DNA of 64,000 nucleotides from an uncultured Verrucomicrobiota bacterium (GTDB lineage: Bacteria > Auribacterota > JABMQX01). This document shows, one piece after another, positions 1 to 64,000 of the stretch. Numbering within the stretch: the first letter of the stretch is position 1; each line of letters begins with the position of its first letter. A program made the translations under genes and the position numbers. Under the pieces are notes generated by a model. That model made no database searches and was not told the DNA's origin. It saw nothing but the letters and a program-made list of their open reading frames with translations. The DNA lies in NCBI GenBank assembly GCA_964482435.1, contig CAYZXL010000017.1:10932-74931 (forward strand). The letters are read 5' to 3'.

Positions 1-3000
1 CAATGCACGGCGACCAGGACCGCAGATGGAAGTTGCCATTCGGCGCATCCACAAAATGGGGGTCAAGGTGAATATTCCCGTCGCCACCTCCGACCCAGTT
101 CTCGATGCAGGAGAAGGTGGGCACCTTGCCGTAGTATAGCTGGCCGGACTTTCCATTTCCCCAGATGATGCAGTTGCGGATTGCCCCGTATGACGAGGCC
201 AGCCCACCACCACGCCCGGCGGAGTTTCCAACGATGGCGTTGCTTTCAATTTGCCCGTCGCAATAGTACAACCCTCCGCCATCACCCTTGGCCGAGTTGC
301 CCGTGATGATGTTATTCCGAATGGTGCCATCGCAATTCCACAGGCCGGCTCCGTTCTGGGCTGAATGGCCCGCGATGGTGTTGTACTGAATCAGCCCGTG
401 GCAGTTGTTCAGCCCCGAGCCCTCGTACTGGGCCGAGTTGCGGCTGATGATGTTGTGTTCAATCGTGCCGTTGCAGTACGCCAACCCACCCCCTTGGTTC
501 CCGACGATAGTGTTGTTGGCGATTGTGCCGTCGCAAAAACCAATGCCCGCCCCTCCGAAATTGCCGGTCACAACACAGTGCTGGATGGTAGCGTTGGTGT
601 GGTCGCTCCATGTGCCGCCGCGAATCCCTGCACCCAACCCGTCTAACCCGTATGGGTCAATTCTTCCGCTTCGAATAGTGAACCCGGCGAGGACGCATGT
701 CTCGTTCTCTCCGCCGGAGAAAGTCACCACCGGGCCTCTTTTCCCGCCGTCAATGATAGTGGCGGCAACGACGGAAGGGTTGAGAGGGTCGGTGCTGCGG
801 ACCGTGATGTTCTTGCCGTTGAAGTTGACGTTTTCGACGTAAACGCCCATGGCGACAATCACAGTCTGGCCGGGGGAGGTAGCATTGATTCCCTCCTGGA
901 TCGTCTTGAACGCGGAATTCCAGGACTTACCGTTGCCAGAGATCGACACCGACGATCTGACATACCAGGTGGGAGGCGGCGCTGCCGGGCTGGATCCCCG
1001 ACGATATTCCTCGATGTTCGAGACCCCGTCGCTGTCACGGTCCCCATTCGGCTTTTGAGTAAGGTCACCGAAGAACTCGTTCTCCCAGTCGTCGGGGAGA
1101 CCATCCGCATCGCGATCCAGTGACCTGCAAGTCGCTTCCGGCGTGTTGCCATACGCCCCCATGTCAACCCGCCCCCCATTCGGCTCAGGCTCCTGGGAAA
1201 AATCCCAAGTTGGGTCGCCCGCATCTATGCAAGGAGACCAGCTTTTCAGGTGAAAGTCGCCGTTGGCGGGGTCAGCAAGGTAGGGAAAGTAAGAGATGTT
1301 CCCCTCGCCCGAGCCATCCAATGACTCAACGCAAGAGTACCTGGGGGTTGACGACTCATAGAGTTGCCAGGGACCCTCGTTCCCCCAGATGATGCAGTTG
1401 ACGATTGGGCCATGCTGCAGGGCGGCATCAGCGCCGGCGTCTCCCGCCGAATTGCCGTAGATCGTGTTATTCCACAAGGCACCTCTCCCACTGTACACCC
1501 CGCCGCCCTGGTAGCCGCCGTTGTTCTCCGTGATAGCGTTCCCTCGGATGGCGCCATCGCACTCGGCGACTCCTCCGCCATAGCTCGCCGAGTTGCCGGT
1601 GATGACGCTGTTCTCGATGGTGGCGTGTGTGCCGTTACCAAAAATGCCGCCGCCGTAGTTGGCTTTTCCGTTCCGAATGGTAAAGCCGGAAAGGACGCAG
1701 ACCCGGTCTTCTGAACCGAGGAAGGTGACGACGGAACCGGCTTTGCTTCCGTCAATGATGGTGGCGGCGACAACGGTCGCGTCGAGGGGGTCGGTGCTTT
1801 GGAGGATGATGTTCCTGCCCTTCAATTTGAGGTTTTCGACGTAGGTGCCCTGGGCGACAATGACGACATCGCCTTCGAAGGCGGCGTTGATTCCCTCCTG
1901 AATCGCTTTGAAGGCGGTTTCCCAGGACTTCCCGTCGCCAGAGCTTGGCAGTGCTGCGTTCACATACCACGTGGGCGGCGAAGCCGTCGGGTTGACCCCC
2001 CAACGATATTCCTCGATGTTTGGCATTCCATCGGCGTCGGCGTCGCCATTCGCCTCCTGGGCGAGGTCGCTGAAAAACTCGCTCTCCCAGTCGTCGGGAA
2101 GACCGTCGGAGTCATTGTCGGGGGATTTTGATGTCGCCTCCGGCGTGTTGCCATACACCCCCAGGTCCACTCGGCCTCCATTCGGCTCGGGTTCCCGAGA
2201 GAAATCGGAAGCCGGGTCACCCGCGTCTATGCAAGGAGACCAGCTCTTGAGATGATAGTCCCCGTTCCCAGGGTCAACAAAGTGGGGATAGTAAGAAATG
2301 TTCCCGTCGCGATCGAAACTCCCGCCTTTGATACAGCAATAAGTCGGAGGGTCGCACTCATGGAGGTCCACGGCGCCTTCGTTCCCCCAGATAATGCAGT
2401 TCCGGATTGTCCCCGTGCAGGAATCAAGGGTGCCGCTGACGCTCGTTTTTGTCAGGTTTCCCACGATGGTGTTGTTCTCGATCGTCGCTGAGCAATTGCA
2501 GACCGCCCCGCCGAATCCCGCTGAGTTACCCACTATTACGTTATTTTGAATCACGCCGTGGCAGCGGCCCAGCCCTCCGCCATAACTCGAGGACCTCTCC
2601 ACCCCTGAATTTCCTCTAATCGTGTTTCTGCGGATGGCCCCGTCGCAGTACGCGATGCCTGCCCCGTTATACTGCGCCTGGTTGTCGGCGATGATGTTGT
2701 TCTCGACCGTTGCGCGGGACCCTCCGCCGTGAATGCCTCCGCCGTCCTGAGCTTTTCCGTTCCGAATCGTGAAGCCGGAGAGGGTGCACGTCTCCTCCTC
2801 GAGTCCGAGGAAAGTGACTACGGAACCGGCCTGGTTGCCGTCAATGATGGTGGCGGCGACGACAGCAGGGTCAAGAGGGTCGGTGCTGCGAAGCGTGATG
2901 TTCTTGCCGTAGAAATGGACGTTTTCGACGTATGTGCCCTCGGCGACAAAGACCGTGTCGCCATGGGAGGCGGCGTTGATGCCCTCCTGGATGGTTTTGA

Positions 3001-5515
3001 ACGCGGTCTCCCAGGACTTCCCGTCGCCGGAGGTGGGCACTGCCGCATTCACGTACCATGTCGGACACAGCGCCGTCGGATTGAGTCCGCGACGGTATTC
3101 TTCTGAGTTCGGGATGCCATCCGCGTCCGGGTCGTGGCCCCCACCTTGGACAAGACCGCCGAAGAACTCCCTCTCCCAGTCGTCGGGAAGTCCGTCACCG
3201 TCGCTATCGGGGGACTTGGAAGTCGCTTCCGGCGTGTTGCCGTAAGTCCCCATGTCCACTCGCCCTCCGGTTGGTTCGGGCTCTTGAGAAAAGTCCGAAG
3301 TAGGGTCCCCCGCATCTATGCAAGGAGACCAGCTTTTGAGGTGAAAGTCGCCGTTTTGCGGGTCAGCAACGTGCGGAAAGACTGAGATGTTCCCCTCCCC
3401 CTCGCCGGGCCATGCCTCGATGCAGGAGTACGCAGGGACGGAGCAATTGTCGAGCTGTAGCGAGTGCTCGTTCCCCCAGATGATGCAGTTGACGATTGTG
3501 CACTTGCAGTCAGCGAGCGCCGCGCCCGCGAACTCAGCCGAGTTGCCGTAAATCGTGTTGTTGCGCAACGCGCCCCTCCCACGGTACACGCCGCCGCCGT
3601 TTTCTTTCGCAGCATTCTTCCATATTGTGTTGTTCTCGACGTCGGCGCTGACAAAACCGGAGCCAATTCCTCCGCCGTTGCGTGCAGAGTTCCAGGCGAT
3701 CTCGTTGCAGCGAATTGTGCCAGCGCACTGATACAGGCCGCCGGCATCGTTGCCGGCCGAGTTGCGGACAATGGCGTTCTTCTCGATTATCCCGCCGCAG
3801 TGATACAGCCCCCCACCGGAGTATTGGGCCACGTTCGCAGAAATCGTGTTGTTCCGGATGAGTCCATCGCAGCAGGCAATCCCGCCGCCGTAGCCCGCTG
3901 AGTTCGCAGTAACCACGTTATTCTCGATGGTCGCGTACGTGTCAAGGCTCTGGTTTCCACCGCAGATGCCGCCACCGAACCAGCTTTTCCCATTGCGAAT
4001 AGTGAAGCCGGAGAGAACGCAGGTCCGATTTTCTGCGCCGGAGAAGATGACCGCGGAATCGGCCTGGTTGCCGTCAATGATGGTGGCTGCCACGACAGCA
4101 GGGTCAGAGGGGTCAGTGCTGCGGAGGACGATGCTCTTCCCGTTGGACTTGACATTCTCGACGTAGATTCCCTCACCGACGACGACCGTGTCGGCATCTG
4201 AAGAAGCGTCAATCCCCTCCTGGATGGTCTTGAATGCGGTGTTCCACGACTTGCCATCGCCGGAGCTTAAGACTGCCCCATTGACGTACCACGTCACCGA
4301 CGCGACGAGGGGGTTCAAGCCCCGATAGTATTCCTCGATGTTTGAGATTCCGTCCGCGTCCGTGTCGCCGCTTGCGTCCTGGATGAGGCTGCCAATGAAT
4401 TCGGTCTCCCAATCGTCCGGAAGCCCATCTGCGTCAACATCGGGCGACCTGGAAGTCGCTTCCGCCGTGTTGCCATAAGCCCCCATGTCCACCCGCCGTC
4501 CATTCGGCTCGGGCTCCTGTGAAAAATCGGAGGTGGGGTCGCCGGCATCTACGCAAGGAGACCACCTCTTGAGGTGAAAGTCGCCCTTGGCAGGATTCGT
4601 AAAGTGCGGAAACAAGGAGATGTTCCCCTCGCCTTTCCCGGTCCATGATTCAATGCAGCAATACGTGAGGATCGGACAATCAAAGAATTGGCCGGAACCT
4701 TCGTTTCCCCAGATGATGCAGTTGACGATTGCGCCGGGATGCCAGGCCACGGCGGATCCCGATGACCCAGCGAGGTTGCCGGAAATCGTGTTGTTGCGGA
4801 GCACGCCTTCCCCACCGTGCAGGCCCCCGCCTTCCCGGTTGGCCGTGTTCGCCCATATCGTGTTGTTTTCTATGGTCCCGGCGCAGTAATTCAGTCCACC
4901 GCCGTTGTCGCTCGTAGAGTTCCCCGTTATGGCGTTTCTGCGAATGGTGCCGTTGCAATAGGATAGTCCGCCGCCTCCGTAAGCCGAGTTCGCCGAAATC
5001 GTATTGTTGCGGATGACGCCATGGCAAAAGGCGAGGCCACCGCCGTAGTCCGCCGAGTTGCCCGTGATGACGTTGTTCTCAATGGTCGCACGCGTCCCGT
5101 AATCCTTGCTCCCCCCCAGAATGCCCCCGCCATAAGAGGCCTTCCCGTTGCGGATCGTGAACCCGGCAAGAACGAAAGCCTCCTTTTCCGCCCCGGAGAA
5201 TGTGACGACGGGACCCGTCTGATTTCCGTCGAGGATTGTCGCGGCGACGACAGCCGGGGCGAGCGGGTCAGTGCTGCGGAGGGCGATGTTGCTTCCCCTG
5301 AGATAAACGTTTTCGACATAGATGCCCTGGGCGACGATGACCGTATCGCCGTCGGAAGCGACGTTGATGGCATGCTGGATCGTTTTGAGGGAGGTCGCCC
5401 AGCTCTTCCCATCGCCGGATACCTCGACCGCGCCGTCCACATACCAGGTTGTTGACGCTCCTGGGCGGACGGAGAAAAGAGTGAGGCAAACCCACGCCAA
5501 AACGACTCTCGCCAT
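1..5515 (-). CDS. Giant secreted modular protein (paralog A): >=5 tandem modules of DUF1565-like domain + parallel beta-helix + SPCIDAGDP/EPEPNGGR cap, joined by TSP3-like Ca-binding linkers. The 3' end runs off the window start
   Basis: Hand translation of the minus frame from the ATG at 5515-5513 gives MARVVLAWVCLTLFSVRPGASTTWYVDGAVEVSGDGKSWATSLKTIQ (signal peptide + DUF1565-like). The frame was checked at 4280 (SVTWYVNGAV) and 1965 (TWYV). No minus-frame-1 stop-bounded ORF is listed for 1-5515, consistent with one frame open to the window edge. TWYV module starts recur at about 5445, 4280, 3055, 1965 and 965. Confidence 0.75.
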   Translation of the reverse strand, partial: MARVVLAWVCLTLFSVRPGASTTWYVDGAVEVSGDGKSWATSLKTIQHAINVASDGDTVIVAQGIYVENVYLRGSNIALRSTDPLAPAVVAATILDGNQTGPVVTFSGAEKEAFVLAGFTIRNGKASYGGGILGGSKDYGTRATIENNVITGNSADYGGGLAFCHGVIRNNTISANSAYGGGGLSYCNGTIRRNAITGNSTSDNGGGLNYCAGTIENNTIWANTANREGGGLHGGEGVLRNNTISGNLAGSSGSAVAWHPGAIVNCIIWGNEGSGQFFDCPILTYCCIESWTGKGEGNISLFPHFTNPAKGDFHLKRWSPCVDAGDPTSDFSQEPEPNGRRVDMGAYGNTAEATSRSPDVDADGLPDDWETEFIGSLIQDASGDTDADGISNIEEYYRGLNPLVASVTWYVNGAVLSSGDGKSWNTAFKTIQEGIDASSDADTVVVGEGIYVENVKSNGKSIVLRSTDPSDPAVVAATIIDGNQADSAVIFSGAENRTCVLSGFTIRNGKSWFGGGICGGNQSLDTYATIENNVVTANSAGYGGGIACCDGLIRNNTISANVAQYSGGGLYHCGGIIEKNAIVRNSAGNDAGGLYQCAGTIRCNEIAWNSARNGGGIGSGFVSADVENNTIWKNAAKENGGGVYRGRGALRNNTIYGNSAEFAGAALADCKCTIVNCIIWGNEHSLQLDNCSVPAYSCIEAWPGEGEGNISVFPHVADPQNGDFHLKSWSPCIDAGDPTSDFSQEPEPTGGRVDMGTYGNTPEATSKSPDSDGDGLPDDWEREFFGGLVQGGGHDPDADGIPNSEEYRRGLNPTALCPTWYVNAAVPTSGDGKSWETAFKTIQEGINAASHGDTVFVAEGTYVENVHFYGKNITLRSTDPLDPAVVAATIIDGNQAGSVVTFLGLEEETCTLSGFTIRNGKAQDGGGIHGGGSRATVENNIIADNQAQYNGAGIAYCDGAIRRNTIRGNSGVERSSSYGGGLGRCHGVIQNNVIVGNSAGFGGAVCNCSATIENNTIVGNLTKTSVSGTLDSCTGTIRNCIIWGNEGAVDLHECDPPTYCCIKGGSFDRDGNISYYPHFVDPGNGDYHLKSWSPCIDAGDPASDFSREPEPNGGRVDLGVYGNTPEATSKSPDNDSDGLPDDWESEFFSDLAQEANGDADADGMPNIEEYRWGVNPTASPPTWYVNAALPSSGDGKSWETAFKAIQEGINAAFEGDVVIVAQGTYVENLKLKGRNIILQSTDPLDATVVAATIIDGSKAGSVVTFLGSEDRVCVLSGFTIRNGKANYGGGIFGNGTHATIENSVITGNSASYGGGVAECDGAIRGNAITENNGGYQGGGVYSGRGALWNNTIYGNSAGDAGADAALQHGPIVNCIIWGNEGPWQLYESSTPRYSCVESLDGSGEGNISYFPYLADPANGDFHLKSWSPCIDAGDPTWDFSQEPEPNGGRVDMGAYGNTPEATCRSLDRDADGLPDDWENEFFGDLTQKPNGDRDSDGVSNIEEYRRGSSPAAPPPTWYVRSSVSISGNGKSWNSAFKTIQEGINATSPGQTVIVAMGVYVENVNFNGKNITVRSTDPLNPSVVAATIIDGGKRGPVVTFSGGENETCVLAGFTIRSGRIDPYGLDGLGAGIRGGTWSDHTNATIQHCVVTGNFGGAGIGFCDGTIANNTIVGNQGGGLAYCNGTIEHNIISRNSAQYEGSGLNNCHGLIQYNTIAGHSAQNGAGLWNCDGTIRNNIITGNSAKGDGGGLYYCDGQIESNAIVGNSAGRGGGLASSYGAIRNCIIWGNGKSGQLYYGKVPTFSCIENWVGGGDGNIHLDPHFVDAPNGNFHLRSWSPCI
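1..5515. repeat. Intragenic tandem repeat array, period about 1.0-1.2 kb (>=5 copies), with >80% nucleotide identity in the cap-encoding stretches
   Basis: The ~45-bp cap-encoding stretch 'gcatctatgcaaggagaccagcttttgaggtgaaagtcgccgtt' recurs with few changes at about 1221, 2224, 3311 and 4546; paralogous copies are at 6346, 7498, 9838 and 12438. Confidence 0.8.
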
Positions 5516-5590
5516 TTCTGTTCCTCCCATGCGCTGCAAGTGCACCTGCATTGACAACTCCACCCCAACATTCAAGCGAACAGGTCGCCT

Positions 5591-8500
5591 CTACTTACGC
5601 ACACTGACCCTGTAGTAGCGACTCTCGAGCTGAACAGACTCCCAGTCGAAGACCGAATGGGTGGAGATGAACGGTCCGGGCGTTACGCTTCCGCCGACGG
5701 GAAACCACAGTTTGAGGTCGGAGCTAACATAGCACTGGTACGTGCGGCTGGGAACGACTGTCCAGCGGAGAGCCGTGCCGAACGGCGTGCAAACGATTTC
5801 GATGATCCGAAAAAGCGATTGTGGGTCCAGAGGGTCGGTGCCTGCGGCCACTTCCTGTCCGTCGTTTTTCCCATCGTTATCAGTATCGGGCTTCAAGGGG
5901 TCGCTGTGATGAGTGTTAACCTCGGCGCCATCGCTCAAATCGTCGTCGTCCGAGTCGCTATTGTTTGGATTCGTCAAGCACAGGTACTCCTGAAGATTGG
6001 TCAGGCCGTCCATGTCCGCATCCTCTGCGGCGTTGTCCGTTAACGGGTCGAGCGCATTGTCCACCTCCCATGCGTCGGGCATCTGGTCGCCATCTGTATC
6101 TTGATTTTCAGGGTTGGTTGAGAAGAGGTACTCAGCGCGGTTTGGCAATCGGTCACCGTCCGGGTCCTCAGTCCCCCCGTGGGCAAGGCTGCCGAATATC
6201 ACAAGCTCCCAATCGTCCGGCAGAAGGTCTTCGTCAGAATCCTCCGAGGCTGAAGTCGCCTCCGAAGTGTTGCCATACATCCCGATGTCAACCCTTCCTC
6301 CGTTGGGTTCTGGTTCTTGCGAGAAATCGGAGGAAGGGTCCCCTGCGTCTATGCAGGGAGACCAATTCTTGAGATGATAATCGTCATTTGCCGCGTCCAC
6401 GAAGTAAGGAAAATACGGGATGTTGCCTTCTCCATCGCCGGTCCATCGTTCAATGCAGCAATAGGACACAGTTACCCCACCAAAAAGCAGGTTGTTGCCT
6501 TTATTCCCCCAGATGATGCAGTTGTGGACCGTTCCGGAGCAGTCATAGAGGGCGGCTCCCGGTCCGTCGGCAACGTTTGCGAGAATGGTGTTGTTTTCAA
6601 TCGTTCCGTTGCACCCGTGCATCCCCCCGCCCTCGTCGGCGGAGTTTGCGATTATGGCGTTGTTCTGGATGATTCCGCCGCACCAGTACAAGCCCCCGCC
6701 CTGAGATTGGGATAAGTTACCGGAGATGATGTTGCTACGGACGGTGCCACTACAGAAGGCGAGCTCGCCGCCGTGCTGCTCTGCGGAGTTGGCTTTGATT
6801 GTGTTGCGCTCCACAAGGCCATCGCAGAAAAACAGCCCGCCGCCTTCGGAAGTGGCCGAGTTCCCGACGATCACGTTGCTCCGAATAGTCGCGTGATTTC
6901 CATCGCCTGATGTGCGGCCGCAGATTCCACCGCCGAGCATGGCCCTGCCGTTTCGTATCGTGAAACCGGACAGGACGCAATTCTCGCCCTCCGTCCCTTC
7001 AAAGGTCACGACAGGTCCGGCGGCATCCCCGTCAATGATGGTGTTGGCGACGATGCCGGAGTCAAAAGGCTCAGTGCTTCTGAGAACGATGTTCTTGCCC
7101 TTGAAATGAATGTTCTCAAAGTAAATCCCCCGAGCGACGAGGACTGTATCGGGATAATACGCCAGGTCTATCGCTTCCTGGATTGTCCTGAAAGCTTTCT
7201 CCCACGACGTGCCGTCGCCAGAGGCCGGCCGAGACCTGTCAACATACCACGACACTCTTATCGGCCTCGTGCCGGCAAGGTATTCGTCGGCGTTTGAGAT
7301 TCCGTCGCTGTCGGCATCTCCCTCCGCAACCTGAGCCAGGTCGCCAAAAAAGTGCATCTCCCAGTCATCGGGAAGAGAATCTCCGTCGGTATCCGGCGAT
7401 TTGCTTGTCGCCTCCGGCGTGTTACCGTAAGCTCCCATGTCAATTCGTCCGCCGTTTGGCTCCGGTTCCTTTGAGAAGTCCGAGGCGCGATCTCCTGCGT
7501 CAATGCATGGCGACCAGCTTCTGAGGTGGTAGTCCCCCCCTCCCGGGTCAACAAAGTGGGGGAAAAGGGATATGTTCCCTGTGCCGCCTCCCGTCCAGTT
7601 TTCGATACATGAATAACTTGGAGTGCGACTCGCAACGAACTCAGGCCCCTCTGATGCCGTGTTTCCCCAGATGATGCAGTTGCGGATGTCGCACCCCGGG
7701 AGAGAAATATCGCAGTCGGACAGCCCACCGCCAATATCAGCGGAATTGCCGACGATTGTGTTGTTCACAACCTTGCCGAAGCAAGAAGCCAGCCCGCCGC
7801 CTCGAGGGGCAGAATTCTCGTAAACGACGTTGTTTCGAACCGTCCCCCTGCACCATCCCAATCCACCGCCGTTCGACCTGGCGGAATTTCGCGCGATGAC
7901 ATTCCCCTCAACAATGCCGTCGCAATAGTGAAGACCGCCCCCGTCAACGACGCTTGAGTTGTTCGTGATGATATTGTTACGGATGGTTCCCTGACAACTG
8001 TCCAGGCCCCCGCCAGACGCTTCAGCCATGAGCCGCGCACGGGTAGCGTTGCCGGAGATGACGTTGTTCTGAATCGTGCCGTCGCAATCGTATAGGCCGC
8101 CTCCGTTCTGACCAGACGAATTCTCCTTGATGACGTTGTTTTGAATGATGCCGTTGCACAAAAACAGTCCGCCTCCTTCGTACTCCGCATAATTTCCGAC
8201 TATCACGTTATTCCGAATCGTGACACGAGCCTGGTAGTCCCATGTGCCACCGCAGATTCCCGCTCCGCGAATAGCCCTCCCGTTTCGGATGGTGAAGCCT
8301 GAGAGGACGCAGGATTCCTTCTCCGTTCCTGCAAATGTCACGACGGATGATGCCCCCTGGCCGTCAATGATGGTTTTGCTGACTATGGCCGAATTCGAAG
8401 AATCGGTACTCCGAAGAACAATGTTCTTCCCCTTGAACGCCACGTTCTCGCGGTATGTCCCCTGAGCAACGACTACCGTATCGCCGGAGACCGCCGCATC

Positions 8501-8668
8501 AATCCCTTGCTGGATGGTCTTGAATGCCGTCGCCCATGACTTCCCGTCGTGGGACCCCAGCGCCGAACAGTCCACGTACCATTCAGCGGATGGCGCATCG
8601 GCGCAGACCGACCAGAACAACAAAGGCAGTAATTCGATGATAAGCGCTCTCTCGACAGCCCCGATCAT
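5591..8668 (-). CDS. Secreted modular beta-helix/TSP3-repeat protein (paralog B, 2 modules), with a C-terminal TSP3-like array and a conserved ~75-aa C-terminal domain
   Basis: 1025-aa ORF. N-terminus is hydrophobic, then WYVDCSALGSHDGKSWATAFKTIQQGIDAAVSGDTVVVAQGTYRENV. A second WYVDRSRPASGDGTSWEKAFRTIQEAIDLA module follows. Rung repeats NN.I..NSA..GGGL.C.GTI. Cap CIIWGN...SPCIDAGD...EPEPNGGR.DMGAYGNT. TSP3-like DTDGDQMPDAWE/DSDDDDLSDGAE. C-terminus SLFRIIEI..RWTVVPSRTYQCYVSSDL..RYYRVSVRK. Confidence 0.8.
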   Translation of the reverse strand: MIGAVERALIIELLPLLFWSVCADAPSAEWYVDCSALGSHDGKSWATAFKTIQQGIDAAVSGDTVVVAQGTYRENVAFKGKNIVLRSTDSSNSAIVSKTIIDGQGASSVVTFAGTEKESCVLSGFTIRNGRAIRGAGICGGTWDYQARVTIRNNVIVGNYAEYEGGGLFLCNGIIQNNVIKENSSGQNGGGLYDCDGTIQNNVISGNATRARLMAEASGGGLDSCQGTIRNNIITNNSSVVDGGGLHYCDGIVEGNVIARNSARSNGGGLGWCRGTVRNNVVYENSAPRGGGLASCFGKVVNNTIVGNSADIGGGLSDCDISLPGCDIRNCIIWGNTASEGPEFVASRTPSYSCIENWTGGGTGNISLFPHFVDPGGGDYHLRSWSPCIDAGDRASDFSKEPEPNGGRIDMGAYGNTPEATSKSPDTDGDSLPDDWEMHFFGDLAQVAEGDADSDGISNADEYLAGTRPIRVSWYVDRSRPASGDGTSWEKAFRTIQEAIDLAYYPDTVLVARGIYFENIHFKGKNIVLRSTEPFDSGIVANTIIDGDAAGPVVTFEGTEGENCVLSGFTIRNGRAMLGGGICGRTSGDGNHATIRSNVIVGNSATSEGGGLFFCDGLVERNTIKANSAEQHGGELAFCSGTVRSNIISGNLSQSQGGGLYWCGGIIQNNAIIANSADEGGGMHGCNGTIENNTILANVADGPGAALYDCSGTVHNCIIWGNKGNNLLFGGVTVSYCCIERWTGDGEGNIPYFPYFVDAANDDYHLKNWSPCIDAGDPSSDFSQEPEPNGGRVDIGMYGNTSEATSASEDSDEDLLPDDWELVIFGSLAHGGTEDPDGDRLPNRAEYLFSTNPENQDTDGDQMPDAWEVDNALDPLTDNAAEDADMDGLTNLQEYLCLTNPNNSDSDDDDLSDGAEVNTHHSDPLKPDTDNDGKNDGQEVAAGTDPLDPQSLFRIIEIVCTPFGTALRWTVVPSRTYQCYVSSDLKLWFPVGGSVTPGPFISTHSVFDWESVQLESRYYRVSVRK

Positions 8669-8733
8669 CTCCGTGATCCTCCAGTTTGCTTGCGGAATCT
8701 ATGGCAGCTTCGACGTAAAGAGCTGCTCTTTGC

Positions 8734-11700
8734 TCAACGAACAACTTCGACTTTGTAGAACCGAGACCCGAGGCCCGGGGTTTCCCAATCGAAAAGGGAT
8801 AGCGACGAATCGAACGAAAGCAGCGTGATTGCTCCACCAATCGGCTGCCAATTGGCGAGGTCTGTGCTGAAATAGCACTGGTAAGTTTTCCCGTAAGCGG
8901 CTGTCCAGCGAATCACCGTGCCTTGCGGCATGGAAATGATTTCCATAATCCAGAAAAGAGAACTCGCGTCACGCGGGTCGGTGCGCGCGAATACCTCCTC
9001 GCCATCGCTCTTCCCGTCACCGTCCGTATCGGGCTTGAGAGGGTCTGTGCCGTGGGCATAAACCTCCTTGCCATCGCTCAGGCCGTCGGCGTCCGTGTCT
9101 TCGTTTTTAGGGTCTGTGGCACGCTGATACTCCTGGAAGTTGGTCAGACCATCCCCGTCCGCATCGCCGCGCGCGTCGTTTACAGGAGCATTCAGCCCGT
9201 TGGCAACCTCCCAGCCGTCCGGCATCTTATCCCCGTCGGTATCCGCGGAAGTCGGCGATGTGCCGTACGTATCAACCTCCATCCCGTCGTTCAGACCATC
9301 GGCATCGGTGTCGCTATTTTGAGGGTCCGCGAGGTGAAGAAACTCACCCGCGTTGGGCAAGCCGTCGTTGTCCGGGTCCTCGCCGCCGTCGTTTCTCAGC
9401 GGATCAAGCTTATGCTCGACCTCCCATGCATCAGGCATCTGGTCGCCATCTGTGTCAACGGAGCAAGGGTTTGTCCCATACGTAATGGCCTCCTCCCCGT
9501 CCGTCAACCCATCCCCATCACTATCGGTCTCCATCGGGTCGGAATGGTACGTATTGACTTCCTCGCCATCGCTCAGCCCGTCGCCGTCCGTGTCCGGGTT
9601 GTTCGGGTCGGCTGAGAACAATAGCTCGTCGGCATTTGGCAGACCATCAGCGTCCGGGTCATCTTCCGGCCCCATCCACAGCATGGCAAAATGAGTTATC
9701 TCCCAGAAGTCCGGGAGACCGTCCACGTCCGCGTCCACATGCTCATCAGCTCCAATATCCAGTCGAGAACCGAACGGCCTGTACTCCCCGTCGAGGTCAA
9801 CGCGCGGAAGGTCGGGCACATCGTTCGTTCCTGCGTCAATGCACGGCGAGCCCGACCGGAGGTGGTAGTCTCCCCTCGACGGATTCACAAAGAGCGGGTC
9901 GTGCGCTATGTTTCCTTCGCCGAGATACCCGCCCTGAACATCGCAGCAGGTCAAGAGCAATTCCGCTTGCTCCGCGCGAACCTCGTCGGGGGTGTCCCCC
10001 CACAGGATGCAATTTGTCAGCGCCGGTGAGCTCTCAGAACAGAAAATCCCACCGCCCGAAGACGTCGCCATGTTGCCAACGACAGTGCAGTTGGTCACCG
10101 TGGCATTGCTCTGGCCCGAGCAGAAAATGCCGCCACCCCTCTGTTGAGCCTGGTTTGCCGCGATCATGCAATTCGTAATCCTCGGACTGCTCTGGTTGAG
10201 GCATTGAACACCAGCTCCGTCCTTCGCCGAGTTGCTAAGAAGGATGCAGTTGATGACCCCGGGATTGCTCTGCTCATCGCAGGAAATGCCCCCGCCATAG
10301 TCCGCGTTGTTGCCGGTGATGGCGCAATTGATGATCGTCGGACTGCTTTTAGCCTTGCAGCAAATGCCACCGCCGTAGTCCGCTGAGCCGGACCGGACGG
10401 TGAAGCCATCAAGCACAGATGCGGGCGTTTCGCCGCCGTGAAAATGGAAACCGCGGCCAAGGCGTTCGCAATCTATCACGGTATTCCCCGCCCCTTCCGC
10501 GGATTTCACCGTGATTTCTTTACCGCCGAAATCAATGCCGCGGTTCCCCGGGCCGGAATATGTCCCCGGTGCCACGAGTACAGTGTAGTCCCAGCCGGTT
10601 ATCGCCGCGTCAATCGCAGCCTGGAAGGTCTTCTTAGGGCCATGAATCGCCTCGGGGAAGGCGGCCAGGCCATCGTAGCGGTCGTCACCGAATGTGCCAT
10701 TGACGTAGTAGGTCAACTCGGGGTTATCCGGGTGAAAGACGTTGGTTGCGTGAAATATTTCGTAGGCATCGCTCCATCCGTCACCATCAGCGTCGGCGTC
10801 AAGGGCCGGATTGGTGCCGTGCTGATACTCCTGGAGCGTCGTAAGTCCATCTCCGTCGGGGTCGTCCTGCGGACCGGAGACCGACACGGAACCGAAGTAT
10901 TTCCGTTCCCACCAATCGGGCAACGAGTCAAAGTCAGTGTCAACATACTCATCGGCCCCAATATCCACCTGAGTGCCATAGGGCCGGACCTCGCCTTCAA
11001 AATCCGCACCGGGAGCATTTGTGGCGGTCCCCGCGTCAATGCAGGGCGAGCCCGGGCGCAGGTGGAAGCCCTCGTCAAAAAGCGGGGCAGCGTCTATGTT
11101 CCCGTCACCGGGCCATCCGCCCTGGACATCACAGTAAGCGATTTGCGGGGCGACCCCCGGCGCCGAGACTTGCCATGGCGAATTCCCCCACAGGACTGTG
11201 TTCACTATGAATATGCCCGCCTGTGGGTGGCACCAGATGCCGCCAGTCGGGTTGTCTGCAATGGTGCAGTTTGTGACAACGATGCTCGCCTGTTCTTTGA
11301 GGCAAATTGCCCCACCTCCTCCAGCACTGGAATTCCCGGCAATAACACAGTTCGTGATCTGGAGCAAGCCACTGCCCTCGTACAGGATAGCCCCGGCATC
11401 GTTACCCGAGTTGTCGGTAATGACGCAATCGGCCACCGTGCATGATGGGACCGCCATGCGCACTCCGCCAAAGCCAGAATTTCTGGTAATGACGTTGTGG
11501 GCTATTGTCAGCGCATCCGTACCCCCCGTTATTCCCCCGCCGCGATTGTTGCTGACCACGTTACCGACGATGGTGGCACCGCAGGGACCGAAGCACAGGA
11601 TTCCGAGTTCGCGGTTGGCGGTTATGGTGTTGCCAGAAATGTTGGATTCTGTGTTGGACCAAATCCCGGTCGAATTTGCCGTGATGAGGTTATCCGCAAT

Positions 11701-13287
11701 CTCGGGAGAAGTCCCGTAATAGGCCCAGACGCCGTAGGAGTTCTCCGTGAAGGTGTTCTCCTTGATCACGGGAGAGCACTCGAGGCCGCTGCACTGGATG
11801 GCTCTGTCGTTGCCGCGAAAAAGGTTGGAAACAATAAGAGGGGAACAGCGGTCTTCGCAGACCACTCCGCATCTACCCCCGGCGACGGTGAACCCCGTTA
11901 GGACGCTGTCCGGGCCTTCGCCGCTATCGAACGTGACGGTGCTCAGGGACCCTTCCGCATCGATAATCGTTGACGCGACAATCCCCGGATCCTGCGGGTC
12001 CTTGGAGCGCAGAGTAATTGCCTTTCCCCTGAAGTTTATACACTCGCGGTAATGGCCGGGAGCAACAATGACGACGTCCTTGTCCCACGCCGCGTCAATC
12101 CCTTCCTGGATGTGTCTGAACGCTGTCTCCCAGGAGAGGCCGTCCGGCTCTTTGGTCGCTGCGCAGTCAACGTAGATGAACGAAGGTGTTGTGGGGTTGG
12201 AGCCTCTTCGGAGCTCTTCAATGTTCGTTCGAGAGTCGCCGTCCGGGTTACCGTCCGCAGCTTGAGACAGGTCGTGGAACCATCGCATTTCCCAGTCGTC
12301 CGGCAAGCCGTCCGCATCTACGTCGAGCGAAGCAGGCACCGCATTAGGGGTGTTGCCATAAGCACCCATGTCTATTCGCCCACCGTTAGGCTCAGGCTCA
12401 CGCGAGAAATCAGACGCCGGGTCCCCGGCGTCAACGCACGGCGACCAGCTTTGAAGACGGTAATCGTTCTTATCGGGCGCGACGAAATGAGGCCAAGCCC
12501 ATGTATTCCCGGCCAATGGATCGCCCCCGCGAAGACACGAGTAAACGGCCGAGCAGGAGTACAAATCGCTGCCATTGCCCACGAATATGCAGTTGCTGAT
12601 CGTCGCCGAACACATGTAATCGCAAAAAATGGCAAATCCCACGTTATCAACGATTGTGTTGTTCACAATCTTCAGCGACGACTGGTTGTAGTAGATGCCG
12701 CCCATGTTATTGCTGGAGGAGTTCCGGGCAATGACGTTGTTGGCAACAACAGCTTGCGAGTTGTGCGTGTAGATACCACCCCCTATCCACGCCTCGTTGG
12801 ACACGATGACGTTGTTTATGATCGTGGGCGACGAATTATCGCAGTAGATGCCGCCTCCCCAGTCGGACTTCCCATTGGTTATGGTGAAACCCCTGAGGAC
12901 CGCGCTGGGTCCCTCTCCGGAGGAAAACGTTACGACTGGCCCCAGTTCCTGTCCGTCTATGACTGTCGCTGCGACAACAGCGAAATCGTCAGGGTCTTCC
13001 GACCGAACAGTGATTTCCTTTCCCCTGAAGCTAATGTTCTCCTCATAGACCCCCGCCCGGACAATAACCGTGTCCCCGCCACTGGCGGAATCAATCGCTT
13101 GCTGGATGGTCTTGAAGGCCATCTCCCGCGTCGTTCCATCGCCCGATTCCGGAACCGAGGCGTCAACATACCACTCGGCCGCTATCAAGGCGCGTGGAAG
13201 GAAACCGAGAGAAAGAGCGGATGCTGCTAAAAGAAAGGCTTTGGCAATCATTGTCCCCTCTGCTTTTCCGACCACCCCCGAAATCAT
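8734..13287 (-). CDS. Secreted modular beta-helix/TSP3-repeat protein (paralog C, 3 modules), with a long TSP3-like array and the conserved C-terminal domain
   Basis: 1517-aa ORF. Signal-like N-terminus (MIAKAFLLAASALSLGFLPRALIAAEWYVD). Three DUF1565-like starts (WYVDASV, FIYVDCAAT, YYVNGTF). Beta-helix rungs. About 10 TSP3-like repeats (DTDGDGLSDGEE, DTDADGLNDGME, DADGDGLTNFQE). C-terminus SLFWIMEI..RWTAAYGKTYQCYFSTDL..RFYKVEVVR. Gaps of 65-75 bp to the neighbouring paralogs suggest co-transcription. Confidence 0.8.
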   Translation of the reverse strand: MISGVVGKAEGTMIAKAFLLAASALSLGFLPRALIAAEWYVDASVPESGDGTTREMAFKTIQQAIDSASGGDTVIVRAGVYEENISFRGKEITVRSEDPDDFAVVAATVIDGQELGPVVTFSSGEGPSAVLRGFTITNGKSDWGGGIYCDNSSPTIINNVIVSNEAWIGGGIYTHNSQAVVANNVIARNSSSNNMGGIYYNQSSLKIVNNTIVDNVGFAIFCDYMCSATISNCIFVGNGSDLYSCSAVYSCLRGGDPLAGNTWAWPHFVAPDKNDYRLQSWSPCVDAGDPASDFSREPEPNGGRIDMGAYGNTPNAVPASLDVDADGLPDDWEMRWFHDLSQAADGNPDGDSRTNIEELRRGSNPTTPSFIYVDCAATKEPDGLSWETAFRHIQEGIDAAWDKDVVIVAPGHYRECINFRGKAITLRSKDPQDPGIVASTIIDAEGSLSTVTFDSGEGPDSVLTGFTVAGGRCGVVCEDRCSPLIVSNLFRGNDRAIQCSGLECSPVIKENTFTENSYGVWAYYGTSPEIADNLITANSTGIWSNTESNISGNTITANRELGILCFGPCGATIVGNVVSNNRGGGITGGTDALTIAHNVITRNSGFGGVRMAVPSCTVADCVITDNSGNDAGAILYEGSGLLQITNCVIAGNSSAGGGGAICLKEQASIVVTNCTIADNPTGGIWCHPQAGIFIVNTVLWGNSPWQVSAPGVAPQIAYCDVQGGWPGDGNIDAAPLFDEGFHLRPGSPCIDAGTATNAPGADFEGEVRPYGTQVDIGADEYVDTDFDSLPDWWERKYFGSVSVSGPQDDPDGDGLTTLQEYQHGTNPALDADADGDGWSDAYEIFHATNVFHPDNPELTYYVNGTFGDDRYDGLAAFPEAIHGPKKTFQAAIDAAITGWDYTVLVAPGTYSGPGNRGIDFGGKEITVKSAEGAGNTVIDCERLGRGFHFHGGETPASVLDGFTVRSGSADYGGGICCKAKSSPTIINCAITGNNADYGGGISCDEQSNPGVINCILLSNSAKDGAGVQCLNQSSPRITNCMIAANQAQQRGGGIFCSGQSNATVTNCTVVGNMATSSGGGIFCSESSPALTNCILWGDTPDEVRAEQAELLLTCCDVQGGYLGEGNIAHDPLFVNPSRGDYHLRSGSPCIDAGTNDVPDLPRVDLDGEYRPFGSRLDIGADEHVDADVDGLPDFWEITHFAMLWMGPEDDPDADGLPNADELLFSADPNNPDTDGDGLSDGEEVNTYHSDPMETDSDGDGLTDGEEAITYGTNPCSVDTDGDQMPDAWEVEHKLDPLRNDGGEDPDNDGLPNAGEFLHLADPQNSDTDADGLNDGMEVDTYGTSPTSADTDGDKMPDGWEVANGLNAPVNDARGDADGDGLTNFQEYQRATDPKNEDTDADGLSDGKEVYAHGTDPLKPDTDGDGKSDGEEVFARTDPRDASSLFWIMEIISMPQGTVIRWTAAYGKTYQCYFSTDLANWQPIGGAITLLSFDSSLSLFDWETPGLGSRFYKVEVVR

Positions 13288-13414
13288 CTGCTACGCGTAA
13301 GCTTCGGACGCGCTGCTTCCCAAAAACCTGAGCACAATTTACTCAGTTTATGACGCTAATAATGAAGCCCAGAGCGCAAGTTGTCAATCCCAATCTTCCG
13401 GCCTGAGTAATCCC

Positions 13415-13729
13415 TCAGTCACGGGCGGGTTGGGACGGGTGTTGCGAGAAGAGGAGGTCGTAGGGATCCAGGTTGGGATTTTGGGCGAGGTGGTCGAGGG
13501 CGTTTTTGAAGCGGCCTTGGAAGCCAGCGAAGCGTTGCTTGAGGGTGAAGATGATGGTCGTGAGGATTTCGCGAGTCCGGGCACCCGCATCGGACTGAGA
13601 GCCGAAACTCACTTTCCCGGCGATGACCGAGGGGCGCGGTGGTGGCGGACGGCTGAAAGAGGAGCATAAGAGAGCAAAAACGTCGGACGTTCGGCGGGGC
13701 TCTATTATCTGACGGCGTCGCCGGTCCAA
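13415..13729 (-). pseudogene. Degenerate remnant resembling the C-terminal end of an IS5-family DDE transposase
   Basis: The translation ...IAGKVSFGS...REILTTIIFTLKQRFAGFQGRFKNALDHLA resembles the IS5-family C-terminal signature (..aDkGYds...R..vEhvFgvlKrqFgf.k.RyrGlaKN). There is no upstream transposase body. It lies in an ORF-poor spacer. Confidence 0.3.
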
Positions 13730-15757
13730 GAAGGTTTCAGTTCGGACAAGCAGAGTGCAAAAGAGCGTAAGGCTAAGGGGGATACCCCCCCGGCTGCAGG
13801 CACTTCCATCGCACTTGAATCATCGTCGGTTTTGACCCCGTTGTGCGGACTGCCCGAAGTGGGTGCCCGCAGCACCTTGCTGTGCAAGCGAAGCGTCTGC
13901 GCCGGGTCTGCTCGGGGGACCGGCCGGTATCGGCTCAGTCGCATCAGTCGTCTCCAAAAACTGTAGAGAAGGGGAGGCGGAAGGGGTCTGAGAGAGAAGG
14001 GTTGTCGAAAGTCTTCGGTGCAAGTGTTGAGTGGATTCCGCGCTTTTTGGGCTAAGCACCGAGCAATTCACGCTGCAACAGGGAAGGCCTCGAGAAAAGG
14101 TTCGTCGCAACTCGCTGGCCAGTAACTGATTTCAGGTTTTCACGTTGGCAGGCTTCGGCTTTGACCTGCTAAGGCGCGCCGGTTGCTCCTCCAGAAACAG
14201 CATTAATGGTGTGCGGAGTACGGAGCACCCATGTTCTGCAAGTTGACCAAAGGAACATGAATTTCATCGCATGATTGTCCAAACATGCGGATGGGAGTCC
14301 GATAACACCGCGGGCGTACACTTAAGCAAGAAGTTGGATACCCACGCCTGCTCGCCACATCACGTTGTCCTTTGGACCAACCGAACAGCAGGCAGGTTAC
14401 GGAACGAGAGCATATTCTCCGGACGAAGAGCCAGATTTCTGCGGGAGCGGTAAGCAGGCGCGGCATCTTCTGAACGTCGGTTGTGTTCATAAGCAGAGGC
14501 TGCTTTCCAATAAGGGATGTAACCGAGGGGGCGAAGCTGTGTATGGAACCAAGCGCATCGCTCTCGCTTGTAGCCGCCGATGTTGTTCAGACTCGGTGTT
14601 TGTGAATCGTGGAAGGCGGCCGCGGTTGACGTACGCAGGAAGAGGGCTTGTGTGCAAGGCTATCATACAGTCAGCGCCGTCTTAGTCAAAGAGGAAAGAC
14701 CCTGCCCGTCGGTGGCGCAAGGCCGCCCGAGGGCGGCTTCCCGCCTCTCTGGCGCCGTACTTCGCACACAAGCCCGCCGGCGGGCGGGGTCGCGTGAGAG
14801 TCGTGCTGAGCGGGCAAGCACCCCTGAGGTTACGTGCCGCTGATGTTCAGAACCCATTCTCGAGATTACCGATGTTCGGGCGGACAGCCACCACACTTGA
14901 TTACCGGAAGCGGCCAACTGCGTAGGCTCAAGAGTGTCTGGGCGGATTCCTGCGCTGCGGAAGAAGCAAAATCAGGTCGTATTATGGAGGCTGGTCAAAA
15001 TCCTTTCGCAGGGTCGCCCTCGAAATCCAAAGGAGCGAAGAGTCACGACAGTGGCGCGGAGACTCACGAAAGGGGGAAATGTTAGGCCATTTTCGGACCC
15101 AGTATGCTGGCGTGGGCAATCAAAGGCCCCGGCCCTTTGCCGGATTCCCCCCGCGCCTGTGCATACTCGACGGCAAAGCTCAGCAGGCGGGCGCCTTCAT
15201 CAGTCGTGGAGAACTGACTGCGGAAAACGTTCAGGACCCCTTCGCAGGATCGCCCTACGGAAGGCGCCCCCTCAACATGAAAAGGGATCATCGCTTGAAT
15301 CACGAGACAATAGTGGTGGCGTTGAGACGCGAGTTCTGCCGCGGAGAAACGCGGTTCGGCATGACCGCAAAGAGGGCAGCTCTATCGAGAAGCAGAGGCC
15401 CCTCCCCGCTGCCGGACTACGCCTCCCGACGGGGGACCCCGCCTCGGCCGCCGCAATAAGCCGAATCAAGGGCAAAGGGGCGTTGCAGCATGCAATTGGA
15501 CGGTTTGCTCCCCAGCACTGGCGTGAGTTGTAGCTCCGATTCTTCGACGCGGTAGCAACTTAACCTTCTGGGACCAGTTTTCACCGCCAAATCTCCGAGA
15601 GATGACGTCACAGGCTCGCTCCTATGTCCGGACCACCCAGCGCCGACAGGATATTGTTACTGCCCACTTTCAGGAACAGCACGTGGCTTATGCCGCAGCA
15701 TAGCATTGTTAACTATAATCCGCCGGACGTAATAACTTCATTTGCTGCTGGAAGGCG

Positions 15758-17341
15758 TTGAATGTTCGACGCGCATGGAACAGGAATCGGAATGAGAAAC
15801 GAAGAAGCACAGGTCTCCGCAAGACCGTGAGCGCAAGCTCGGATATAAGATTACAGAGCGCATTCGGGGAAGGCAGGAGATCGGGGGATGGTCTGGGCCA
15901 GCGCGCTGTGCGTGCGGGATTCTGGGTTTTTGGCATCCGCATCACGAGCCGCCTGTTAGGGTCGGTTCGCATGATCGTGCTCGCCCGCCTGTTGGCGCCG
16001 GAAGACCTCGGTTTGATGGGCATTGCGCTTCTGGCGGCATCCGCTTTGGAGACATTTTCACAGACCGGCTTCGATGCAGCTCTGATTCAGCAAAGGGAAA
16101 GGACTTATTCGTATCTGGATACGAGCTGGACGGCACAGGTCATTCGGGGCGTCTTGCTTTTCGGTATTCTTCTTACTTGTGCGCCGTTCGTCTCCGCATT
16201 CTTCAACGCGCCGGAGGCCGCGGCCATCGTTCGCGCCATTGCGGTCGCCGAATTACTCGAAGGATTCACAAATATAGGAATCATCCATTTCAAGAAGGAA
16301 CTGGAGTTCAACAAACAGTTCGTCTTCGAATCCAGCGCGACACTGGCGGATTTGGTCGTGACTGTTTCGCTGGCTTTCATTTTGAGAAACGTTTGGGCAT
16401 TGGTCTTTGGGTTGCTTGCTGGAAAAGCCGCCCATTGTATTGCATCGTATGTGATTCACCCATATCGTCCACACCCCGCGTTTGATCGGCGGCAACTGAG
16501 GGAGCTCCTTGGCTTTGGGAAGTGGGTTTTCGGCTCGAGTGTTCTGGTTTTTCTTCTCACTCAGGGAGATGATGCCCTCGTAGGAAAATTGCTGGGGGCG
16601 AGCACGCTGGCGTTTTATCAGGTGGCTTATCGGATTTCGAACTTGCCGGCAACCGAGATCACACATGTCATTTTTCAGGTGGCGTTCCCGGCTTACTCGA
16701 AACTGCAAGACAATATACCCAAACTGAGGAGCGCCTTTCTGGCGGCCTTGCAGATTACGGCGCTGCTATCCATTCCATTGGCAGGACTCACCTTTGTATT
16801 GGCCCTTCCTCTGACGACAATCCTTCTGGGAGAAAAATGGCTTCCCATCGTCGAAGCAATGCAGGTGCTATCGCTCTTCGGTGTGCTGAGGTCCATAGGA
16901 GCCTCACTGGGCGCCATCGCGCTGGCGACCGGGCAGCCCCAGATTGAAACAAAAATCTCTGTAGTCCAATTATCCCTCTTGGCGGCCATCATCTATCCGT
17001 TAACCAGAAGATGGGGAATCCTTGGGACCTCCTGGGCCACAATCGTTCCGATGATTGTCAGTGTTGTGTCACTTGTGTTTGCAACGAAACGCATTCTTCA
17101 TTTTCGGTATCAGGACTTGCTTTTGCGGCTCTTCATTCCCCTGAGCGCCGTCGTTGCGATGGCTTTCGTCATCCTTGTTTTCCAGAAACTCCTGCTGCCG
17201 TCAATGACATTTCTTTCTCTTTTGTTCCTTCTGGTACTGGGCGGCTCCGTCTACGCAGTTTTCCTACTCTTACTGAGCAGGCTCTTCGGATGCAACATGC
17301 ATAGAATACCACCGCTCGTGCAGAGAACGTGGAAACAATGA
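15758..17341 (+). CDS. wzx: Wzx-like oligosaccharide flippase (MOP/Polysacc_synt family). The true start is probably GTG 15908 or ATG 15971
   Basis: Multi-TM protein. N-terminus FWVFGIRITSRLLGSVRMIVLARLLAPEDLGLMGIALLAASALETFSQTGFDAALIQ is typical of Wzx. It opens a co-directional gene series with overlapping stops and starts. Confidence 0.8.
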   Translation: MNVRRAWNRNRNEKRRSTGLRKTVSASSDIRLQSAFGEGRRSGDGLGQRAVRAGFWVFGIRITSRLLGSVRMIVLARLLAPEDLGLMGIALLAASALETFSQTGFDAALIQQRERTYSYLDTSWTAQVIRGVLLFGILLTCAPFVSAFFNAPEAAAIVRAIAVAELLEGFTNIGIIHFKKELEFNKQFVFESSATLADLVVTVSLAFILRNVWALVFGLLAGKAAHCIASYVIHPYRPHPAFDRRQLRELLGFGKWVFGSSVLVFLLTQGDDALVGKLLGASTLAFYQVAYRISNLPATEITHVIFQVAFPAYSKLQDNIPKLRSAFLAALQITALLSIPLAGLTFVLALPLTTILLGEKWLPIVEAMQVLSLFGVLRSIGASLGAIALATGQPQIETKISVVQLSLLAAIIYPLTRRWGILGTSWATIVPMIVSVVSLVFATKRILHFRYQDLLLRLFIPLSAVVAMAFVILVFQKLLLPSMTFLSLLFLLVLGGSVYAVFLLLLSRLFGCNMHRIPPLVQRTWKQ

Positions 17342-18075
17342 TCCGACGAGTTGCCAAGGCGGCGCTTCGCATTCTTGATAGCCGACTGAAAACGAACTTG
17401 GAGTCTCACGCGGTAGCCTTCGTGGCTGCATGGTATCGCTCGCCAGTCCTGAATTTCCTTCGCCGAAACTTCGAGTTTGCCCGTGTTCGTTGGAAGTACT
17501 TAGTCGGAGTGTGCTCCAGCAACAACATCAAACTGCATTTGGGGTGTGGTGGGGTACATTTTGATGGTTACGTGAACATTGATTGGAGAAAAACGATTGC
17601 AACGGACTTGGTGTGCGATATTAGAAAGCTACCGTATCCGGACAAGTCGGTTGAGACAATCGAAACCTACCATGTGATTGAGCACTTGCCGAGGTGCGAT
17701 GTCGCCAGGGCCTTGAGAGAGTGGTATAGGGTATTGAAACCGAATGGGAAACTGATTATTGAGTGCCCCGATTTCGATTATAACGTTCGTGCCTACTTGA
17801 AGGGAGGGGACTCGACGATGCAGCTGTATTATGTCTATGGAAGGCATCGCTTCCCGGGGGATGTTCATTACTGGGGCTATAATTTTCGACGACTCGAGAA
17901 ACTGCTCAAAGAATGTCAATACACCGACATCAGAAAGCAAAATGCACAGGATAATCACTCCGAGGAAGGAGGGTGTCTGCGGGCGGAGTGTCGAAGGCCG
18001 GCGCGGGAACCCGCTTGCCTGTATGCGCAAGACGCCAGCCGCAATGGGTTCGCGTCTTCCGAGAGAGACTTATGA
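17329..18075 (+). CDS. Class I SAM-dependent methyltransferase
   Basis: KLHLGCGGVHFDGYVNIDW...VIEHLP...WYRVLKPNGKLIIECPDF (Methyltransf_11/23-like). The GTG start overlaps the wzx stop. Confidence 0.75.
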   Translation: METMIRRVAKAALRILDSRLKTNLESHAVAFVAAWYRSPVLNFLRRNFEFARVRWKYLVGVCSSNNIKLHLGCGGVHFDGYVNIDWRKTIATDLVCDIRKLPYPDKSVETIETYHVIEHLPRCDVARALREWYRVLKPNGKLIIECPDFDYNVRAYLKGGDSTMQLYYVYGRHRFPGDVHYWGYNFRRLEKLLKECQYTDIRKQNAQDNHSEEGGCLRAECRRPAREPACLYAQDASRNGFASSERDL

Positions 18076-18090
18076 CTCGACGGCACCGGT

Positions 18091-18993
18091 TTGGTTTTGG
18101 CATCTGTTCGTGCTGGCCTCGCCAGTTCACGTCGGGACCTCGGGAACGAACGCCAGCGGGAGTCAGGCGATCCGGCCTTTAGGAGGAGGAAAACGTTCCG
18201 CATTCTCAATTATCTTTACACTCGAGTCTTCCCGGCAAAAGTCCGTTGGCTGCCTCGCTATTACGAGGTCCTTAAGACATTCGCAGGAAACGGCCGAAAG
18301 AAAATCCTGGAGATAGGGTGTGGCCGTGGGCATGTCGCGTGCGAGTTAGCGAAAAACCGGGCGAAAGTTATTGGCATAGACCATTGTGAGTCTGAGATTC
18401 GCTCTGCCGTCGCCGCAGCGCGAGCGACATCGAGCCCGGCCACATTTTGCGTGGCAGACATTTCGAATTTGCCGTTCAGGGATCGCCTTTTCGATGTTGT
18501 GGTTGCGCTGGACTGCCTCGAATATCTTCGGGACATGAAGGCGACATTTGCCGAGGTGTGCAGGGTTCTTAAGCCAGGCGCCGGGCTGTTGATATTCACC
18601 ATACCGCATTTGTCCACATGCAGCGCGCGTCTGTTTTGGGTTCAGAGGTTCCTTCGCAAGTCGGTTCCGCGCTGGCTACATTCCAAACCCAGGATCAACA
18701 CGAAATCGTGGCTGGAGGCCTCCTCCGAAGAAGAGATACAAAAGGATGGCAGGCTTAAAGACTACGATGTGGATGAACTTCTCAGCTCAGCCGAGAACTA
18801 CTTCCGACTGGAGGGGTACCGATACGCTCTGCGCCTTTTCTCCGCTTTAACCACCGATATCACTTATGGAATTCGTGGGTTTTCCGCCATCCAGCCCTTT
18901 CTTTTCTTTCTTTCTGTTAGGCTGGATCATTACCTATTTGCACCTCACAGACCGGGCTATCTTCTGGTTGTCGAGATGGTGGCGCGAGAATGA
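18091..18993 (+). CDS. Class I SAM-dependent methyltransferase
   Basis: KILEIGCGRGHVACELA...VIGIDHCESEI...VVALDCLEYL...CRVLKPGAGLLIF. Confidence 0.7.
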   Translation: MVLASVRAGLASSRRDLGNERQRESGDPAFRRRKTFRILNYLYTRVFPAKVRWLPRYYEVLKTFAGNGRKKILEIGCGRGHVACELAKNRAKVIGIDHCESEIRSAVAAARATSSPATFCVADISNLPFRDRLFDVVVALDCLEYLRDMKATFAEVCRVLKPGAGLLIFTIPHLSTCSARLFWVQRFLRKSVPRWLHSKPRINTKSWLEASSEEEIQKDGRLKDYDVDELLSSAENYFRLEGYRYALRLFSALTTDITYGIRGFSAIQPFLFFLSVRLDHYLFAPHRPGYLLVVEMVARE

Positions 18994-20132
18994 AAAACAA
19001 GCGCGTTTTTTGGGTCAGCTGGTTTGCGTACCGCGCTCGAGTCGCACACTTGTTTCAGTGGATTCAACTACACCTTCTGAAAAGGCGACAGGCTGTTATA
19101 CTGGGCTATCACCGAATCGGCGATGCTCACGATTTTCTACCCCCAGGATTGGTCTGCGGGCGACATGACTTCGAGCAGCACCTCAAGCTACTTCGGAGAC
19201 GATTCGTTCTCCTCTCCCTGGAGGAATTGGTGACTCGCCTTCAGCGACGCGAACCGATCCCGTTTCGCTCTGTTGTTGTCACTTTTGACGATGGCTTTGC
19301 GGATGTTTTCACCAACGCATTTCCGCTACTGAAGAAACACTCTGTGCCTGCGACTCTCTTTTTGACCACGGATATGTTGGATCAGTGCCACTTGCTGCCG
19401 CTGCATGTGTTTTACTATCTGGTGCATGCGGTCGGATTTCATCGAATTGTGCAACTACTTCGTGAGACAGGGTACGTGGAGCCCTCACCTTATCGCGTAA
19501 ACGGCTCTACGATGGAAGAACAAAGAAAAACGATCGAGCGAATACTTGGATTCCAAATATCCTCACCGGAAGGGTGCCGGCTTCTGGACCATCTATCAGA
19601 ACGCTTTGGTGTCGAAGTGGATGGTGAGCTTCCTGAGCGCTTGTACCTCTCGTGGGAAACTGTCCAGGCCATGGAAAACGCAGGGCTAACGTTTTGCCCC
19701 CATTCACGCACGCACCCGAGGCTGGCTCTTCTCCCCGAGGAGGAACAGGTGGATCAAATTGGTGGATCTTACTCCGCCATCAAACAGAGATTGAGGAGCT
19801 CCTCGCCCATCTTTGCTTATCCCTTTGGAGATGAAGATTCATTCGATGATAGTACTCGAAGGGCCTTGCGAAAAGATGGCCTGGTGGCTGCCTGCTCTAA
19901 CATCCCAGGTAAGGTCACCAGCGACAGCGACCTGTATGCCCTTTGTCGGATTCCTATCTCTTCCGAGGCATTATCGCTTCCGGAGATGTTCTGTGAGATG
20001 GTTGGGTTCCTCGACTGGCTAAGAAATGTCAACAAATGGCTTTCGAACAAGTTGAGACGCTCATCGCCCCATCACCGGGACCTCAAGGACCCAGGCACGC
20101 CAAAATCGGCCCACCCTCAACCAGGACGATAA
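18990..20132 (+). CDS. Polysaccharide deacetylase (CE4/NodB family)
   Basis: NodB motif VVVTFDDGFADVFTNAFPLLKKHSVPATLFLTT. The start overlaps the upstream stop (atga). Confidence 0.7.
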   Translation: MKNKRVFWVSWFAYRARVAHLFQWIQLHLLKRRQAVILGYHRIGDAHDFLPPGLVCGRHDFEQHLKLLRRRFVLLSLEELVTRLQRREPIPFRSVVVTFDDGFADVFTNAFPLLKKHSVPATLFLTTDMLDQCHLLPLHVFYYLVHAVGFHRIVQLLRETGYVEPSPYRVNGSTMEEQRKTIERILGFQISSPEGCRLLDHLSERFGVEVDGELPERLYLSWETVQAMENAGLTFCPHSRTHPRLALLPEEEQVDQIGGSYSAIKQRLRSSSPIFAYPFGDEDSFDDSTRRALRKDGLVAACSNIPGKVTSDSDLYALCRIPISSEALSLPEMFCEMVGFLDWLRNVNKWLSNKLRRSSPHHRDLKDPGTPKSAHPQPGR

Positions 20133-20385
20133 TCTTCAATCGCATTCTTGGCTGTGGGGACTCAAGCGGGTCGCCAGTGTTGTCTATGGACTGTGCGTTC
20201 CCAAATGCTCGTCCACGGAGATGCCAACTCAACAGGACTTCGGAGAGAACAGCCACGCGCGGACGGGCAGTCAGCCATCACCTCTTTCCTTTGTCCGGGG
20301 TACAAAGGCTGTCATTGCCGCGAGTGGTGATGCCAGGAATTAGAAAAAACTTGGGAAAGAATCGGTTTCACGGAAAGGAAGAATC

Positions 20386-21519
20386 ATGCCGAAGAGAATT
20401 CTTATCACTGGAGGAGCTGGCTTCATCGGGAGCCACACAGCCGACCGGTTGATCGAGCGAGGCTACGAGGTTGTTATTTATGACAATCTGGATCCGCAGG
20501 TTCATGATTCCATTCCGGATTACCTGCATCCGGACGCGGAGTTCATCGAGGGCGATGTAAGGGACCGAAATCGCTTGCATCGTGTCCTGAGGGGGGTGGA
20601 TGCGGTATGTCATCTGGCAGCGGCCGTCGGCATCGGTCAATCCATGTACGACATAGAGAAATATGTGGATGTAAACATTGGAGGTACGGCGGTACTCTTG
20701 GACTTGCTGGTGAAAGAACCCGATGTCCGGGTGGAGAAAGTTGTCATCGCAAGCAGCATGAGCATTTACGGGGAAGGGGAGTACGACTGTCCTGAGTGCG
20801 GAGTCGCCAGGCACCCCCGTGTTCGCTGCCGAGAGGAGATAAGGAAAGGCGGCTGGGAACTCCACTGTGTTGTGTGCGCCCATAGACTGCAGCCCAGACC
20901 GACACGAGAAACCAGCTCGCTGAACGCGAACAGCATCTACGCCATCACCAAAAGAGTGCAGGAAGAGATGACGACGATGGTCGGCCGCGCCTACGGCATC
21001 CCGGTTGTTGGGCTTCGCTATTTCAATACCTACGGGCAGAGGCAGAGCCTCAGGAACCCCTACACGGGCGTCTGCGCCATTTTCAGCGGCCGAATCAAAA
21101 CTGGTAATCCACCGATTCTGTATGAGGATGGATTACAGACCCGCGATTTCATTCACGTGCGAGATGTCGCAAGGGCGAACCAACTGGCCATCGAAAGCGC
21201 GGCGGCGGACGGGCAGGTGCTTAACGTCGGGACCGGCAGAGTCACAACTGTCAAGGAAATCGCTCAGGCACTCATTCACCTGTATGGGAAAGAACGGGAG
21301 CTCACACCACGAATCGCTAATCAGTTTCGTGAGGGGGACATTCGGCACTGCTGTGCGGACATTTCGGAGATTCAACGAGTCCTGGGGTTTTCTCCAGAGG
21401 TTCCCCTCAGTGAGGGGCTGCAGGACCTTGTGAACTGGGGACGAACTCAGCAGGCCGCCGACTGCTTTGACCAGGCGCAAGCCGAACTCGACCGATTCGG
21501 TCTCGTCCACTCGCAATGA
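20386..21519 (+). CDS. NAD-dependent sugar epimerase/dehydratase (SDR) with a ~40-aa Cys4 zinc-ribbon-like insertion
   Basis: ILITGGAGFIGSHTADRLIERGYEVVIYDNL (Rossmann fold). YAITK catalytic motif. YGIPVVGLRYFNTYGQRQ. Insertion DCPECGVARHPRVRCREEIRKGGWELHCVVCAHRL lies between the YGEGEY and Y..TK segments. Confidence 0.8.
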   Translation: MPKRILITGGAGFIGSHTADRLIERGYEVVIYDNLDPQVHDSIPDYLHPDAEFIEGDVRDRNRLHRVLRGVDAVCHLAAAVGIGQSMYDIEKYVDVNIGGTAVLLDLLVKEPDVRVEKVVIASSMSIYGEGEYDCPECGVARHPRVRCREEIRKGGWELHCVVCAHRLQPRPTRETSSLNANSIYAITKRVQEEMTTMVGRAYGIPVVGLRYFNTYGQRQSLRNPYTGVCAIFSGRIKTGNPPILYEDGLQTRDFIHVRDVARANQLAIESAAADGQVLNVGTGRVTTVKEIAQALIHLYGKERELTPRIANQFREGDIRHCCADISEIQRVLGFSPEVPLSEGLQDLVNWGRTQQAADCFDQAQAELDRFGLVHSQ

Positions 21520-22649
21520 AAACAATTTCCATTCTCAGTTACGACCTTTCAGACAACTGTCTGGTGAGAACCTACCCCATCGCGAAAGTCCTTCAGCGCC
21601 GTTACAGGGTGGAGGTCGTTGGCCCGGTTTTTGGTGATAGCATTTTCGTCCCGTACAGAGATGAGTTTGTGTACAAACCTCTGTATCTGCCGCGGGACGG
21701 CTCGCGACTTCAGAGGTTGGCGCGTGGCTTCACCGGGCTTGCATGGTTGCTGGATAGGGTGGCGGGTGATGTCATTTATGCCTTTAAGCCCCGGGTTACC
21801 AGCCTTGGAATCGGCTTGTTGGCGAGATGCAAAAAGAAGGTTCCGCTTCTTCTCGACATTGAGGACTGGGAGGCCGAATCGTTCTATTATTCCCCTTTCC
21901 GGTCAAAAGTTGTGGCACTGGCGGGACTCCATGACCCGAACAATATCTTCTACAATTACTTTATCGAACACCTAACGAGCCTGGCCGACGGAATCACGGT
22001 CGTTTCGACGTACCTGCAGCGCCGGTTCGGAGGGGTGCGATTGGTACATGGAGCGGACTGCTACACTTTCGATCCCGCGAAATATCAGGATGGACGCCTT
22101 CCCAAAGAGAGAGACGGGAGCTTTGTAATCCTTTTCGCGGGAACGCCAAGGCCCCACAAAGGATTGGAAGAACTCACACAGGCTCTGAGGATCATTTCAT
22201 CTCCCCGTCTCTGTTTGGTGGTTGTTGGCCACCAGACAGAGTACTTGCGGCGCTTATCACAGAAGTACAGCCGATACATGAGGTGTACTGGGCCGCTGCC
22301 CCATTGCGAAATGCCCCGCTTGTTGAGCCGCGCGAACCTCGTTGTACTGCCGCAGCGAGATGTGCCGGTCACACAGGCTCAGGTCCCCGGCAAGATATTC
22401 GAAGCCATGGCCATGGCGAAACCAATCATCGCGACGGAGGTTTCTGATATCCCTGAGATCCTGGATAACTGCGGCTGGCTCGTCGAACCTGAAAGCCCGG
22501 AGGCGTTGGCAGAGACCATCAGGTACGTGATGGAGCATCCGGAGGAAGCAGCGGCGATGGGGGAGCGGGCACGACAACGATGCATCGAGAAATACAGTTG
22601 GGATGCCATGGAGCGGATCCTGTTCCCTCTCTTCGAGAGGTTCCTGTGA
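21516..22649 (+). CDS. Glycosyltransferase family 4
   Basis: ILFAGTPRPHKGLEEL...LVVVGHQ...KIFEAMAMAKPIIATEVSDIPEIL (GT4 C-domain motifs). The start overlaps the upstream stop. Confidence 0.8.
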   Translation: MKTISILSYDLSDNCLVRTYPIAKVLQRRYRVEVVGPVFGDSIFVPYRDEFVYKPLYLPRDGSRLQRLARGFTGLAWLLDRVAGDVIYAFKPRVTSLGIGLLARCKKKVPLLLDIEDWEAESFYYSPFRSKVVALAGLHDPNNIFYNYFIEHLTSLADGITVVSTYLQRRFGGVRLVHGADCYTFDPAKYQDGRLPKERDGSFVILFAGTPRPHKGLEELTQALRIISSPRLCLVVVGHQTEYLRRLSQKYSRYMRCTGPLPHCEMPRLLSRANLVVLPQRDVPVTQAQVPGKIFEAMAMAKPIIATEVSDIPEILDNCGWLVEPESPEALAETIRYVMEHPEEAAAMGERARQRCIEKYSWDAMERILFPLFERFL

Positions 22650-23040
22650 TTCGCCGAACACAGTCAGACAAGGGGTACCCGCTGCGCCCAGCGTCGTACC
22701 CCCTTCGCAAAACCGGAGTTCCCCCTCGGGGCAAGCCTCTGACGCTCTGTGAATATACTCCCTGTTGTTCCTGGCGGTAGCGAGAAGGACAGATTTCATT
22801 CCCACGCACTCTCCGCACTTCTCGGGTCTATTCTGAGCTTTTTGGCAAACGGAGTCGCAACGAAAGCAACGCAGGGAGCAGGAAAATACGCGGCCATGCT
22901 CCCGAAAGGTGGGTGCCGCGTGTCCACGGTCGGGTTAACTGAGGTTCAGATAAAGCCGAGCCGTCACGATGTATCGGAAGTTGAGAAGGTTGCTGTCGAG
23001 GAATTCTCTGGCTTGACAGAAGAAAAAACGGAGGCAGATC

Positions 23041-23730
23041 GTGGCGCTTTGCATGGTTGATGAATGCAGCTATTCCTCCGGAAGATACAGAAGACGCTGG
23101 CGTGTTGTGATAGTGACTACGGTTCCTTTATCTTTCATCTTCTTCAGCGGTCTGTTCCAGTTTCTGCGGGAGCGCGGATATGAGGTACACGGGGTATGCT
23201 CTCCGGGCAAAATGATAAAAGAAGTGGCGTCCTCCGAGGGGATTGTGATGCATCCGGTGTCCATGTCACGTTCCATTACCCCGCTGAGTGACCTTTTGAC
23301 GCTGGGGCGGCTGGTGAAGCTGTTCATCTATCTGCGACCGGACATCGTTCACTCGCATACGCCGAAGGGTGGGCTGCTTGGCACACTCAGCGCCTGTATC
23401 GCGGGGGTTCCAGTCCGGTGCTATACGCTGCATGGGTTGCCCATGATGACTGGAGGGGCGGTGAAGCGGCAACTCCTCAAGTGGAGTGAAACCCTGGCGT
23501 GTGCCTGCGCGCACCGCGTGTTTTGCGTGAGCGAGTCGATCAGAAAGGTGAGCATCCGACTCGGGATCTGCCCGAAGGACAAAATTCAGGTTTTCTGCAA
23601 TGGGAGCAGCAATGGTGTGGACGGACGCACGTTTCAGCGCACTGGGCTCGTACAGAAGTGGGCGCGCGAATTGCGCGCCAACATAAACATCCCCAAGGAC
23701 GCGCTCGTCATGGGCTTTGTCGGGCGACTA
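23041..23730 (+). pseudogene. GT4 glycosyltransferase, N-terminal part, interrupted by an IS630-family insertion after ...GFVGR
   Basis: GT4 N-domain (PDIVHSHTPKGGLLG...) ends at GFVGR followed by the IS-encoded LLTIV*. Joining 23730 to 24829 restores GFVGRLVRDKGIWEL, the canonical GT4 GRLVREKG motif, in frame. Confidence 0.8.
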
Positions 23731-23764
23731 TTGACGATTGTGTAGCGAACGGAAGGGGCCTCTG

Positions 23765-24268
23765 TCATGGTGGGAGCCCCGCCAGGTCAAAGAAGGAACG
23801 GAGAAGCCCGGACTGGCCCCGGGTGCTGCTCATGGAGGACCGGACCAGCAAGTGCAGCTCTTCCAGGTCGTCGGGAGCAAGGTTCGGCAGGTCGGCGTAC
23901 TTGGTATGGTTCCATACCTGCTCCGTAGGGTTGAGCTGGGGGGCGTAAGCGGGCAACTCCTCCAGATGGATTTTGTCACCGTGACGCTGCAGGTAGTTCC
24001 CAACAACGGCTGCCCTGTGGACATTCCCTCGGTCGAGGATCACGACGATCTTGCGCCGCAGACTCCTTCGGAGCGACCGCAGGAATCTCACGACGTCCTC
24101 TCCGCGGATGTTGCGATTCTGAATCCGCCAGTACAGGCCAAGACGACGCCTGCGAGGCGCCAGGCTAATGGCGCTGATGACCGACAAGCGGTCGTGGCGC
24201 TCCCACTGACGCTGGATAGGTGTTTTACCTTTCGGGGCCCAAGTTCGCCGCACTGTGGGCTGCAACAT
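23765..24268 (-). CDS. IS630-family transposase OrfB (DDE catalytic part), in the +1 frame relative to OrfA
   Basis: VVILDRGNVHR...LEELPAYAPQLNPTEQVWNHTKY (DDE with the PQLNPiE motif). The frame is open upstream to ...SIVFLDESGFML immediately after the A7 tract. Confidence 0.85.
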   Translation of the reverse strand: MLQPTVRRTWAPKGKTPIQRQWERHDRLSVISAISLAPRRRRLGLYWRIQNRNIRGEDVVRFLRSLRRSLRRKIVVILDRGNVHRAAVVGNYLQRHGDKIHLEELPAYAPQLNPTEQVWNHTKYADLPNLAPDDLEELHLLVRSSMSSTRGQSGLLRSFFDLAGLPP

Positions 24269-24296
24269 GAAGCCGCTCTCGTCGAGAAAGACAATG

Positions 24297-24782
24297 CTAC
24301 GTCCTTCTCCTCGCGCGTTTTTTTATATGGGGCCACCCCTCTTTGCGCCAGCGTTCAATCTCCTTCTCATTCCTTTCCCTCGCGCGCCGCTCGGGCTTTT
24401 GACAGCTCCACCCACAGGAATGCAGCAACCTCCACACGTGCGCCGGGTGGTACCGCACGCCAAAATGCCGCTCGATCACCTCGGCCACTCGGGGTAGGGT
24501 CCACAGATCGTTGTGATACCCGTGGGCTTTTGGACCTTGCTTCAGCAGCTCAAGCAACTGCTCCTTCTGCTCGGCCGACAGACGCGGGCGCGGCCCCGGA
24601 TGCGGTTTCGCCGCCAACCCCTCCACCCCGCTTTTCTCTACCACCTCCTTCCAGCGGGTCACTGAAGACGGCGAACACCCAATCAGCCGGGCCACTTCTC
24701 CACCGCGAAGACCTTTCTGGAGAAGCGATACCGCCCATCGTCGCCGAGCCTCCAACACCTCGGCACTCCCTTTGGGTCTCAT
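24297..24782 (-). CDS. IS630-family transposase OrfA (N-terminal HTH DNA-binding part)
   Basis: ...VARLIGCSPSSVTRWKEVVEKSG...GPRPRLSAEQKEQLLELL... is typical of the IS630/Tc1 N-terminal HTH. Ends KKRARRRT* within an A7 tract. Confidence 0.85.
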   Translation of the reverse strand: MRPKGSAEVLEARRRWAVSLLQKGLRGGEVARLIGCSPSSVTRWKEVVEKSGVEGLAAKPHPGPRPRLSAEQKEQLLELLKQGPKAHGYHNDLWTLPRVAEVIERHFGVRYHPAHVWRLLHSCGWSCQKPERRARERNEKEIERWRKEGWPHIKKRARRRT

Positions 24783-24830
24783 ACAAGCGACAATTATACA
24801 AGGATTTCATTGGCTGTACAAGCGTCAATA

Positions 24831-25341
24831 GTTCGAGACAAAGGCATTTGGGAACTGGTTTCGTCGTGGAGAATCCTCCGAAGGGAATTCCAGAACCTTC
24901 ATCTGTTGGTTATCGGTTCAGCCGAAGCGCAGGACCCGCTCTCTCCAGAGATCCTCGACCTCCTGAGGAAGGATGAGAGAATCCATCGTGTGGAGTGGGT
25001 GCCGAAGGAGAAGATGCCGGGATACTACGCGGCCATGAACATCGTCGTTCTTCCGTCCTACAGGGAGGGATTCCCAAACGTGCTCCTTGAGGCAGCGGCG
25101 ATGGCTTTGCCGGTTGCCGCAACCCGAATTCCGGGGTGCTTGGACGCCGTAGTTGACGGCTTGACCGGGATTCTTGTCCCCCCGAGAGATGCTGCCGGGC
25201 TGGCGCATGCAGTCCACCGGCTGCTTGAAGACCCCGGACTACGCTGGCGGATGGGAGAAGCCGGGCGGCAACGTGCCTTGCAGGATTTCCGTCCGGAGCC
25301 GATATGGCTGGCGTTGTGCCAGGAGTACTGGAGTCTCCTGC
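24831..25341 (+). pseudogene. GT4 glycosyltransferase, C-terminal part (continuation of 23041-23730 across the IS). It reads in frame into the downstream PglC-like gene
   Basis: VRDKGIWELV...LHLLVIGSAE...EGFPNVLLEAAAMALPVAATRIPG...QEYWSLL. No stop codon before the PglC-like domain. The listed TTG start at 24810 lies inside the IS. Confidence 0.75.
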
Positions 25342-25472
25342 GCCGCAAGTGTTCCCGCGCTTCCCTTCGCAGACTACTGGATCGCGAGTATCAGGTTGCT
25401 CGCTCGTGGGACGTGCCGTGGACTCGGTTTTCTTCTTTGGGCAAAGGGCTGCAAGCAAGGCCTGGGCGGGAG

Positions 25473-26171
25473 ATGGAGTTGCTGAAAAGGGCTGTGGATT
25501 TCTCCGTCGCTCTTGTCGGGATAGCGGGGGTGCTGCCCTTGTTTCTTCTCGTCGCGCTATTAATCCGACTCACCATGGGGGGGCCCATATTCTATGTGAG
25601 CGAGCGCCCGGGCATTGAGGGGCGGGTCTTTCCGCTATACAAGTTTCGCACGATGCGATACGAATGCAGCCCCCACGGGGAGCTTCCGCCGGATTCTGAA
25701 CGGCTCACGGCGCTCGGGCGGTTCATTCGGCGATGGAGCCTTGATGAGCTTCCGCAGTTGTGGAATGTCCTGAAGGGGGATATGAGCTTCGTAGGCCCGC
25801 GTCCCCTGCTGGTGGAATACCTTGGCATGTACACCACCAGACAGGCCCGCCGGCACGAAGTCCGTCCCGGTATCACCGGCTGGGCACAGGTGAACGGACG
25901 CAACGCGCTGACTTGGGAACAGAAGTTCGACCTTGATGTGTGGTATGTAGACCATAGGTCGTTCTTGTTGGACCTTAAGATTCTTCTCAACACACTGCCG
26001 GCGGCTCTCCGAAGAGAATGGATATGGGCGAGAGGTGAGACGAATGAGCCGTTTCTGGGGAGTGCGCCCGACAGAACAAAGAGAGCACAGGGAGGGCGAG
26101 GCCCCATTCCCCTCGGGGAGCGGGCAAGTCTCACCCGAACCGACATGGTTGAGCAGCCATGCAAAAGCTGA
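25473..26171 (+). CDS. PglC/WbaP-C-like phosphoglycosyl transferase (initiating sugar-phosphate transferase, Bac_transf family)
   Basis: LKRAVDFSVALVGIAGVLPLFLLVALLIRL..GPIFYVSERPGIEGRVFPLYKFRTM...DELPQLWNVLKGDMSFVGPRPLL...PGITGWAQVNGRN. ATG at 25473. Confidence 0.75.
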   Translation: MELLKRAVDFSVALVGIAGVLPLFLLVALLIRLTMGGPIFYVSERPGIEGRVFPLYKFRTMRYECSPHGELPPDSERLTALGRFIRRWSLDELPQLWNVLKGDMSFVGPRPLLVEYLGMYTTRQARRHEVRPGITGWAQVNGRNALTWEQKFDLDVWYVDHRSFLLDLKILLNTLPAALRREWIWARGETNEPFLGSAPDRTKRAQGGRGPIPLGERASLTRTDMVEQPCKS

Positions 26172-26806
26172 TGATTTACGGAGCAGGGGGACACGCCAGA
26201 GTCATCGTCGATATGGTTCATAAGTGCCGTAAGTACCATATCGTGGGGCTGATTGACGATAACTCGCACAAGCAAGGGCAAAGGTCACTCGGTGAAGAAG
26301 TGAAAGGAACCTTCGCGGAGCTGTCGCGTCTGCACCTGGGGGTTAACGCATTCGTTATAGGTATCGGCGATAACAAAAAAAGGTTCGGCGTCTGGGAAAG
26401 GCTCAGGGAGCTTGGCGTGGAGTATGTCAGTGTGGTTCACCCTTCCGTGAGCGTAGGCGAGGAGGTGACTATCGGGGAAGGCACGGTTGTGATGGCAGGG
26501 GTTATTATCAACTGTTGCTCGTGTGTCGGCGTTCATTGCATTGTGAACACCGCAAGCTCGATAGACCACGACTGTCGCGTGGGAGATTTCGCGCACATTG
26601 GACCGGGGGCCGTGCTGTGCGGCGGTGTTCAAGTGGGCGATTTCTCGCTGGTGGGAGCCGGCGCAAGGGTCCTTCCAGGAGTTAAGATTGGCCGCGAGGT
26701 GACAATAGGGAGCGGGGCTGTCGTCACTCGGGACGTGCCTGACGGGGAGTGTGTTGTGGGTGTGCCGGCAAAGCCGCTGCGCACGGCCGCTGAGGCGACC
26801 CGGTGA
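26159..26806 (+). CDS. NeuD/PglD-family hexapeptide-repeat sugar N/O-acetyltransferase
   Basis: MQKLMIYGAGGHARVIVDMV...IVGLIDDN is the NeuD/PglD N-terminal domain. The C-terminus is a left-handed beta-helix with hexapeptide repeats (IGEG..V..G..I...C.VG). Confidence 0.75.
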   Translation: MQKLMIYGAGGHARVIVDMVHKCRKYHIVGLIDDNSHKQGQRSLGEEVKGTFAELSRLHLGVNAFVIGIGDNKKRFGVWERLRELGVEYVSVVHPSVSVGEEVTIGEGTVVMAGVIINCCSCVGVHCIVNTASSIDHDCRVGDFAHIGPGAVLCGGVQVGDFSLVGAGARVLPGVKIGREVTIGSGAVVTRDVPDGECVVGVPAKPLRTAAEATR

Positions 26807-27003
26807 TGTTTCGGGGCATAGAGGTTTTCCCCGGCAAACAAACCTGTTGCGCAGTGCAAATGCGGCCTGTGCAGGAGGAGAGTGAGGAATGCGATTTGAA
26901 CGTCGCCACTTGTTGCTGAGTGGAGGTTCACAACCGTATCCGCACAGGAGGCCCTGCGAACTCATCCGATGGCTCTGAACAGCCTGAAATAGGAGTGGTA
27001 GCT

Positions 27004-27477
27004 ATGAGCAGCACGCCGGCGAAGGTCAGGATATTCTGGCCTCGCCTTGGGGAACAGAAAAGGTTCCAGGAAAGCCTGAAGCAAATCTGGGACTCCCGTA
27101 CAATCACGTCCGGTCCATTCGGCGAGCAGCTCGAGCACCAGGCGAAGGAATATCTTGGAGTCAAACATGTTGTTGCTGTCGCGAGCTGCACGTCCGGGTT
27201 GATGCTCTGCATGAAGGCGCTGCGTATGGAGGGGGAAGTGATCTTGCCCAGCTACACGTTTGCCGCCACAGCGCATGCAGCCGTCTGGGCAGGACTGCGG
27301 CCGGTCTTCGTAGATTGCGAACCGAAGACATGGACAATAGACCCCTCGAAAGCTGAAGAGGCGATAACTTCCTCAACCGGCGGGATACTTGCCGTCTCCG
27401 TTTTCGGGGTGCCCCCGCCCTATCATGAATTGGAGCGATTGTCAATCCGAGCAGCATCGAGCACCGAACCCGAATGA
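27004..27477 (+). pseudogene. DegT/DnrJ/EryC1/StrS (PglE-like) sugar aminotransferase, N-terminal half only (157 aa)
   Basis: RBS aggag + ATG at 27004. ...GPFGEQLEHQAKEYLGVKHVVAVASCTSGLMLCMKAL...EVILPSYTFAATAHAAVWAGLRPVFVDCEP..TWTIDPSKAEEAIT... Terminates before the PLP-lysine region. Confidence 0.7.
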
Positions 27478-27962
27478 TGGAAGCCAGCCTCTTGTCTGGC
27501 CTGGCCATCCAAACGACCCGGACCGCCCTCGCTCATTCGATGTCCTATCCCTTGACACTGTCTTTCGGCATTCCCCACGGACTGGCTTGTGGGTTCACGC
27601 TGCCGGCAGTTCTTGAGTTCAACGCGCAGGCCGATGATGGACGCCTCGCTCAGCTCGCCAAGGCCATGGGATTCCACTCCGTCTTGCTTCTCCGGGATGC
27701 TCTCCAGGAACTGCTCGTGGAGACCGGGACGGAGACACTTCTGAAGAGATATGTTTCCTGGATTGACGATTTAGCCAGGCTTGCTCCTCAGATGCTTCAT
27801 CGAGGCCGCGCCGACAACAACCTTCGGCCGGCGAACTTGCACGATGTGAGACAAATTCTTGCCGCCGCGGGCGCGGCGTTACATCTGAATCCCGCGCCGA
27901 GAGAAGTTCAAAATAGCGAGGCGACCGAACTCAGCCTCCCTGGACGCTCTTCTGCCACATAG
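27474..27962 (+). pseudogene. C-terminal fragment of an iron-containing alcohol dehydrogenase/dehydroquinate-synthase-like enzyme, abutting the DegT fragment
   Basis: ...ALAHSMSYPLTLSFGIPHGLACGFTLPAVLEFNA... resembles the Fe-ADH C-terminal His region. There is no N-terminal Rossmann part. Confidence 0.5.
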
Positions 27963-28383
27963 GGAAAGTTCATCCGGGCGGCTCCGTACGCTGAGGAAAA
28001 TCCTCTGCAGGAGACGGTCGAGTGATCCTGGCTTCGGTTTTGCCTCGGGTGACCTGGCGGGCCCAAGATAGGTGGGTTGTCCGTCGCGGGGGTGCCCCCG
28101 CAGAGCGCTTCTGTGCGGCGGGTCGGCTCCGAGAACGAAACCGATGAGCCATCCACGAACACTCGTTCAGAAGGTCCGGGCGCGTTGCCAGACAAGAGTG
28201 CCTCTTTGCTCTTTGAACAGCTCAGTGATTCCCTTTCCCGACAGAGCCTCGCCGTCCTACCGCACCGCCCGGAGCGGCTGTGATCGGCTCCGGTTCCGCA
28301 AAACAGCTCGAGCGTATGAAAATGTGCGTGGCGTCGTATCACGCTGCAGGGATGGGGAGGCCTCAAGGTATCAAGCGTGGCAG

Positions 28384-29637
28384 ATGGTGGTCGTGTTGCT
28401 CATGCTTAGCTCTTTTGTTTTTCCATCGCTGCTTGACTTCTTCTCTCTGGGCACCCCTTTCGGTAGCATCGGAAGTCGCCTCTCAATTCTCGGTGTGACA
28501 TTTGTCGTTGATGAGCTCATTGTCTTATTGGGGTTGTTTCCTTTGTTCCTTTCCGCGGCCCGCGAGAAACACCTGACCATTGACGGGCCCAGAATCATCT
28601 ACATGTTGTTTATGTTTTATCTCGTCAGTTCTTTCCTGCTGGATTATTTCCTTCGGAACCCCGAAAGGCATGACCTGGTTTTGAGAAACAGGTGGATCAT
28701 TCTCAACGGACTCTACTTTCTTGCGCCTGTTGTGGGGAAAACGGGCCCGGCTGCCGCCCATGAGGCCCTGATCCGGTACAGTAGGGTCGCCTTTCTGCTA
28801 GTTTGCTTAAAAATCTTGTTTGTCTTAGCAGTCGGGGCGGACTTTGACGAGGTTCTCTTGTCGAATGTCAACCCAGACTTCTCCACTTTCGCCACCGTCA
28901 TGTGCATGTCTGCTATTGCGCTATGGCAAAATCGGTTGCTTGTGGCAGTAGCGGTTTTCTTGGCCGGCGTGACGGCGATTCTGTCCGAACAGTTCTCTGC
29001 GATCGCTGCCTATGTCTTCTCGCTTCCATTGGGTTTGGCAGTGCGCTCGGTCGGGCGTGCGGCTTGGGTTCGGCACCTCTGGGTCCTGGTCTGTGGCGTG
29101 GTTTTCCTTTCTGTAGCGCTGTTGTTTGCCCTGACGGATGTTCAGGAAAAGTTTCTATTCTTGGCGACAGAGCGGTTTCACATGAATCCCTTATCCTTTT
29201 TGTCCTTCCGGGTCTCCGCCCACCATTACTTTTCCGCATGGAGTGCGGCACTCAGCGAGGTCTATCACCATTCCCTTTTGTTCGGCATGGGAATCGGAAA
29301 AAGTCTCTCATTCTATTCGATCCCACACTCACCAACAGGGTTCCACGTCGCTTATTCTTTAAACCTCATGCACAATATGTTTGTAACCGTGCTTTTTTCC
29401 TTCGGTCTGATCGGCCTTGCCCTTCTTCTGAGCTTACTCGTTGTTCTGCTCAGGAAACGTCAAGTCGAATCGAGAACGGGCTTTCCCGGTGGTGGTGTTC
29501 ATGCGCTCGTTCGGGCACTGGTTTTCCTGTTTCTGCTGAACTTCATCACCTCGCCGGGAGAATGGAAGTTGAGACAGGGAGTCCCGTTCTGGCTCCTCCT
29601 TGGGATGTTGTCTGAACTGCGAGTTCCCCGCCGATAG
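28384..29637 (+). CDS. wzy: Wzy-like polysaccharide polymerase / O-antigen-ligase-family membrane protein. The ORF is open from 28072; ATG 28384 is the likely start
   Basis: About 10-12 predicted TM helices and a large loop (RFHMNPLSFLSFRVSAHHYFSAWSAAL..GMGIGKS) typical of the Wzy_C/O-antigen-ligase family. Confidence 0.6.
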   Translation: MVVVLLMLSSFVFPSLLDFFSLGTPFGSIGSRLSILGVTFVVDELIVLLGLFPLFLSAAREKHLTIDGPRIIYMLFMFYLVSSFLLDYFLRNPERHDLVLRNRWIILNGLYFLAPVVGKTGPAAAHEALIRYSRVAFLLVCLKILFVLAVGADFDEVLLSNVNPDFSTFATVMCMSAIALWQNRLLVAVAVFLAGVTAILSEQFSAIAAYVFSLPLGLAVRSVGRAAWVRHLWVLVCGVVFLSVALLFALTDVQEKFLFLATERFHMNPLSFLSFRVSAHHYFSAWSAALSEVYHHSLLFGMGIGKSLSFYSIPHSPTGFHVAYSLNLMHNMFVTVLFSFGLIGLALLLSLLVVLLRKRQVESRTGFPGGGVHALVRALVFLFLLNFITSPGEWKLRQGVPFWLLLGMLSELRVPRR

Positions 29638-30712
29638 GAAAGTGCTCATCCTGGATACAAGCAACAACTACTTCGGGGCGGAGGTGAGCCTGCTCGTTCT
29701 TCTCCGGGCGCTGAGGCCGAACTCGTTTGACCTGGTTATCCAGAATGAACCCGGGGATTTTGAGGAGAGGCTGCAATTGGAGGGGATACCCTACCGGAAG
29801 ACCCAGATGACCCTGTCGCCAAGGCGAAAGGGGTTTCTCGGGACGGTGAAGGCGCTCGACAAACTGATCTCCACTCGTGGCCATACGATTGTGTATGCAA
29901 ATAACGACGACGGGTCCATGCTGCTTGCGGCACTCAAGCTTCGGAGATTCATGACAATCAAGACGTTTGTCCATATGAGGATGAAGCCGGGGAACGGTGA
30001 CTATCTGCGCCGGTTGATGTTCCTCCACAACGGAGTCATTGCCAACTCAAAGTTCGTTGCCGGCGCGTTGGCGGCTGCAATCCCCTGGACCCCGGCAAAC
30101 ATCAGGGTGATTTATAACAGCCACGCCAGACGCGGCGTCCTCCCTCCATCGCGGGGGAGAAAGGGACCGAAGGTTCTTCTGAGTCTGGGAAGATTGAGCC
30201 CACAGAAGAGCCAGTTGGAAGTCCTGAAAGCGTTGGTGCAAAATGGGGTGATGGAGGAAATTGACACTTACTACTTGGTGGGAGCAGGCAAAGCCGCGGA
30301 CCCGGGCTACCAGAAGGAAATTGAAGCATATATTGAGGAGAAGGGTCTCGGCCAGAAAGTCGTTCTTGTGCCGTTCACACACGACCCCGACCCGTACTAC
30401 GCGCGGGCGACATTAGTGATCGTTGCTGGTGTGGGCGAATCGTTCGGGCGCGTGATTATCGAGGCGGGGTTCTGGAGAATTCCAGCCATTGTCAGAAATT
30501 CCGGGGCTCTTCCGGAACTCGTGGAGCACGGGTATACCGGCCTTGTCTGGGATGGCTCGCCCTCTCAATTAGCTTTGCATGTCCGAGCGGTCTGTTCAGA
30601 CGAGCGCTACGCGGAGCTTCTCGGGAATCGTCTGCACGAGGAGGTGATGTTGAAATACAGCGACGAGAGGTACGTGAGCTCCCTGATGAGATGTTTCGGT
30701 GAAGAAGGCTGA
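29600..30712 (+). CDS. Glycosyltransferase family 4
   Basis: ...GESFGRVIIEAGFWRIPAIVRNSGALPELVEHGYTGL (GT4 E..E motif region). Confidence 0.75.
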   Translation: MGCCLNCEFPADRKVLILDTSNNYFGAEVSLLVLLRALRPNSFDLVIQNEPGDFEERLQLEGIPYRKTQMTLSPRRKGFLGTVKALDKLISTRGHTIVYANNDDGSMLLAALKLRRFMTIKTFVHMRMKPGNGDYLRRLMFLHNGVIANSKFVAGALAAAIPWTPANIRVIYNSHARRGVLPPSRGRKGPKVLLSLGRLSPQKSQLEVLKALVQNGVMEEIDTYYLVGAGKAADPGYQKEIEAYIEEKGLGQKVVLVPFTHDPDPYYARATLVIVAGVGESFGRVIIEAGFWRIPAIVRNSGALPELVEHGYTGLVWDGSPSQLALHVRAVCSDERYAELLGNRLHEEVMLKYSDERYVSSLMRCFGEEG

Positions 30713-31919
30713 CCGGAGTGTATGCCCTGACGGCAGTGCGAGAGATGGGCGGTCGAGCATGAGGATATGTCTTTTCACCATAAGTCCGAAAAAGGGCGGG
30801 GGAGTCATAAGAAAGACCATCCTGCTCGTTGACTATCTGACCAGGGCTGGATGCGAGGTGGACTGGTACTATCCTCGTTCCCCTGGAAGGTACCCCCCAT
30901 ACGTGGAGAGTTTTCTGAGTGACGGGAAGGTGAAAGTCAAAGAGATCTTTGCCTTCCCGGGCGTTCGCGTTTTGGATGCTCTTGACCCTTTTTCTCAGGT
31001 ACCGAGGCGCTGCGATATCCACCAAATTGTAAGTGGCTTTTGTCTGGACGGTATGCTGTTCCAGAGAAAGGGCTTGCCATATTTCTGCTGGGTGGCTTCC
31101 ACGATAACCGAAGAGAAGCTCGGCGTTGCTAAGTTCCACGGCATCCCAAAGGGGATTATCACCCGATTCAACCTCAAGCTCGGCTTAGTTCTGGAGCGAA
31201 AGTACGCAAAGACAGCGTACATGCTTTTTGCCAATTCCGCCTCGACCCGGGACGCGCTCCTGCGCGAATTTGGCCTGCCCGACGAAAAAGTGAAAGTGGC
31301 TTACCCGCCTGTGGACACGGAGCTCTATCGCTACTTTCCCCAGGAAAAGCGAGACCCGAACAATCCCTACATCTTGTTCATGGGAATCTTCAGCCCCAGG
31401 AAGAACCTCGAGCTTCTCCTTGAGGCGTTCAGCATCGTTTCCAGACGGAAGAAAAATGTCCAGCTTTTGCTCGTCGGGAAATCGGGGAGATTTCTCCCTG
31501 AGTATCGCAGGAAGTGCCAGCGACTGAAGATAGACAGGAAAGTTGCCTTCGTGGGGGAGGTGAAAGATAACGTTCTGTATTTCCAGCACGCACTTGCAAC
31601 CGTCCTTCCTTCGAAGCAGGAAGGGTTTGGAATGGTCCTGGCGGAGTCGCTGGCCTGCGGCACACCGGTCATTGCCACGAAGTGCGGGGGAACCCGGGAA
31701 ATCGTGGACCATCGGGAAAACGGGTACCTCACTGACCCCGACAAACCGGGGCAAATGGCCAATTATCTTCTAACACTCATCGAAAGCCAGCCCCTGAGAA
31801 GCCGCATGGGGAAACGAGGTCGAGAAAAGGTGGAGAAGCTCTTCTCCGTTGAGGCGGTGGGGAGGCAATTTCTTTCTGAATATGAGGGTTTCCTGCGCAA
31901 CAGGAGGACGGAACGATGA
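30699..31919 (+). CDS. Glycosyltransferase family 4
   Basis: ...PSKQEGFGMVLAESLACGTPVIATKCGGTREIVDHRENGYL. Confidence 0.8.
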   Translation: MKKADRSVCPDGSARDGRSSMRICLFTISPKKGGGVIRKTILLVDYLTRAGCEVDWYYPRSPGRYPPYVESFLSDGKVKVKEIFAFPGVRVLDALDPFSQVPRRCDIHQIVSGFCLDGMLFQRKGLPYFCWVASTITEEKLGVAKFHGIPKGIITRFNLKLGLVLERKYAKTAYMLFANSASTRDALLREFGLPDEKVKVAYPPVDTELYRYFPQEKRDPNNPYILFMGIFSPRKNLELLLEAFSIVSRRKKNVQLLLVGKSGRFLPEYRRKCQRLKIDRKVAFVGEVKDNVLYFQHALATVLPSKQEGFGMVLAESLACGTPVIATKCGGTREIVDHRENGYLTDPDKPGQMANYLLTLIESQPLRSRMGKRGREKVEKLFSVEAVGRQFLSEYEGFLRNRRTER

Positions 31920-32776
31920 GAGCCGAGGTGAGGAGGATCCTGGCTTGTCCCAAATGCAAGAGCCGGCTTGGCTTCACGGAAACAAGGGCCCTCTGCTTGA
32001 ACGGAACCTGCAAGAAATCCTTTGCCGTAAAAGAAGGGGTCCCCGTTATGGTGGCCGATGAAGGCGCGTTTTTCCGTCGAGACCGGGACCTCAGGTGGGA
32101 CAATGCTGCCTGGGTGCATACGGCGAGGAGGCTCTACAGGAAGCTGTCCAGTAGTCATACCTTCAAGAGTAGGAAGAGCCGAGGCATGATACCGCGTCTC
32201 CTCAAGAATTTGTCGGCTGATCACGTGGCCGTAAATGTAGGTTCCGGAAGAACAGCATATTCCATCCGCGTCGTAAATGTTGACATCTTCCCCTACGACA
32301 ACGTTGACATTGTTGGAGATGCGTGTGAGTTACCCGTCGCTGACGACTCTGTGGACCTCGTGATCTCCCAGGCGGCTCTCGAGCACATCCAGGACCCCCG
32401 AGCCAGTATTGCAGAAATGAAGCGGATTTTAAAAAGGGACGGAAAAGTCTACTGCGAGGTCCCCTTTATGCAGCCGTTTCATGCGGACCCAAACGACTAC
32501 TATCGTTTCACGTTGACCGGTATTGAAGAGGCCTTCAGGGAATTCACGATTCTGGAAAAAGGGGTGGTTGTTGGGCCAAGTTCCGCGTTCTCGCTGATTC
32601 TTCGGACCTACGTTGCTCTTTTGTTCTCCTTTGGGAACACACTGGTTTTTCATTTCCTCGGGCTACTTCTCGGCTGGATCACTCTTCCCATCAAATACCT
32701 CGATGTCTTTCTCGAGAAGAACAGCTTGGCATACCGTATGGCCAGTGGTATCTACGTTTTAGGGGTCAAGAAGTAG
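31916..32776 (+). CDS. SAM-dependent methyltransferase with an N-terminal Trm112-like zinc ribbon
   Basis: N-terminus ILACPKCKSRLGF...CLNGTCKKSFAVKEGVPVM (Cys4 ribbon). Then VNVGSGRTAYSIRVVNVDIFP...DDSVDLVISQAALEHI...ILKRDGKVY (MTase type 11). Confidence 0.7.
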   Translation: MRAEVRRILACPKCKSRLGFTETRALCLNGTCKKSFAVKEGVPVMVADEGAFFRRDRDLRWDNAAWVHTARRLYRKLSSSHTFKSRKSRGMIPRLLKNLSADHVAVNVGSGRTAYSIRVVNVDIFPYDNVDIVGDACELPVADDSVDLVISQAALEHIQDPRASIAEMKRILKRDGKVYCEVPFMQPFHADPNDYYRFTLTGIEEAFREFTILEKGVVVGPSSAFSLILRTYVALLFSFGNTLVFHFLGLLLGWITLPIKYLDVFLEKNSLAYRMASGIYVLGVKK

Positions 32777-33964
32777 ATGGCGATAAGGGTCCTTCATGTT
32801 GTGGACCTGTCCAAGGCCGGTGGCGTACAGGTCATGTTCATGCAGTTCCTCGCCTTGGCAGTACGTTGGGATTCCTTTGTTCATTATGTCTATGCTTTGC
32901 GGATCACCGAGGAAAGGAAGGATGAGCTTCGACGAGTGGGTGTTCGATGCTACTTTCCCCGCTGGAATGGGGATTATGACCTGTGGAACAGACTGCGCAT
33001 CGCCTCGGTAATCCGAAGGGAAAGCACAGATTACGTTTGGGGACAGAACTTCACGGGGAATCTGTGGGCAGCTGTGGCGAGACTCCTTTCATTTTCACGT
33101 GTCACTCTCCTCACCCATGAGCACGGCTCTTCTTGGAATGTCCGGGGGATTCGCCTGATTCTTTCGAAGTTCTGGGCGCTTTTGAGCGACCGCATTCTCT
33201 GCAACTCGAGCGCCGCGGCTTGTGTCGTGAGCCAACGGTTGAAAGTCAAGGCACCAATAAGCGTGGTAAGAAATGGGGTCCGGGCGGAGCCCTGCTGTCC
33301 AGAAGGGCGGCTGAGGCAAATAATCAGAACAGAACTCGGATTCAGGGGCAACGAGCAAGTGGCGATGTTTGTCGGACGCCTTGAGTATTTGAAAGGGGTC
33401 CACACCTTGATTGCGGCGGCAAAGCTTGTCGCCCGAGAGCTCCCCACGGTCCGGTTTCTCATCGTCGGGTCCGGATCGATGGAACAGGAATTGAAGGAGC
33501 GGCTCAAAGTAGCAAGTATCTGTGAAAAGGTCCGGTTCCTCGGGTTCCGATCCGACGCCGCCCAGCTCATGTCCGTCTCAGACATGGTTGTCCTGCCCTC
33601 CATTCGAGAACCTTTTGGAAACGTCCTTGTGGAAGCGGGTTTTGCAAGACGCCCCGTGATCGCCACCAAAGTGGACGGAGTCGTCGAAATCGTCGAAGAC
33701 GGCAAAAGTGGGATTCTACTTGATCCCACTGTCGCCGTGTCCAAGAAAGCCAGGAAGCGTTTGCCGAGATATGTCTATCATCCGGGGTCCGGCAGATTGG
33801 TATCCCCACGTGAACTGGACCCTGCTCGCTTGGCGGAGAGCATCATCTTTTTGGCCCGGAATCCTCTCCTGGCAGCGAAAATGGGCGATTATGCTTATCA
33901 GCTTGTTTCGGCGCGCTTGAGCATTGACCAATACGCAGGCAGACTGAGAAAGCTGTTCAATTGA
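32777..33964 (+). CDS. Glycosyltransferase family 4
   Basis: ...FVGRLEYLKGVHTLI...FLIVGSG...PSIREPFGNVLVEAGFARRPVIATKVDGVVEIVEDGKSGIL. Confidence 0.75.
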   Translation: MAIRVLHVVDLSKAGGVQVMFMQFLALAVRWDSFVHYVYALRITEERKDELRRVGVRCYFPRWNGDYDLWNRLRIASVIRRESTDYVWGQNFTGNLWAAVARLLSFSRVTLLTHEHGSSWNVRGIRLILSKFWALLSDRILCNSSAAACVVSQRLKVKAPISVVRNGVRAEPCCPEGRLRQIIRTELGFRGNEQVAMFVGRLEYLKGVHTLIAAAKLVARELPTVRFLIVGSGSMEQELKERLKVASICEKVRFLGFRSDAAQLMSVSDMVVLPSIREPFGNVLVEAGFARRPVIATKVDGVVEIVEDGKSGILLDPTVAVSKKARKRLPRYVYHPGSGRLVSPRELDPARLAESIIFLARNPLLAAKMGDYAYQLVSARLSIDQYAGRLRKLFN

Positions 33965-34000
33965 CCCAAGCCCACATCGCTCGTTACAGAATCTGTTAAG

Positions 34001-35233
34001 GTGAGAATCTGTAGGGTCAGTATTTCCTATCCGCGCGCAAAGGCTCCTGGGGGCGGGTTGGTGCCGTATTTTCTCGCTAAGTACATTCCGGAAGACACCC
34101 TCTACCTGACCAGGAAGGACGATTCGCCGCGACGACCGCCCCCCAGACATGTCGTCGTAAAAGAGATTGCTTTCAAGGACAACCTCACACCGGCAGGTTT
34201 GAGAGACGCGCTTCAGGCTCCGCCCAGCCTAAGGCGTTTCAGCCGAATCCGCTTGAATCTGAGATTAGTCGCCACTATGAGGAGCGTTGTCTTTCTCATC
34301 AAATCAATACCGGCACTGATTGCGTTTCGTCCGCACATTGTCGCCTGCCATCAATCCGTGACCATCCTGCACGGCATCTTTGCGAAATACGTGCTCGGCT
34401 CAAAATTCGCCCTGCACATCCACAACAACTCAGAAATCGCCGTGATGCAAAACCTCCGGCTACTCCGAGGTCTGGTTCGCAAAGCGGACCGAATATTCTG
34501 CCTCACGCCATCCATGGCGGAATTGCTTTGCGGTGTCGTCCCCTCGGCGGCATGGAAGGTCCGTTGCACATCTACCGGCGTGGACCCACTGCTGTTCAGG
34601 AATACGGGTAGGCCAAGAGAAAAGCAGATCATCGCAATCGGCCGGCTCAGCCCCGCGAAAGGCTATCTGCATTTGCTCGACGCTGTATCGGAGGTGTTTC
34701 AGAGGTATCCAGACTACAAACTAATAATCGTTGGCGAAGGTCCCGAAAGAAAGAGAATGCAGAAACAGATCCGAGACGCGGGCCTCTCCAGAAAAGTCAG
34801 GTTCACAGGAGCCCTCCCCCAGGAGCGCGTCGCCGAGCTCCTCAACAGGAGTCGTGTTTTCGTGATGTCTTCCGTGACGGAGGGGCTGCCCAAGGCCCTC
34901 CTCGAGGCTCTCTCCTGCGGGACACCCGCTGTGGTCACGACAGCTTGCAACGCCGATACCATAGTTCGTGGCAGAGGTATCGTCGTACAAAGCGGATCTC
35001 CTCACGCGATGTCGGATGCCATCATGAAAATGATAAGTGACAGGGTGTACTGGGAAACATGCTCCATAAACTGTACCACCGTTCGCCAAGAGTTTTCTTG
35101 GGAAACTGTCGCGGGACTTCTCCGTCGTGATTACGAGGCGTTGTTACACGACCGCCGCCACCGGATGTCGGGTGCTTTACGCTCAGGACCCTTGGCGGAT
35201 GTGAAGTGCCATCAACGTGGGTGTAGCGGCTGA
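34001..35233 (+). CDS. Glycosyltransferase family 4
   Basis: ...IGRLSPAKGYLHLLDA...LIIVGEGPE...SSVTEGLPKALLEALSCGTPAVVT. Confidence 0.75.
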   Translation: MRICRVSISYPRAKAPGGGLVPYFLAKYIPEDTLYLTRKDDSPRRPPPRHVVVKEIAFKDNLTPAGLRDALQAPPSLRRFSRIRLNLRLVATMRSVVFLIKSIPALIAFRPHIVACHQSVTILHGIFAKYVLGSKFALHIHNNSEIAVMQNLRLLRGLVRKADRIFCLTPSMAELLCGVVPSAAWKVRCTSTGVDPLLFRNTGRPREKQIIAIGRLSPAKGYLHLLDAVSEVFQRYPDYKLIIVGEGPERKRMQKQIRDAGLSRKVRFTGALPQERVAELLNRSRVFVMSSVTEGLPKALLEALSCGTPAVVTTACNADTIVRGRGIVVQSGSPHAMSDAIMKMISDRVYWETCSINCTTVRQEFSWETVAGLLRRDYEALLHDRRHRMSGALRSGPLADVKCHQRGCSG

Positions 35234-35243
35234 GGAACAGAGC

Positions 35244-35262
35244 AGCGGAAAGTCCGCTTTCG
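35244..35262 (+). terminator. Weak candidate rho-independent terminator after the GT4 gene
   Basis: gcgga-aag-tccgc stem-loop followed by ttt, 12 nt after the stop at 35231-33. Confidence 0.2.
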
Positions 35263-35475
35263 GGTCACCTCGAGCATGGAGAACGCGTTCCCGGGGTTTA
35301 GCAGACCATAAAAGCTGCCAGAGAAAGACACGAAGGAATTGAGAAGAAGGGACTTATCGGTTTCTTTTCAGAGGTGGATACCCTCATCCACAACCGTTTC
35401 CCGTGTATCGTCGTCCATGCAGAAGAATGGAACTCTGTGTCCAATCGCGACGGCCCAAGCCAAAGGGGAGAATCC

Positions 35476-36295
35476 GATGGCAACAAGATTACAGTTTGGC
35501 GCGAAATCGCTTCGAGACCTGGACCCGAAAGTGTTGCCGGTGTTCCTCAACAAAACATGGGTACACCTTGGCGCAGACTTGTGCGATGAGAGAATACAAC
35601 CCAGCAGTCGTTCAATCCCCCCTTTACGTGAAGTTTTTCGCAGACACTCCATCGGGTACATCCTGAAAACGACCGCTCGTCTCATCCGCAGGAAACGTAT
35701 TCACCTGCTGAAAAAATCACAGGATATAGACCTGAAGAAGGACCAAATCTTCAGGCTAACGAATTTCCAGGAATTCTACTATAGAAAGGGAGATATATTG
35801 GAGTTTTCGGATAATTCTATTGACTTTGTTTTCTCCGAACATTTTTTTGAGCACCTATTCTTTGATGAAGCATTATCACTCTTGAGAGAATCCCATCGAA
35901 TTTTGAAGGATTTTGGCGTCATACGTACGTGTGTTCCCGATGCCGACTTGAGAACATACGAGGCTCCGGAATCCGTTGGGTGGCCAGACCGAAAGTTGCC
36001 TTACACCCACCCTGACAAGCACAAATCTCGATGGTCTGTATACTCATTATCAGAGCTTCTTAAGGTTGCAGGCTTCAAGCCCGTTCCTCTGCGCTATTGC
36101 GATAAACACGGCAACTACAACCGCATTCATCCAGCTCACATCAAGCAGACCTATTACAGATGTCCTGATCCTGAAGTCGTTTTCACTCTCGACTACGTAA
36201 GCAGGAAGAATTCACTCATAATAGATGGAATCAAAATGCCAGACCGTTCGGACTTCACCTCGGGACCGTCGAGGAGAGAAGGAGATGAGGATTGA
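35476..36295 (+). CDS. Putative SAM-dependent methyltransferase-like protein. The ORF is open from 35339; ATG 35476 with RBS aggggag is the likely start
   Basis: ...NSIDFVFSEHFFEHLFFDEALSLLRESHRILKDFGVIRTCVPDAD is the MTase-type motif II/III region. No other recognisable domain. Confidence 0.5.
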
Positions 36296-36516
36296 GTCTT
36301 CCGCATAAAAGACGGTGGCGGGCGCGTAAGGGGCTTTGCTGTGAGGCTTCCCCCAGGGGGCACCGCGGAGCATCTCAGCCGCGAGCATAGCAGCATGTGA
36401 CCCTACCTTCAGTTTCACAGGCGACGCGCTTTATGGCAAGATTGCCGGCTGCTCAGTAAAGGGTTGCTTACCCTAACAGCGGATTTCTCAACCAGGTTTG
36501 GAGAGATGGAGTATTT

Positions 36517-37422
36517 TTGGCAGCGGAACAGACGCCTATGATTCGGCATCGCAGCGCTAAGACAGGTGCCTTGAACCTGCGCGACACCTACACCACAGAA
36601 AAGGCTCGTAGCGATTTGGTCTGTCACTTGTGGGTATATCTCGTGCTGCGGCCTGTCTCGTTTCATCTCACCTCTGCTCTAATCCGGATAGGGGTTAGCG
36701 CCAACTTGTGCACGTTGGCGGGATTTATCTTCCTTGTTTCTGGCATGGCGCTGGTCTTGCTTGGATTCATGAGCAACGTGAATCTCGTTCTCGGGGCGGT
36801 ACTTCTCAATGTTTGGTACCTGTTTGACGTGATCGACGGCAACATAGCCCGCTTTCAAGGTCAAGACAGCAAATTCGGGGCGTTACTCGACTGGTTTGTT
36901 GGAATGGTGTATGCCACGCTACTGCCTGTGTGTCTGGGGGTAGCCCTGTATCTGATAAGTCTTAGTAGGGATGTGTTCGATTTTGGGCTGGGCCTCCCCA
37001 ACTGGGCCTGGTTAGCCGTAGGGGGCGTTGATTCGTTTTCTCACCTTCTGCGAAACATCGTGAGTATGCAAGGTCGAACGATTCTCGGCGAACCGTCAAC
37101 TTATGCAGTCAACGCGGAAGTAAGCATCGGCGCCATCATCCCCAGGGCCATTCTTAGCTTCCGGTTGCCACTGTTTTTAGTGGCATCCGTTCTTGGGTGT
37201 TTGGGTGCTTTATTCATTCTATACTCTGGCTACAACCTGGCCAGCTTTCTTGCGGTTGTCTTCGTCTTTTTCCGAAAGGCACGCATTGCTGACAGGAATC
37301 GGTCACGCGAAAAGGAGCAGCCACAGCCTCCCGATACGGCTTCCCGCCCTTGTCCGTCCCCAGCTACTACTTTTACGCAACGGCCGATGGAACGCCACGA
37401 TCGGGCGCGGGGAAGTTCCTGA
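36517..37422 (+). CDS. CDP-alcohol phosphatidyltransferase family membrane protein
   Basis: Signature D-x2-D-G-x2-A-R...G-x3-D-x3-D: YLFDVIDGNIARFQGQDSKFGALLDWFVGMV. Multi-TM. Confidence 0.7.
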   Translation: MAAEQTPMIRHRSAKTGALNLRDTYTTEKARSDLVCHLWVYLVLRPVSFHLTSALIRIGVSANLCTLAGFIFLVSGMALVLLGFMSNVNLVLGAVLLNVWYLFDVIDGNIARFQGQDSKFGALLDWFVGMVYATLLPVCLGVALYLISLSRDVFDFGLGLPNWAWLAVGGVDSFSHLLRNIVSMQGRTILGEPSTYAVNAEVSIGAIIPRAILSFRLPLFLVASVLGCLGALFILYSGYNLASFLAVVFVFFRKARIADRNRSREKEQPQPPDTASRPCPSPATTFTQRPMERHDRARGSS

Positions 37423-37847
37423 GCTCTCCCACTCCTTTTTGACCGAATATCCAGAGCCTCTCCCATGCAGCACAAAACTCAGCCTCGCCGAAAGCAGGGT
37501 TTTAGCCCACAAGTGAACCCGAGGTCCCCAAGTCACGCCGAGGCAACGCACGAGAATTCAAAAAGATGGGAAGAAACAGGTGACAGATTTGAAGCGCAGT
37601 TCGGCGGATATAGCGGTGTTCTATCTATCTCTGGCAGAACGCAGATAACTCGAAGAAGGGCTTATACAATCGTGGGACTCACCGATTATTACCCTGGGCC
37701 CTTACCGTGAGCGCGTCGAAGAGGAGGCCAGAAAGTAACCCGCGACCAAGTAGGTGGAAACGGTGTGCGAGGCGATCGAAGTGAGTGCGAGAGAGGCGAG
37801 TCTCAAAAGAAGGGCCGCACGGACAAGACGGCAAATGAGATAGCAAG

Positions 37848-39779
37848 ATGTTGAAGATAAAGGCATTGATTTGGCGAAAACGGCGCCTTTTCGCGTTCCT
37901 TGCAGATGCGGGTTGCGTTGTGTTGAGCTACTGGCTCTCCTTTTTGATCGGGCTGGCGGGTCTGGGGAGCTCATGGGCTCATCTCTTTGCCGACACCGTG
38001 TTGATGCTGGTTGCCTGCCGCTTTGTCTTCTTCTGGGTCTTCAGACTCCATAATGGCTCATGGAGATACGCGAGCATATCGGACCTCGCAAACATATTGA
38101 AAGCGGTTGGCTCAAGCGAAGCGCTTTTCAGCGTCCTGTTGTTTCTTGTGACGCGGCTTGAAGGCTATCCGAGGAGAATCCTGGTCATAGACGGATTGTT
38201 GTTGGTGTTTCTGCTCGGCGGAACGCGACTTGCCGGTCGCATAGCATCCGAGAGGCTCAGAGGGGACAAACCTGATGGACGGCGATTACGGACGCTGATC
38301 GTAGGCGCGGGGGATGCTGGAGAAGCGGTCGTCCGCAATCTGAAATATGGGAATCACAGTTCCCTCGTCCCCGTCGGCTTCGTGGATGACGATCCGGCAA
38401 AGGCCGGGCTGATGATTCACGGGGTGCGAGTTCTGGGAAAGATTTCCAACCTCCCTTACCTCCTCAAGAGAAGGCGGATTGACGACCTAATTATCGCAAT
38501 TCCATCCGCAACCCGCTCCCTGAAAAAGCAAATATACGCTGCTTGCGAGAACCTGCAGGTAAGAGTGAAAACGGTGCCGAACCTGCATGATATGATCTTA
38601 GGCAGGCGGCGCATTGACGAGCTGAGTGATTTGAACATTCAGGATTTGATTGGAAGGGAGACGATCAGCACGGATGTGGAGAAAGCGAGCAACTATTTAC
38701 GGGGAAAAAGGATTCTCGTAACCGGCGCCGGCGGTTCCATCGGAGGAGAAATCTGCAAACAGGTCCTCGACTGCACCCCGGAGTCCCTGATTCTCTTAGG
38801 CAAAGGCGAGAACAGTCTTCACGACTTACGCTTGCAGCTCGCTTCGATGGGCTCCGTAGCCAAGGTATATTGCGTACTGGGTTCCGTCACCAACAAGCCG
38901 AAGATGGAAGCGGTCTTTGCTCAATTTCAGCCAAGCGTGGTCTTCCACGCGGCGGCTCACAAGCACGTAGATCTTACCGAGCTGAATTGCGACGAGGCGG
39001 TCCTGAACAACGTAATGGGCACGAAGAATGTTCTGGAGGTCTCGGAAGACCACGGCGCCGAAAGGATCGTCGTCATTTCCACCGACAAGGCAGCCGATCC
39101 AACAAGTGTCATGGGATGCACCAAGCGTATCGTTGAAATGATGGTCAGCTCCCGGAAGAAGTCCAAAACGGTTGTCGTGGCGGTTCGCTTCTGCAATGTC
39201 CTTGACAGCCGTGGCAGTGTCATCCCAACCTTCAGGCGGCAGATAGAGCTTGGTGGACCAGTAACCATTACAGACAAGAGAATGAAGCGGTATTTCATGA
39301 CGATTCCTGAGGCGGTGGAACTTGTGATCCAAGCAGGAGCGATCGGCCGGCACGGTGAGGTGCTCATGCTGGATATGGGCGAACCAGTCAGGATCGTTGA
39401 CCTGGCAAGGCACATGATAAGGCTTGCTGGTTACGTGGAAGGGAGGGACATCCGTATCGAGTATACGGGGATTCGTCCGGGCGAGAAGTTGGAAGAACAG
39501 CTCGTCGGTCATAATGAAACCCAACAGGACACAGAGCATCCGAGGATCAAACGGATCACCTTCCGGCACGACGGATCGGATCATGCTGCCCTCGAAAGAG
39601 ACATCAACTGCCTGATTGAAAAGTCCATAGCAATGGAGATGGATGAAGTCCGTCGCAAGCTGATGGAGATGGTCCCGGAATACAATCCGAACCTCAGTCA
39701 GGAAATCCTGAGCTGGTTGCCGTGGAAGCCCGCCAGATTGGACTTGCAGCCTCACGAGATTCAGCCGGCGCGGACATAG
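37848..39779 (+). CDS. WbpM/PglF/CapD-like membrane-anchored UDP-HexNAc 4,6-dehydratase (polysaccharide biosynthesis protein)
   Basis: N-terminal TM helices. ILVTGAGGSIGGEICKQVL (Rossmann fold). ...VFHAAAHKHVDLTELNCDEAVLNNVMGTKNVLEV. Confidence 0.85.
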   Translation: MLKIKALIWRKRRLFAFLADAGCVVLSYWLSFLIGLAGLGSSWAHLFADTVLMLVACRFVFFWVFRLHNGSWRYASISDLANILKAVGSSEALFSVLLFLVTRLEGYPRRILVIDGLLLVFLLGGTRLAGRIASERLRGDKPDGRRLRTLIVGAGDAGEAVVRNLKYGNHSSLVPVGFVDDDPAKAGLMIHGVRVLGKISNLPYLLKRRRIDDLIIAIPSATRSLKKQIYAACENLQVRVKTVPNLHDMILGRRRIDELSDLNIQDLIGRETISTDVEKASNYLRGKRILVTGAGGSIGGEICKQVLDCTPESLILLGKGENSLHDLRLQLASMGSVAKVYCVLGSVTNKPKMEAVFAQFQPSVVFHAAAHKHVDLTELNCDEAVLNNVMGTKNVLEVSEDHGAERIVVISTDKAADPTSVMGCTKRIVEMMVSSRKKSKTVVVAVRFCNVLDSRGSVIPTFRRQIELGGPVTITDKRMKRYFMTIPEAVELVIQAGAIGRHGEVLMLDMGEPVRIVDLARHMIRLAGYVEGRDIRIEYTGIRPGEKLEEQLVGHNETQQDTEHPRIKRITFRHDGSDHAALERDINCLIEKSIAMEMDEVRRKLMEMVPEYNPNLSQEILSWLPWKPARLDLQPHEIQPART

Positions 39780-39854
39780 AAAGAGGCGTGTGTTCATCCG
39801 CGTGAAGGAGACAAGAGCCTCAACCGCGGATTCAACTCTAAGAGGAGCGACCCA

Positions 39855-42026
39855 ATGGCAAGAAGGAATGGTCCGGAGGCCAACCACAAGCATGGGCCAC
39901 AGGCGGAAGCAGTGGTTGAACCCGTTATCTATGAGAAACGGCTGACCATAAAGGACCTCTTCCATATCCTGCTCAAGAGGAAATGGATCCCGATAGCCTG
40001 CCTCGTCAGCTTTGTCGCGATCACGGCAGTCGCATCTTTCAGGGCAACGCGGATGTACCGGGCGACCGCGCAGGTCGAGATCGAGAAGGAAAGCATCAAA
40101 CTCCTCTCGTTTCAGGAAGTCGTGGATGTGGATACGACTGACGTTGACTATTACAACACGCAATACAAGATTCTGAGAAGCCGCTCGCTCGCGGAAACGG
40201 TGGCTGCCAAACTAAGGGCAGCGGGAAATCCTCAGGATGGACGCCTGACGAGAAATACCATTCTTGAAATGACGAAGGTCGAACCTGTTCGGAACAGTCG
40301 CCTGGTGGACGTGATTGCGGAATCGGCCATCCCTCAACAAGCGGCTCGAGTTGCGAATGTGCTCGCGGAAGTCTATATCGAGCAGGATCTCAACAAGAAA
40401 GTGGAATCCGTTCGGATGGCATCGGAGAAGCTCGCCGAGGAGCTCACCAAGGCAAAGACGAGGTTAGACGAGTCGGAGAGGAAATTCACCGAATATAAAG
40501 AGAGAAACAATATCGTTTCCCTTAACGAAAAGCAGAACCTTGTCCTTGAAGAGCTCTCGAGGCTGAACGAGGCTGCAGCCACTGCGAGAACAGAAAGGCT
40601 CAAAAAAGAGGCACGGTACAATCAACTCAAGTCGCTTCCCCTTGAGCAACTCGGACATGAAGAAGAGGTAATCAGCGATCCCTCAATTCAGAGCTTGAGA
40701 CAGAGCGAGTTGGCGTCCCTCCAGACCGTTGAGATGCTCGCCAAGCGTTACGGGAATAAACACCCCAGTATGATCTCGGTGCGGGCGGAACTTGCGCGCC
40801 TCCGCGAGGCGATTGACCAGCAAATTCCGAAGATCGTCGAAGAAGCGAAGAACTTGTGGGAGAAAGCAAGGAGCCAGGAAGAGCAGTTAGTTCAAGCCGT
40901 CGAGAAAAAGAAGCAGGAAGTGATCGAGTTCACACGGAGGGTGAATCAATACGAAAGCCTCGCCCGGGAAGTCGACACGAACAAGAAGCTCTTCGACGAG
41001 ATTCTGAATCGCACGCGAGAGACGGATATCTCCCAGAGGACCGAGAAGAGCAATATAAGGATCGTTGACAGGGCGGATGTTCCTAAGAGCCCGTTCAAAC
41101 CTCGGACGAAACTCAATCTCATTCTTGCTCTCACGGCCGGTGTCATTGTAGGGACCGGCGCGGCGTTCTTCGTCGAGCATCTCAACGACACAGTCGAAGA
41201 TCCTGCCGATATTGAAGGATTCCTGGCCAAACCTTTCTTGAGAGCTGTGCCCGTGATTTCTGGCGAATACAACGAACTTGAAGAAAAAGCCAAAGTCACG
41301 CATCTCTCACCTCAATCCACCACATCCGAAGCTTATAAGACCCTTCTGGCAAGCATTCACTACTCTCCGTCGGCAAATGGCATCAGGACAATCCTTGTGA
41401 CGAGCTCTGGTCCTGCTGAGGGAAAAACGACTACTCTCACGAATTTGGGAATAGCAGCCGCCCTGAATGGCAAAAAGGTTCTCCTTGTTGATTCAGACCT
41501 GCGAAAGCCAACGCTTCACAAGATATTCGGACTGAGGAAGGATATAGGCTTCACAGACTATCTTGTCGGGGAGGCTGGCCTGGGCCATATAGTGCAGGAG
41601 ACTGACATCCCGAACCTTTCCGTCATCGCCCGAGGGACCTCTTCTCCTAATCCGTCGGGCTTGATTTCGTCTGACCGTATGAAAGAGTTTCCAGCTCTCG
41701 TCAAAGACAATTTCGACTTGATACTTTTCGACTCGCCTCCATGTATGGTCGTTGCCGACTCGCTGATAATTGCGAACCTTGTGGATGCGGTGGTCAATGT
41801 GACCCAGAGCGGCAGATATTCCAGGAAACTGGTGGGCAGAGGTCTGGACCTTCTCGACGGCGTGAACGCTAATGTCCTCGGCGTCGTCCTCAACGAGGTC
41901 AAAGAGCGCGACCACCGCTACTATTACTATTATGGGTACGGCTATTATTACAGCTACAGCGAGGAGGGGCGGAGAAACAGGAGAGAGCGGAAGACCGGTC
42001 GGAAGCAGCTGAGACCAGGTAGGTGA
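39855..42026 (+). CDS. wzc: Wzc-like polysaccharide co-polymerase / bacterial tyrosine kinase (BY-kinase) with a C-terminal Tyr cluster
   Basis: N-terminal Wzz-like TM + coiled-coil region. C-terminal P-loop ILVTSSGPAEGKTTTLTNLGIAAALNGKKVLLVDSDLRKP and DSPP Walker B-like. Tail HRYYYYYGYGYYYSYSEE. Confidence 0.85.
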   Translation: MARRNGPEANHKHGPQAEAVVEPVIYEKRLTIKDLFHILLKRKWIPIACLVSFVAITAVASFRATRMYRATAQVEIEKESIKLLSFQEVVDVDTTDVDYYNTQYKILRSRSLAETVAAKLRAAGNPQDGRLTRNTILEMTKVEPVRNSRLVDVIAESAIPQQAARVANVLAEVYIEQDLNKKVESVRMASEKLAEELTKAKTRLDESERKFTEYKERNNIVSLNEKQNLVLEELSRLNEAAATARTERLKKEARYNQLKSLPLEQLGHEEEVISDPSIQSLRQSELASLQTVEMLAKRYGNKHPSMISVRAELARLREAIDQQIPKIVEEAKNLWEKARSQEEQLVQAVEKKKQEVIEFTRRVNQYESLAREVDTNKKLFDEILNRTRETDISQRTEKSNIRIVDRADVPKSPFKPRTKLNLILALTAGVIVGTGAAFFVEHLNDTVEDPADIEGFLAKPFLRAVPVISGEYNELEEKAKVTHLSPQSTTSEAYKTLLASIHYSPSANGIRTILVTSSGPAEGKTTTLTNLGIAAALNGKKVLLVDSDLRKPTLHKIFGLRKDIGFTDYLVGEAGLGHIVQETDIPNLSVIARGTSSPNPSGLISSDRMKEFPALVKDNFDLILFDSPPCMVVADSLIIANLVDAVVNVTQSGRYSRKLVGRGLDLLDGVNANVLGVVLNEVKERDHRYYYYYGYGYYYSYSEEGRRNRRERKTGRKQLRPGR

Positions 42027-42231
42027 GGCCTCGCTCTTTCTATCGGAACGGTCCTTTCGGGTATAATGTCAGCGGGATAGCGACTACGAATATGTCCTCC
42101 TTTCCGCATCGTCTCGGGGTTGCTCCGCGCATCGAAGAGCGATCAGGCCTGTTCTCTTGAGCATACAAAGTCTCCTTTCTTGCCTCTATTGAGGTGACGA
42201 ATTTCGTTGCCGGCGCCGGGTTTGTGGCCGG

Positions 42232-44427
42232 CTATCGTAGTGGGAATCTGTGATGAGATGGCCGGCGGTTTCCTCCCGTTGCGACGGACACTCTTCCCAC
42301 CCCGCCTTCACTCCTTTTTCCATCCCGGCATACTTTTGACCTCGGCTTAATCATGACGGAATAGCAAAACGTCGAAAGCTCTTTCGGTTTCGTTTTCCGA
42401 TAGAGAATCAGATCGGATCCGGGAGTTCGGGAAATGGTCAACTCGAGTGCTTTGGCGAGTTGTTCTCCGGTGAATTCCTCGCGCCGGCCCGTAGTCGTGA
42501 AGTGGACTTCGTAGGTCGTCGCAGGGTTTAGCCCCTTCAATTGCACGCGCAGCGTGTCCTCTCGGCATTCCTTGCGCCGGAAGGCCAGAACCATCCCTTC
42601 ATCGAGGTCAACCCTGTGATATTGCGACGCGAGCCATTTGTCCTCGTCGCGGCTGTAGCCGGTCAGGCCATACCAGTCGCCATTGAGCAGATGGCGGACT
42701 TTCTTGTATGTATCGGTGATAGTTTTGGCCCTGGCCATGTCGAAGCCCTCCCCGTCAGCGATCCAGCCCACGATCAGCGAGGAGGCAAGGGTGGAGTGGA
42801 ATGAATAATCGTCTAACCGATTGAGGGGAACTGACACCAACCCGTTGGGCAGATACTGGCTCATGCCGTAGATTGACGCCTGGTCAATGACGTTATCGAA
42901 CCAGTAGTCGCTCTTCTGGTGGATGTGGAACCGCATGATTGTCTCAAGGTCTATTCGACGGCCCCCGCTGGCACACTCCTCCATCAGCGCGTTGGGGTGG
43001 CGCGCCTTGATGATGTCCCAGTAGGCATACAGGCCAGCGATGTAGTGCATCTCGGTGACGCCCTGGCGGTCGGGCGCATCATTCTCACGCCAGAAAGAGA
43101 GGGGATCAATATTGCAGTCTTGCCTGTACACCTCGAAGCCAGGGAGCTTCAGATATTGATCAACGATGCCGAAGAAGTACTTCTGGACCTCCGGCAGGCC
43201 GAAGTTGAGGAGACCGCCCCCGCCTCCGGACTTCCTGCGCAAGACCCAGTCGCCGCGGTCGCGGTCTATCTGAGTGCCCTCGACGACGCGCTCGGGTTCA
43301 AACCAGAGGCCATAGACCATTCCGAAGTCTTTGGCAGCCTTCGCCACCGGGGCCATTCCGCGGGGGTACTTTGTCTTGTCCACGTCCCAGTTGCCCGCGC
43401 CGTCAGGCCATCCTCCTCGAAACCACCCCGCGTCCGTGATGACCGCTTCCACGCCCAGCGGCTGAAGTGCCTTCATCAGCGAAATCTGGTTCTGCTCGTT
43501 GCACTCGTTGAGCCAGCCTCCGCCGCGGGTAAAGCATGTGTTGCAGAACAGGATTGGGTCCGGCTTTCTTCCCCGGTACGTCGCCGCGTAATGACGGTAG
43601 ATGAGCTGGCGGAATTGCGAATTGCTTAAGGATGGTTCCCCCTCGTGGAACAGCACTAACATCCTCGACGTGCGGACTCTCTCGTTTGGCAGGAGCCGAA
43701 AATGTGTCTTTTCCAGCCCGGCTCGGATATGGAGCCTCGGGCCGGCGGGCCCCATTTCACAGCTTAAGGCCGCCTTCCATTGGCCTGACCAACCGACGGC
43801 GATGATGACCGCATGCTGGCCGCAGTCAACTCGGAAAAACGGGAAATCCGCGTTGCTCGACCGTCCGCCACCGCCCCCCATGGTCTGAACCTCACCCAGT
43901 TCCATGGCTGCCTTGCTGACTTCGTAGTCAGTGGGGTTCGAGGGGGCGCCGTTGGTCCTGTGGAGCACGAAAGGCCCCCTTTCTCCTTTCGGCCCTCCCA
44001 GAAACATGTCCATCGCCTGGACATCTTCAATGATGGGCGTCGCAACAGAGCCTCTATTCTCGAAGAACAACACCCATTCGGCAGCCGGGAAATCGTCGAA
44101 CAGCTTCAAGTCATACGTGACACTGAGGCCGCACCTGGCATCGGTCCATTCTGTTGTGAGGAGCGTGCGGTTGCCGCCAACATCGCTCTCTCTCCGCACG
44201 CATTGCCAGGCGGGGAGCAAGTCTCTGGATAAAACCCCATCGTATTTGAAACTGAAAGGAATCGCATTCGACCGTATCCTATCCAGCCATATCTCATTGC
44301 CAGCCGTTGTTTCGTCGTCGGCAGCGATGCTAAGGGTTGTGGCGGACGCCGTGCAAAGGAGAATAGCAAGTGGAAGAGTGAGGACAATGAGGCTGCGATG
44401 TTGCAGACCTGCTATCGGTTTCATCAT
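42232..44427 (-). CDS. Secreted glycoside hydrolase, GH36-like alpha-galactosidase family. The ORF is open to 44481; MM at 44427 with RBS ggaggg is the likely start
   Basis: ...VITDAGWFRGGWPDGAGNWDV...YGLWFEPERV...YRQDCNIDP...ECASGGRRIDLETI match GH36/melibiase motifs (DDGWF, KwDmN, CSGGGgR). Signal peptide. Confidence 0.6.
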   Translation of the reverse strand: MMKPIAGLQHRSLIVLTLPLAILLCTASATTLSIAADDETTAGNEIWLDRIRSNAIPFSFKYDGVLSRDLLPAWQCVRRESDVGGNRTLLTTEWTDARCGLSVTYDLKLFDDFPAAEWVLFFENRGSVATPIIEDVQAMDMFLGGPKGERGPFVLHRTNGAPSNPTDYEVSKAAMELGEVQTMGGGGGRSSNADFPFFRVDCGQHAVIIAVGWSGQWKAALSCEMGPAGPRLHIRAGLEKTHFRLLPNERVRTSRMLVLFHEGEPSLSNSQFRQLIYRHYAATYRGRKPDPILFCNTCFTRGGGWLNECNEQNQISLMKALQPLGVEAVITDAGWFRGGWPDGAGNWDVDKTKYPRGMAPVAKAAKDFGMVYGLWFEPERVVEGTQIDRDRGDWVLRRKSGGGGGLLNFGLPEVQKYFFGIVDQYLKLPGFEVYRQDCNIDPLSFWRENDAPDRQGVTEMHYIAGLYAYWDIIKARHPNALMEECASGGRRIDLETIMRFHIHQKSDYWFDNVIDQASIYGMSQYLPNGLVSVPLNRLDDYSFHSTLASSLIVGWIADGEGFDMARAKTITDTYKKVRHLLNGDWYGLTGYSRDEDKWLASQYHRVDLDEGMVLAFRRKECREDTLRVQLKGLNPATTYEVHFTTTGRREEFTGEQLAKALELTISRTPGSDLILYRKTKPKELSTFCYSVMIKPRSKVCRDGKRSEGGVGRVSVATGGNRRPSHHRFPLR

Positions 44428-44516
44428 GTCCCTCCTTGCCGGATCGAATTGGAGGCAGACTGTCATGACTCCATTTCTCACTTCGAGAACTTTGCCGGGG
44501 TTTCAGAATACCGACA

Positions 44517-44797
44517 TTACGGCACGCCAACTTTCGTGCGGCCGGGCGTCCCGTGCTCTCCGAACCAGTAATAGGTCCCATCCTCATAGAACATGCCCCC
44601 GCCATGTGCTTGAACTCGATTTCCCTCGGTGTCGCACCAGACCTCGCCCGGCCTGAATGAGCTGTATCTCCTCCGCTCCTGGTTAGCCCCCTCTGCGTAC
44701 AAACGGCGGGAGACCAGGCACAGGACAACTGTTAGAGTGATTGATGCCTTTTTCATCACGCTCCTCCGGGTCTTTTCCCCAACGCATTCCGGACCGC

Positions 44798-44810
<13 letters not shown>
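44517..44810 (-). CDS. Small secreted ORF resembling the N-terminus of a GH43/GH32-type beta-propeller hydrolase (possibly a truncated remnant)
   Basis: MKKASITLTVVLCLVS signal, then ...FRPGEVWCDTEGNRVQAHGGGMFYEDGTYYWFGEHG. Ends after 97 aa. Confidence 0.35.
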
Positions 44811-46144
<1,334 letters not shown>

Positions 46145-46464
46145 CTCTCTATCCTCCTGCTTTGAGAGCTTGGCTTAAGCTCTTCCCTTCCAGGCGCCAT
46201 CCTATCCAATCTACTCATGCGCCACAACCGGGAAATTCAGTCCAGGTATCGGGCGCAATCCGGCGGCTTGGTTTTCCTATCGGGCTATAGCTTGCTGTTT
46301 GCACCTCAAGATGGATAAGCGTTTTGTAGGTTCGCTTTTGCACTGAGGCGCCGGTCCGCTTCGGTCACGGTCTGCACTGAAAAGCTTGCCGTTAACGGGG
46401 TGTCCTATTAGAATGCTCACGATGCCATAGCTTATGGTTTAGTGACGGTGGAGGAGGGTCTGCA

Positions 46465-47982
46465 ATGCGTTCTTTTCTGCGACAAGGGGTTCCAGTGGGT
46501 TTTCTTGCGAGCGTTGTCTTGACGATAGCCTGCGTAGCGCGGGCGACGGAAGCGGTTTCCGGTGAACCGACTCGCAGTCCGCTTGTGCAGGTCGTGGACC
46601 TTTGTGTAGGTGATTCACAGACGGTGGAGCTTTGTGATGGGACCAGAGCCGAGGTGAAGTTGCTCAGCTTGAAAGAAAAGAGCGACTCGGTCCGTGGGGC
46701 GATTCGGGAGGCAAAGGTACGGGTTGAAGTCAACGGTCAGCAGACCACACTGACTTCCGCCACGTATAACTTGCCGTTGACGATCGGTGGGGTTCAGATT
46801 GACTGCCCAATTACGAAGGGGTACCTCGCAAACAGCGATTCCGACGCCTGGGGGTTACTCAAGGATGCGCGGCTGCGGCTGTGGCCGGCCGGCTCGCCGC
46901 TGGTTGCCCCCGCCACGTTTGTTTACCCTCTAAAGCAGCGCTGGTTCGCCAGCGACACGCAAATGGCCAACGAGCCGACATTTGTTGACGGGGGCGAACG
47001 ACCGTCCGAGCGGAAGATTTACTACCACTACGGTTTGGACTTTGGCGGAGCCGAAGGGATGGTGAACATCGTGTCGGCGACAGAAGGGCTCGTTGTCTCG
47101 GCAGGCACGGATATGCTGCCCGGGTACGAAGACAGCCCGGTGAAGGCTCGGTACGACGTGGTCTATATGCTGGACGACCAGGGCTGGTACTATCGCTACA
47201 GCCATCTCCAGACGATCGAGGCCGGCATTCGGCCCGGGGTGCAGGTCAAAGCGGGGCAGAAGGTCGGTGTGTTGGGGAAGGAAGGAGGAAGCGGGGGATG
47301 GTCGCACCTTCACTTTGACATCCAGAGCCGCCAACCCTCAGGCAAATGGGGCATCCAGGATGCCTACGCTTTTGCCTGGGAGGCATACCGTCGGGAATAT
47401 AGCCCTAAGCTGGTTGCGGTCGCTCGGCCGCATTGTCTCGCTTGGGTTGGCGAGCCGATGGTTCTCGACGGTTCGCGCTCATGGAGCGAATTCGGGAAAA
47501 TCGTTTCCTATGAGTGGACCTTCACGGATGGGAGCAAGGCCAGTGGTCCCCGAGTTAAACGAACGTACGGCCGCCCTGGGGCTTATAGCGAAATTCTCAA
47601 AGTCACCGATGAGCGAGGATCGGCCGCCTACGATTTCGCGGTGGTTCAAATCATCGCCAAATCGCAGCCCGACCGGCTCCCGCCGACGATCCACGCAGCC
47701 TATGCACCCACATTTAACATTAAGCCCGGAGACCCGGTCACCTTCAAGGTCCGGACCTTTCGGACTACAGCGGGCAAGGAAACGTGGGACTTCGGCGACG
47801 GCAGCCCAACGGTGACTGTTTTGTCCGACGGAAACGTCAACCCCCTCGCCAAGGATGGATATGCTGTGACTGTTCACCGTTTCAAGCGACCGGGGGACTA
47901 TTTGGTGCGAGTCGAACGCGCCGACGAGCATGGACTCACAGCGGTTGGACATCTGCATGTTCAAGTTGGCGGCGAAGATTAG
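46465..47982 (+). CDS. M23-family metallopeptidase with PKD domains
   Basis: HYGLDFGG...YRYSHL...GQKVGVLGKEGGSGGWSHLHFDI (LytM HxH). ...SYEWTFTDGSKASGPRVKRTYGRPGAYSEILKVTDERGSAAYDFAVVQI (PKD). Signal peptide. Confidence 0.75.
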   Translation: MRSFLRQGVPVGFLASVVLTIACVARATEAVSGEPTRSPLVQVVDLCVGDSQTVELCDGTRAEVKLLSLKEKSDSVRGAIREAKVRVEVNGQQTTLTSATYNLPLTIGGVQIDCPITKGYLANSDSDAWGLLKDARLRLWPAGSPLVAPATFVYPLKQRWFASDTQMANEPTFVDGGERPSERKIYYHYGLDFGGAEGMVNIVSATEGLVVSAGTDMLPGYEDSPVKARYDVVYMLDDQGWYYRYSHLQTIEAGIRPGVQVKAGQKVGVLGKEGGSGGWSHLHFDIQSRQPSGKWGIQDAYAFAWEAYRREYSPKLVAVARPHCLAWVGEPMVLDGSRSWSEFGKIVSYEWTFTDGSKASGPRVKRTYGRPGAYSEILKVTDERGSAAYDFAVVQIIAKSQPDRLPPTIHAAYAPTFNIKPGDPVTFKVRTFRTTAGKETWDFGDGSPTVTVLSDGNVNPLAKDGYAVTVHRFKRPGDYLVRVERADEHGLTAVGHLHVQVGGED

Positions 47983-47998
47983 CCACAGAGGTCCGAGG

Positions 47999-49186
47999 AT
48001 GAAGAACTTTGAGATGACACGACGGAACTTCCTGCGGGTCACGGCGGCAGGCGCAGCAGGCATTGCCACGGGAATTGTCAGGGGTTCGCACGCCAGCGCC
48101 TCGTCGGGCCTGGCGATTCAGGAACCATTTCACGGGGCAGTTCTCAACCGGAAACACGGAAAGGAAGTGAGCGGCGGCTTGAAGGTCCGTGTATCTGGCG
48201 AGGCGCCTCTGCGTGACCACGTGACAGTGAATGGTTCGCCCGCTGAGCGTGCAGGGACTCAGTTTGTTTCAGAAACTGTCCTCCGCGAGAAGAAGACAGA
48301 GATCGTCGCCGCGTCGAAAGGCAACTCTGGCCGCCACGAGCACCGGGTGCGTGTTCTCTGGGACAAGCATTCTTTTGCGAGGTATCGCTTTTCGATAGAC
48401 GATAACAGCTTCTTTCTGAGGGACATCGCCCAGAAAAACTATCCCTCACTTTTTGACTGTTTCTACCTGAAGATGCTGCGTGAGCTGCATTCCAAATACG
48501 GGGCACGCTTCGTTCTCAACATCTACTACAAGACCGACGATGGATTTGAGCTGCCTCAGTTTCCCGGCCGTTACAAAGGCGAATGGCAAGACAACTCCGA
48601 TTGGCTCAAGCTCGCCTTCCACGCATACTCGCACATGCCCGACCGCCCGTACCAGTACGCAGCGGCTGACCGGTTGATCGCTGATCTGGAGAAGGTCAAA
48701 GGGGAGATATGTCGCTTTGCGGGCGAACAGACCTACTCGCCGCCAACGGTCATCCACTGGGGAATGGTGCAGCCCACGGCTCTAAAGCTCCTTGCCGACC
48801 ATGGCGTACGCGTGTTGAGCGGGTACTTCCGCCGCGTCAATGGAGTCTGGGACATCAACTACTTCCAGGACGATGACCGCTCCGAGTACCTATCTCGACA
48901 CGATGCCCTTATGGATTTCGAGAGCGGAATCGTCTTTTCCAGGATTGACATTGTCTGCAACGAAACCGCTGTTCAAGATATCGTGCCCACATTAGACGCC
49001 CTCGCGAGAGACCCCAACCGCGCGGAGACCATGGACCTTTTTACTCACGAGCAGTATTTCTGGCCGTTCTACGCCAATTACATTCCCGACCATGCCCAGA
49101 GGGTCGAGGCAGCAATCCGCTGGGTCACCGAGCACGGGTACAAGCCGGTCTTTTTCCACGAGGGTCTTCTCGGAGGACCAGAGTAA
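47999..49186 (+). CDS. Hypothetical TAT-signal secreted protein. The ORF is open from 47930; ATG 47999 follows an RBS
   Basis: MKNFEMTRRNFLRVTAAGAAGIATGIV is TAT-like. No confident domain match. Confidence 0.5.
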   Translation: MKNFEMTRRNFLRVTAAGAAGIATGIVRGSHASASSGLAIQEPFHGAVLNRKHGKEVSGGLKVRVSGEAPLRDHVTVNGSPAERAGTQFVSETVLREKKTEIVAASKGNSGRHEHRVRVLWDKHSFARYRFSIDDNSFFLRDIAQKNYPSLFDCFYLKMLRELHSKYGARFVLNIYYKTDDGFELPQFPGRYKGEWQDNSDWLKLAFHAYSHMPDRPYQYAAADRLIADLEKVKGEICRFAGEQTYSPPTVIHWGMVQPTALKLLADHGVRVLSGYFRRVNGVWDINYFQDDDRSEYLSRHDALMDFESGIVFSRIDIVCNETAVQDIVPTLDALARDPNRAETMDLFTHEQYFWPFYANYIPDHAQRVEAAIRWVTEHGYKPVFFHEGLLGGPE

Positions 49187-49585
49187 GGTGGCACCTTGCA
49201 TCCCTCCGACTTTCTCTGCGCGCTATCGTGACTCGCGCAGAAGGTTAGTTCCGCTGCCAAACCCCGGTGGGCCTCCCCGGTCTTTGACCAAATCCGCTTT
49301 GTCGCCGCAGGCGCCGGATAGCCGCGCTTTTGTGACTTCGCGCGCAGGGACCACGTCATTTCTGATACCGATCCTTCATGGGGTCTGCTCGTTGCACAGG
49401 CTCAGTAAGCTGCATGCCTCCAGTGTGTGCTTTCGAGTTCTGTCGTTGCGTGGAAATTGTGCGGGCAGCGCTATGATTTCCCTGCTCCGAGGTGCTGTTT
49501 TCGTCTGAGCAGCCTCCCTTTGCAGCGCATTTTTTCCCCAGTCATCGAGTTTTTGGCTCCGGCGACGCTGGACGGTTATCAGGAG

Positions 49586-51427
49586 TCACTTCGTGGTTGG
49601 GGCTATCTGTCCCTCCATGTCGCCTATGACAAACTGGATGCCAGCCAGAAGGTGCCGCAGAAACAGCGGGTTCCAGTATGTCGCCCCTTCGTGGCCCAGC
49701 GTCGTGTAGAAAACACGGCCTTTGTCACAGGCCCTGACCCATGAGACGGCGTAATCCTTATCGGGGCGCTTCCCGGGGTCCACCATCTGGCTCAAGTCAA
49801 GGCTGGCGATGACACGCAGGTTCTTCGGGGAGTAGGGCGCGCCGAAAATGTACACCTCGTCCATTATCTTGAAGGGCTTCCCTTTGAAACAAGCGTTGAC
49901 AGGGTGTGCAGGATCATCGAGTTTAATGGTTACCTCCTGAAGAATATGCCCGCCATAATAACCGCCCATCAGCTCGCCGTACTCGGGCCAGTTCTGGAAG
50001 GCGGCCGTCGCGGCGTGGATGCCGACGAGTCCCTTGCCGCCACGGACATACTCGATGATACTCTCCTTGACGGCCTGATCGAACTTCCTCGCTGCAACCT
50101 GCCTCTCGGGGTCGAGCTTGTCGAAGTCCTCCGGAAGGAAGGGCTCAGGCTCGTGGATGTTGTTGAGCACGAGGGCGTCGAATTGCGGCAGGCGGTCTCC
50201 CAGCAAGAGGCGTGGGTCGTCGCTGACGACGGCCTGGAAAGCCCCGGTCTTCTTGCCGAGAATCTCTATGGCTTTCTCCGCAAACGGGTTCGGAGTGTGC
50301 GTCCAGGTGTGTCCCCAGACAAGCACGCGGCGAGGCTTGGGCGGCGTTGCCGGGGCCGTTTCCGGTGCTGCCCTCTCGATCCGTTCAATCTGCTCCTCGG
50401 TGGGTATGGTGACCTGGCGGGCCTCCATCCTGGCCTCGCGCACATCTGGCGGAGTCGGCCCAGGGCCACGATGGACCGGGAACGAGTCCCGCGGCGCCGT
50501 GTGCGCCTCCAGGTCTCCGACAGCGAACTGGATCGCATCGAGGTAGAACTGGAGTATTCCCGGATTCCACCAGATTTCCGTGCGATGTCCGAAGCCCGCG
50601 TAAAAGACGCGTCCTTTGCCAAAAGACTTCACCCAGGCCTGAGCAAAGTCATTATCTTCCCGCTGAATCCACTTGACGCCCATGTTGGTGCGCTCGGTAT
50701 CAAGTGATAGCAGGACGCGGAGCTTCTTCCGGTCATACGGAGGGCCAAACTGATATATCTCATCGGCGACGCGGAAGTCCTTCCCGCCAAACACCGCCAC
50801 GAGCGGATGATTCGGCTCCTCAACCAGCACGGCAACTTCTTCGTTCCAGGGGTGGCCCGTAAAAGTGGCTCCAAGAAGCTCACGGAATTCTGGCCAATGG
50901 GCGTTTGCGGCGATGGCGAAGTGATAGGCTACGATTCCTCCACCATTTGCCACGTAGTCGAGGAGGCTCTGGCGCAGGACTTTCTCCACGGCTTCCCTCG
51001 ATTCACCGTACGCCTTCAGTGCCTCCATCGCGGCGTCACTTGGGGTGATCCAGGGACCGCAGCTGTTGTTCATCACAACGGCGTCGAATTGCCGGATGTT
51101 CTCGGGCAGGAACAAGGCGATGTCATCGCTCACAACCGGCTCGAAGGCGCGGGTCTTCTCGCCGAGGATGCGCATGGCACACAGACCATAGGGGACACAG
51201 TAACCCTTGTGAGGGTCCTTGTCCATGAGGTGGGAGGGCGTGCTCCAGATGAGAACCCGGCGTTTTCTCATGGGCACGACGCGAGGTTTCGCCGGCGCCG
51301 CCGCACGGATTTGGTCTTCTTGATGCCTGGGAATGCCTTCGGGCGACTTCGCAGGCTCACCGGCGAGAAGAGGCGCCGCAAAAACCGCCGCCATAAGGGC
51401 CTTCAGTGCAAAGAATTTCGATTTCAT
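49586..51427 (-). CDS. Secreted protein with two tandem ThuA-like (trehalose-utilisation / class-I glutamine-amidotransferase-like) domains. The ORF is open to 51532; ATG 51427 follows RBS gaggagg
   Basis: Two copies of the ThuA signature: ...GGGIVAYHFAIA..W...GKGRVFYAGFGHRTEIW and ...GKGLVGIHAATAAF..W...DKGRVFYTTLGHEGATYWNPLF. Signal peptide MKSKFFALKALMAAVFAAPLLA. Confidence 0.7.
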   Translation of the reverse strand: MKSKFFALKALMAAVFAAPLLAGEPAKSPEGIPRHQEDQIRAAAPAKPRVVPMRKRRVLIWSTPSHLMDKDPHKGYCVPYGLCAMRILGEKTRAFEPVVSDDIALFLPENIRQFDAVVMNNSCGPWITPSDAAMEALKAYGESREAVEKVLRQSLLDYVANGGGIVAYHFAIAANAHWPEFRELLGATFTGHPWNEEVAVLVEEPNHPLVAVFGGKDFRVADEIYQFGPPYDRKKLRVLLSLDTERTNMGVKWIQREDNDFAQAWVKSFGKGRVFYAGFGHRTEIWWNPGILQFYLDAIQFAVGDLEAHTAPRDSFPVHRGPGPTPPDVREARMEARQVTIPTEEQIERIERAAPETAPATPPKPRRVLVWGHTWTHTPNPFAEKAIEILGKKTGAFQAVVSDDPRLLLGDRLPQFDALVLNNIHEPEPFLPEDFDKLDPERQVAARKFDQAVKESIIEYVRGGKGLVGIHAATAAFQNWPEYGELMGGYYGGHILQEVTIKLDDPAHPVNACFKGKPFKIMDEVYIFGAPYSPKNLRVIASLDLSQMVDPGKRPDKDYAVSWVRACDKGRVFYTTLGHEGATYWNPLFLRHLLAGIQFVIGDMEGQIAPTTK

Positions 51428-51928
51428 GACTATACCCTCCTCACAATGACCATCCTTCCCGGTAGTTGCAGCGCAGGAGCTTATCCGCCTCTGCATTGCC
51501 AACGATCTTGCACTCAACCGGGTCGAATTCAAGATCGCCCTCGACCTGAGCCGCCACGTTGCCGAGCATGAGGAACTCCGTCAAAGGAGCAGCATATTCA
51601 AACCTCGCCCAGGCGGGCTTGCCGCCCCGGCAGTCCTGGGCGTCGCTCCCTCACGGGAAACGCGCGGCGGGTCGAGAATGACGGCGTGTTTGGTGTTTCA
51701 GGAACTGTGCTTTCGATCGTCCGAGTTTCCTTTCTGCCCCCCCACAACTCCTGATTACACGGTCTTAATATGAAAGCCTTTGTCTGCCCCTTCTTGCATA
51801 TAATACAGCCCAGCGGGTCCCTGTGCAAATTGGATTATCGCTTGGGCTGGATCGGAAGTCTGACTATTCTGCCCAGCAAACGCCCGCAGAAAGCCGGAGA
51901 AGAGGTGCAGGGATAGGCGCGGGGGTGC

Positions 51929-52438
51929 TCAACAGGTAAGATGGAAAACGGCGTTGCGGCCCTCCTGGTGTCTCTTGAAGTAAGCGACTGCGTCTCGCGT
52001 TGGCAGAATTACAAACTTTACGTTTCGCTTTAGCGCTTCCGCCTTAACCTCGTTCATCACCGGAAGGCTCGATTGAAATCCTATTCCCACGACCAGCTCC
52101 TCGCAATCCCAGGGGATTTCCTCGTCAACCGACAGCGGCGTGTGACCGAAACGAGCAGCATACTTTTTCGACGGTTTCTTATTCCTCTCCCGCACGGCAT
52201 TCTTACTAATCACTACATCTTCCTCGAACGTCCTGCCATTGATAACGACCTTTCCCCATCTGCAATCTCCAATCTTCAACGGCTGGTCGAGCCTTCTCGG
52301 CATCTCACCTCTTCTCGCGGCGGTTTCTCCTTGGGCATCGGTGACGTCTCTGCATCCCACCGCAGCCAGCGCGACCGCTGACCACAAAAAGAAAATCAGA
52401 ATTGATTTTTCCTTTCTATCTCCTGGGGCTGGCATCAT
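51929..52438 (-). CDS. Putative lipoprotein with an Mth938-like domain
   Basis: Signal + lipobox (LAAVGC). ...VVINGRTFEEDVVI...EELVVGIGFQSSLPV...NVKFVILPTRDAVAYFKRHQEGRNAVFHLTC resembles the Mth938 domain. Confidence 0.45.
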   Translation of the reverse strand: MMPAPGDRKEKSILIFFLWSAVALAAVGCRDVTDAQGETAARRGEMPRRLDQPLKIGDCRWGKVVINGRTFEEDVVISKNAVRERNKKPSKKYAARFGHTPLSVDEEIPWDCEELVVGIGFQSSLPVMNEVKAEALKRNVKFVILPTRDAVAYFKRHQEGRNAVFHLTC

Positions 52439-52576
52439 TGCTGCCTTTCTTTTTCAAAGATACCCGCAGTTATGAGAGTATATGTGACAACAACGAATAT
52501 TGAAATGTGCGTCGCTAATCCAGCGTCTTTGTAGAGCGATGGCGGCACAAACCCAAAGACGAATATCCAATGCCTA

Positions 52577-54019
52577 TCAGCGAACTTTCAGGCCGCAGGC
52601 TTTCCGCACCCTCCAGGCTTCATAATATTTCCCAAGCATTGCATCACCAGCCTTGGGATCGGCGATTGCTCGATCCAGATGGAAATCCACAATAGCCTCA
52701 GGCTCAACCGGGCTTTCCGTCCAAAGGTTCGGACTTCCCGCGAGGTGTCGAAAGGCTAAACCCCAGGGCTTTGTCTTGCCCTGTTCGGTAACCAGTCCGG
52801 AGAACTTCGTGAGGTCCCGGGCAGAGGGTGTGTCAGCGTAAGCCCAATTGAGCCAGCCTGCGGCAATTCCCCGGCCCTGCATTACCGCAGACCGACACCA
52901 GCAGGATTGATCCTCAGGGGAGCGCCCTACAGGATACTCCTGGTTTTTGCCGTCATGCCAGCCGAACTCGCCCACGACGAGGGGCTTTCGCGATGCCCCA
53001 GCCTTCACGTAGCGGAGTGCCAGCTCAAGATAGGCGAGGTTCTTCTCAAAGTTCTCGTCGGAGACTGTGGGGTCGCCCCCATAGAACGGGTAAAAATGGA
53101 TAGACAAAAAATCGAGCGCCGGGGCGATCCGCGAAGGCCGAAACGCTGCATAGCGAGACGGCTTCCCGTACAACACCGGTATCGTCCATTGAATCAGTCC
53201 AACCGTTACCAGATGGTTCGGCGCGACGGCTCGGATTGCTTCAGCCTGCATCCTCAGCCAACGCTCCGCCAGCGATTCACGGAAACGCTGATAATCCAGC
53301 AAGAGCCGCGACCCCGGTGCAGGTGTGTCCGCAGGAACTTCCATTTCTTCAAAAGATTCGATGCCCTGCGCCTCTTTTCCCCACGCCTTGCGGAGGGCTT
53401 CGAGAGTGCCGTACTGCTCGCGAAGCCATTTGGGCCACTGCGCCTTCATTGCGGGTGTGTTCCAACCGACATGCGGCTCGTTCAAAATATCGTACGCGAA
53501 AATAACTGGCTCATTGCAGTAGCGGGCGGCAAACGCTTTCCAGAAAGCGACCTGCACCTCGAGAGCTCTTGGGTCGGCTATGAAGTCGGTTCTCCGCCAG
53601 CCTGGATTGCCCTCCCAATGATCGGGGCCTGTCGGATGCAGGCGAATTCCATTTCGACGGGCGATGGACAGCATTTTTTCAAACTTCTCCAGCGCGGTGG
53701 GCTCCAGATTGGGTGGTTCCGGGAAGAAGCTCTGGGCTGTCAGGAACACACGCACCACGTTGACGCCGAGCTCTCGCATTACCCGAAAATGAGACTCCAC
53801 CTTCTCGGGATCGAATCTCTGCCACAGTCTCGGCGGCCAACCCACATCGGGATCAAAGTAATTGCACCCGAACGGATACCACGGTCTCCCACCAACAGTG
53901 AAACCGCTCCCGTCCGGGCTGATACGGACAAATTCTCGTTCGTCGCCGGTGGCGGAAAGGACGCTTGCACCACAGAAGAAAACAAAGGCAGCGGTCAGTG
54001 CGGCCACGGTTTTTTTCAT
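52577..54019 (-). CDS. Secreted glycoside hydrolase, GH5-like (TIM barrel; beta-mannanase/cellulase superfamily)
   Basis: Signal peptide MKKTVAALTAAFVFFCGASVLSA. ...GVNVVRVFL...VIFAYDILNEPHVGW (NEP acid/base motif). ...GEFGW. Confidence 0.6.
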   Translation of the reverse strand: MKKTVAALTAAFVFFCGASVLSATGDEREFVRISPDGSGFTVGGRPWYPFGCNYFDPDVGWPPRLWQRFDPEKVESHFRVMRELGVNVVRVFLTAQSFFPEPPNLEPTALEKFEKMLSIARRNGIRLHPTGPDHWEGNPGWRRTDFIADPRALEVQVAFWKAFAARYCNEPVIFAYDILNEPHVGWNTPAMKAQWPKWLREQYGTLEALRKAWGKEAQGIESFEEMEVPADTPAPGSRLLLDYQRFRESLAERWLRMQAEAIRAVAPNHLVTVGLIQWTIPVLYGKPSRYAAFRPSRIAPALDFLSIHFYPFYGGDPTVSDENFEKNLAYLELALRYVKAGASRKPLVVGEFGWHDGKNQEYPVGRSPEDQSCWCRSAVMQGRGIAAGWLNWAYADTPSARDLTKFSGLVTEQGKTKPWGLAFRHLAGSPNLWTESPVEPEAIVDFHLDRAIADPKAGDAMLGKYYEAWRVRKACGLKVR

Positions 54020-54617
54020 CGTCTCTGAAAACTCTTCGGGTTAGAGAACGCTCGCAGTTAGGCTAACTCACAGCCGCTCTTTTTCCAAGTGAATTGTCTC
54101 CCGCGTCTCACCTGCTGTGGCCGCACGATGTCCCACCTGGATGCCTTGTCGGGTTGGAACAGCCCGGCTTGATTCCCTGGTGGAACTCCCGCGACCAGAC
54201 GGGTCTTGTCCTCACGCGCTGGCCACCTGGTATTCCCAACATCTCGGCCATGACGAGGTCTGCGCAGCCACCCAGCCACCAGGAAAAAGAGGTCCCCCCT
54301 GACTCGGTCCCTCCTTCTTACCGCGGAACCAGTTGCTTTATCGTAAGAACTGTCAAGAGCACTCCCGAAACGCAATTGTGCGTGCGTACGGGCAACGATC
54401 GAAAAGACAGTCAACCATACCCGACGAGGAGGGCGTTTTCACAACCGAGCGGTATTGCCCTCTTCCTGGTCGCGCGAGTAAGTACACGAATTCAGAAATA
54501 CGACGACGTATCACACACTGGTCGGAAGGGGGGATACTTTCGACAGGATTTACAGGATGGCCGGGATTTGAAAGGGAGAGCACGAAGCTGTCGGCGGGAA
54601 ATCCTGAAGGCCGCCGG

Positions 54618-57059
54618 TCAGAAGCCCAGGTCCTCGCCATCGTGAGTTGCCAGACCAATCTGCTCGACGCCGCCGCGGCGTCCGTTGTACCACAGCAGCC
54701 AGCGGTTGTCGTCCAGGATGGCAAAGGGCTTATAGACCGCGTCATGGTCCCACTGGTTGACGCCGGGGCGGATGATCGGGTTGTCAGGGTGACGCTGCCA
54801 GTTGGTTATGCCGTCGCGCGACCGAGCGAGCCCAATCTGTGCGTGATCAACGTCGCGGAACCCTATGTAGAACATGAGATACCAGCCGCCGTGACGGATC
54901 ACCTGACACGCTGTCACCTTGTGTTTTTCCCATGGGCTGTCGGGATTGGAACGGAAGATCGGGTTCGCCTCAAACTTTCTCCAGTTGCAGCCGTCGGGGC
55001 TGGTCGCATAGCCGATGGCGTCAGGCTCATACTGCTCTCCGCCGGAGTACCACATGCGAAAAAGCTTGTCCTCCTCGTCCCAAATCGCATGTGGGCACAT
55101 TACGGCGACCTTCTCCCAGTGCGCCTTGGGCGAAAGGACGGGCTTATCGCTCATCCGGGTCCAGGTTTTGCCGTCCGTACTCGTCGCATAGCCAATACAG
55201 GAATGGCCTTTTGCCTGGCCTGTAAACCACATGTGATAGACGTCTGGACGCTTCAGCACAACTGGCCGATTGATGTCATCTTCCCAACCCGTGGCCGGGT
55301 TTGGTCCGAGAACGATAACCGGGTCATTCCAGTGCACCCCGTCAATGCTCTCGACCAGCGCGATGCTTTTCTTCGGCCTCCAGGAGAACCACATCCGGAA
55401 AGTCTCGCCCTCCTTCAAAACCGAAACGTCGAAGCATGTGCCAAGCTTCCCGCCGAGGACCGGGTTGTCCTCGGACTTGACCCATCCTCCGCTTGTGTCG
55501 GCGCTTTTGGGTGCGCCCTCAAATGCCCTTTGTTCATCCTGACTTACCCCTGGCAGCGGGCCTTCGATCCCTGACTCGAGTTCAGCGACGATGCGCGGAT
55601 TCAGTTTCTGGGAAGCCCCAATTTCTTTGCCGTCGGCAAATATGCGCAAACCAGTGCCCTTCTTGTAACGCTCGCCCGTTTTGTCATACAGGACGGTTAT
55701 AACGTGGTTATGGTACAGCACGCCATCGAGGCAGAAATAGTCCCACGTCCCCTCCGGAACGAGCGGGCTAATTTCAATTTTATCGTCGGAACGGGGCCGC
55801 AAACCAACCAGTCCAGTGATGACGAGGTCGCAAAAGGCTGAATGGTTGTAATCCACGCTCCTGGGTTTATCCACAATCCACTTGCCAGTCACACCGTCGA
55901 GGTCTTCAGCGATCCACGGTTTGCCGTCCTTGTACTGCGATCTCGCGTAGTTCGTCAGGATGGTCAGGTAATCTTTCCTGCTGATGATGCTTTGGTCGTA
56001 GTTGTTGAGCACGTTCGCCATCGCAACGAGGGTCTGCGTTGTGGCGTAGGGCCATGATGGGCCGTTCCAGAGACAATCGTGCTCGTGCTTGAACATGAAC
56101 CGCGGATGGCGCCGTTCCGCAGTTGTCGGGCCAAAAGGCGCGTAGAAGCCGGCGGGGTCCATGATTTGTTTCCAGGCAACCTCGTAGCTCCCGTCAGGGA
56201 GATTGAAGTACCATGGGACAAAACCGATTTCCTCCCGCACGTCAACAAGCTGGGCATTCTCGCCCCTCGGCAGAGTCTTGAAGAATTGCGCGCCCGTGTC
56301 CCACAGCTTGGCTTGGACGAGGTGCTTGATCTTTGCAGCTTTGTCGCGGTAGATGCGGGCAAGGTCCTTCCGGTTTGCGAGTTCGGCAATGTTGGCAATC
56401 GCCACTGCGTCACCGTACATGTAAGAGTTAATTGTCGGGCGGCAGCCGCTTCCGCCGATGGAAACCTCCATCCCGTCCCGGTCGTCAATCTGCCAGAACA
56501 AGCCATTTGGGTCGAGGCGCTCCTTCTCCCAGGCCTCATAGTTCCTGACTAAGTCTGGAAGGAGGTCCTCAGGCAGTTCCGGATTGTCATTGACCAGAAA
56601 CCGCGCCCAGATGGCATCCCCGAGCCAGCAACTGTATCGGCGAGGTTCGCCTCCTTTCCGAAACCAGAAGACGCAATAGTCGTCAACATATCGCGGGTTG
56701 CGAATCCAGCGTCCTTCGTAGATGTGATGGCCCGCCGCGCAAGAAATCGAATTGTGTTTTCCCGACCAGCCGACCTTGGGAGTGAACTCGGTAACGATGA
56801 ACCCGTCGGGCGTCTCTTCGATATGTTTTCTGAAAACGCCCCAGCGAAAGTAGTATATTTCCTGAATATGGCTGTCGGGGCACTCAAACAGCGGAACGTT
56901 CTGAGGAATCCAGTCCGAATTTTCGCCCATCTCCCGCTGGAACTCACCGGGGTTCAACAGCAAGAATTGTCGCTCTGCCGCCAGAATGGAGCAGGACAGC
57001 CCTGCCCAGGCGCACAGTGCCGACACGAAAAGCATCCTTTGAAGCAAAGACTTTCTCAT
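54618..57059 (-). CDS. Two-domain glycoside hydrolase: N-terminal (alpha/alpha)6-barrel glycosidase-like domain fused to a C-terminal GH130/GH43-like five-bladed beta-propeller. The ORF is open to 57134; ATG 57059 precedes a signal peptide
   Basis: N-terminal ...HEHDCLWNGPSWPYATTQTLVAMANVL... is six-hairpin-like. C-terminal repeated ..GYATSTDGKTW.., ..IGYATSPDGCNW.., ..IGLARSRDGITNW.. blades (DUF377/GH130-like). Confidence 0.55.
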   Translation of the reverse strand: MRKSLLQRMLFVSALCAWAGLSCSILAAERQFLLLNPGEFQREMGENSDWIPQNVPLFECPDSHIQEIYYFRWGVFRKHIEETPDGFIVTEFTPKVGWSGKHNSISCAAGHHIYEGRWIRNPRYVDDYCVFWFRKGGEPRRYSCWLGDAIWARFLVNDNPELPEDLLPDLVRNYEAWEKERLDPNGLFWQIDDRDGMEVSIGGSGCRPTINSYMYGDAVAIANIAELANRKDLARIYRDKAAKIKHLVQAKLWDTGAQFFKTLPRGENAQLVDVREEIGFVPWYFNLPDGSYEVAWKQIMDPAGFYAPFGPTTAERRHPRFMFKHEHDCLWNGPSWPYATTQTLVAMANVLNNYDQSIISRKDYLTILTNYARSQYKDGKPWIAEDLDGVTGKWIVDKPRSVDYNHSAFCDLVITGLVGLRPRSDDKIEISPLVPEGTWDYFCLDGVLYHNHVITVLYDKTGERYKKGTGLRIFADGKEIGASQKLNPRIVAELESGIEGPLPGVSQDEQRAFEGAPKSADTSGGWVKSEDNPVLGGKLGTCFDVSVLKEGETFRMWFSWRPKKSIALVESIDGVHWNDPVIVLGPNPATGWEDDINRPVVLKRPDVYHMWFTGQAKGHSCIGYATSTDGKTWTRMSDKPVLSPKAHWEKVAVMCPHAIWDEEDKLFRMWYSGGEQYEPDAIGYATSPDGCNWRKFEANPIFRSNPDSPWEKHKVTACQVIRHGGWYLMFYIGFRDVDHAQIGLARSRDGITNWQRHPDNPIIRPGVNQWDHDAVYKPFAILDDNRWLLWYNGRRGGVEQIGLATHDGEDLGF

Positions 57060-57094
57060 GTTTGCCGAGCCTCGCTTTTCACGTATGCGACCCC

Positions 57095-59647
57095 TCACTT
57101 CAATGGTTCGATGCGTATTGTCTTGATCTGCCACGGCCGGAAATCCAGCGACGAGGAGACCTCTTGACGTTCTTGCTCTGCGAGGTCCGCCTCTGTCAGC
57201 CGCGCGCGCCCTAATAGATAGCTGAGCGAGACGCGGCCGCCGCGCCCCCGGTGTTCATACATCCGCGCGTAGATTCGTCCTCCGTGGCTGTAGAGTGCGG
57301 ACAGAATCACATCCGGAGAAGCGATCTTCAGCGGACGCACCTCGTTGCCAAGCCGGCCATCGCCGGGAGCAGCGCACGCGACCACGCAGGGGAAATTGTA
57401 TTCCAGCGCCCGCCGATGAAGCTCCGCTTCTCGCCAGTCTCCAGAAAAAGGGTAAAGCGCGAATTCGTATGTGAAGTCGCCGTTGAGCATTCTTGTGCCC
57501 CATACATAGTACATGGCGTAGGCCACAGGCACCGAGAAACCACCGTCCGTCTCGCGCACTGAGCCCATCGTTCCGCGATTAAAAACAGCCACACCACCGT
57601 TGCGGCCAGCCAGAGCTGTCCAGTAGTTGCCCTCGACATATCGCTCGGTAGTCTCGGCAACCGCGAACGGGACGTCGCGCACACCCACGGCGTCATCGCC
57701 AGGCGCGGGGAAAAGCTTGAAGCGCAGTTTTTCCTCGTGCAGAAAACCGGATTTGCTATCTCGCCTGTCCTCGCTGAGACGGCCGATCTTCTGACCTTTG
57801 AAGTGAAAGCTCGCCCTGCAATCGAGCCGCGGACTGTCCGGACGAATGGTCATTTCCAGCGTGTAAGGAATGTCCGCGACCGAGCCGCGCTCACGAGCCA
57901 ATACCCAGGACTGTCCTTCGGAAGCCTGCTCGATAACCCAGCTACCTTTCGACTCGCAGTCCCGCCCGTCAATTTTGCCCGCAAAAAAGCAACTCCTCCT
58001 ATCGGGTTTGAGAAGACTGCGGCCAGAGCGCCTGTCCACCAGGGACGATACTCCGCCTTCCGGGTTCAGGACAATCTCCACCTCCGCCGTCGTGACGCGC
58101 AGGCCCGCCACGTCGGTTTGGATGTCCGGCGTGAGTTTCACCGGCACCTCTTCTCCTCCGGACAACGAGTATGACGCAAACGCTAATCCCGGCACGTCAA
58201 TCAGGACAGCAAGACGAGCGCCCTTAATGCTCCCGTCGGGGTGGCGGCTCGCCGCCAGCAATGTCGATGGAACGGGTTTGGCGCCGTGCCGTAGCATAAC
58301 TGCTCTGGCTGCTCCTGGGTTGAGGGACACCGCGACCTCAGTCCACTCCTTCCGGGGCCACGAAACGGGATTGAAGACTGTCAATTGGGCTGTGTCCCCG
58401 CCTTCCATCCGAGAGGCTATGTAGCGCAGCGAAGCGTCCCTGACGCGACCGGATAGTCCCATGGATGCAGGAAGGAACCTGTTGGCTTCTTTCAGCAGCC
58501 CGCATATCTGAATATCATGGTGCTGCGCCACAAGAAGGTTCTTCCAGGCCTGTCTGAGCTCGTTCTGGTGATCCGCGCCTCCAAGGAGGAGCTCCATCGC
58601 CGCTAATCGTTCCGCGGTCAGAACCTGCACCTCGGCGGAACGGCTCGCGTTCCAAATCTCATTGCCGCAGTAGCCCCATGGCATGCGAACATGGAAATCG
58701 TTCGGGCCGGTCTTCAGTTCTTCCGTCGGAGCAGGGAAAGTGGGAAGTATTTCCTCGAGAAGGACCCAGCGATATTCGCGGTTGTCCTCGTACTTCTTGA
58801 CCAGTTCCTCGCGCCGCAGCTTGGAGTCGTCCGCCCGCGAAGCGAGGAGCGGTCTGATATGAGCGAATTTCTTGCGGAACTCCTCTAACGGCGTACTGCA
58901 CTCCGGACCGGGGTAACGGGTCAAAATCCAGTTATCCACCGTCGTTCGTCCGAACTCCGCGCCTTCGCCCTCATACGTCGGAACCGCCGGAATGCGCGAG
59001 CCGTCCAGTCCTACCCACCACCCTGTTGCCACATCGAACGTTGGGTTGTATCCGTACATCATGAAATGCGTTCGCATTATCGCCCCCGAAAATCCGAAGC
59101 CAACCAGAAGTTGCGGAATCTGGCTGTGCATCGCGTGCTCGCTCATCAGATAGACCGTCGGTGCATATCCCAGGTGGTCGCGGTTTGCCTCTATAGCATG
59201 GGCGATTTGCCGAACGTTGGATTCCTCGTTGATGAACTGCGACAGTGGTTGGCCGTAAGTGCAGGTCCCGATTCCGAAGCGTCCGCTATAGCGCTTCAGG
59301 TATCCGCGCAGTTCCTTTAACACCTCTGGATTGTGCTCTCCCAGGTAGTCGTAGGTATAGGCCTCGTTGTCCAGACCGATCTTGAAGCTTGGGTAACGGT
59401 CCAGCCACTCGACGGCATTGCGCAGGTGCTCTAAAAAGTGGTCAGGCCCCCAGAGCACTACTCCGCCGTGGTCGTATGTCAGCATGTAAAGCGGCTCTGG
59501 AAGCTCTTTGTTTGTCGCCGAAGGCCCAATGCCTTCACCCCTCTCGCTCGCCGGCTGAACGGATTCCCCGGAAGGGCAGACCCCGCCAGCAATTGAGGCC
59601 ACTGCCAGGCCAAAACCGAAAATCACGAAGAAATGTCTTCGATCCAT
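57095..59647 (-). CDS. Large secreted glycoside-hydrolase-like protein with a GH38/NodB-like N-domain (divergent)
   Basis: ...GRFGIGTCTYGQPLSQFINEESNVRQIAHAIE..., comparable to the GH38 N-domain GrlEfvgGgWv..De.. region but without a clear HxHxD motif. Signal peptide. Confidence 0.45.
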   Translation of the reverse strand: MDRRHFFVIFGFGLAVASIAGGVCPSGESVQPASERGEGIGPSATNKELPEPLYMLTYDHGGVVLWGPDHFLEHLRNAVEWLDRYPSFKIGLDNEAYTYDYLGEHNPEVLKELRGYLKRYSGRFGIGTCTYGQPLSQFINEESNVRQIAHAIEANRDHLGYAPTVYLMSEHAMHSQIPQLLVGFGFSGAIMRTHFMMYGYNPTFDVATGWWVGLDGSRIPAVPTYEGEGAEFGRTTVDNWILTRYPGPECSTPLEEFRKKFAHIRPLLASRADDSKLRREELVKKYEDNREYRWVLLEEILPTFPAPTEELKTGPNDFHVRMPWGYCGNEIWNASRSAEVQVLTAERLAAMELLLGGADHQNELRQAWKNLLVAQHHDIQICGLLKEANRFLPASMGLSGRVRDASLRYIASRMEGGDTAQLTVFNPVSWPRKEWTEVAVSLNPGAARAVMLRHGAKPVPSTLLAASRHPDGSIKGARLAVLIDVPGLAFASYSLSGGEEVPVKLTPDIQTDVAGLRVTTAEVEIVLNPEGGVSSLVDRRSGRSLLKPDRRSCFFAGKIDGRDCESKGSWVIEQASEGQSWVLARERGSVADIPYTLEMTIRPDSPRLDCRASFHFKGQKIGRLSEDRRDSKSGFLHEEKLRFKLFPAPGDDAVGVRDVPFAVAETTERYVEGNYWTALAGRNGGVAVFNRGTMGSVRETDGGFSVPVAYAMYYVWGTRMLNGDFTYEFALYPFSGDWREAELHRRALEYNFPCVVACAAPGDGRLGNEVRPLKIASPDVILSALYSHGGRIYARMYEHRGRGGRVSLSYLLGRARLTEADLAEQERQEVSSSLDFRPWQIKTIRIEPLK

Positions 59648-60137
59648 GTTCCAATCACCACTTGGTACACGTCAGATGGGTCGTTTTGCCTTCGCGGCTG
59701 ACAGTCTGATTCATAACCAGCAAAACATCAATATCAAAACCGCCCCCCCTTTTTTGACACAGGGTGTTTCCTGTTCGCCGCTATCTCGAACGCGGACAAT
59801 GACCCAATCGGCTCACCGGGTGCTGGGCTCCCGATTCTTCTTTCTGCGGCGATGCGAAAGAATTTGCGGTGAACTGTCGCATCCGCAATGGAATAGGCTG
59901 GGTATCCGCGACAGCGGTATCGTATTCCGTGCAAAACGACAAAAAAAGATGATAGTCTGTGTACCACACCTGAAGTGGCACAAACGCGACATGGCCTCAA
60001 GCCCCGGCTGTTGGTTTCAGTCACGCACCCATACGAAAATACGATACCCGCGCCGTGAACACGGTGGTATGCTCCTTAGTCAAACTTGAGGAGGAATACT
60101 GAATGATACAGTCACCATCAGTTTCAGGGGATTGAAC

Positions 60138-62837
60138 ATGGAACAAGTTCGGTCTCGATCAAACCACTGGCACAAAGATTGTGCACGGGTGTTAGCATTC
60201 ATGTTGGCCGCGTTCGCTTATGCGGCAGACCAGCCTGCGGCAGAGGGCACTGAGAAGTCCGACCTGGACAAACTAGTGGGACAACCGGCCGACATTGCGC
60301 CGAGCGCGTACCAATATCAATCAGACCGGCCGGCCGAGCAGAACCCACCCGAAACCGAGTTTCTTTTCAGTGCGCTCAGACACAAGAAACCGGGGACGCT
60401 GTGCGGGCTGCTCTGGGAAGAGCCGCGGCCGGTAAGGCAGGTGGTGTTAGGGTGGCCGGCGGCCGCGAAATCGGTCCCCAAGCCGGATCAAATCGTCCTC
60501 CGCTGGTTCCCCGAAGGCGGCAGCGCGAGTTGGTGGTGCCGGGCGGGCGAGGGGACCAAGCTGCGCGAGGCGGATAAGCCGTCCGTCTCGGCCGACGGGC
60601 GAGTGTTCACCTACACCCTGGACGCGATGTCGAACGACGCGGCCCTGGACAACCTGATCGTTGCGGTGAAAGACGGGGTGAATCTCTCTGAGTTCCTGGC
60701 CGTCCCGACCGTCCAGGTGCTCGCGCCGCAAACCTGGAAGCGCCTAACCGTGGTCATCGAATGGGCTTTTCAGAAAGGCACAGAGGCGCGGGAGTTTGAC
60801 GGCCGCATCGAGGTGTACAACGGCATCGTCGGCAAGGTAGCGCCCCTGGCAGACGACAAGGGCACCCGGATGACGGACGCTGGCGGCTGGGAGTCGCGTC
60901 CGGCGGGAACGTCACGGCGCGGGGTGACGGCCCAACTCCTCTACGTCGGCTACGAGGACACCCTGATCTGGCCAGGGCAGGCGAAGATCGAGGACGTCAA
61001 CCGCACAATCATCACCGTGTGCACCATGTCCGGCAGCTTCTCGTTTATGCCGTCCGACCTGGAAAAGGGACCAATCCTGGCCCCCGAGCATGGCTTCTTC
61101 GTGGCCAAGGCATCCGACGCGATCACGGCTGCGGCGTTCTGCCAGGAACTGGAGGCCAACGGCCTCAAGACGCTGCGCCAACAAATCCGCGCTCGCGAGG
61201 AGCAGAGCTGGGATGGTGCGATGCGCACGGTCCATACGGAAGTCCAGGGGGACTTTCCTCCATATCCGCAGCCGAAGGTGCCGGCACCGATGGAGGTGGA
61301 TGTGCCGGAGCCCTATCTGGCCGCCGCGTGGAAGATCGGGGCGACCAACATGCTCCGCGGGGCGAGCAAGGACCCGCGCGGCAAGTGGCGATTCCGTGAC
61401 CCGCCATACGAGGCCCTGGCCCACGAGACGCACCTGTTCATGCGAGTGCTGGACCTGATGGGCCTTCACCAGGAGGCGCGCGACGGCTACGAGATGTGGC
61501 TGGAGCGGGTCGAGAAGCCTGTCCCCACGCCGGACGGGTTGTGGGTCGGCGGCCCGAGCACGTTCTTCTCCGGCATCGAGTGGGATAACGCACACGGCGG
61601 CGGGATCAGCCTCATCCACATGGGCATGCTGGAGCACTACGGCCTGACGCGGGACCGGGAGTGGCTGGCGAAGAACGCCGCCAAGCTCAACGCCAATGCC
61701 GACTGGATGATCCAACAACGAAAGAAATTCTGGGAGTCCATCGCCGGCCGCGAGAAGCTTTGGGCCAACGGTCTGCTGCCGCCACACAACATCTGGGATA
61801 GCCGGGTGTGGCGGTCGTGGTATGAGACGAACGCCTCGTTCTGTCATGCGATTACGCGGCACGCGGAGGTCATTGCGGAGGTTGACCCCGAGGCGGGGCG
61901 GCGATTCGCCGAGCAGGCCCAGGAGTTCCGCAAAGACCTGCTGGCCGCCGTGAACAAGTCATTGACGCTTTCGCCGGTCATTCGTGTGCGGGACGGGACA
62001 TACCGCTCGTTCCTGCCGCCGGCGCCCTACATGCGGGGCCCGGCCAGCCGATTCATGCCCGCGAACTTTGGCGCGCAGGTCTTCGGCATGTCCATGCACA
62101 CGCCGGGACTATATCCCGATGCCATCCGCGGCGGGCAGCACGTTGCGGAGTTTGGGTTGTTGCCCGCGAGCGATCCTCGGATGCAGGGCTACCTCGACGT
62201 CCTGGAAGACCGGCTGTTGTCGGAGAACTTCAAAATCGGCGTGCGATTCAAGGACTACGGCCCGCAGAAGGACTGGTTCAGCCTCTCCGGCTGGTACTAC
62301 CAGTGCGGCCTGGAGCGCACGGCGAACATCCACCTGCGATGGGACGACCCGGCGTGCTTCCTTCGCACCTGGCTGAACCAGTACGCGGTGCTCATCAATC
62401 CCGGCCCGTGGACCTTCAGGGAGCACACCGCCGACCACAGTTGCATGGACAAGCCCTTCGAGGAGGCCGCATTCCTGGTGCGATTCCGTATGATGCTGGT
62501 CATGGAAGAAGGCGACTCGTTGTGGCTGGCGCGGGCGACGCCGCGAGCGTGGCTGGAGCAGGGGAAGAAGGTCTCCGTGAAAAACGCGCCCACGCACTTC
62601 GGCACGGTGGCGTATGAGATCGTATCTGACGTGGACAACGGCAAGATCACAGCCACCGTTGAGATGCCTTCCCGCAATCCGCCCAAAACCGTGTTGCTTC
62701 GGTTGCGCCATCCCAGGGCCGTGCCAATCCAGAACGTCACGGTCAATGGCAAACCGTGGAGTCAATTCAACATGGAGAAAGAGATCGTTCGGTTGGAGGG
62801 ATTGACGGGCACACTCTCCGTCGGCGTCAATTATTAG
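60138..62837 (+). CDS. Large hypothetical secreted protein (about 900 aa), possibly a divergent (alpha/alpha)6 glycosidase. The ORF is open from 60132; ATG 60138 follows RBS agggga
   Basis: Signal peptide MEQVRSRSNHWHKDCARVLAFMLAAFAYA|ADQ. No recognised motifs. W/Y-rich core (WDNAHGGGISLIHMGMLEHYGL..., WYYQCGLERTANIHLRWDDP). Confidence 0.4.
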   Translation: MEQVRSRSNHWHKDCARVLAFMLAAFAYAADQPAAEGTEKSDLDKLVGQPADIAPSAYQYQSDRPAEQNPPETEFLFSALRHKKPGTLCGLLWEEPRPVRQVVLGWPAAAKSVPKPDQIVLRWFPEGGSASWWCRAGEGTKLREADKPSVSADGRVFTYTLDAMSNDAALDNLIVAVKDGVNLSEFLAVPTVQVLAPQTWKRLTVVIEWAFQKGTEAREFDGRIEVYNGIVGKVAPLADDKGTRMTDAGGWESRPAGTSRRGVTAQLLYVGYEDTLIWPGQAKIEDVNRTIITVCTMSGSFSFMPSDLEKGPILAPEHGFFVAKASDAITAAAFCQELEANGLKTLRQQIRAREEQSWDGAMRTVHTEVQGDFPPYPQPKVPAPMEVDVPEPYLAAAWKIGATNMLRGASKDPRGKWRFRDPPYEALAHETHLFMRVLDLMGLHQEARDGYEMWLERVEKPVPTPDGLWVGGPSTFFSGIEWDNAHGGGISLIHMGMLEHYGLTRDREWLAKNAAKLNANADWMIQQRKKFWESIAGREKLWANGLLPPHNIWDSRVWRSWYETNASFCHAITRHAEVIAEVDPEAGRRFAEQAQEFRKDLLAAVNKSLTLSPVIRVRDGTYRSFLPPAPYMRGPASRFMPANFGAQVFGMSMHTPGLYPDAIRGGQHVAEFGLLPASDPRMQGYLDVLEDRLLSENFKIGVRFKDYGPQKDWFSLSGWYYQCGLERTANIHLRWDDPACFLRTWLNQYAVLINPGPWTFREHTADHSCMDKPFEEAAFLVRFRMMLVMEEGDSLWLARATPRAWLEQGKKVSVKNAPTHFGTVAYEIVSDVDNGKITATVEMPSRNPPKTVLLRLRHPRAVPIQNVTVNGKPWSQFNMEKEIVRLEGLTGTLSVGVNY

Positions 62838-62865
62838 ATGAAATCCTCCACGGGAGAGTCGAGCC

Positions 62866-64000
62866 AATGAGGACTCAAACTCGCAATCTTATGACCAGCA
62901 ATGTGCCGGTGGCCGTTCTTATCGCCGCTCTGCTTTGGTGTTGTCAAACGGCTGACGGAGCCGAGCCTGCCGGCTCGCTGCGCGCTTCCACGAAGAAGGA
63001 CACCTTCTTCATCATTCCTCACACGCACTGGGAAGGAGCGGTCTTTTTTACCCGTGAGGAATACCTCGAGTCGGGACTGCCCCACATCCTTCAGGCGTTG
63101 AAGCTGCTCAAGGCCTACCCCGATTACCGCTTTGTCCTGGATCAGGCCTGTTACGTGGAGCCTTTCCTGGAGCGGTTCCCGGATGAGGACGCGGCGTTTC
63201 GCAAGTTCGTCAAGGAAGGCCGGCTGGCGATTGTCGGCGGTATGGATGTGATGCCCGACGTCAATATGCCATCCGGGGAATCGTTCGTGCGCCAGGTGCT
63301 TTACGGCAAGGGCTACTTTCGCCGGAAACTGGGCGTGGATGTGACGATCGCCTGGCAATTGGACACGTTCGGACACCATGCGCAGATGCCGCAATTGCTC
63401 AAGCTGGCGGGATACAGGTCGTTCTGGTTCTTTCGAGGTGTCCCGGACTGGAACACGCCTTCCGAGTTCCTCTGGGAAGGGCTCGACGGCTCTCGGATTC
63501 CCGCCTACTGGCTGCCGCACGGTTACAGCGTCACGTATGGGTCGCCCAGGTCGCTCCCTGAATTCACCGAATTCTTCAAGGAGCGGTTCGATTCTCTGGC
63601 GCCGTTTTCGAAAGGTCCCAACCGGGTTGGCCTGGCTGGAGCGGATGTCTCCGAACCCGAGGAAAATCTGCCCCACTTGGTCGAGGAGTTCAACCGCCAG
63701 GCGGATGCGCCGTTCCATCTTCGCCTCGCCGTGCCCGCCGATTTTGAGGCGGCGATGGCCGAACGCCCGGAGAGACCTGTGCTCAAGGGCGAGCTCAACC
63801 CGATCTTCCAGGGCACCTACAGCAGTCGGATCGAACTCAAGCAGCGGACGCGAGAACTGGAGCGGCTGCTGACAACCGCCGAGAAGTTGGGGGTGCTGCT
63901 CCGCTGGATTGGCGTGTCGGTTGACGATGAGATTCTCTGGCAAGCCTGGGAACCGATGCTTTTCAATCAGACCCATGACCTGATGTCCGGCGTGATGACC
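62866..64000 (+). CDS. GH38-family alpha-mannosidase (N-terminal part; continues beyond the window end)
   Basis: ATG at 62866. Signal peptide. FFIIPHTHWEGAVFF...GRLAIVGGMDVMPDVNMPSGESFVRQVLYGKGYF...AWQLDTFGHHAQMPQLLKLAGYRSFWFFRG match Glyco_hydro_38N motifs (HsHwD, GrlEfvgGgW, DxFGHs). Confidence 0.75.

Follow-up and report, generated by a model that had tools for sequence, protein, structure and literature searches.

Two large neighbouring proteins encoded in the 64,000-nucleotide stretch of DNA analysed here (the window) end in closely similar segments of about 75 residues, and the question that this locus raises is whether the shared tail is a C-terminal device for sorting or anchoring, as a sequence-only reading had proposed, or a domain of a more ordinary kind. 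The protein of gene C runs from a Sec-type signal peptide through three beta-helix/NosD plus choice-of-anchor Q modules and a TSP3 array to the tail, and that of gene B from a signal-peptide-like N-terminus through two beta-helix plus choice-of-anchor Q modules and TSP3 repeats to its own copy (Table 1). The repeats are recognised by the Pfam model TSP3_bac (PF18884, cutoff 25 bits) at 3.6e-36 and 123 bits over six stretches in gene C and at 2.5e-09 and 37.2 bits in gene B; the last DxDxDG motif lies at residue 1420 in the former and 928 in the latter, with the tail directly after it. A match to the Amuc_1099 family was set aside, being confined to the TSP3 repeats and not including the tail, and papers on that family proved uninformative. 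The choice-of-anchor Q domain (NCBIfam NF041518, cutoff 25 bits) scores 93.1 bits over three stretches in gene C and 37.3 bits over two in gene B, and is a feature of the passenger, not of the tail; the "choice-of-anchor" label is used for domains found with alternative C-terminal anchors.

Table 1. Features of the three genes in the window, with the predicted strands of the gene C tail.
Feature	Position in window	Strand	Extent and description	Basis
Gene C	8734-13287	-	1517 aa; stop codon 8734-8736	ORF call and translation
Gene B	5591-8668	-	1025 aa; stop codon 5591-5593	ORF call and translation
Gene A	1-5521	-	at least 1840 aa, repeated beta-helix modules; 3' part beyond window edge	
Gene C tail domain	8737-8976	-	aa 1438-1517, last 80 codons	
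Gene B tail domain	5594-5833	-	aa 946-1025, last 80 codons	
Gene C TSP3 array (DxDxDG, Ca-binding type)	8977-9735	-	aa 1185-1437, directly upstream of tail	
Gene B short TSP3 region	5834-6022	-	aa 883-945, directly upstream of tail	
Gene C tail, predicted strands			tail residues 10-16, 19-25, 31-37, 44-51, 58-63, 73-79	AlphaFold2

Gene A is a paralog of gene B (45–52% identity); since its 5' end lies near 5520 and its reading frame runs past the left edge, its C-terminus falls outside the window. The collections searched yielded no sequence that reaches the end of gene A: an exact look-up of the gene B sequence returned two short Logan contigs only, the nearest homologues of gene A reach at most 54% local identity, and the best metagenome match has 39% identity.

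The B and C tails align without a gap, with 46 of 87 positions identical (53%, E 2e-28). The whole proteins are only 33% identical, which makes the tail the best-conserved part of the pair. The sequence-only reading had described a conserved segment immediately after the last TSP3 repeat with the pattern SLF.I.EI...GT..RWT...TYQCY.S.DL..W.P.GG...S.FDWE...SR.Y.V.V, and both the segment and the pattern are confirmed, the latter being reproduced by the invariant columns, which number 40 of 80. The position that it gave in gene C, 8734-8975, captures the right segment but sits one base off the codon register, the stop codon occupying 8734-8736 and the tail codons 8737-8976. The first six or so residues (P.D..S) still belong to the last TSP3 repeat, of which they form the end, and the two tails close with ...SRFYKVEVVR and ...SRYYRVSVRK. 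On inspection, both sequences lack a PEP or LPXTG motif, a hydrophobic stretch or helix and a basic tail; a lipobox and a conserved cleavage motif are likewise absent.

The tail belongs to a sizeable family. A profile search with the two tails, of the kind that the same reading had suggested, was run over 1.84 billion proteins and returned 144 cluster representatives at E<=1e-3, 12 of them at E<=1e-10, which puts the similarity far beyond chance. A word-indexed homologue search, on the other hand, found no match for the 81-residue tail alone and only four proteins for a 52-sequence profile, because such an index is too coarse for a domain this short and divergent; the profile search, which uses no index, succeeded. 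The segment had been called unrecognised, and so it proves: no Pfam or NCBIfam model matches either window tail, and among 52 family members no domain in these libraries recognises the tail, with weak F5_F8_type_C and DUF3999 matches in 10 of the 52. Searches of the literature for the domain, its motif or a sorting domain of Verrucomicrobia turned up no relevant work. We conclude that the tail is a real and previously uncatalogued domain of about 75 residues (75–80 aa). Its named carriers are Verrucomicrobiota, with Roseibacillus and aquatic Akkermansiaceae as cultivable examples, and the closest metagenome-assembled genome (bin.94) holds nine tail-bearing reading frames over three contigs. 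One weak tblastn match to the tail within the window (45055-45183, plus strand) is antisense to a GFO_IDH_MocA gene and was rejected as noise.

The position of the domain is strikingly constant, and in this respect it behaves as expected of the C-terminal sorting or anchoring device that its placement had suggested at the outset. All 24 tail HMM matches in 39 fetched loci and the window end within six residues of the stop codon. Of the 120 homologues that match gene A best, 95 have the tail and 93 have it at the very end, which bears indirectly on the condition that the sequence-only reading had named as refuting it, absence of the tail from the true C-terminus of gene A and from homologues. 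At least one near-full-length copy is present in 124 of the 144 representatives, and in 95 of these 124 the protein ends zero to six residues after the last aligned one; the typical distance from the xYRV strand to the end of the protein is three to six residues. Tandem arrays of two to five copies occur in 35 of the 124 (about 28%), and a few clear exceptions (P0089, P0022, P0026) carry internal or N-terminal copies.

The proteins so terminated are diverse. Passengers comprise TSP3 (19/29), Beta_helix (11), LTD (5) and CotH (3), with NHL, SGL, CBM_4_9, Chlam_PMP, DUF3160, TIG and PKD domains as well; architectures include a GDSL esterase followed by a BNR sialidase, TSP3 and the tail, and a beta-helix followed by Bact_surface_Ig-like and the tail. 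Sec signal peptides are present on tail proteins with complete N-termini. The same tail is thus found on unrelated secreted proteins (beta-helix, LTD, CotH, NHL, sialidase/GDSL and CBM), a point that the sequence-only reading had put up for checking, while the proposal that it is specific to one protein family fails, given its fusion to many unrelated passengers and its tandem arrays. Two of the three tail subtypes, in homologues of gene A, have no TSP3 repeats and follow choice-of-anchor Q directly, which indicates that the tail is more than a cap for TSP3 arrays.

What stands in the same slot in related proteins is also informative. In beta-helix homologues from other metagenomic lineages, six loci carry a terminal T9SS type A domain (TIGR04183) at 42–51 bits against a cutoff of 23, and Pfam Por_Secre_tail (PF18962) also matches these ends. 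Judged from such model matches, a known sorting domain replaces the tail in these homologues. The C-termini of archaeal and Desulfobacterales TSP3 homologues appear by eye to consist of a hydrophobic helix followed by a basic tail.

Hundreds of different exported proteins of Verrucomicrobia-like bacteria end in this domain, at the site where their relatives in other phyla have a recognised secretion tag, and this makes it a good candidate, although an unproven one, for a new module of surface sorting or anchoring. Our best reading, which we hold tentatively and at somewhat less than even chances, is that the tail is a Verrucomicrobiota-type module for C-terminal surface retention or sorting. 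On this account the tail would fold autonomously and mark, in Verrucomicrobiota-like bacteria, the extreme C-terminus of extracellular or surface proteins that consist of several domains and are exported by Sec. After export a component of the envelope would bind it, perhaps a protein or translocon of the outer membrane, a scaffold made of this very domain, or a glycan on the cell surface, and through this binding the beta-helix enzyme or adhesin would stay with the cell. The Ca-binding TSP3 array, where present, may then serve as a stalk between anchor and passenger. The tail would be one more "choice of anchor", in the slot taken by the T9SS C-terminal domain (CTD) in relatives from other phyla. 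The terminal position, the range of passengers, the export signals and the several copies per genome are matters of observation; what we infer is that the tail is bound or anchored, which partner does this, and whether the tail stays on the protein or is cleaved off.

Several observations count against an anchor. Tandem copies, unusual in a secretion signal, are typical of Ig-like modules that have a structural or binding role; the argument from T9SS CTDs in the slot of the tail is one of position and not of homology; the nearest neighbours in sequence and fold are generic FN3 and discoidin/CBM32 modules; internal and N-terminal exceptions exist; and the flanking genes offer no partner, nor the tail a helix, lipobox or cleavage motif. 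The flanks of tail genes differ from locus to locus and share no secretion-related or otherwise conserved gene; the co-occurrence with a secretion gene set that the sequence-only reading had suggested looking for is not seen in the flanking genes of the loci examined. A link with the adjoining polysaccharide-synthesis locus as a conserved feature was considered and rejected, since the orthologues in bin.94 adjoin an integrase and UxuA and other loci differ again.

The main rival builds on these observations: the tail would be an ordinary module, FN3-like or derived from discoidin, that serves as a structural element or spacer or binds glycans and has no part in sorting or cell attachment, for example a distal "knob", or a CBM-like domain that binds the substrate polysaccharide or stabilises the end of the protein. 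We regard this as a serious competitor, quite plausible although short of an even chance. The predicted fold speaks for it. AlphaFold2 models the tail as a six-stranded sandwich with a mean pLDDT of 92.2, as the earlier description of a beta-rich segment had implied, and the model is best read as a predicted FN3-like sandwich with strands A, B, C, C', E and F and apparently no G strand; these proteins stop three to six residues past strand F, which would leave no place for the G strand of FN3. The best PDB profile match is 3mpc, a bacterial Fn3-like protein (E 0.0036, marginal), with the discoidin/CBM32 domains of a glucanase next in line (E 0.01), and Foldseek returns FN3, Ig or CUB sandwiches, FN3 dominating the lists at TM 0.45–0.64. 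The Ig/FN3-like sandwich that had been offered as an alternative is thus borne out as a prediction. The tail also shares with FN3 the signature of W in strand B, Y in strand C and Y in strand F, as well as the occurrence in tandem arrays. The two- to five-copy arrays and rare internal copies fit this rival well, as do the many carbohydrate-active passengers (beta-helix/NosD, sialidase, CBM_4_9).

Yet the known-fold matches are all marginal, with E>=0.0036 in the sequence comparisons and E>=0.011 in the structural ones; Foldseek places no solved structure significantly near the model, and the Pfam fn3 models match neither the window tails nor the family members. The resemblance to discoidin has similar limits. 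The discoidin motif V.L.W...Y.IQVS.D...W ... RYVR parallels tail strands B to F, and hhalign pairs the two families with a probability of 94.8% over 54 columns (columns 53–106 of 126), a score inflated by the pre-selection of the discoidin sequences with the tail profile itself; PF00754 (F5_F8_type_C) matches 2 of the 52 tail members weakly, at E>=0.014. A discoidin (CBM32) domain is a full jelly-roll of about 130–150 residues, whereas the tail at 75–80 is about half of that and lacks the N-terminal half. The sugar site of discoidin domains is formed by N-terminal strands and loops that the tail is without. Generic FN3 and CBM modules sit anywhere in a protein, whereas the tail is terminal in about 95–100% of cases, three to six residues from the end; strict C-terminal placement is a trait of the tail and not of FN3.

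A second rival takes the analogy with type IX secretion at face value and holds that the tail is a true secretion signal, recognised by an undescribed outer-membrane translocon and cleaved by a dedicated peptidase after transport, in the manner of the T9SS CTD. The likeness is considerable, in that the T9SS type A CTD is also an Ig-like sandwich of 70–80 residues at the extreme C-terminus of diverse Sec-exported passengers, in many copies per genome, and the tail is indeed a predicted small beta sandwich, terminal on Sec-exported cargo; homologous passengers, moreover, have a T9SS CTD where the tail would stand. But the CTD has seven strands where six are predicted for the tail, its NPF/LLK-type motifs are missing from the tail, its carriers are Bacteroidota while those of the tail are Verrucomicrobiota-like, and the two have no homology in sequence or profile, although the CTD fills the tail's slot in beta-helix/choice-of-anchor Q homologues. 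Tandem copies, the lack (by eye) of a conserved linker or cleavage motif over the three subtypes, and the lack of candidate machinery in any neighbourhood examined argue against a cleaved signal. To our knowledge the phylum Verrucomicrobiota does not have a T9SS, and we know of no translocon-plus-peptidase system of this type in the PVC superphylum. This explanation seems to us improbable.

That the tail is a divergent form of a known signal (T9SS type A or B CTD, PEP-CTERM, LPXTG or another short CTERM), which it resembles in position and size alone, is effectively refuted and, as the sequence-only reading had anticipated, hardly credible: no Pfam or NCBIfam sorting model matches the two window tails or the 52 members (TIGR04183 and PF18962 give nothing at E<=1 and E<=0.1, respectively, for these two sets, while the domains of the homologous loci, as positive controls, score 42–51 bits), hhalign of the 52 tails against eight T9SS CTDs yields a probability of 0.9% over eight aligned columns and hence no homology, the PEP, LPXTG, hydrophobic-helix and basic-tail features are lacking, and the named carriers are Verrucomicrobiota.

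Other systems supply analogies of architecture. Thrombospondins have type 3 repeats followed by a C-terminal, lectin-like sandwich of about 230 residues; here, too, DxDxDG Ca-binding repeats run into a terminal beta sandwich, but that sandwich has no detected similarity to the tail, and two tail subtypes have no TSP3. Dockerins, SLH domains and cell-wall-binding repeats are, like the tail, terminal, sometimes tandem and attached to diverse secreted enzymes, but their folds and sequences are unrelated to it, and we know of no cohesin-like partner for the tail. In some homologues the position of the tail seems by eye to be taken by dockerin-like EF-hand pairs, which neither Pfam nor NCBIfam confirmed.

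If surface retention or sorting is the role of the tail, it could go further still and be the cargo tag of an undescribed pathway by which Verrucomicrobiota and related PVC bacteria sort proteins or attach them to the surface, with its own outer-membrane receptor, translocon or attachment enzyme. We think this unlikely; if true, the tag would correspond in function to the T9SS CTD or to PEP-CTERM/exosortase and would define the surface proteome of these organisms, made up of beta-helix enzymes, sialidases and CotH/LTD proteins. Even as a mere binding module the tail merits a curated family of its own, since it sits unannotated on many large "hypothetical" proteins. Verrucomicrobiota play a major part in breaking down complex polysaccharides, in the oceans as well as in lakes, soils and guts, and we know of essentially no route that would take their large secreted enzymes through the outer membrane and keep them on it. 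The tail offers a concrete handle on the surface display of these enzymes: it makes a candidate surface proteome searchable by HMM and may be used as bait for the cognate machinery.

The C-terminal tails of the giant secreted beta-helix proteins encoded by genes B and C align without gaps at 46 of 87 identical residues (E 2e-28), with 40 of 80 columns invariant, and because the whole proteins share only 33% identity, the tail is the most conserved segment of the pair. It starts directly after the last TSP3 motif, its first residues (P.D..S) being the end of that repeat. Such a shared, conserved segment had been described in the sequence-only reading, whose residue pattern the 40 invariant columns reproduce and whose placement was right save for a one-base slip in codon register. 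The 64-kb window contains no further copy; at 45055-45183 a weak tblastn match lies antisense to a GFO_IDH_MocA gene and is not a tail copy.

Genes A, B and C are head-to-tail paralogs whose products all open with a signal-peptide-like stretch and then W[YF]VD, and their repeated modules match Beta_helix/NosD/DUF1565 (Pfam) and the 'choice-of-anchor Q' domain (NCBIfam). After these modules, B and C carry bacterial TSP3 repeats (DxDxDG), with two motifs in B and nine in C. Gene A, 45-52% identical to gene B, comprises at least four ~400-aa beta-helix/choice-of-anchor Q modules in tandem, all of which start with TWYVN..SGDGKSW.TAFKTIQEGI. Its C-terminus lies beyond the left window edge, its database relatives reach 3200 aa, and neither an identical contig nor an identical protein turned up in contig look-up, metagenome scan or homologue search. 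Gene B has its closest relative (69% identity) in the MAG 'bacterium C20_metabat.bin.94' (bin.94) and its second closest in an uncultured Verrucomicrobiota MAG, so the window most probably stems from a Verrucomicrobiota-like (PVC) organism. A match to the NCBIfam model 'Amuc_1099 family pilus-like system protein' is confined to the TSP3 repeats (gene B aa 862-906; 42.5 bits, cutoff 50), and likewise at the C-terminus of the homologous locus L022. This points to repeats of this type in Amuc_1099 itself, a protein of the Akkermansia MUL2 pilus-like locus.

Features of the window
Feature	Position	Strand	Remarks
Gene A	1-5521	-	start near 5520; cut by left window edge; at least 1840 aa visible
Gene B	5591-8668	-	1025 aa
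Tail of gene B	5594-5833	-	last 80 codons; gap-free alignment with C tail
Gene C	8734-13287	-	1517 aa
Tail of gene C	8737-8976	-	last 80 codons; gap-free alignment with B tail
Polysaccharide (EPS or O-antigen-like) biosynthesis locus	15758-42026	+	26 kb; adjoins genes A-C
Glycosyltransferase ORFs	23041-26171	+	234-aa ORF with GT4 N-terminal domain only
DegT/DnrJ fragment, then Fe-alcohol dehydrogenase fragment	26920-27962	+	two abutting ORFs
901-aa ORF	60132-62837	+	no Pfam match
380-aa ORF	62834-63976	-	no Pfam match

A profile built from the two window tails only, scored against 1.84 billion representatives, has 144 protein matches at E<=1e-3, of which 12 reach E<=1e-10. The 52-sequence alignment built from these matches has the consensus P.D..S.FRI......P.G....W..VPG..Y.V..S.DL..W...G....A.....S..D........RFYRV.V, in which Y32 (tail numbering) is invariant and P1, S6, W24, W43 and Y74 are at least 90% conserved. 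The tail had been thought specific to this protein family, a view that did not hold up: the N-terminal parts of the 29 carriers with 300 aa or more are unrelated, bearing TSP3_bac (19), Beta_helix (11), LTD (5), CotH (3) and, more rarely, NHL, SGL, CBM_4_9, Chlam_PMP, DUF3160, TIG and PKD. From related loci come an Akkermansiaceae carrier with GDSL esterase, BNR sialidase, TSP3 and tail, and another with beta-helix, Bact_surface_Ig-like domain and tail. Wherever the N-terminus is complete, carriers have a Sec signal peptide. Organism names, where given, are Verrucomicrobiae, Roseibacillus, Akkermansiaceae, 'Verrucomicrobiota bacterium' or unclassified 'bacterium' MAGs.

All 24 HMM matches in stop-to-stop ORFs (39 fetched loci and the window) end no more than 6 residues short of the stop codon; bin.94 alone holds nine tail ORFs on three contigs. 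Among the best 120 database homologues of gene A, the HMM matches 95, at the very end in 93, so that about four-fifths of these closest homologues end in the tail, an indirect answer to the refutation proposed earlier (absence of the tail from gene A's end and from homologues); most of the other 25 are truncated fragments, carry tails so divergent that the HMM misses them, or have dockerin-like or other ends. At least one near-full-length copy is present in 124 of the 144 representatives, and in 95 of these 124 only 0-6 residues follow the last aligned one, the usual protein end lying 3-6 residues past the xYRV strand. The non-terminal exceptions are discoidin proteins (cross-hits), tandem arrays with a weak last copy, and a few genuine internal or N-terminal copies (database proteins P0022, P0026 and P0089, the last with the domain straight after a signal peptide and one TSP3 repeat). 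Two to five tandem copies occur in 35 of the 124 (~28%); P0007 (annotated cadherin-like, in a Verrucomicrobiae MAG), P0009, P0012 and P0027 consist largely of three to five. Three subtypes are seen among the best 120 gene A homologues: the TSP3-linked form of genes B and C (SLFRI...YQCY...RYYRV.V), and two others, ...TYSIFY.DDL..WH...RFYRILENP and ...W.SRPGD.Y.IWSC.DL...KFYRIE, each directly after a choice-of-anchor Q domain. TSP3 repeats are thus common but not obligatory partners.

Neither window tail matches Pfam-A or NCBIfam at E<=1, and the 52 family members, scanned one by one, give noise or weak DUF3999 and F5_F8_type_C matches only. None of the NCBI names for the carriers ('hypothetical protein', 'lamin tail domain-containing', 'right-handed parallel beta-helix repeat-containing', 'cadherin-like', 'choice-of-anchor Q') mentions the tail, and our literature search found no description of it. 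Consistent with the earlier view of an unrecognised domain, the tail is a real, uncurated and widespread one.

AlphaFold2, given the 52-sequence alignment, models the tail (mean pLDDT 92.2, pTM 0.79) with six predicted strands at residues 10-16, 19-25, 31-37, 44-51, 58-63 and 73-79, on which W24, Y32 and Y74 occupy the strands bearing the FN3 signature W (B), Y (C) and Y (F). Profile search of the PDB gives as its best match the bacterial Fn3-like protein 3mpc, at a marginal E of 0.0036 and with an alignment from strand B through strand F; the chain of 3mpc goes on into a G strand, whereas the tail proteins end there, and we therefore infer an FN3-like fold probably lacking strand G. The model supports the beta-rich, Ig/FN3-like character anticipated from sequence. 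Foldseek retrieves only generic FN3, Ig or CUB sandwiches from the PDB (E>=0.065, TM 0.45-0.64), with E>=0.011 against BFVD. The central strands also locally resemble discoidin/CBM32 (PDB E 0.01; hhalign probability 94.8% over 54 columns, a score inflated because the discoidin set was picked from the tail profile's own matches), and a distant evolutionary link or convergence is possible. F5/8 type C (discoidin) domains in P0015, P0016, P0017, P0020, P0025, P0028, P0045 and others are also picked up by the tail profile, the common pattern being V.L.W..AY...Y.IQVS.D...W ... RYVR. The main rival to a sorting role, and almost as likely, is that the tail is just a module of FN3- or discoidin-like kind with a structural or glycan-binding function that happens to come last.

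Membership in any known sorting-signal family is rejected. In agreement with the sequence-only exclusion of PEP-CTERM, LPXTG and T9SS signals, the B and C tails have no PEP motif, LPXTG motif, hydrophobic helix or basic tail, no NCBIfam or Pfam sorting-domain model matches them or the 52 family members, and hhalign against the T9SS CTD gives a probability of 0.9%. The T9SS CTD, although not homologous, fills the same C-terminal slot: six metagenomic beta-helix homologues found with gene A (loci L042, L046, L047, L048, L050 and L051) lack the tail and instead end in T9SS type A sorting domains that match TIGR04183 at 42-51 bits (cutoff 23), and the one also scanned with Pfam matches Por_Secre_tail. 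Archaeal and Desulfobacterales TSP3 homologues end, by eye, in a hydrophobic helix and then a basic tail. In other lineages, then, localisation devices occupy the slot; in the Verrucomicrobiota-like one it is occupied by the tail. Dockerin-like D.NGDG pairs, seen by eye and recognised by neither Pfam nor NCBIfam HMMs, end L043, L045, L022, L008 and several database matches.

The polysaccharide locus encodes a Wzx-type flippase, at least six GT4 glycosyltransferases, a Wzy_C-like protein, four methyltransferases, a deacetylase, PglD-like and DegT-like proteins, a CapD-like dehydratase and a Wzz/GNVR tyrosine-kinase protein. Its GC of 0.51-0.55 over much of its length, against 0.57-0.60 in the flanks (and at 22-28 kb inside it), suggests a variable or acquired island. 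It is ruled out as a conserved neighbour of tail genes, since the orthologues in bin.94 adjoin an integrase and UxuA instead and two more tail-bearing loci have other neighbours again. BLAST of window ORFs against those of seven tail-bearing loci gave two generic enzyme matches only, and these comparisons (window, bin.94, two loci, seven-locus BLAST) yielded no candidate partner or secretion component. In L003, a bin.94 locus, a phage-type integrase gene (1841-3040, + strand) lies ~3 kb upstream of the C and B orthologues; there are hints that the beta-helix cluster occupies a mobile or variable region. Within the polysaccharide locus, a 185-aa ORF whose match to the DegT/DnrJ aminotransferase model is confined to positions 4-135 of 360 directly precedes a 162-aa ORF whose match to the Fe-alcohol dehydrogenase C-domain is confined to its C-terminal part (56-193 of 194), and the pair looks like a deletion/fusion scar or pseudogenes. 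The glycosyltransferase ORFs, among them a 412-aa ORF (23738-24976) that has no Pfam match and overlaps the next ORF, in which a Bac_transf sugar transferase is fused to a GT1 C-domain, could represent a split or rearranged glycosyltransferase, or have mis-called starts. GC peaks for the window, at 0.61-0.63, over the 901-aa and 380-aa ORFs.

The tail, a real and widespread domain, is near-absolutely C-terminal, rides on diverse exported passengers in several copies per genome, is positionally equivalent to a proven sorting domain in homologues, and is confidently predicted to be a small sandwich. It is by such properties that domains for C-terminal sorting or anchoring were identified in the past. 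The sorting or anchoring device first proposed is plausible as to position, while its function we only infer: our leading, if tentative, reading is a surface-retention or sorting module. Within that reading, the tandem arrays, a typical trait of modules that bind, seem to favour non-covalent anchoring over a secretion signal that is cleaved off. An HMM census with phylogenetic profiling could quickly make the tail a testable route to surface-protein sorting in Verrucomicrobiota.

Follow-up and report, generated by a model that had tools for sequence, protein, structure and literature searches.

How should a polysaccharide locus be read in which two glycosyltransferase fragments enclose two transposase open reading frames (ORFs)? 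This arrangement occurs in the window, by which we mean the whole 64,000-nucleotide stretch of DNA from an uncultured bacterium that was analyzed here. The insertion is real, recent and an ordinary gene disruption. Very probably, an autonomous IS630-family element has inserted with duplication of its TA target and has split a gene for a fusion of a GT4 glycosyltransferase to a phosphoglycosyl transferase (GT4–PGT), and its transposase would be recoded at a run of seven A residues (A7).

RESULTS

An IS630-family element flanked by a duplicated TA

Direct reading of the sequence places a 1,098-bp insertion sequence (IS) of the IS630 family at window positions 23731–24828 (Table 1). Its ends are imperfect terminal inverted repeats (TIRs; TTGACG...CGTCAA), the left one reading TTGACGATTGTGTAGCGAACGG and the right one, as its reverse complement, TTGACGCTTGTACAGCCAATGA; aligned, they agree in 16 of their first 22 positions. 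These ends were the top-ranked inverted repeat in a repeat search (28 nt including the TA, 79% complementary), and a degenerate IS-end pattern was found at only two sites in the 64 kb, both of them ends of the element, with none expected from 100 shuffles. IS630-family elements span ~1.0–1.4 kb in the ISfinder range, and the size of the element, its imperfect TIRs and the 2-bp TA duplication agree with the family. The assignment is based on Pfam domains, TIRs and the TA duplication, with the NCBI name "IS630 family transposase" on two homologues (P0340 and P0345) as indirect support for relatedness. The preliminary description of this DNA had proposed an IS630-family element with imperfect TIRs between two copies of TA; its DDE_3 and helix-turn-helix (HTH) domains, size and ends confirm the proposal, as does the presence of TA on both flanks in the window and of a single TA in a related contig that lacks the element (see below).

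The TA used for insertion lies within the sole CTAG of the host gene, which has 46 TA dinucleotides. IS630 is said, from work by Tenzen et al. in 1990, to prefer CTAG, and the target used here is alike. Comparison with the surrounding locus gave no base-composition sign of a foreign origin of the IS (GC ~59% for the IS-containing interval, 50–60% for the locus).

The TIR and target-duplication assignment also holds in other copies of the element. A copy of 98.6% identity in a different flank (L041) has a matching IS end and TA, seen at the left junction only, and a full-length copy of 88.6% identity (L053) has TA at both ends, with CTAG again as the target. About 20 more distant copies in Latescibacterota metagenome-assembled genomes (MAGs) follow the pattern TA-TTG(A/T)..(T/C)CAA-TA; ends and flanking TA could be located in 17 of the 20 listed loci and in the L042 and L045–L052 groups. 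A metagenome scan with a 26-nt word of the IS returned two contigs only, of which L039 contains no more than 123 nt of related sequence (83% identity, 5′ end of the first transposase ORF), and exact-protein look-ups found neither transposase ORF on record. When a genome collection was scanned with the fused transposase, only relatives of ≤59% identity were recovered, most of them single-ORF elements present in several copies in Candidatus Latescibacterota MAGs; thus, the source species, or at least the IS, is absent from the GTDB representatives.

Table 1 Features of the interrupted gene, the IS element and the neighboring remnants (window coordinates).
Feature	Position	Strand	Basis or remarks
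5′ fragment, GT4 N-terminal Rossmann domain, codons 1–230, end ...GFVGR-L	23041..23730	+	ORF list, Pfam, L004
Left TA target copy	23729..23730	.	Sequence read and single TA in L004 empty site
IRR, inverted repeat at transposase 3′ end: TTGACGATTGTGTAGCGAACGG...	23731..23758	.	Repeat search, end-pattern scan; TTGAC start also in related copies
ORFB, DDE_3 catalytic part, +1 frame relative to ORFA	23765..24324	−	ORF list, Pfam, alignment with single-ORF homologues
ORFA, 161 aa, HTH DNA-binding part, end ...WPHIKKRARRRT then stop	24297..24782	−	ORF list, Pfam HTH_23/28/29/32/33
A7 run (T7 on + strand), putative recoding (slippage) site, ORFA/ORFB overlap	24318..24324	−	Context CAU AUA AAA AAA CGC
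Promoter-like site for transposase, inside left inverted repeat: TGTACA-16 nt-TATAAT	24793..24820	−	10/12 consensus matches; consensus match only, 2 sites found vs 1.0 expected
IRL, inverted repeat at transposase 5′ end: ...TTGGCTGTACAAGCGTCAA	24801..24828	.	Repeat search, end-pattern scan
Right TA target copy	24829..24830	.	Sequence read and L004 alignment
3′ fragment: GT4 C-terminal domain, linker, Bac_transf phosphoglycosyl-transferase domain	24831..26171	+	ORF list, Pfam
Truncated DegT aminotransferase	27004–27477		Profile positions 4–135 of 360
Remnant of Fe-alcohol-dehydrogenase C-terminus, adjoining the truncated aminotransferase	27474–27962		

The insertion splits a GT4–PGT fusion gene

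The interrupted gene is 2,031 bp long. Removal of 23731–24830 rejoins ...ALVMGFVGR-L-VRDKGIWEL... in frame and yields a 676-aa product, in which the GT-B fold domains (Glyco_transf_4 and Glycos_transf_1) are followed in one ORF by a Bac_transf phosphoglycosyl transferase domain. Pfam places Glyco_transf_4, Glyco_trans_4_4 and Glyco_trans_4_2 on residues 33–188 and runs Glycos_transf_1 unbroken across the junction (residues 210–378, E = 2e-33); for the rejoined protein, the E-values of PF13439, PF00534 and PF02397 are 7.5e-19, 2.1e-33 and 8.2e-62, respectively. The E-x7-E motif can be read in the 3′ fragment as EGFPNVLLE. This fusion architecture is common: most of the 120 listed homologues, typically ~600 aa, have PF02397 together with GT4 domains.

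As annotated, the 5′ fragment reads on into the IS and stops at 23745, and gene callers start the 3′ fragment at a TTG inside the IS (24810), giving 453 aa. An SD-like AGGA (24801–24804) precedes this TTG. Translation of the C-terminal PGT-domain fragment from it could occur, and initiation of the polysaccharide may not be fully lost. Activation of the downstream fragment by a hybrid promoter was also considered and is unsupported, since the promoter scan of the IS end found no plus-strand site able to drive that fragment.

The GT4 domain is cut between its two Rossmann halves, which would abolish GT4 activity and detach the initiating-transferase domain from its normal start. A domain scan found the sole Bac_transf domain of the window in this gene. 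The polysaccharide made by the locus would be lost or altered.

A sibling lineage carries the empty site

On L004, a metagenome contig that is syntenic with the window and comes from a sibling population (97–98% nucleotide identity), the site is empty and TA occurs once, as GGGCGAC-TA-GTTCGAG (GGGCTTTGTCGGGCGACTAGTTCGAGACAAAGG). L004 aligns without gaps to window positions 18570–23730 (98.1% identity) and 24829–26231 (97.3%), with 98% identity over the 5′ fragment. The two blocks share exactly 2 nt, which are this one TA. Occupied alleles are found in the window and in three further contigs (L001–L003), and the empty allele in another sample and lineage at 2–3% nucleotide divergence.

These data settle several points of the preliminary description, which had seen a recent insertion into a GT4 gene of a polysaccharide locus, had expected precise excision to restore GFVGRLVRDKG in frame, and had proposed a search for an empty site in siblings. 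The empty site exists, the uninterrupted gene in a lineage 97–98% identical supports recency, and the unbroken Glycos_transf_1 domain bears out the restoration. The identity of the host gene needs revision in part: GT4 is right for one portion of the protein, and a plain GT4 it is not, since it is a fusion in which the initiating enzyme is also affected. On/off variation may be suspected from the site; what is seen is occupied and empty alleles in lineages 97–98% identical.

The polysaccharide locus and its other lesions

Judged by the gene content of the locus, the host gene lies in a Wzx/Wzy-type surface-polysaccharide cluster; the preliminary description had named an EPS locus. Nearby are genes for Wzx, Wzy, several GT4s, methyltransferases, a PglD-like acetyltransferase, a CapD/PglF-like dehydratase and a Wzc-like kinase; a scan of the window gave no tRNA or Rfam matches.

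Alternatively, the polysaccharide locus could be decaying because it is unneeded or counter-selected (e.g., by phage), with the insertion as one step of a terminal loss and no reversible switch. We give this reading a little less than an even chance. Lesions elsewhere speak for it. In the same window, a truncated DegT aminotransferase abuts an Fe-alcohol-dehydrogenase remnant (Table 1). In L004, which lacks the IS at this site, a nonsense codon (CAG to TAG) breaks the conserved DELPQL motif of the transferase domain and GDMS shows a D-to-H change. The methyltransferase gene of L004 holds a related IS630 element at the TA equivalent to window 18570–18571. Moreover, dN/dS is 0.29–0.61 for the GT4–PGT gene and 0–0.49 for neighboring genes, although the underlying counts are small (17–19 substitutions per segment). 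On the other hand, the L004 stop codon comes from a single metagenome contig, the remaining cluster is intact in both lineages, and diversifying selection or phase variation would also give independent lesions in different genes. With these other lesions at the locus, gene decay and reversible switching are equally plausible.

The transposase is split at a conserved A7 run

The transposase is encoded on the minus strand by two ORFs, a split absent from the preliminary description. In ORFA, HTH_23, HTH_28, HTH_29, HTH_32 and HTH_33 all exceed the Pfam cut-offs, and ORFB covers the full DDE_3 profile (PF13358, E = 2.5e-29). Alignment with ~340-aa single-ORF homologues indicated that the catalytic residues D167, D250 and E287 are conserved, with 36 residues between the second D and the E as counted from the sequence. 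The ORFB frame is open from the A-run on, and a TAA stop stands in the +1 frame just before the run. Its first ATG (24268) is downstream of the first catalytic Asp codon (24281–24283), and the stretch between run and ATG encodes the conserved ...SIVFLDESGF motif that contains this Asp. As no ORFB start codon precedes this Asp codon, ORFB alone would not give a complete enzyme.

The split recurs among relatives. Copies of 98.6%, 88.6%, 69% and 67% identity, which come from unrelated samples and differ in context, keep both ORFs open, and ORFB is always in the +1 frame in split-ORF copies of 99–67% identity. An identical A7 run is present in the window copy, L041, L038/L053 and L042–L044, and an A9 run in L045–L052. 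The best 120 ORFA homologues listed are all stand-alone proteins of 121–196 aa, and in 108 of them W-x-x-[IV]-K-K precedes a short tail. In comparison with L038, dN/dS is 0.19 for ORFA and 0.12 for ORFB, with values >2 in the wrong frames; both ORFs are under purifying selection.

A6-to-A7 mutation in a formerly single-ORF transposase would instead leave a dead copy, the IS being fixed in place and immobile unless mobilized in trans. Homopolymer runs are easily mutated, a relative of 73% nucleotide identity (L040) has A6 at the same site with one continuous ORF through it, and full-length homologues at ≤60% identity to the transposase are single ORFs of 338–343 aa (a truncated one, P0006, has 74%). 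Nevertheless, a chance frameshift is improbable given that the split is kept with both ORFs open across the copies above, that all listed ORFA homologues stand alone, that dN/dS is 0.12–0.19 for both ORFs, and that the +1 frame opens exactly at the run, with the catalytic Asp encoded between run and ATG. These comparisons make it improbable that the split transposase marks a dead copy, and the element is probably still active.

The layout fits programmed recoding as predicted for other IS630 members. We propose that the transposase is made as an ORFA–ORFB fusion through recoding at the conserved A7 run, most likely by transcriptional slippage that drops one A, or alternatively by −2 or +1 ribosomal frameshifting, and that ORFA alone would be the default product. 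Classical −1 ribosomal frameshifting on A_AAA_AAA was rejected, as the −1 frame does not encode transposase. A7 is shorter than the A8–A9 runs for which slippage has been proposed, and recoding could be of very low efficiency. A small putative GGGG-TGG-CCCC hairpin just 5′ of the A-run was seen by eye, in a region where WP codons constrain the sequence.

Junctions in independent assemblies

Three independent Logan assemblies carry the occupied allele: L001 is 100% identical to the window, and L002 and L003 have the same genes. Their contigs all end inside the IS (window 24285, 24627 and 24727), as expected because the IS is a repeat. Positions 24286–24626, including the A7 region of the window copy, fall outside these contigs, and the A7 run length in that copy therefore rests on one assembly together with close relatives. 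A sequencing error at A7 was rejected, as the run recurs in related copies from independent assemblies (JGI, ENA and Logan). Misplacement of a repeated IS into the gene by the assembler is very highly improbable even though the short-read contigs of all three samples stop inside the IS and no single independent contig spans it, because the left junction (L001, its identity confirmed by alignment) and the right junction (L002 and L003) recur independently, the two fit together with TA duplicated at a position where L004 reads straight through, and a chimera would not leave a break in frame with its 2-bp target perfectly duplicated.

DISCUSSION

Our preferred account is that an autonomous IS630-family element inserted at TA by DDE transposition and duplicated it. 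IS630/Tc1/mariner elements are ~1 kb, encode an HTH plus DDE(D) transposase, and have imperfect ~24-bp TIRs, TA duplication and cut-and-paste transposition (PMC6400869). The window element resembles the reference bacterial members, IS630 of Shigella sonnei and ISY100, in size, domains, TIRs and TA duplication. However, ISY100 of Synechocystis has a single ORF (PMC6400869), whereas the window element has two.

In this respect the element is like ISDra3, ISDra4, ISDra6 and the Roseiflexus IS630 element, in all of which two transposase ORFs are joined at a slippage-prone run. The ISDra elements belong to the IS630 family of Deinococcus radiodurans and have A9/A8 runs, and the Roseiflexus IS630 has T5C5. 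For elements of this set, transcriptional realignment has been predicted (Baranov 2005, PMC1088944; PMC11219805) or, according to reviews, demonstrated by experiment (PMC5009743, PMC6211511). In contrast to these, the run in the window copy is only A7 (A9 in a 67% relative), and the +1 position of ORFB calls for the loss of one A or the gain of two.

IS-driven variation of EPS and O-antigen loci is known from IS492 in the Pseudoalteromonas eps locus and IS1301 in meningococcal siaA. ISAba13 belongs to another IS family than IS630. Cut-and-paste transposition of the IS630/Tc1 type does not in itself leave a restored donor site. In Acinetobacter baumannii, ISAba13 interrupts the initiating transferase gene itrA of the capsule locus with a 9-bp target duplication, and scarless excision restores the capsule (PMC9038732). 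As in the window, an initiating transferase gene of a surface-polysaccharide locus is hit and identical target repeats flank the element. Reversion of itrA::ISAba13 is experimental, whereas the present case is a GT4–PGT fusion gene in an uncultured environmental bacterium, read from sequence. Insertion of an endogenous IS into polysaccharide genes yields non-mucoid or unencapsulated variants, and some revert, as with stationary-phase variants of Xanthomonas oryzae (bioRxiv 10.1101/2023.04.27.538605). In the Xanthomonas, IS492 and IS1301 cases, switching was observed within strains, whereas the window case is a between-lineage polymorphism.

The two GT4 fragments and two transposase ORFs should accordingly be annotated as one interrupted GT4–PGT gene and one probably functional IS, in place of four genes or a pseudogene. 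Because both the type of event and the principle of recoding have been described already, current understanding is unchanged. The locus does provide a clean natural case, with occupied and empty alleles known, in which an IS of an uncultured bacterium interrupts the gene for the initiating step in making a surface polysaccharide. The case also points to a considerable number of IS630 relatives whose split at an A-run is conserved and which automated pipelines will call frameshifted pseudogenes.

More tentatively, and on balance doubtfully, these relatives may form a large, mainly environmental IS630 subclade that obtains its transposase obligatorily through one A lost (or two gained) at A7–A9, a +1/−2 frame relation and not the classical −1, and whose members repeatedly strike one polysaccharide locus in siblings, the GT4–PGT gene here and the methyltransferase gene in L004. 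If true, this polysaccharide locus would be a hot spot of population-level variation.

Structure and target site of the IS630-family element

Direct inspection of the sequence from 23400 to 25200 showed a 1,098-bp block that starts with TTGACGATTGTGTAGCG, ends with the complement (CGCTTGTACAGCCAA...CGTCAA) and is flanked on both sides by TA. Of the first 22 positions of the two ends, 16 match when counted on the alignment, and a repeat search gave these ends as the top-ranked inverted repeat of the region (79% complementary over 28 nt, TA included). A degenerate end pattern matched twice in the 64 kb, both matches being the element ends, and had no match in 100 shuffles. Excision of the block with one TA joins ...GFVGR to L-VRDKGIWEL... 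with the frame kept. The sequence, the repeat search and the pattern scan thus bear out the preliminary description of an insertion sequence (IS) with imperfect terminal inverted repeats (TIRs) and a duplicated TA, and the rejoined motif is as it had claimed. The target is CTAG; of the 46 TA dinucleotides in the host gene (2,031 bp), no other lies in a CTAG. CTAG is also the target of a second element (L053), and Y-TA-R is the target context of more distant copies.

When joined, ORFA and ORFB of the split transposase can be aligned over their whole length with single-ORF transposases of 338-343 aa, and the catalytic Asp (FLDESGF), Asp (ILDR) and Glu (NPTEQVW) are kept. Some homologues are named "IS630 family transposase" by NCBI, and the size, TIRs, TA duplication and transposase type are all those of this family. 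A promoter-like TGTACA-16-TATAAT (consensus match only) lies within the inverted repeat adjoining the ORFA start. Identity of the transposase is at most 60% to the full-length single-ORF homologues found and 74% to the truncated homologue P0006. The closest IS relatives in genomes are from Latescibacterota, with one ORFA relative in a Planctomycetota MAG; the IS is an unnamed member of a large A-run subclade met mostly in metagenomes.

The assignment of ends and target duplication also holds in other copies (slashes mark element borders). L041, a 98.6% identical copy in another flank (SRR33366731), has the left junction alone on its contig, ...CGCT-TA/TTGACG. The L053 copy (ENA; 88.6% identity) is full-length at 1,098 bp and reads TA/TTGACC...GACCAA/TA; it seems to lie in a mobile or defence island. 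In Candidatus Latescibacterota MAGs, relatives present in multiple copies (46-59% aa identity) have TA/TTG(A/T)C...TCAA/TA at 17 of the 20 loci listed, that is, at every copy with locatable ends.

Positions of the insertion and associated features (window coordinates unless a contig is named)
Feature	Position	Strand	Description
Flanking TA	23729-23730; 24829-24830
IS630-family element	23731-24828
ORFA	24782-24297	minus	161 aa; five overlapping HTH-type Pfam families
ORFB	24324 (A-run) to 23765, open	minus	complete DDE_3 domain, E=2.5e-29
First catalytic Asp codon	24281-24283
First ATG/GTG/TTG of ORFB	24268
Candidate hairpin	24325-24340	minus	GGGG-TGG-CCCC; possible 4-bp GC hairpin
AGGA (SD-like), 5 nt, TTG	24801-24812		in IS end
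Upstream genes			Wzx-type flippase, two methyltransferases, deacetylase, epimerase/dehydratase, GT
Downstream genes			PglD-like acetyltransferase, Wzy-like polymerase, several GT4s, more methyltransferases
Farther on			CapD/PglF-like dehydratase, Wzc-like kinase
Two large proteins	5591-13287	minus	1,025 and 1,517 aa; right-handed beta-helix, NosD, bacterial TSP3 repeats
Methyltransferase gene	18091-18993		intact; TA at 18570-18571 uninterrupted
103-aa ORF	22749-23060		in 390-nt gap preceding GT4-PGT gene
DegT/Fe-ADH junction	27004-27962		157-aa DegT part abutting 162-aa Fe-ADH remnant
L004, first block	L004 124-5284 = 18570-23730		98.1% identity, ungapped
L004, second block	L004 5283-6685 = 24829-26231		97.3% identity, ungapped
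L004, related IS end	L004 1-125		87% identity over 79 nt
L004, stop codon	L004 6209-6211 = 25755-25757		CAG to TAG
L053 surroundings	L053 1801-6316		IS in CTAG between reverse-transcriptase gene (RVT_1, 514 aa) and toxin-antitoxin-like genes (NTP_transf_2/HepT-like, HicA)

Empty site in a sibling population

A search with the rejoined host protein retrieved P0121, which is 94% identical and unbroken over the junction (...MGFVGRLVRDKGIWEL...). It is encoded on L004, a contig from JGI metagenome 3300035179 that is colinear with the window in two ungapped blocks sharing exactly 2 nt; its junction reads GGGCGAC-TA-GTTCGAG, with a single TA. The sibling population therefore has an uninterrupted gene, which provides the empty-site comparison called for in the preliminary description. 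L004 itself opens with one end of a related IS630 element (...GCAAGCATCAA/TA). This end adjoins the equivalent of the TA at 18570-18571, within the methyltransferase gene, of which the window has an intact version. The two populations thus carry reciprocal IS insertions in one locus.

Interrupted gene and polysaccharide locus

The rejoined ORF encodes 676 aa, with GT4 N- and C-domains (Glycos_transf_1 at residues 210-378, with EGFPNVLLE) followed by a Bac_transf phosphoglycosyl transferase (PGT) domain (residues 449-623, E=8e-62). No other Bac_transf domain occurs in the window. Fusions of this kind are common, and both domain sets are present in most of the 120 homologues listed, which typically have about 600 aa. 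Given the polysaccharide-type genes around it (Table), the earlier label "EPS locus" is fair. The insertion lies at codon 231, between the two Rossmann halves of the GT4, and should abolish GT4 activity and sever the PGT domain from its start. From the TTG in the IS end runs an in-frame ORF of 453 aa comprising six IS-encoded residues, the GT4 C-domain and the PGT, which gene callers annotated in the Logan contig L002; residual translation of the C-terminal fragment may occur.

Two further observations concern the surroundings. The 103-aa ORF preceding the gene differs from L004 by 7 nonsynonymous changes and 1 synonymous change, and no Pfam hit is recorded for it in that contig; most probably it does not encode a protein, and it may be where the promoter of the interrupted gene lies. 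Upstream of the cluster lie the two large beta-helix proteins, and a 34.7-kb metagenome contig (L039) combines a 123-nt fragment of the IS ORFA with weak matches to their genes.

Reversible switch or locus decay

By analogy, on/off variation of the polysaccharide through the IS, as first proposed, is plausible: A. baumannii regains its capsule when ISAba13 leaves itrA by scarless excision (PMC9038732), and in Xanthomonas, O-antigen genes undergo both IS insertion and reversion (bioRxiv 10.1101/2023.04.27.538605). It is also quite possible, at somewhat less than an even chance, that the insertion is part of an erosion or diversification of the locus and not necessarily reversible. For the donor to be restored exactly, the host would have to mediate a rare event between 2-bp repeats. 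IS630/Tc1 transposition is cut-and-paste (PMC6400869) and leaves the donor broken, and the occupied and empty alleles come from lineages 2-3% apart rather than from one strain. Other lesions in the locus point the same way. In the window, a DegT/PglE-type aminotransferase is reduced to its first third (Pfam profile positions 4-135 of 360) and directly abuts the remnant of an Fe-alcohol-dehydrogenase C-terminal domain, an arrangement suggestive of a scar left by deletion or recombination, which would make it a second lesion of this polysaccharide locus. In L004, a single metagenome contig, the methyltransferase gene carries the related IS, a stop codon falls in the conserved DELPQL of the Bac_transf domain, and this domain also has D-to-H in GDMS; with these two substitutions, the GT4-PGT gene may be inactive there too. 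The interrupted gene has a somewhat higher dN/dS (0.29-0.61) than its neighbours (0-0.49), on the basis of few substitutions. Erosion or diversification refines the explanation by IS inactivation and does not replace it.

Split transposase and probable recoding

ORFA reads ...CAU AUA AAA AAA CGC... and stops 8 codons further on; ORFB is in the +1 frame and opens exactly at the A-run because a TAA stands just before it. A single ORF would result from A6 or A9. Taken alone, the split looks like a frameshift mutation, and a 73% identical relative (L040) has A6 and a continuous reading frame through the same site. However, the layout recurs in diverged copies drawn from many samples and contexts (L038, L041-53): A7 with both ORFs open is also found in L041, in L038/L053 (88.6%; two independent assemblies) and in L042-44 (69%), and L045-52 (67%) have an A9 run with ORFB in the +1 frame as well. 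The best 120 ORFA homologues (60-99% identity) all stand alone, with lengths of 121-196 aa rather than about 340 aa, and 108 of them have W-x-x-[IV]-K-K with a further 1-12 residues after it. When the window is compared with L038, dN/dS is 0.19 for ORFA and 0.12 for ORFB, and >2 in wrong frames. Moreover, the first catalytic Asp codon lies past the ORFA stop and ahead of any ORFB start, and a complete DDE enzyme therefore needs entry into the +1 frame near the run. On this sequence evidence, the split transposase is a conserved feature with the signature of programmed recoding.

We lean slightly towards transcriptional slippage (from A7 to either A6 or A9) as the route; a -2 or +1 ribosomal shift is rather doubtful, and a lack of productive recoding is unlikely. 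A classical -1 shift was ruled out because the -1 frame does not encode the transposase. Other IS630-family elements are known to use frameshifting (PMC5009743). [quoted passage not shown] For the Roseiflexus IS630, reviews cite realignment at T5C5 (PMC5009743, PMC6211511). An upstream hairpin is reported to stimulate slippage in that element. The candidate hairpin of the window, which ends 4 nt before the A7 run, resembles it; the candidate's sequence is also constrained by Gly-Trp-Pro codons.

Junction support and significance

Contigs from three independent Logan short-read assemblies of other runs support the junctions. L001 (ERR4334736) equals window 15516-24285 at 100% identity and includes the left junction; L002 (ERR4334734) and L003 (ERR4334730) carry the same genes and include the right one, starting at 24627 and 24727, respectively. 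All three break inside the IS and none spans it whole, which we read as a sign of repetition or variation of the IS in those samples; the different break points suggest several non-identical copies. An assembly artefact is highly improbable, since a chimera would not produce a break that keeps the frame and is flanked by a perfectly duplicated TA.

The type of event is textbook, and the recoding principle is already in the literature on other members of the IS630 family. The novelty is modest and consists of an unnamed IS, a large A-run subclade, and reciprocal IS insertions in the same locus of sibling populations.
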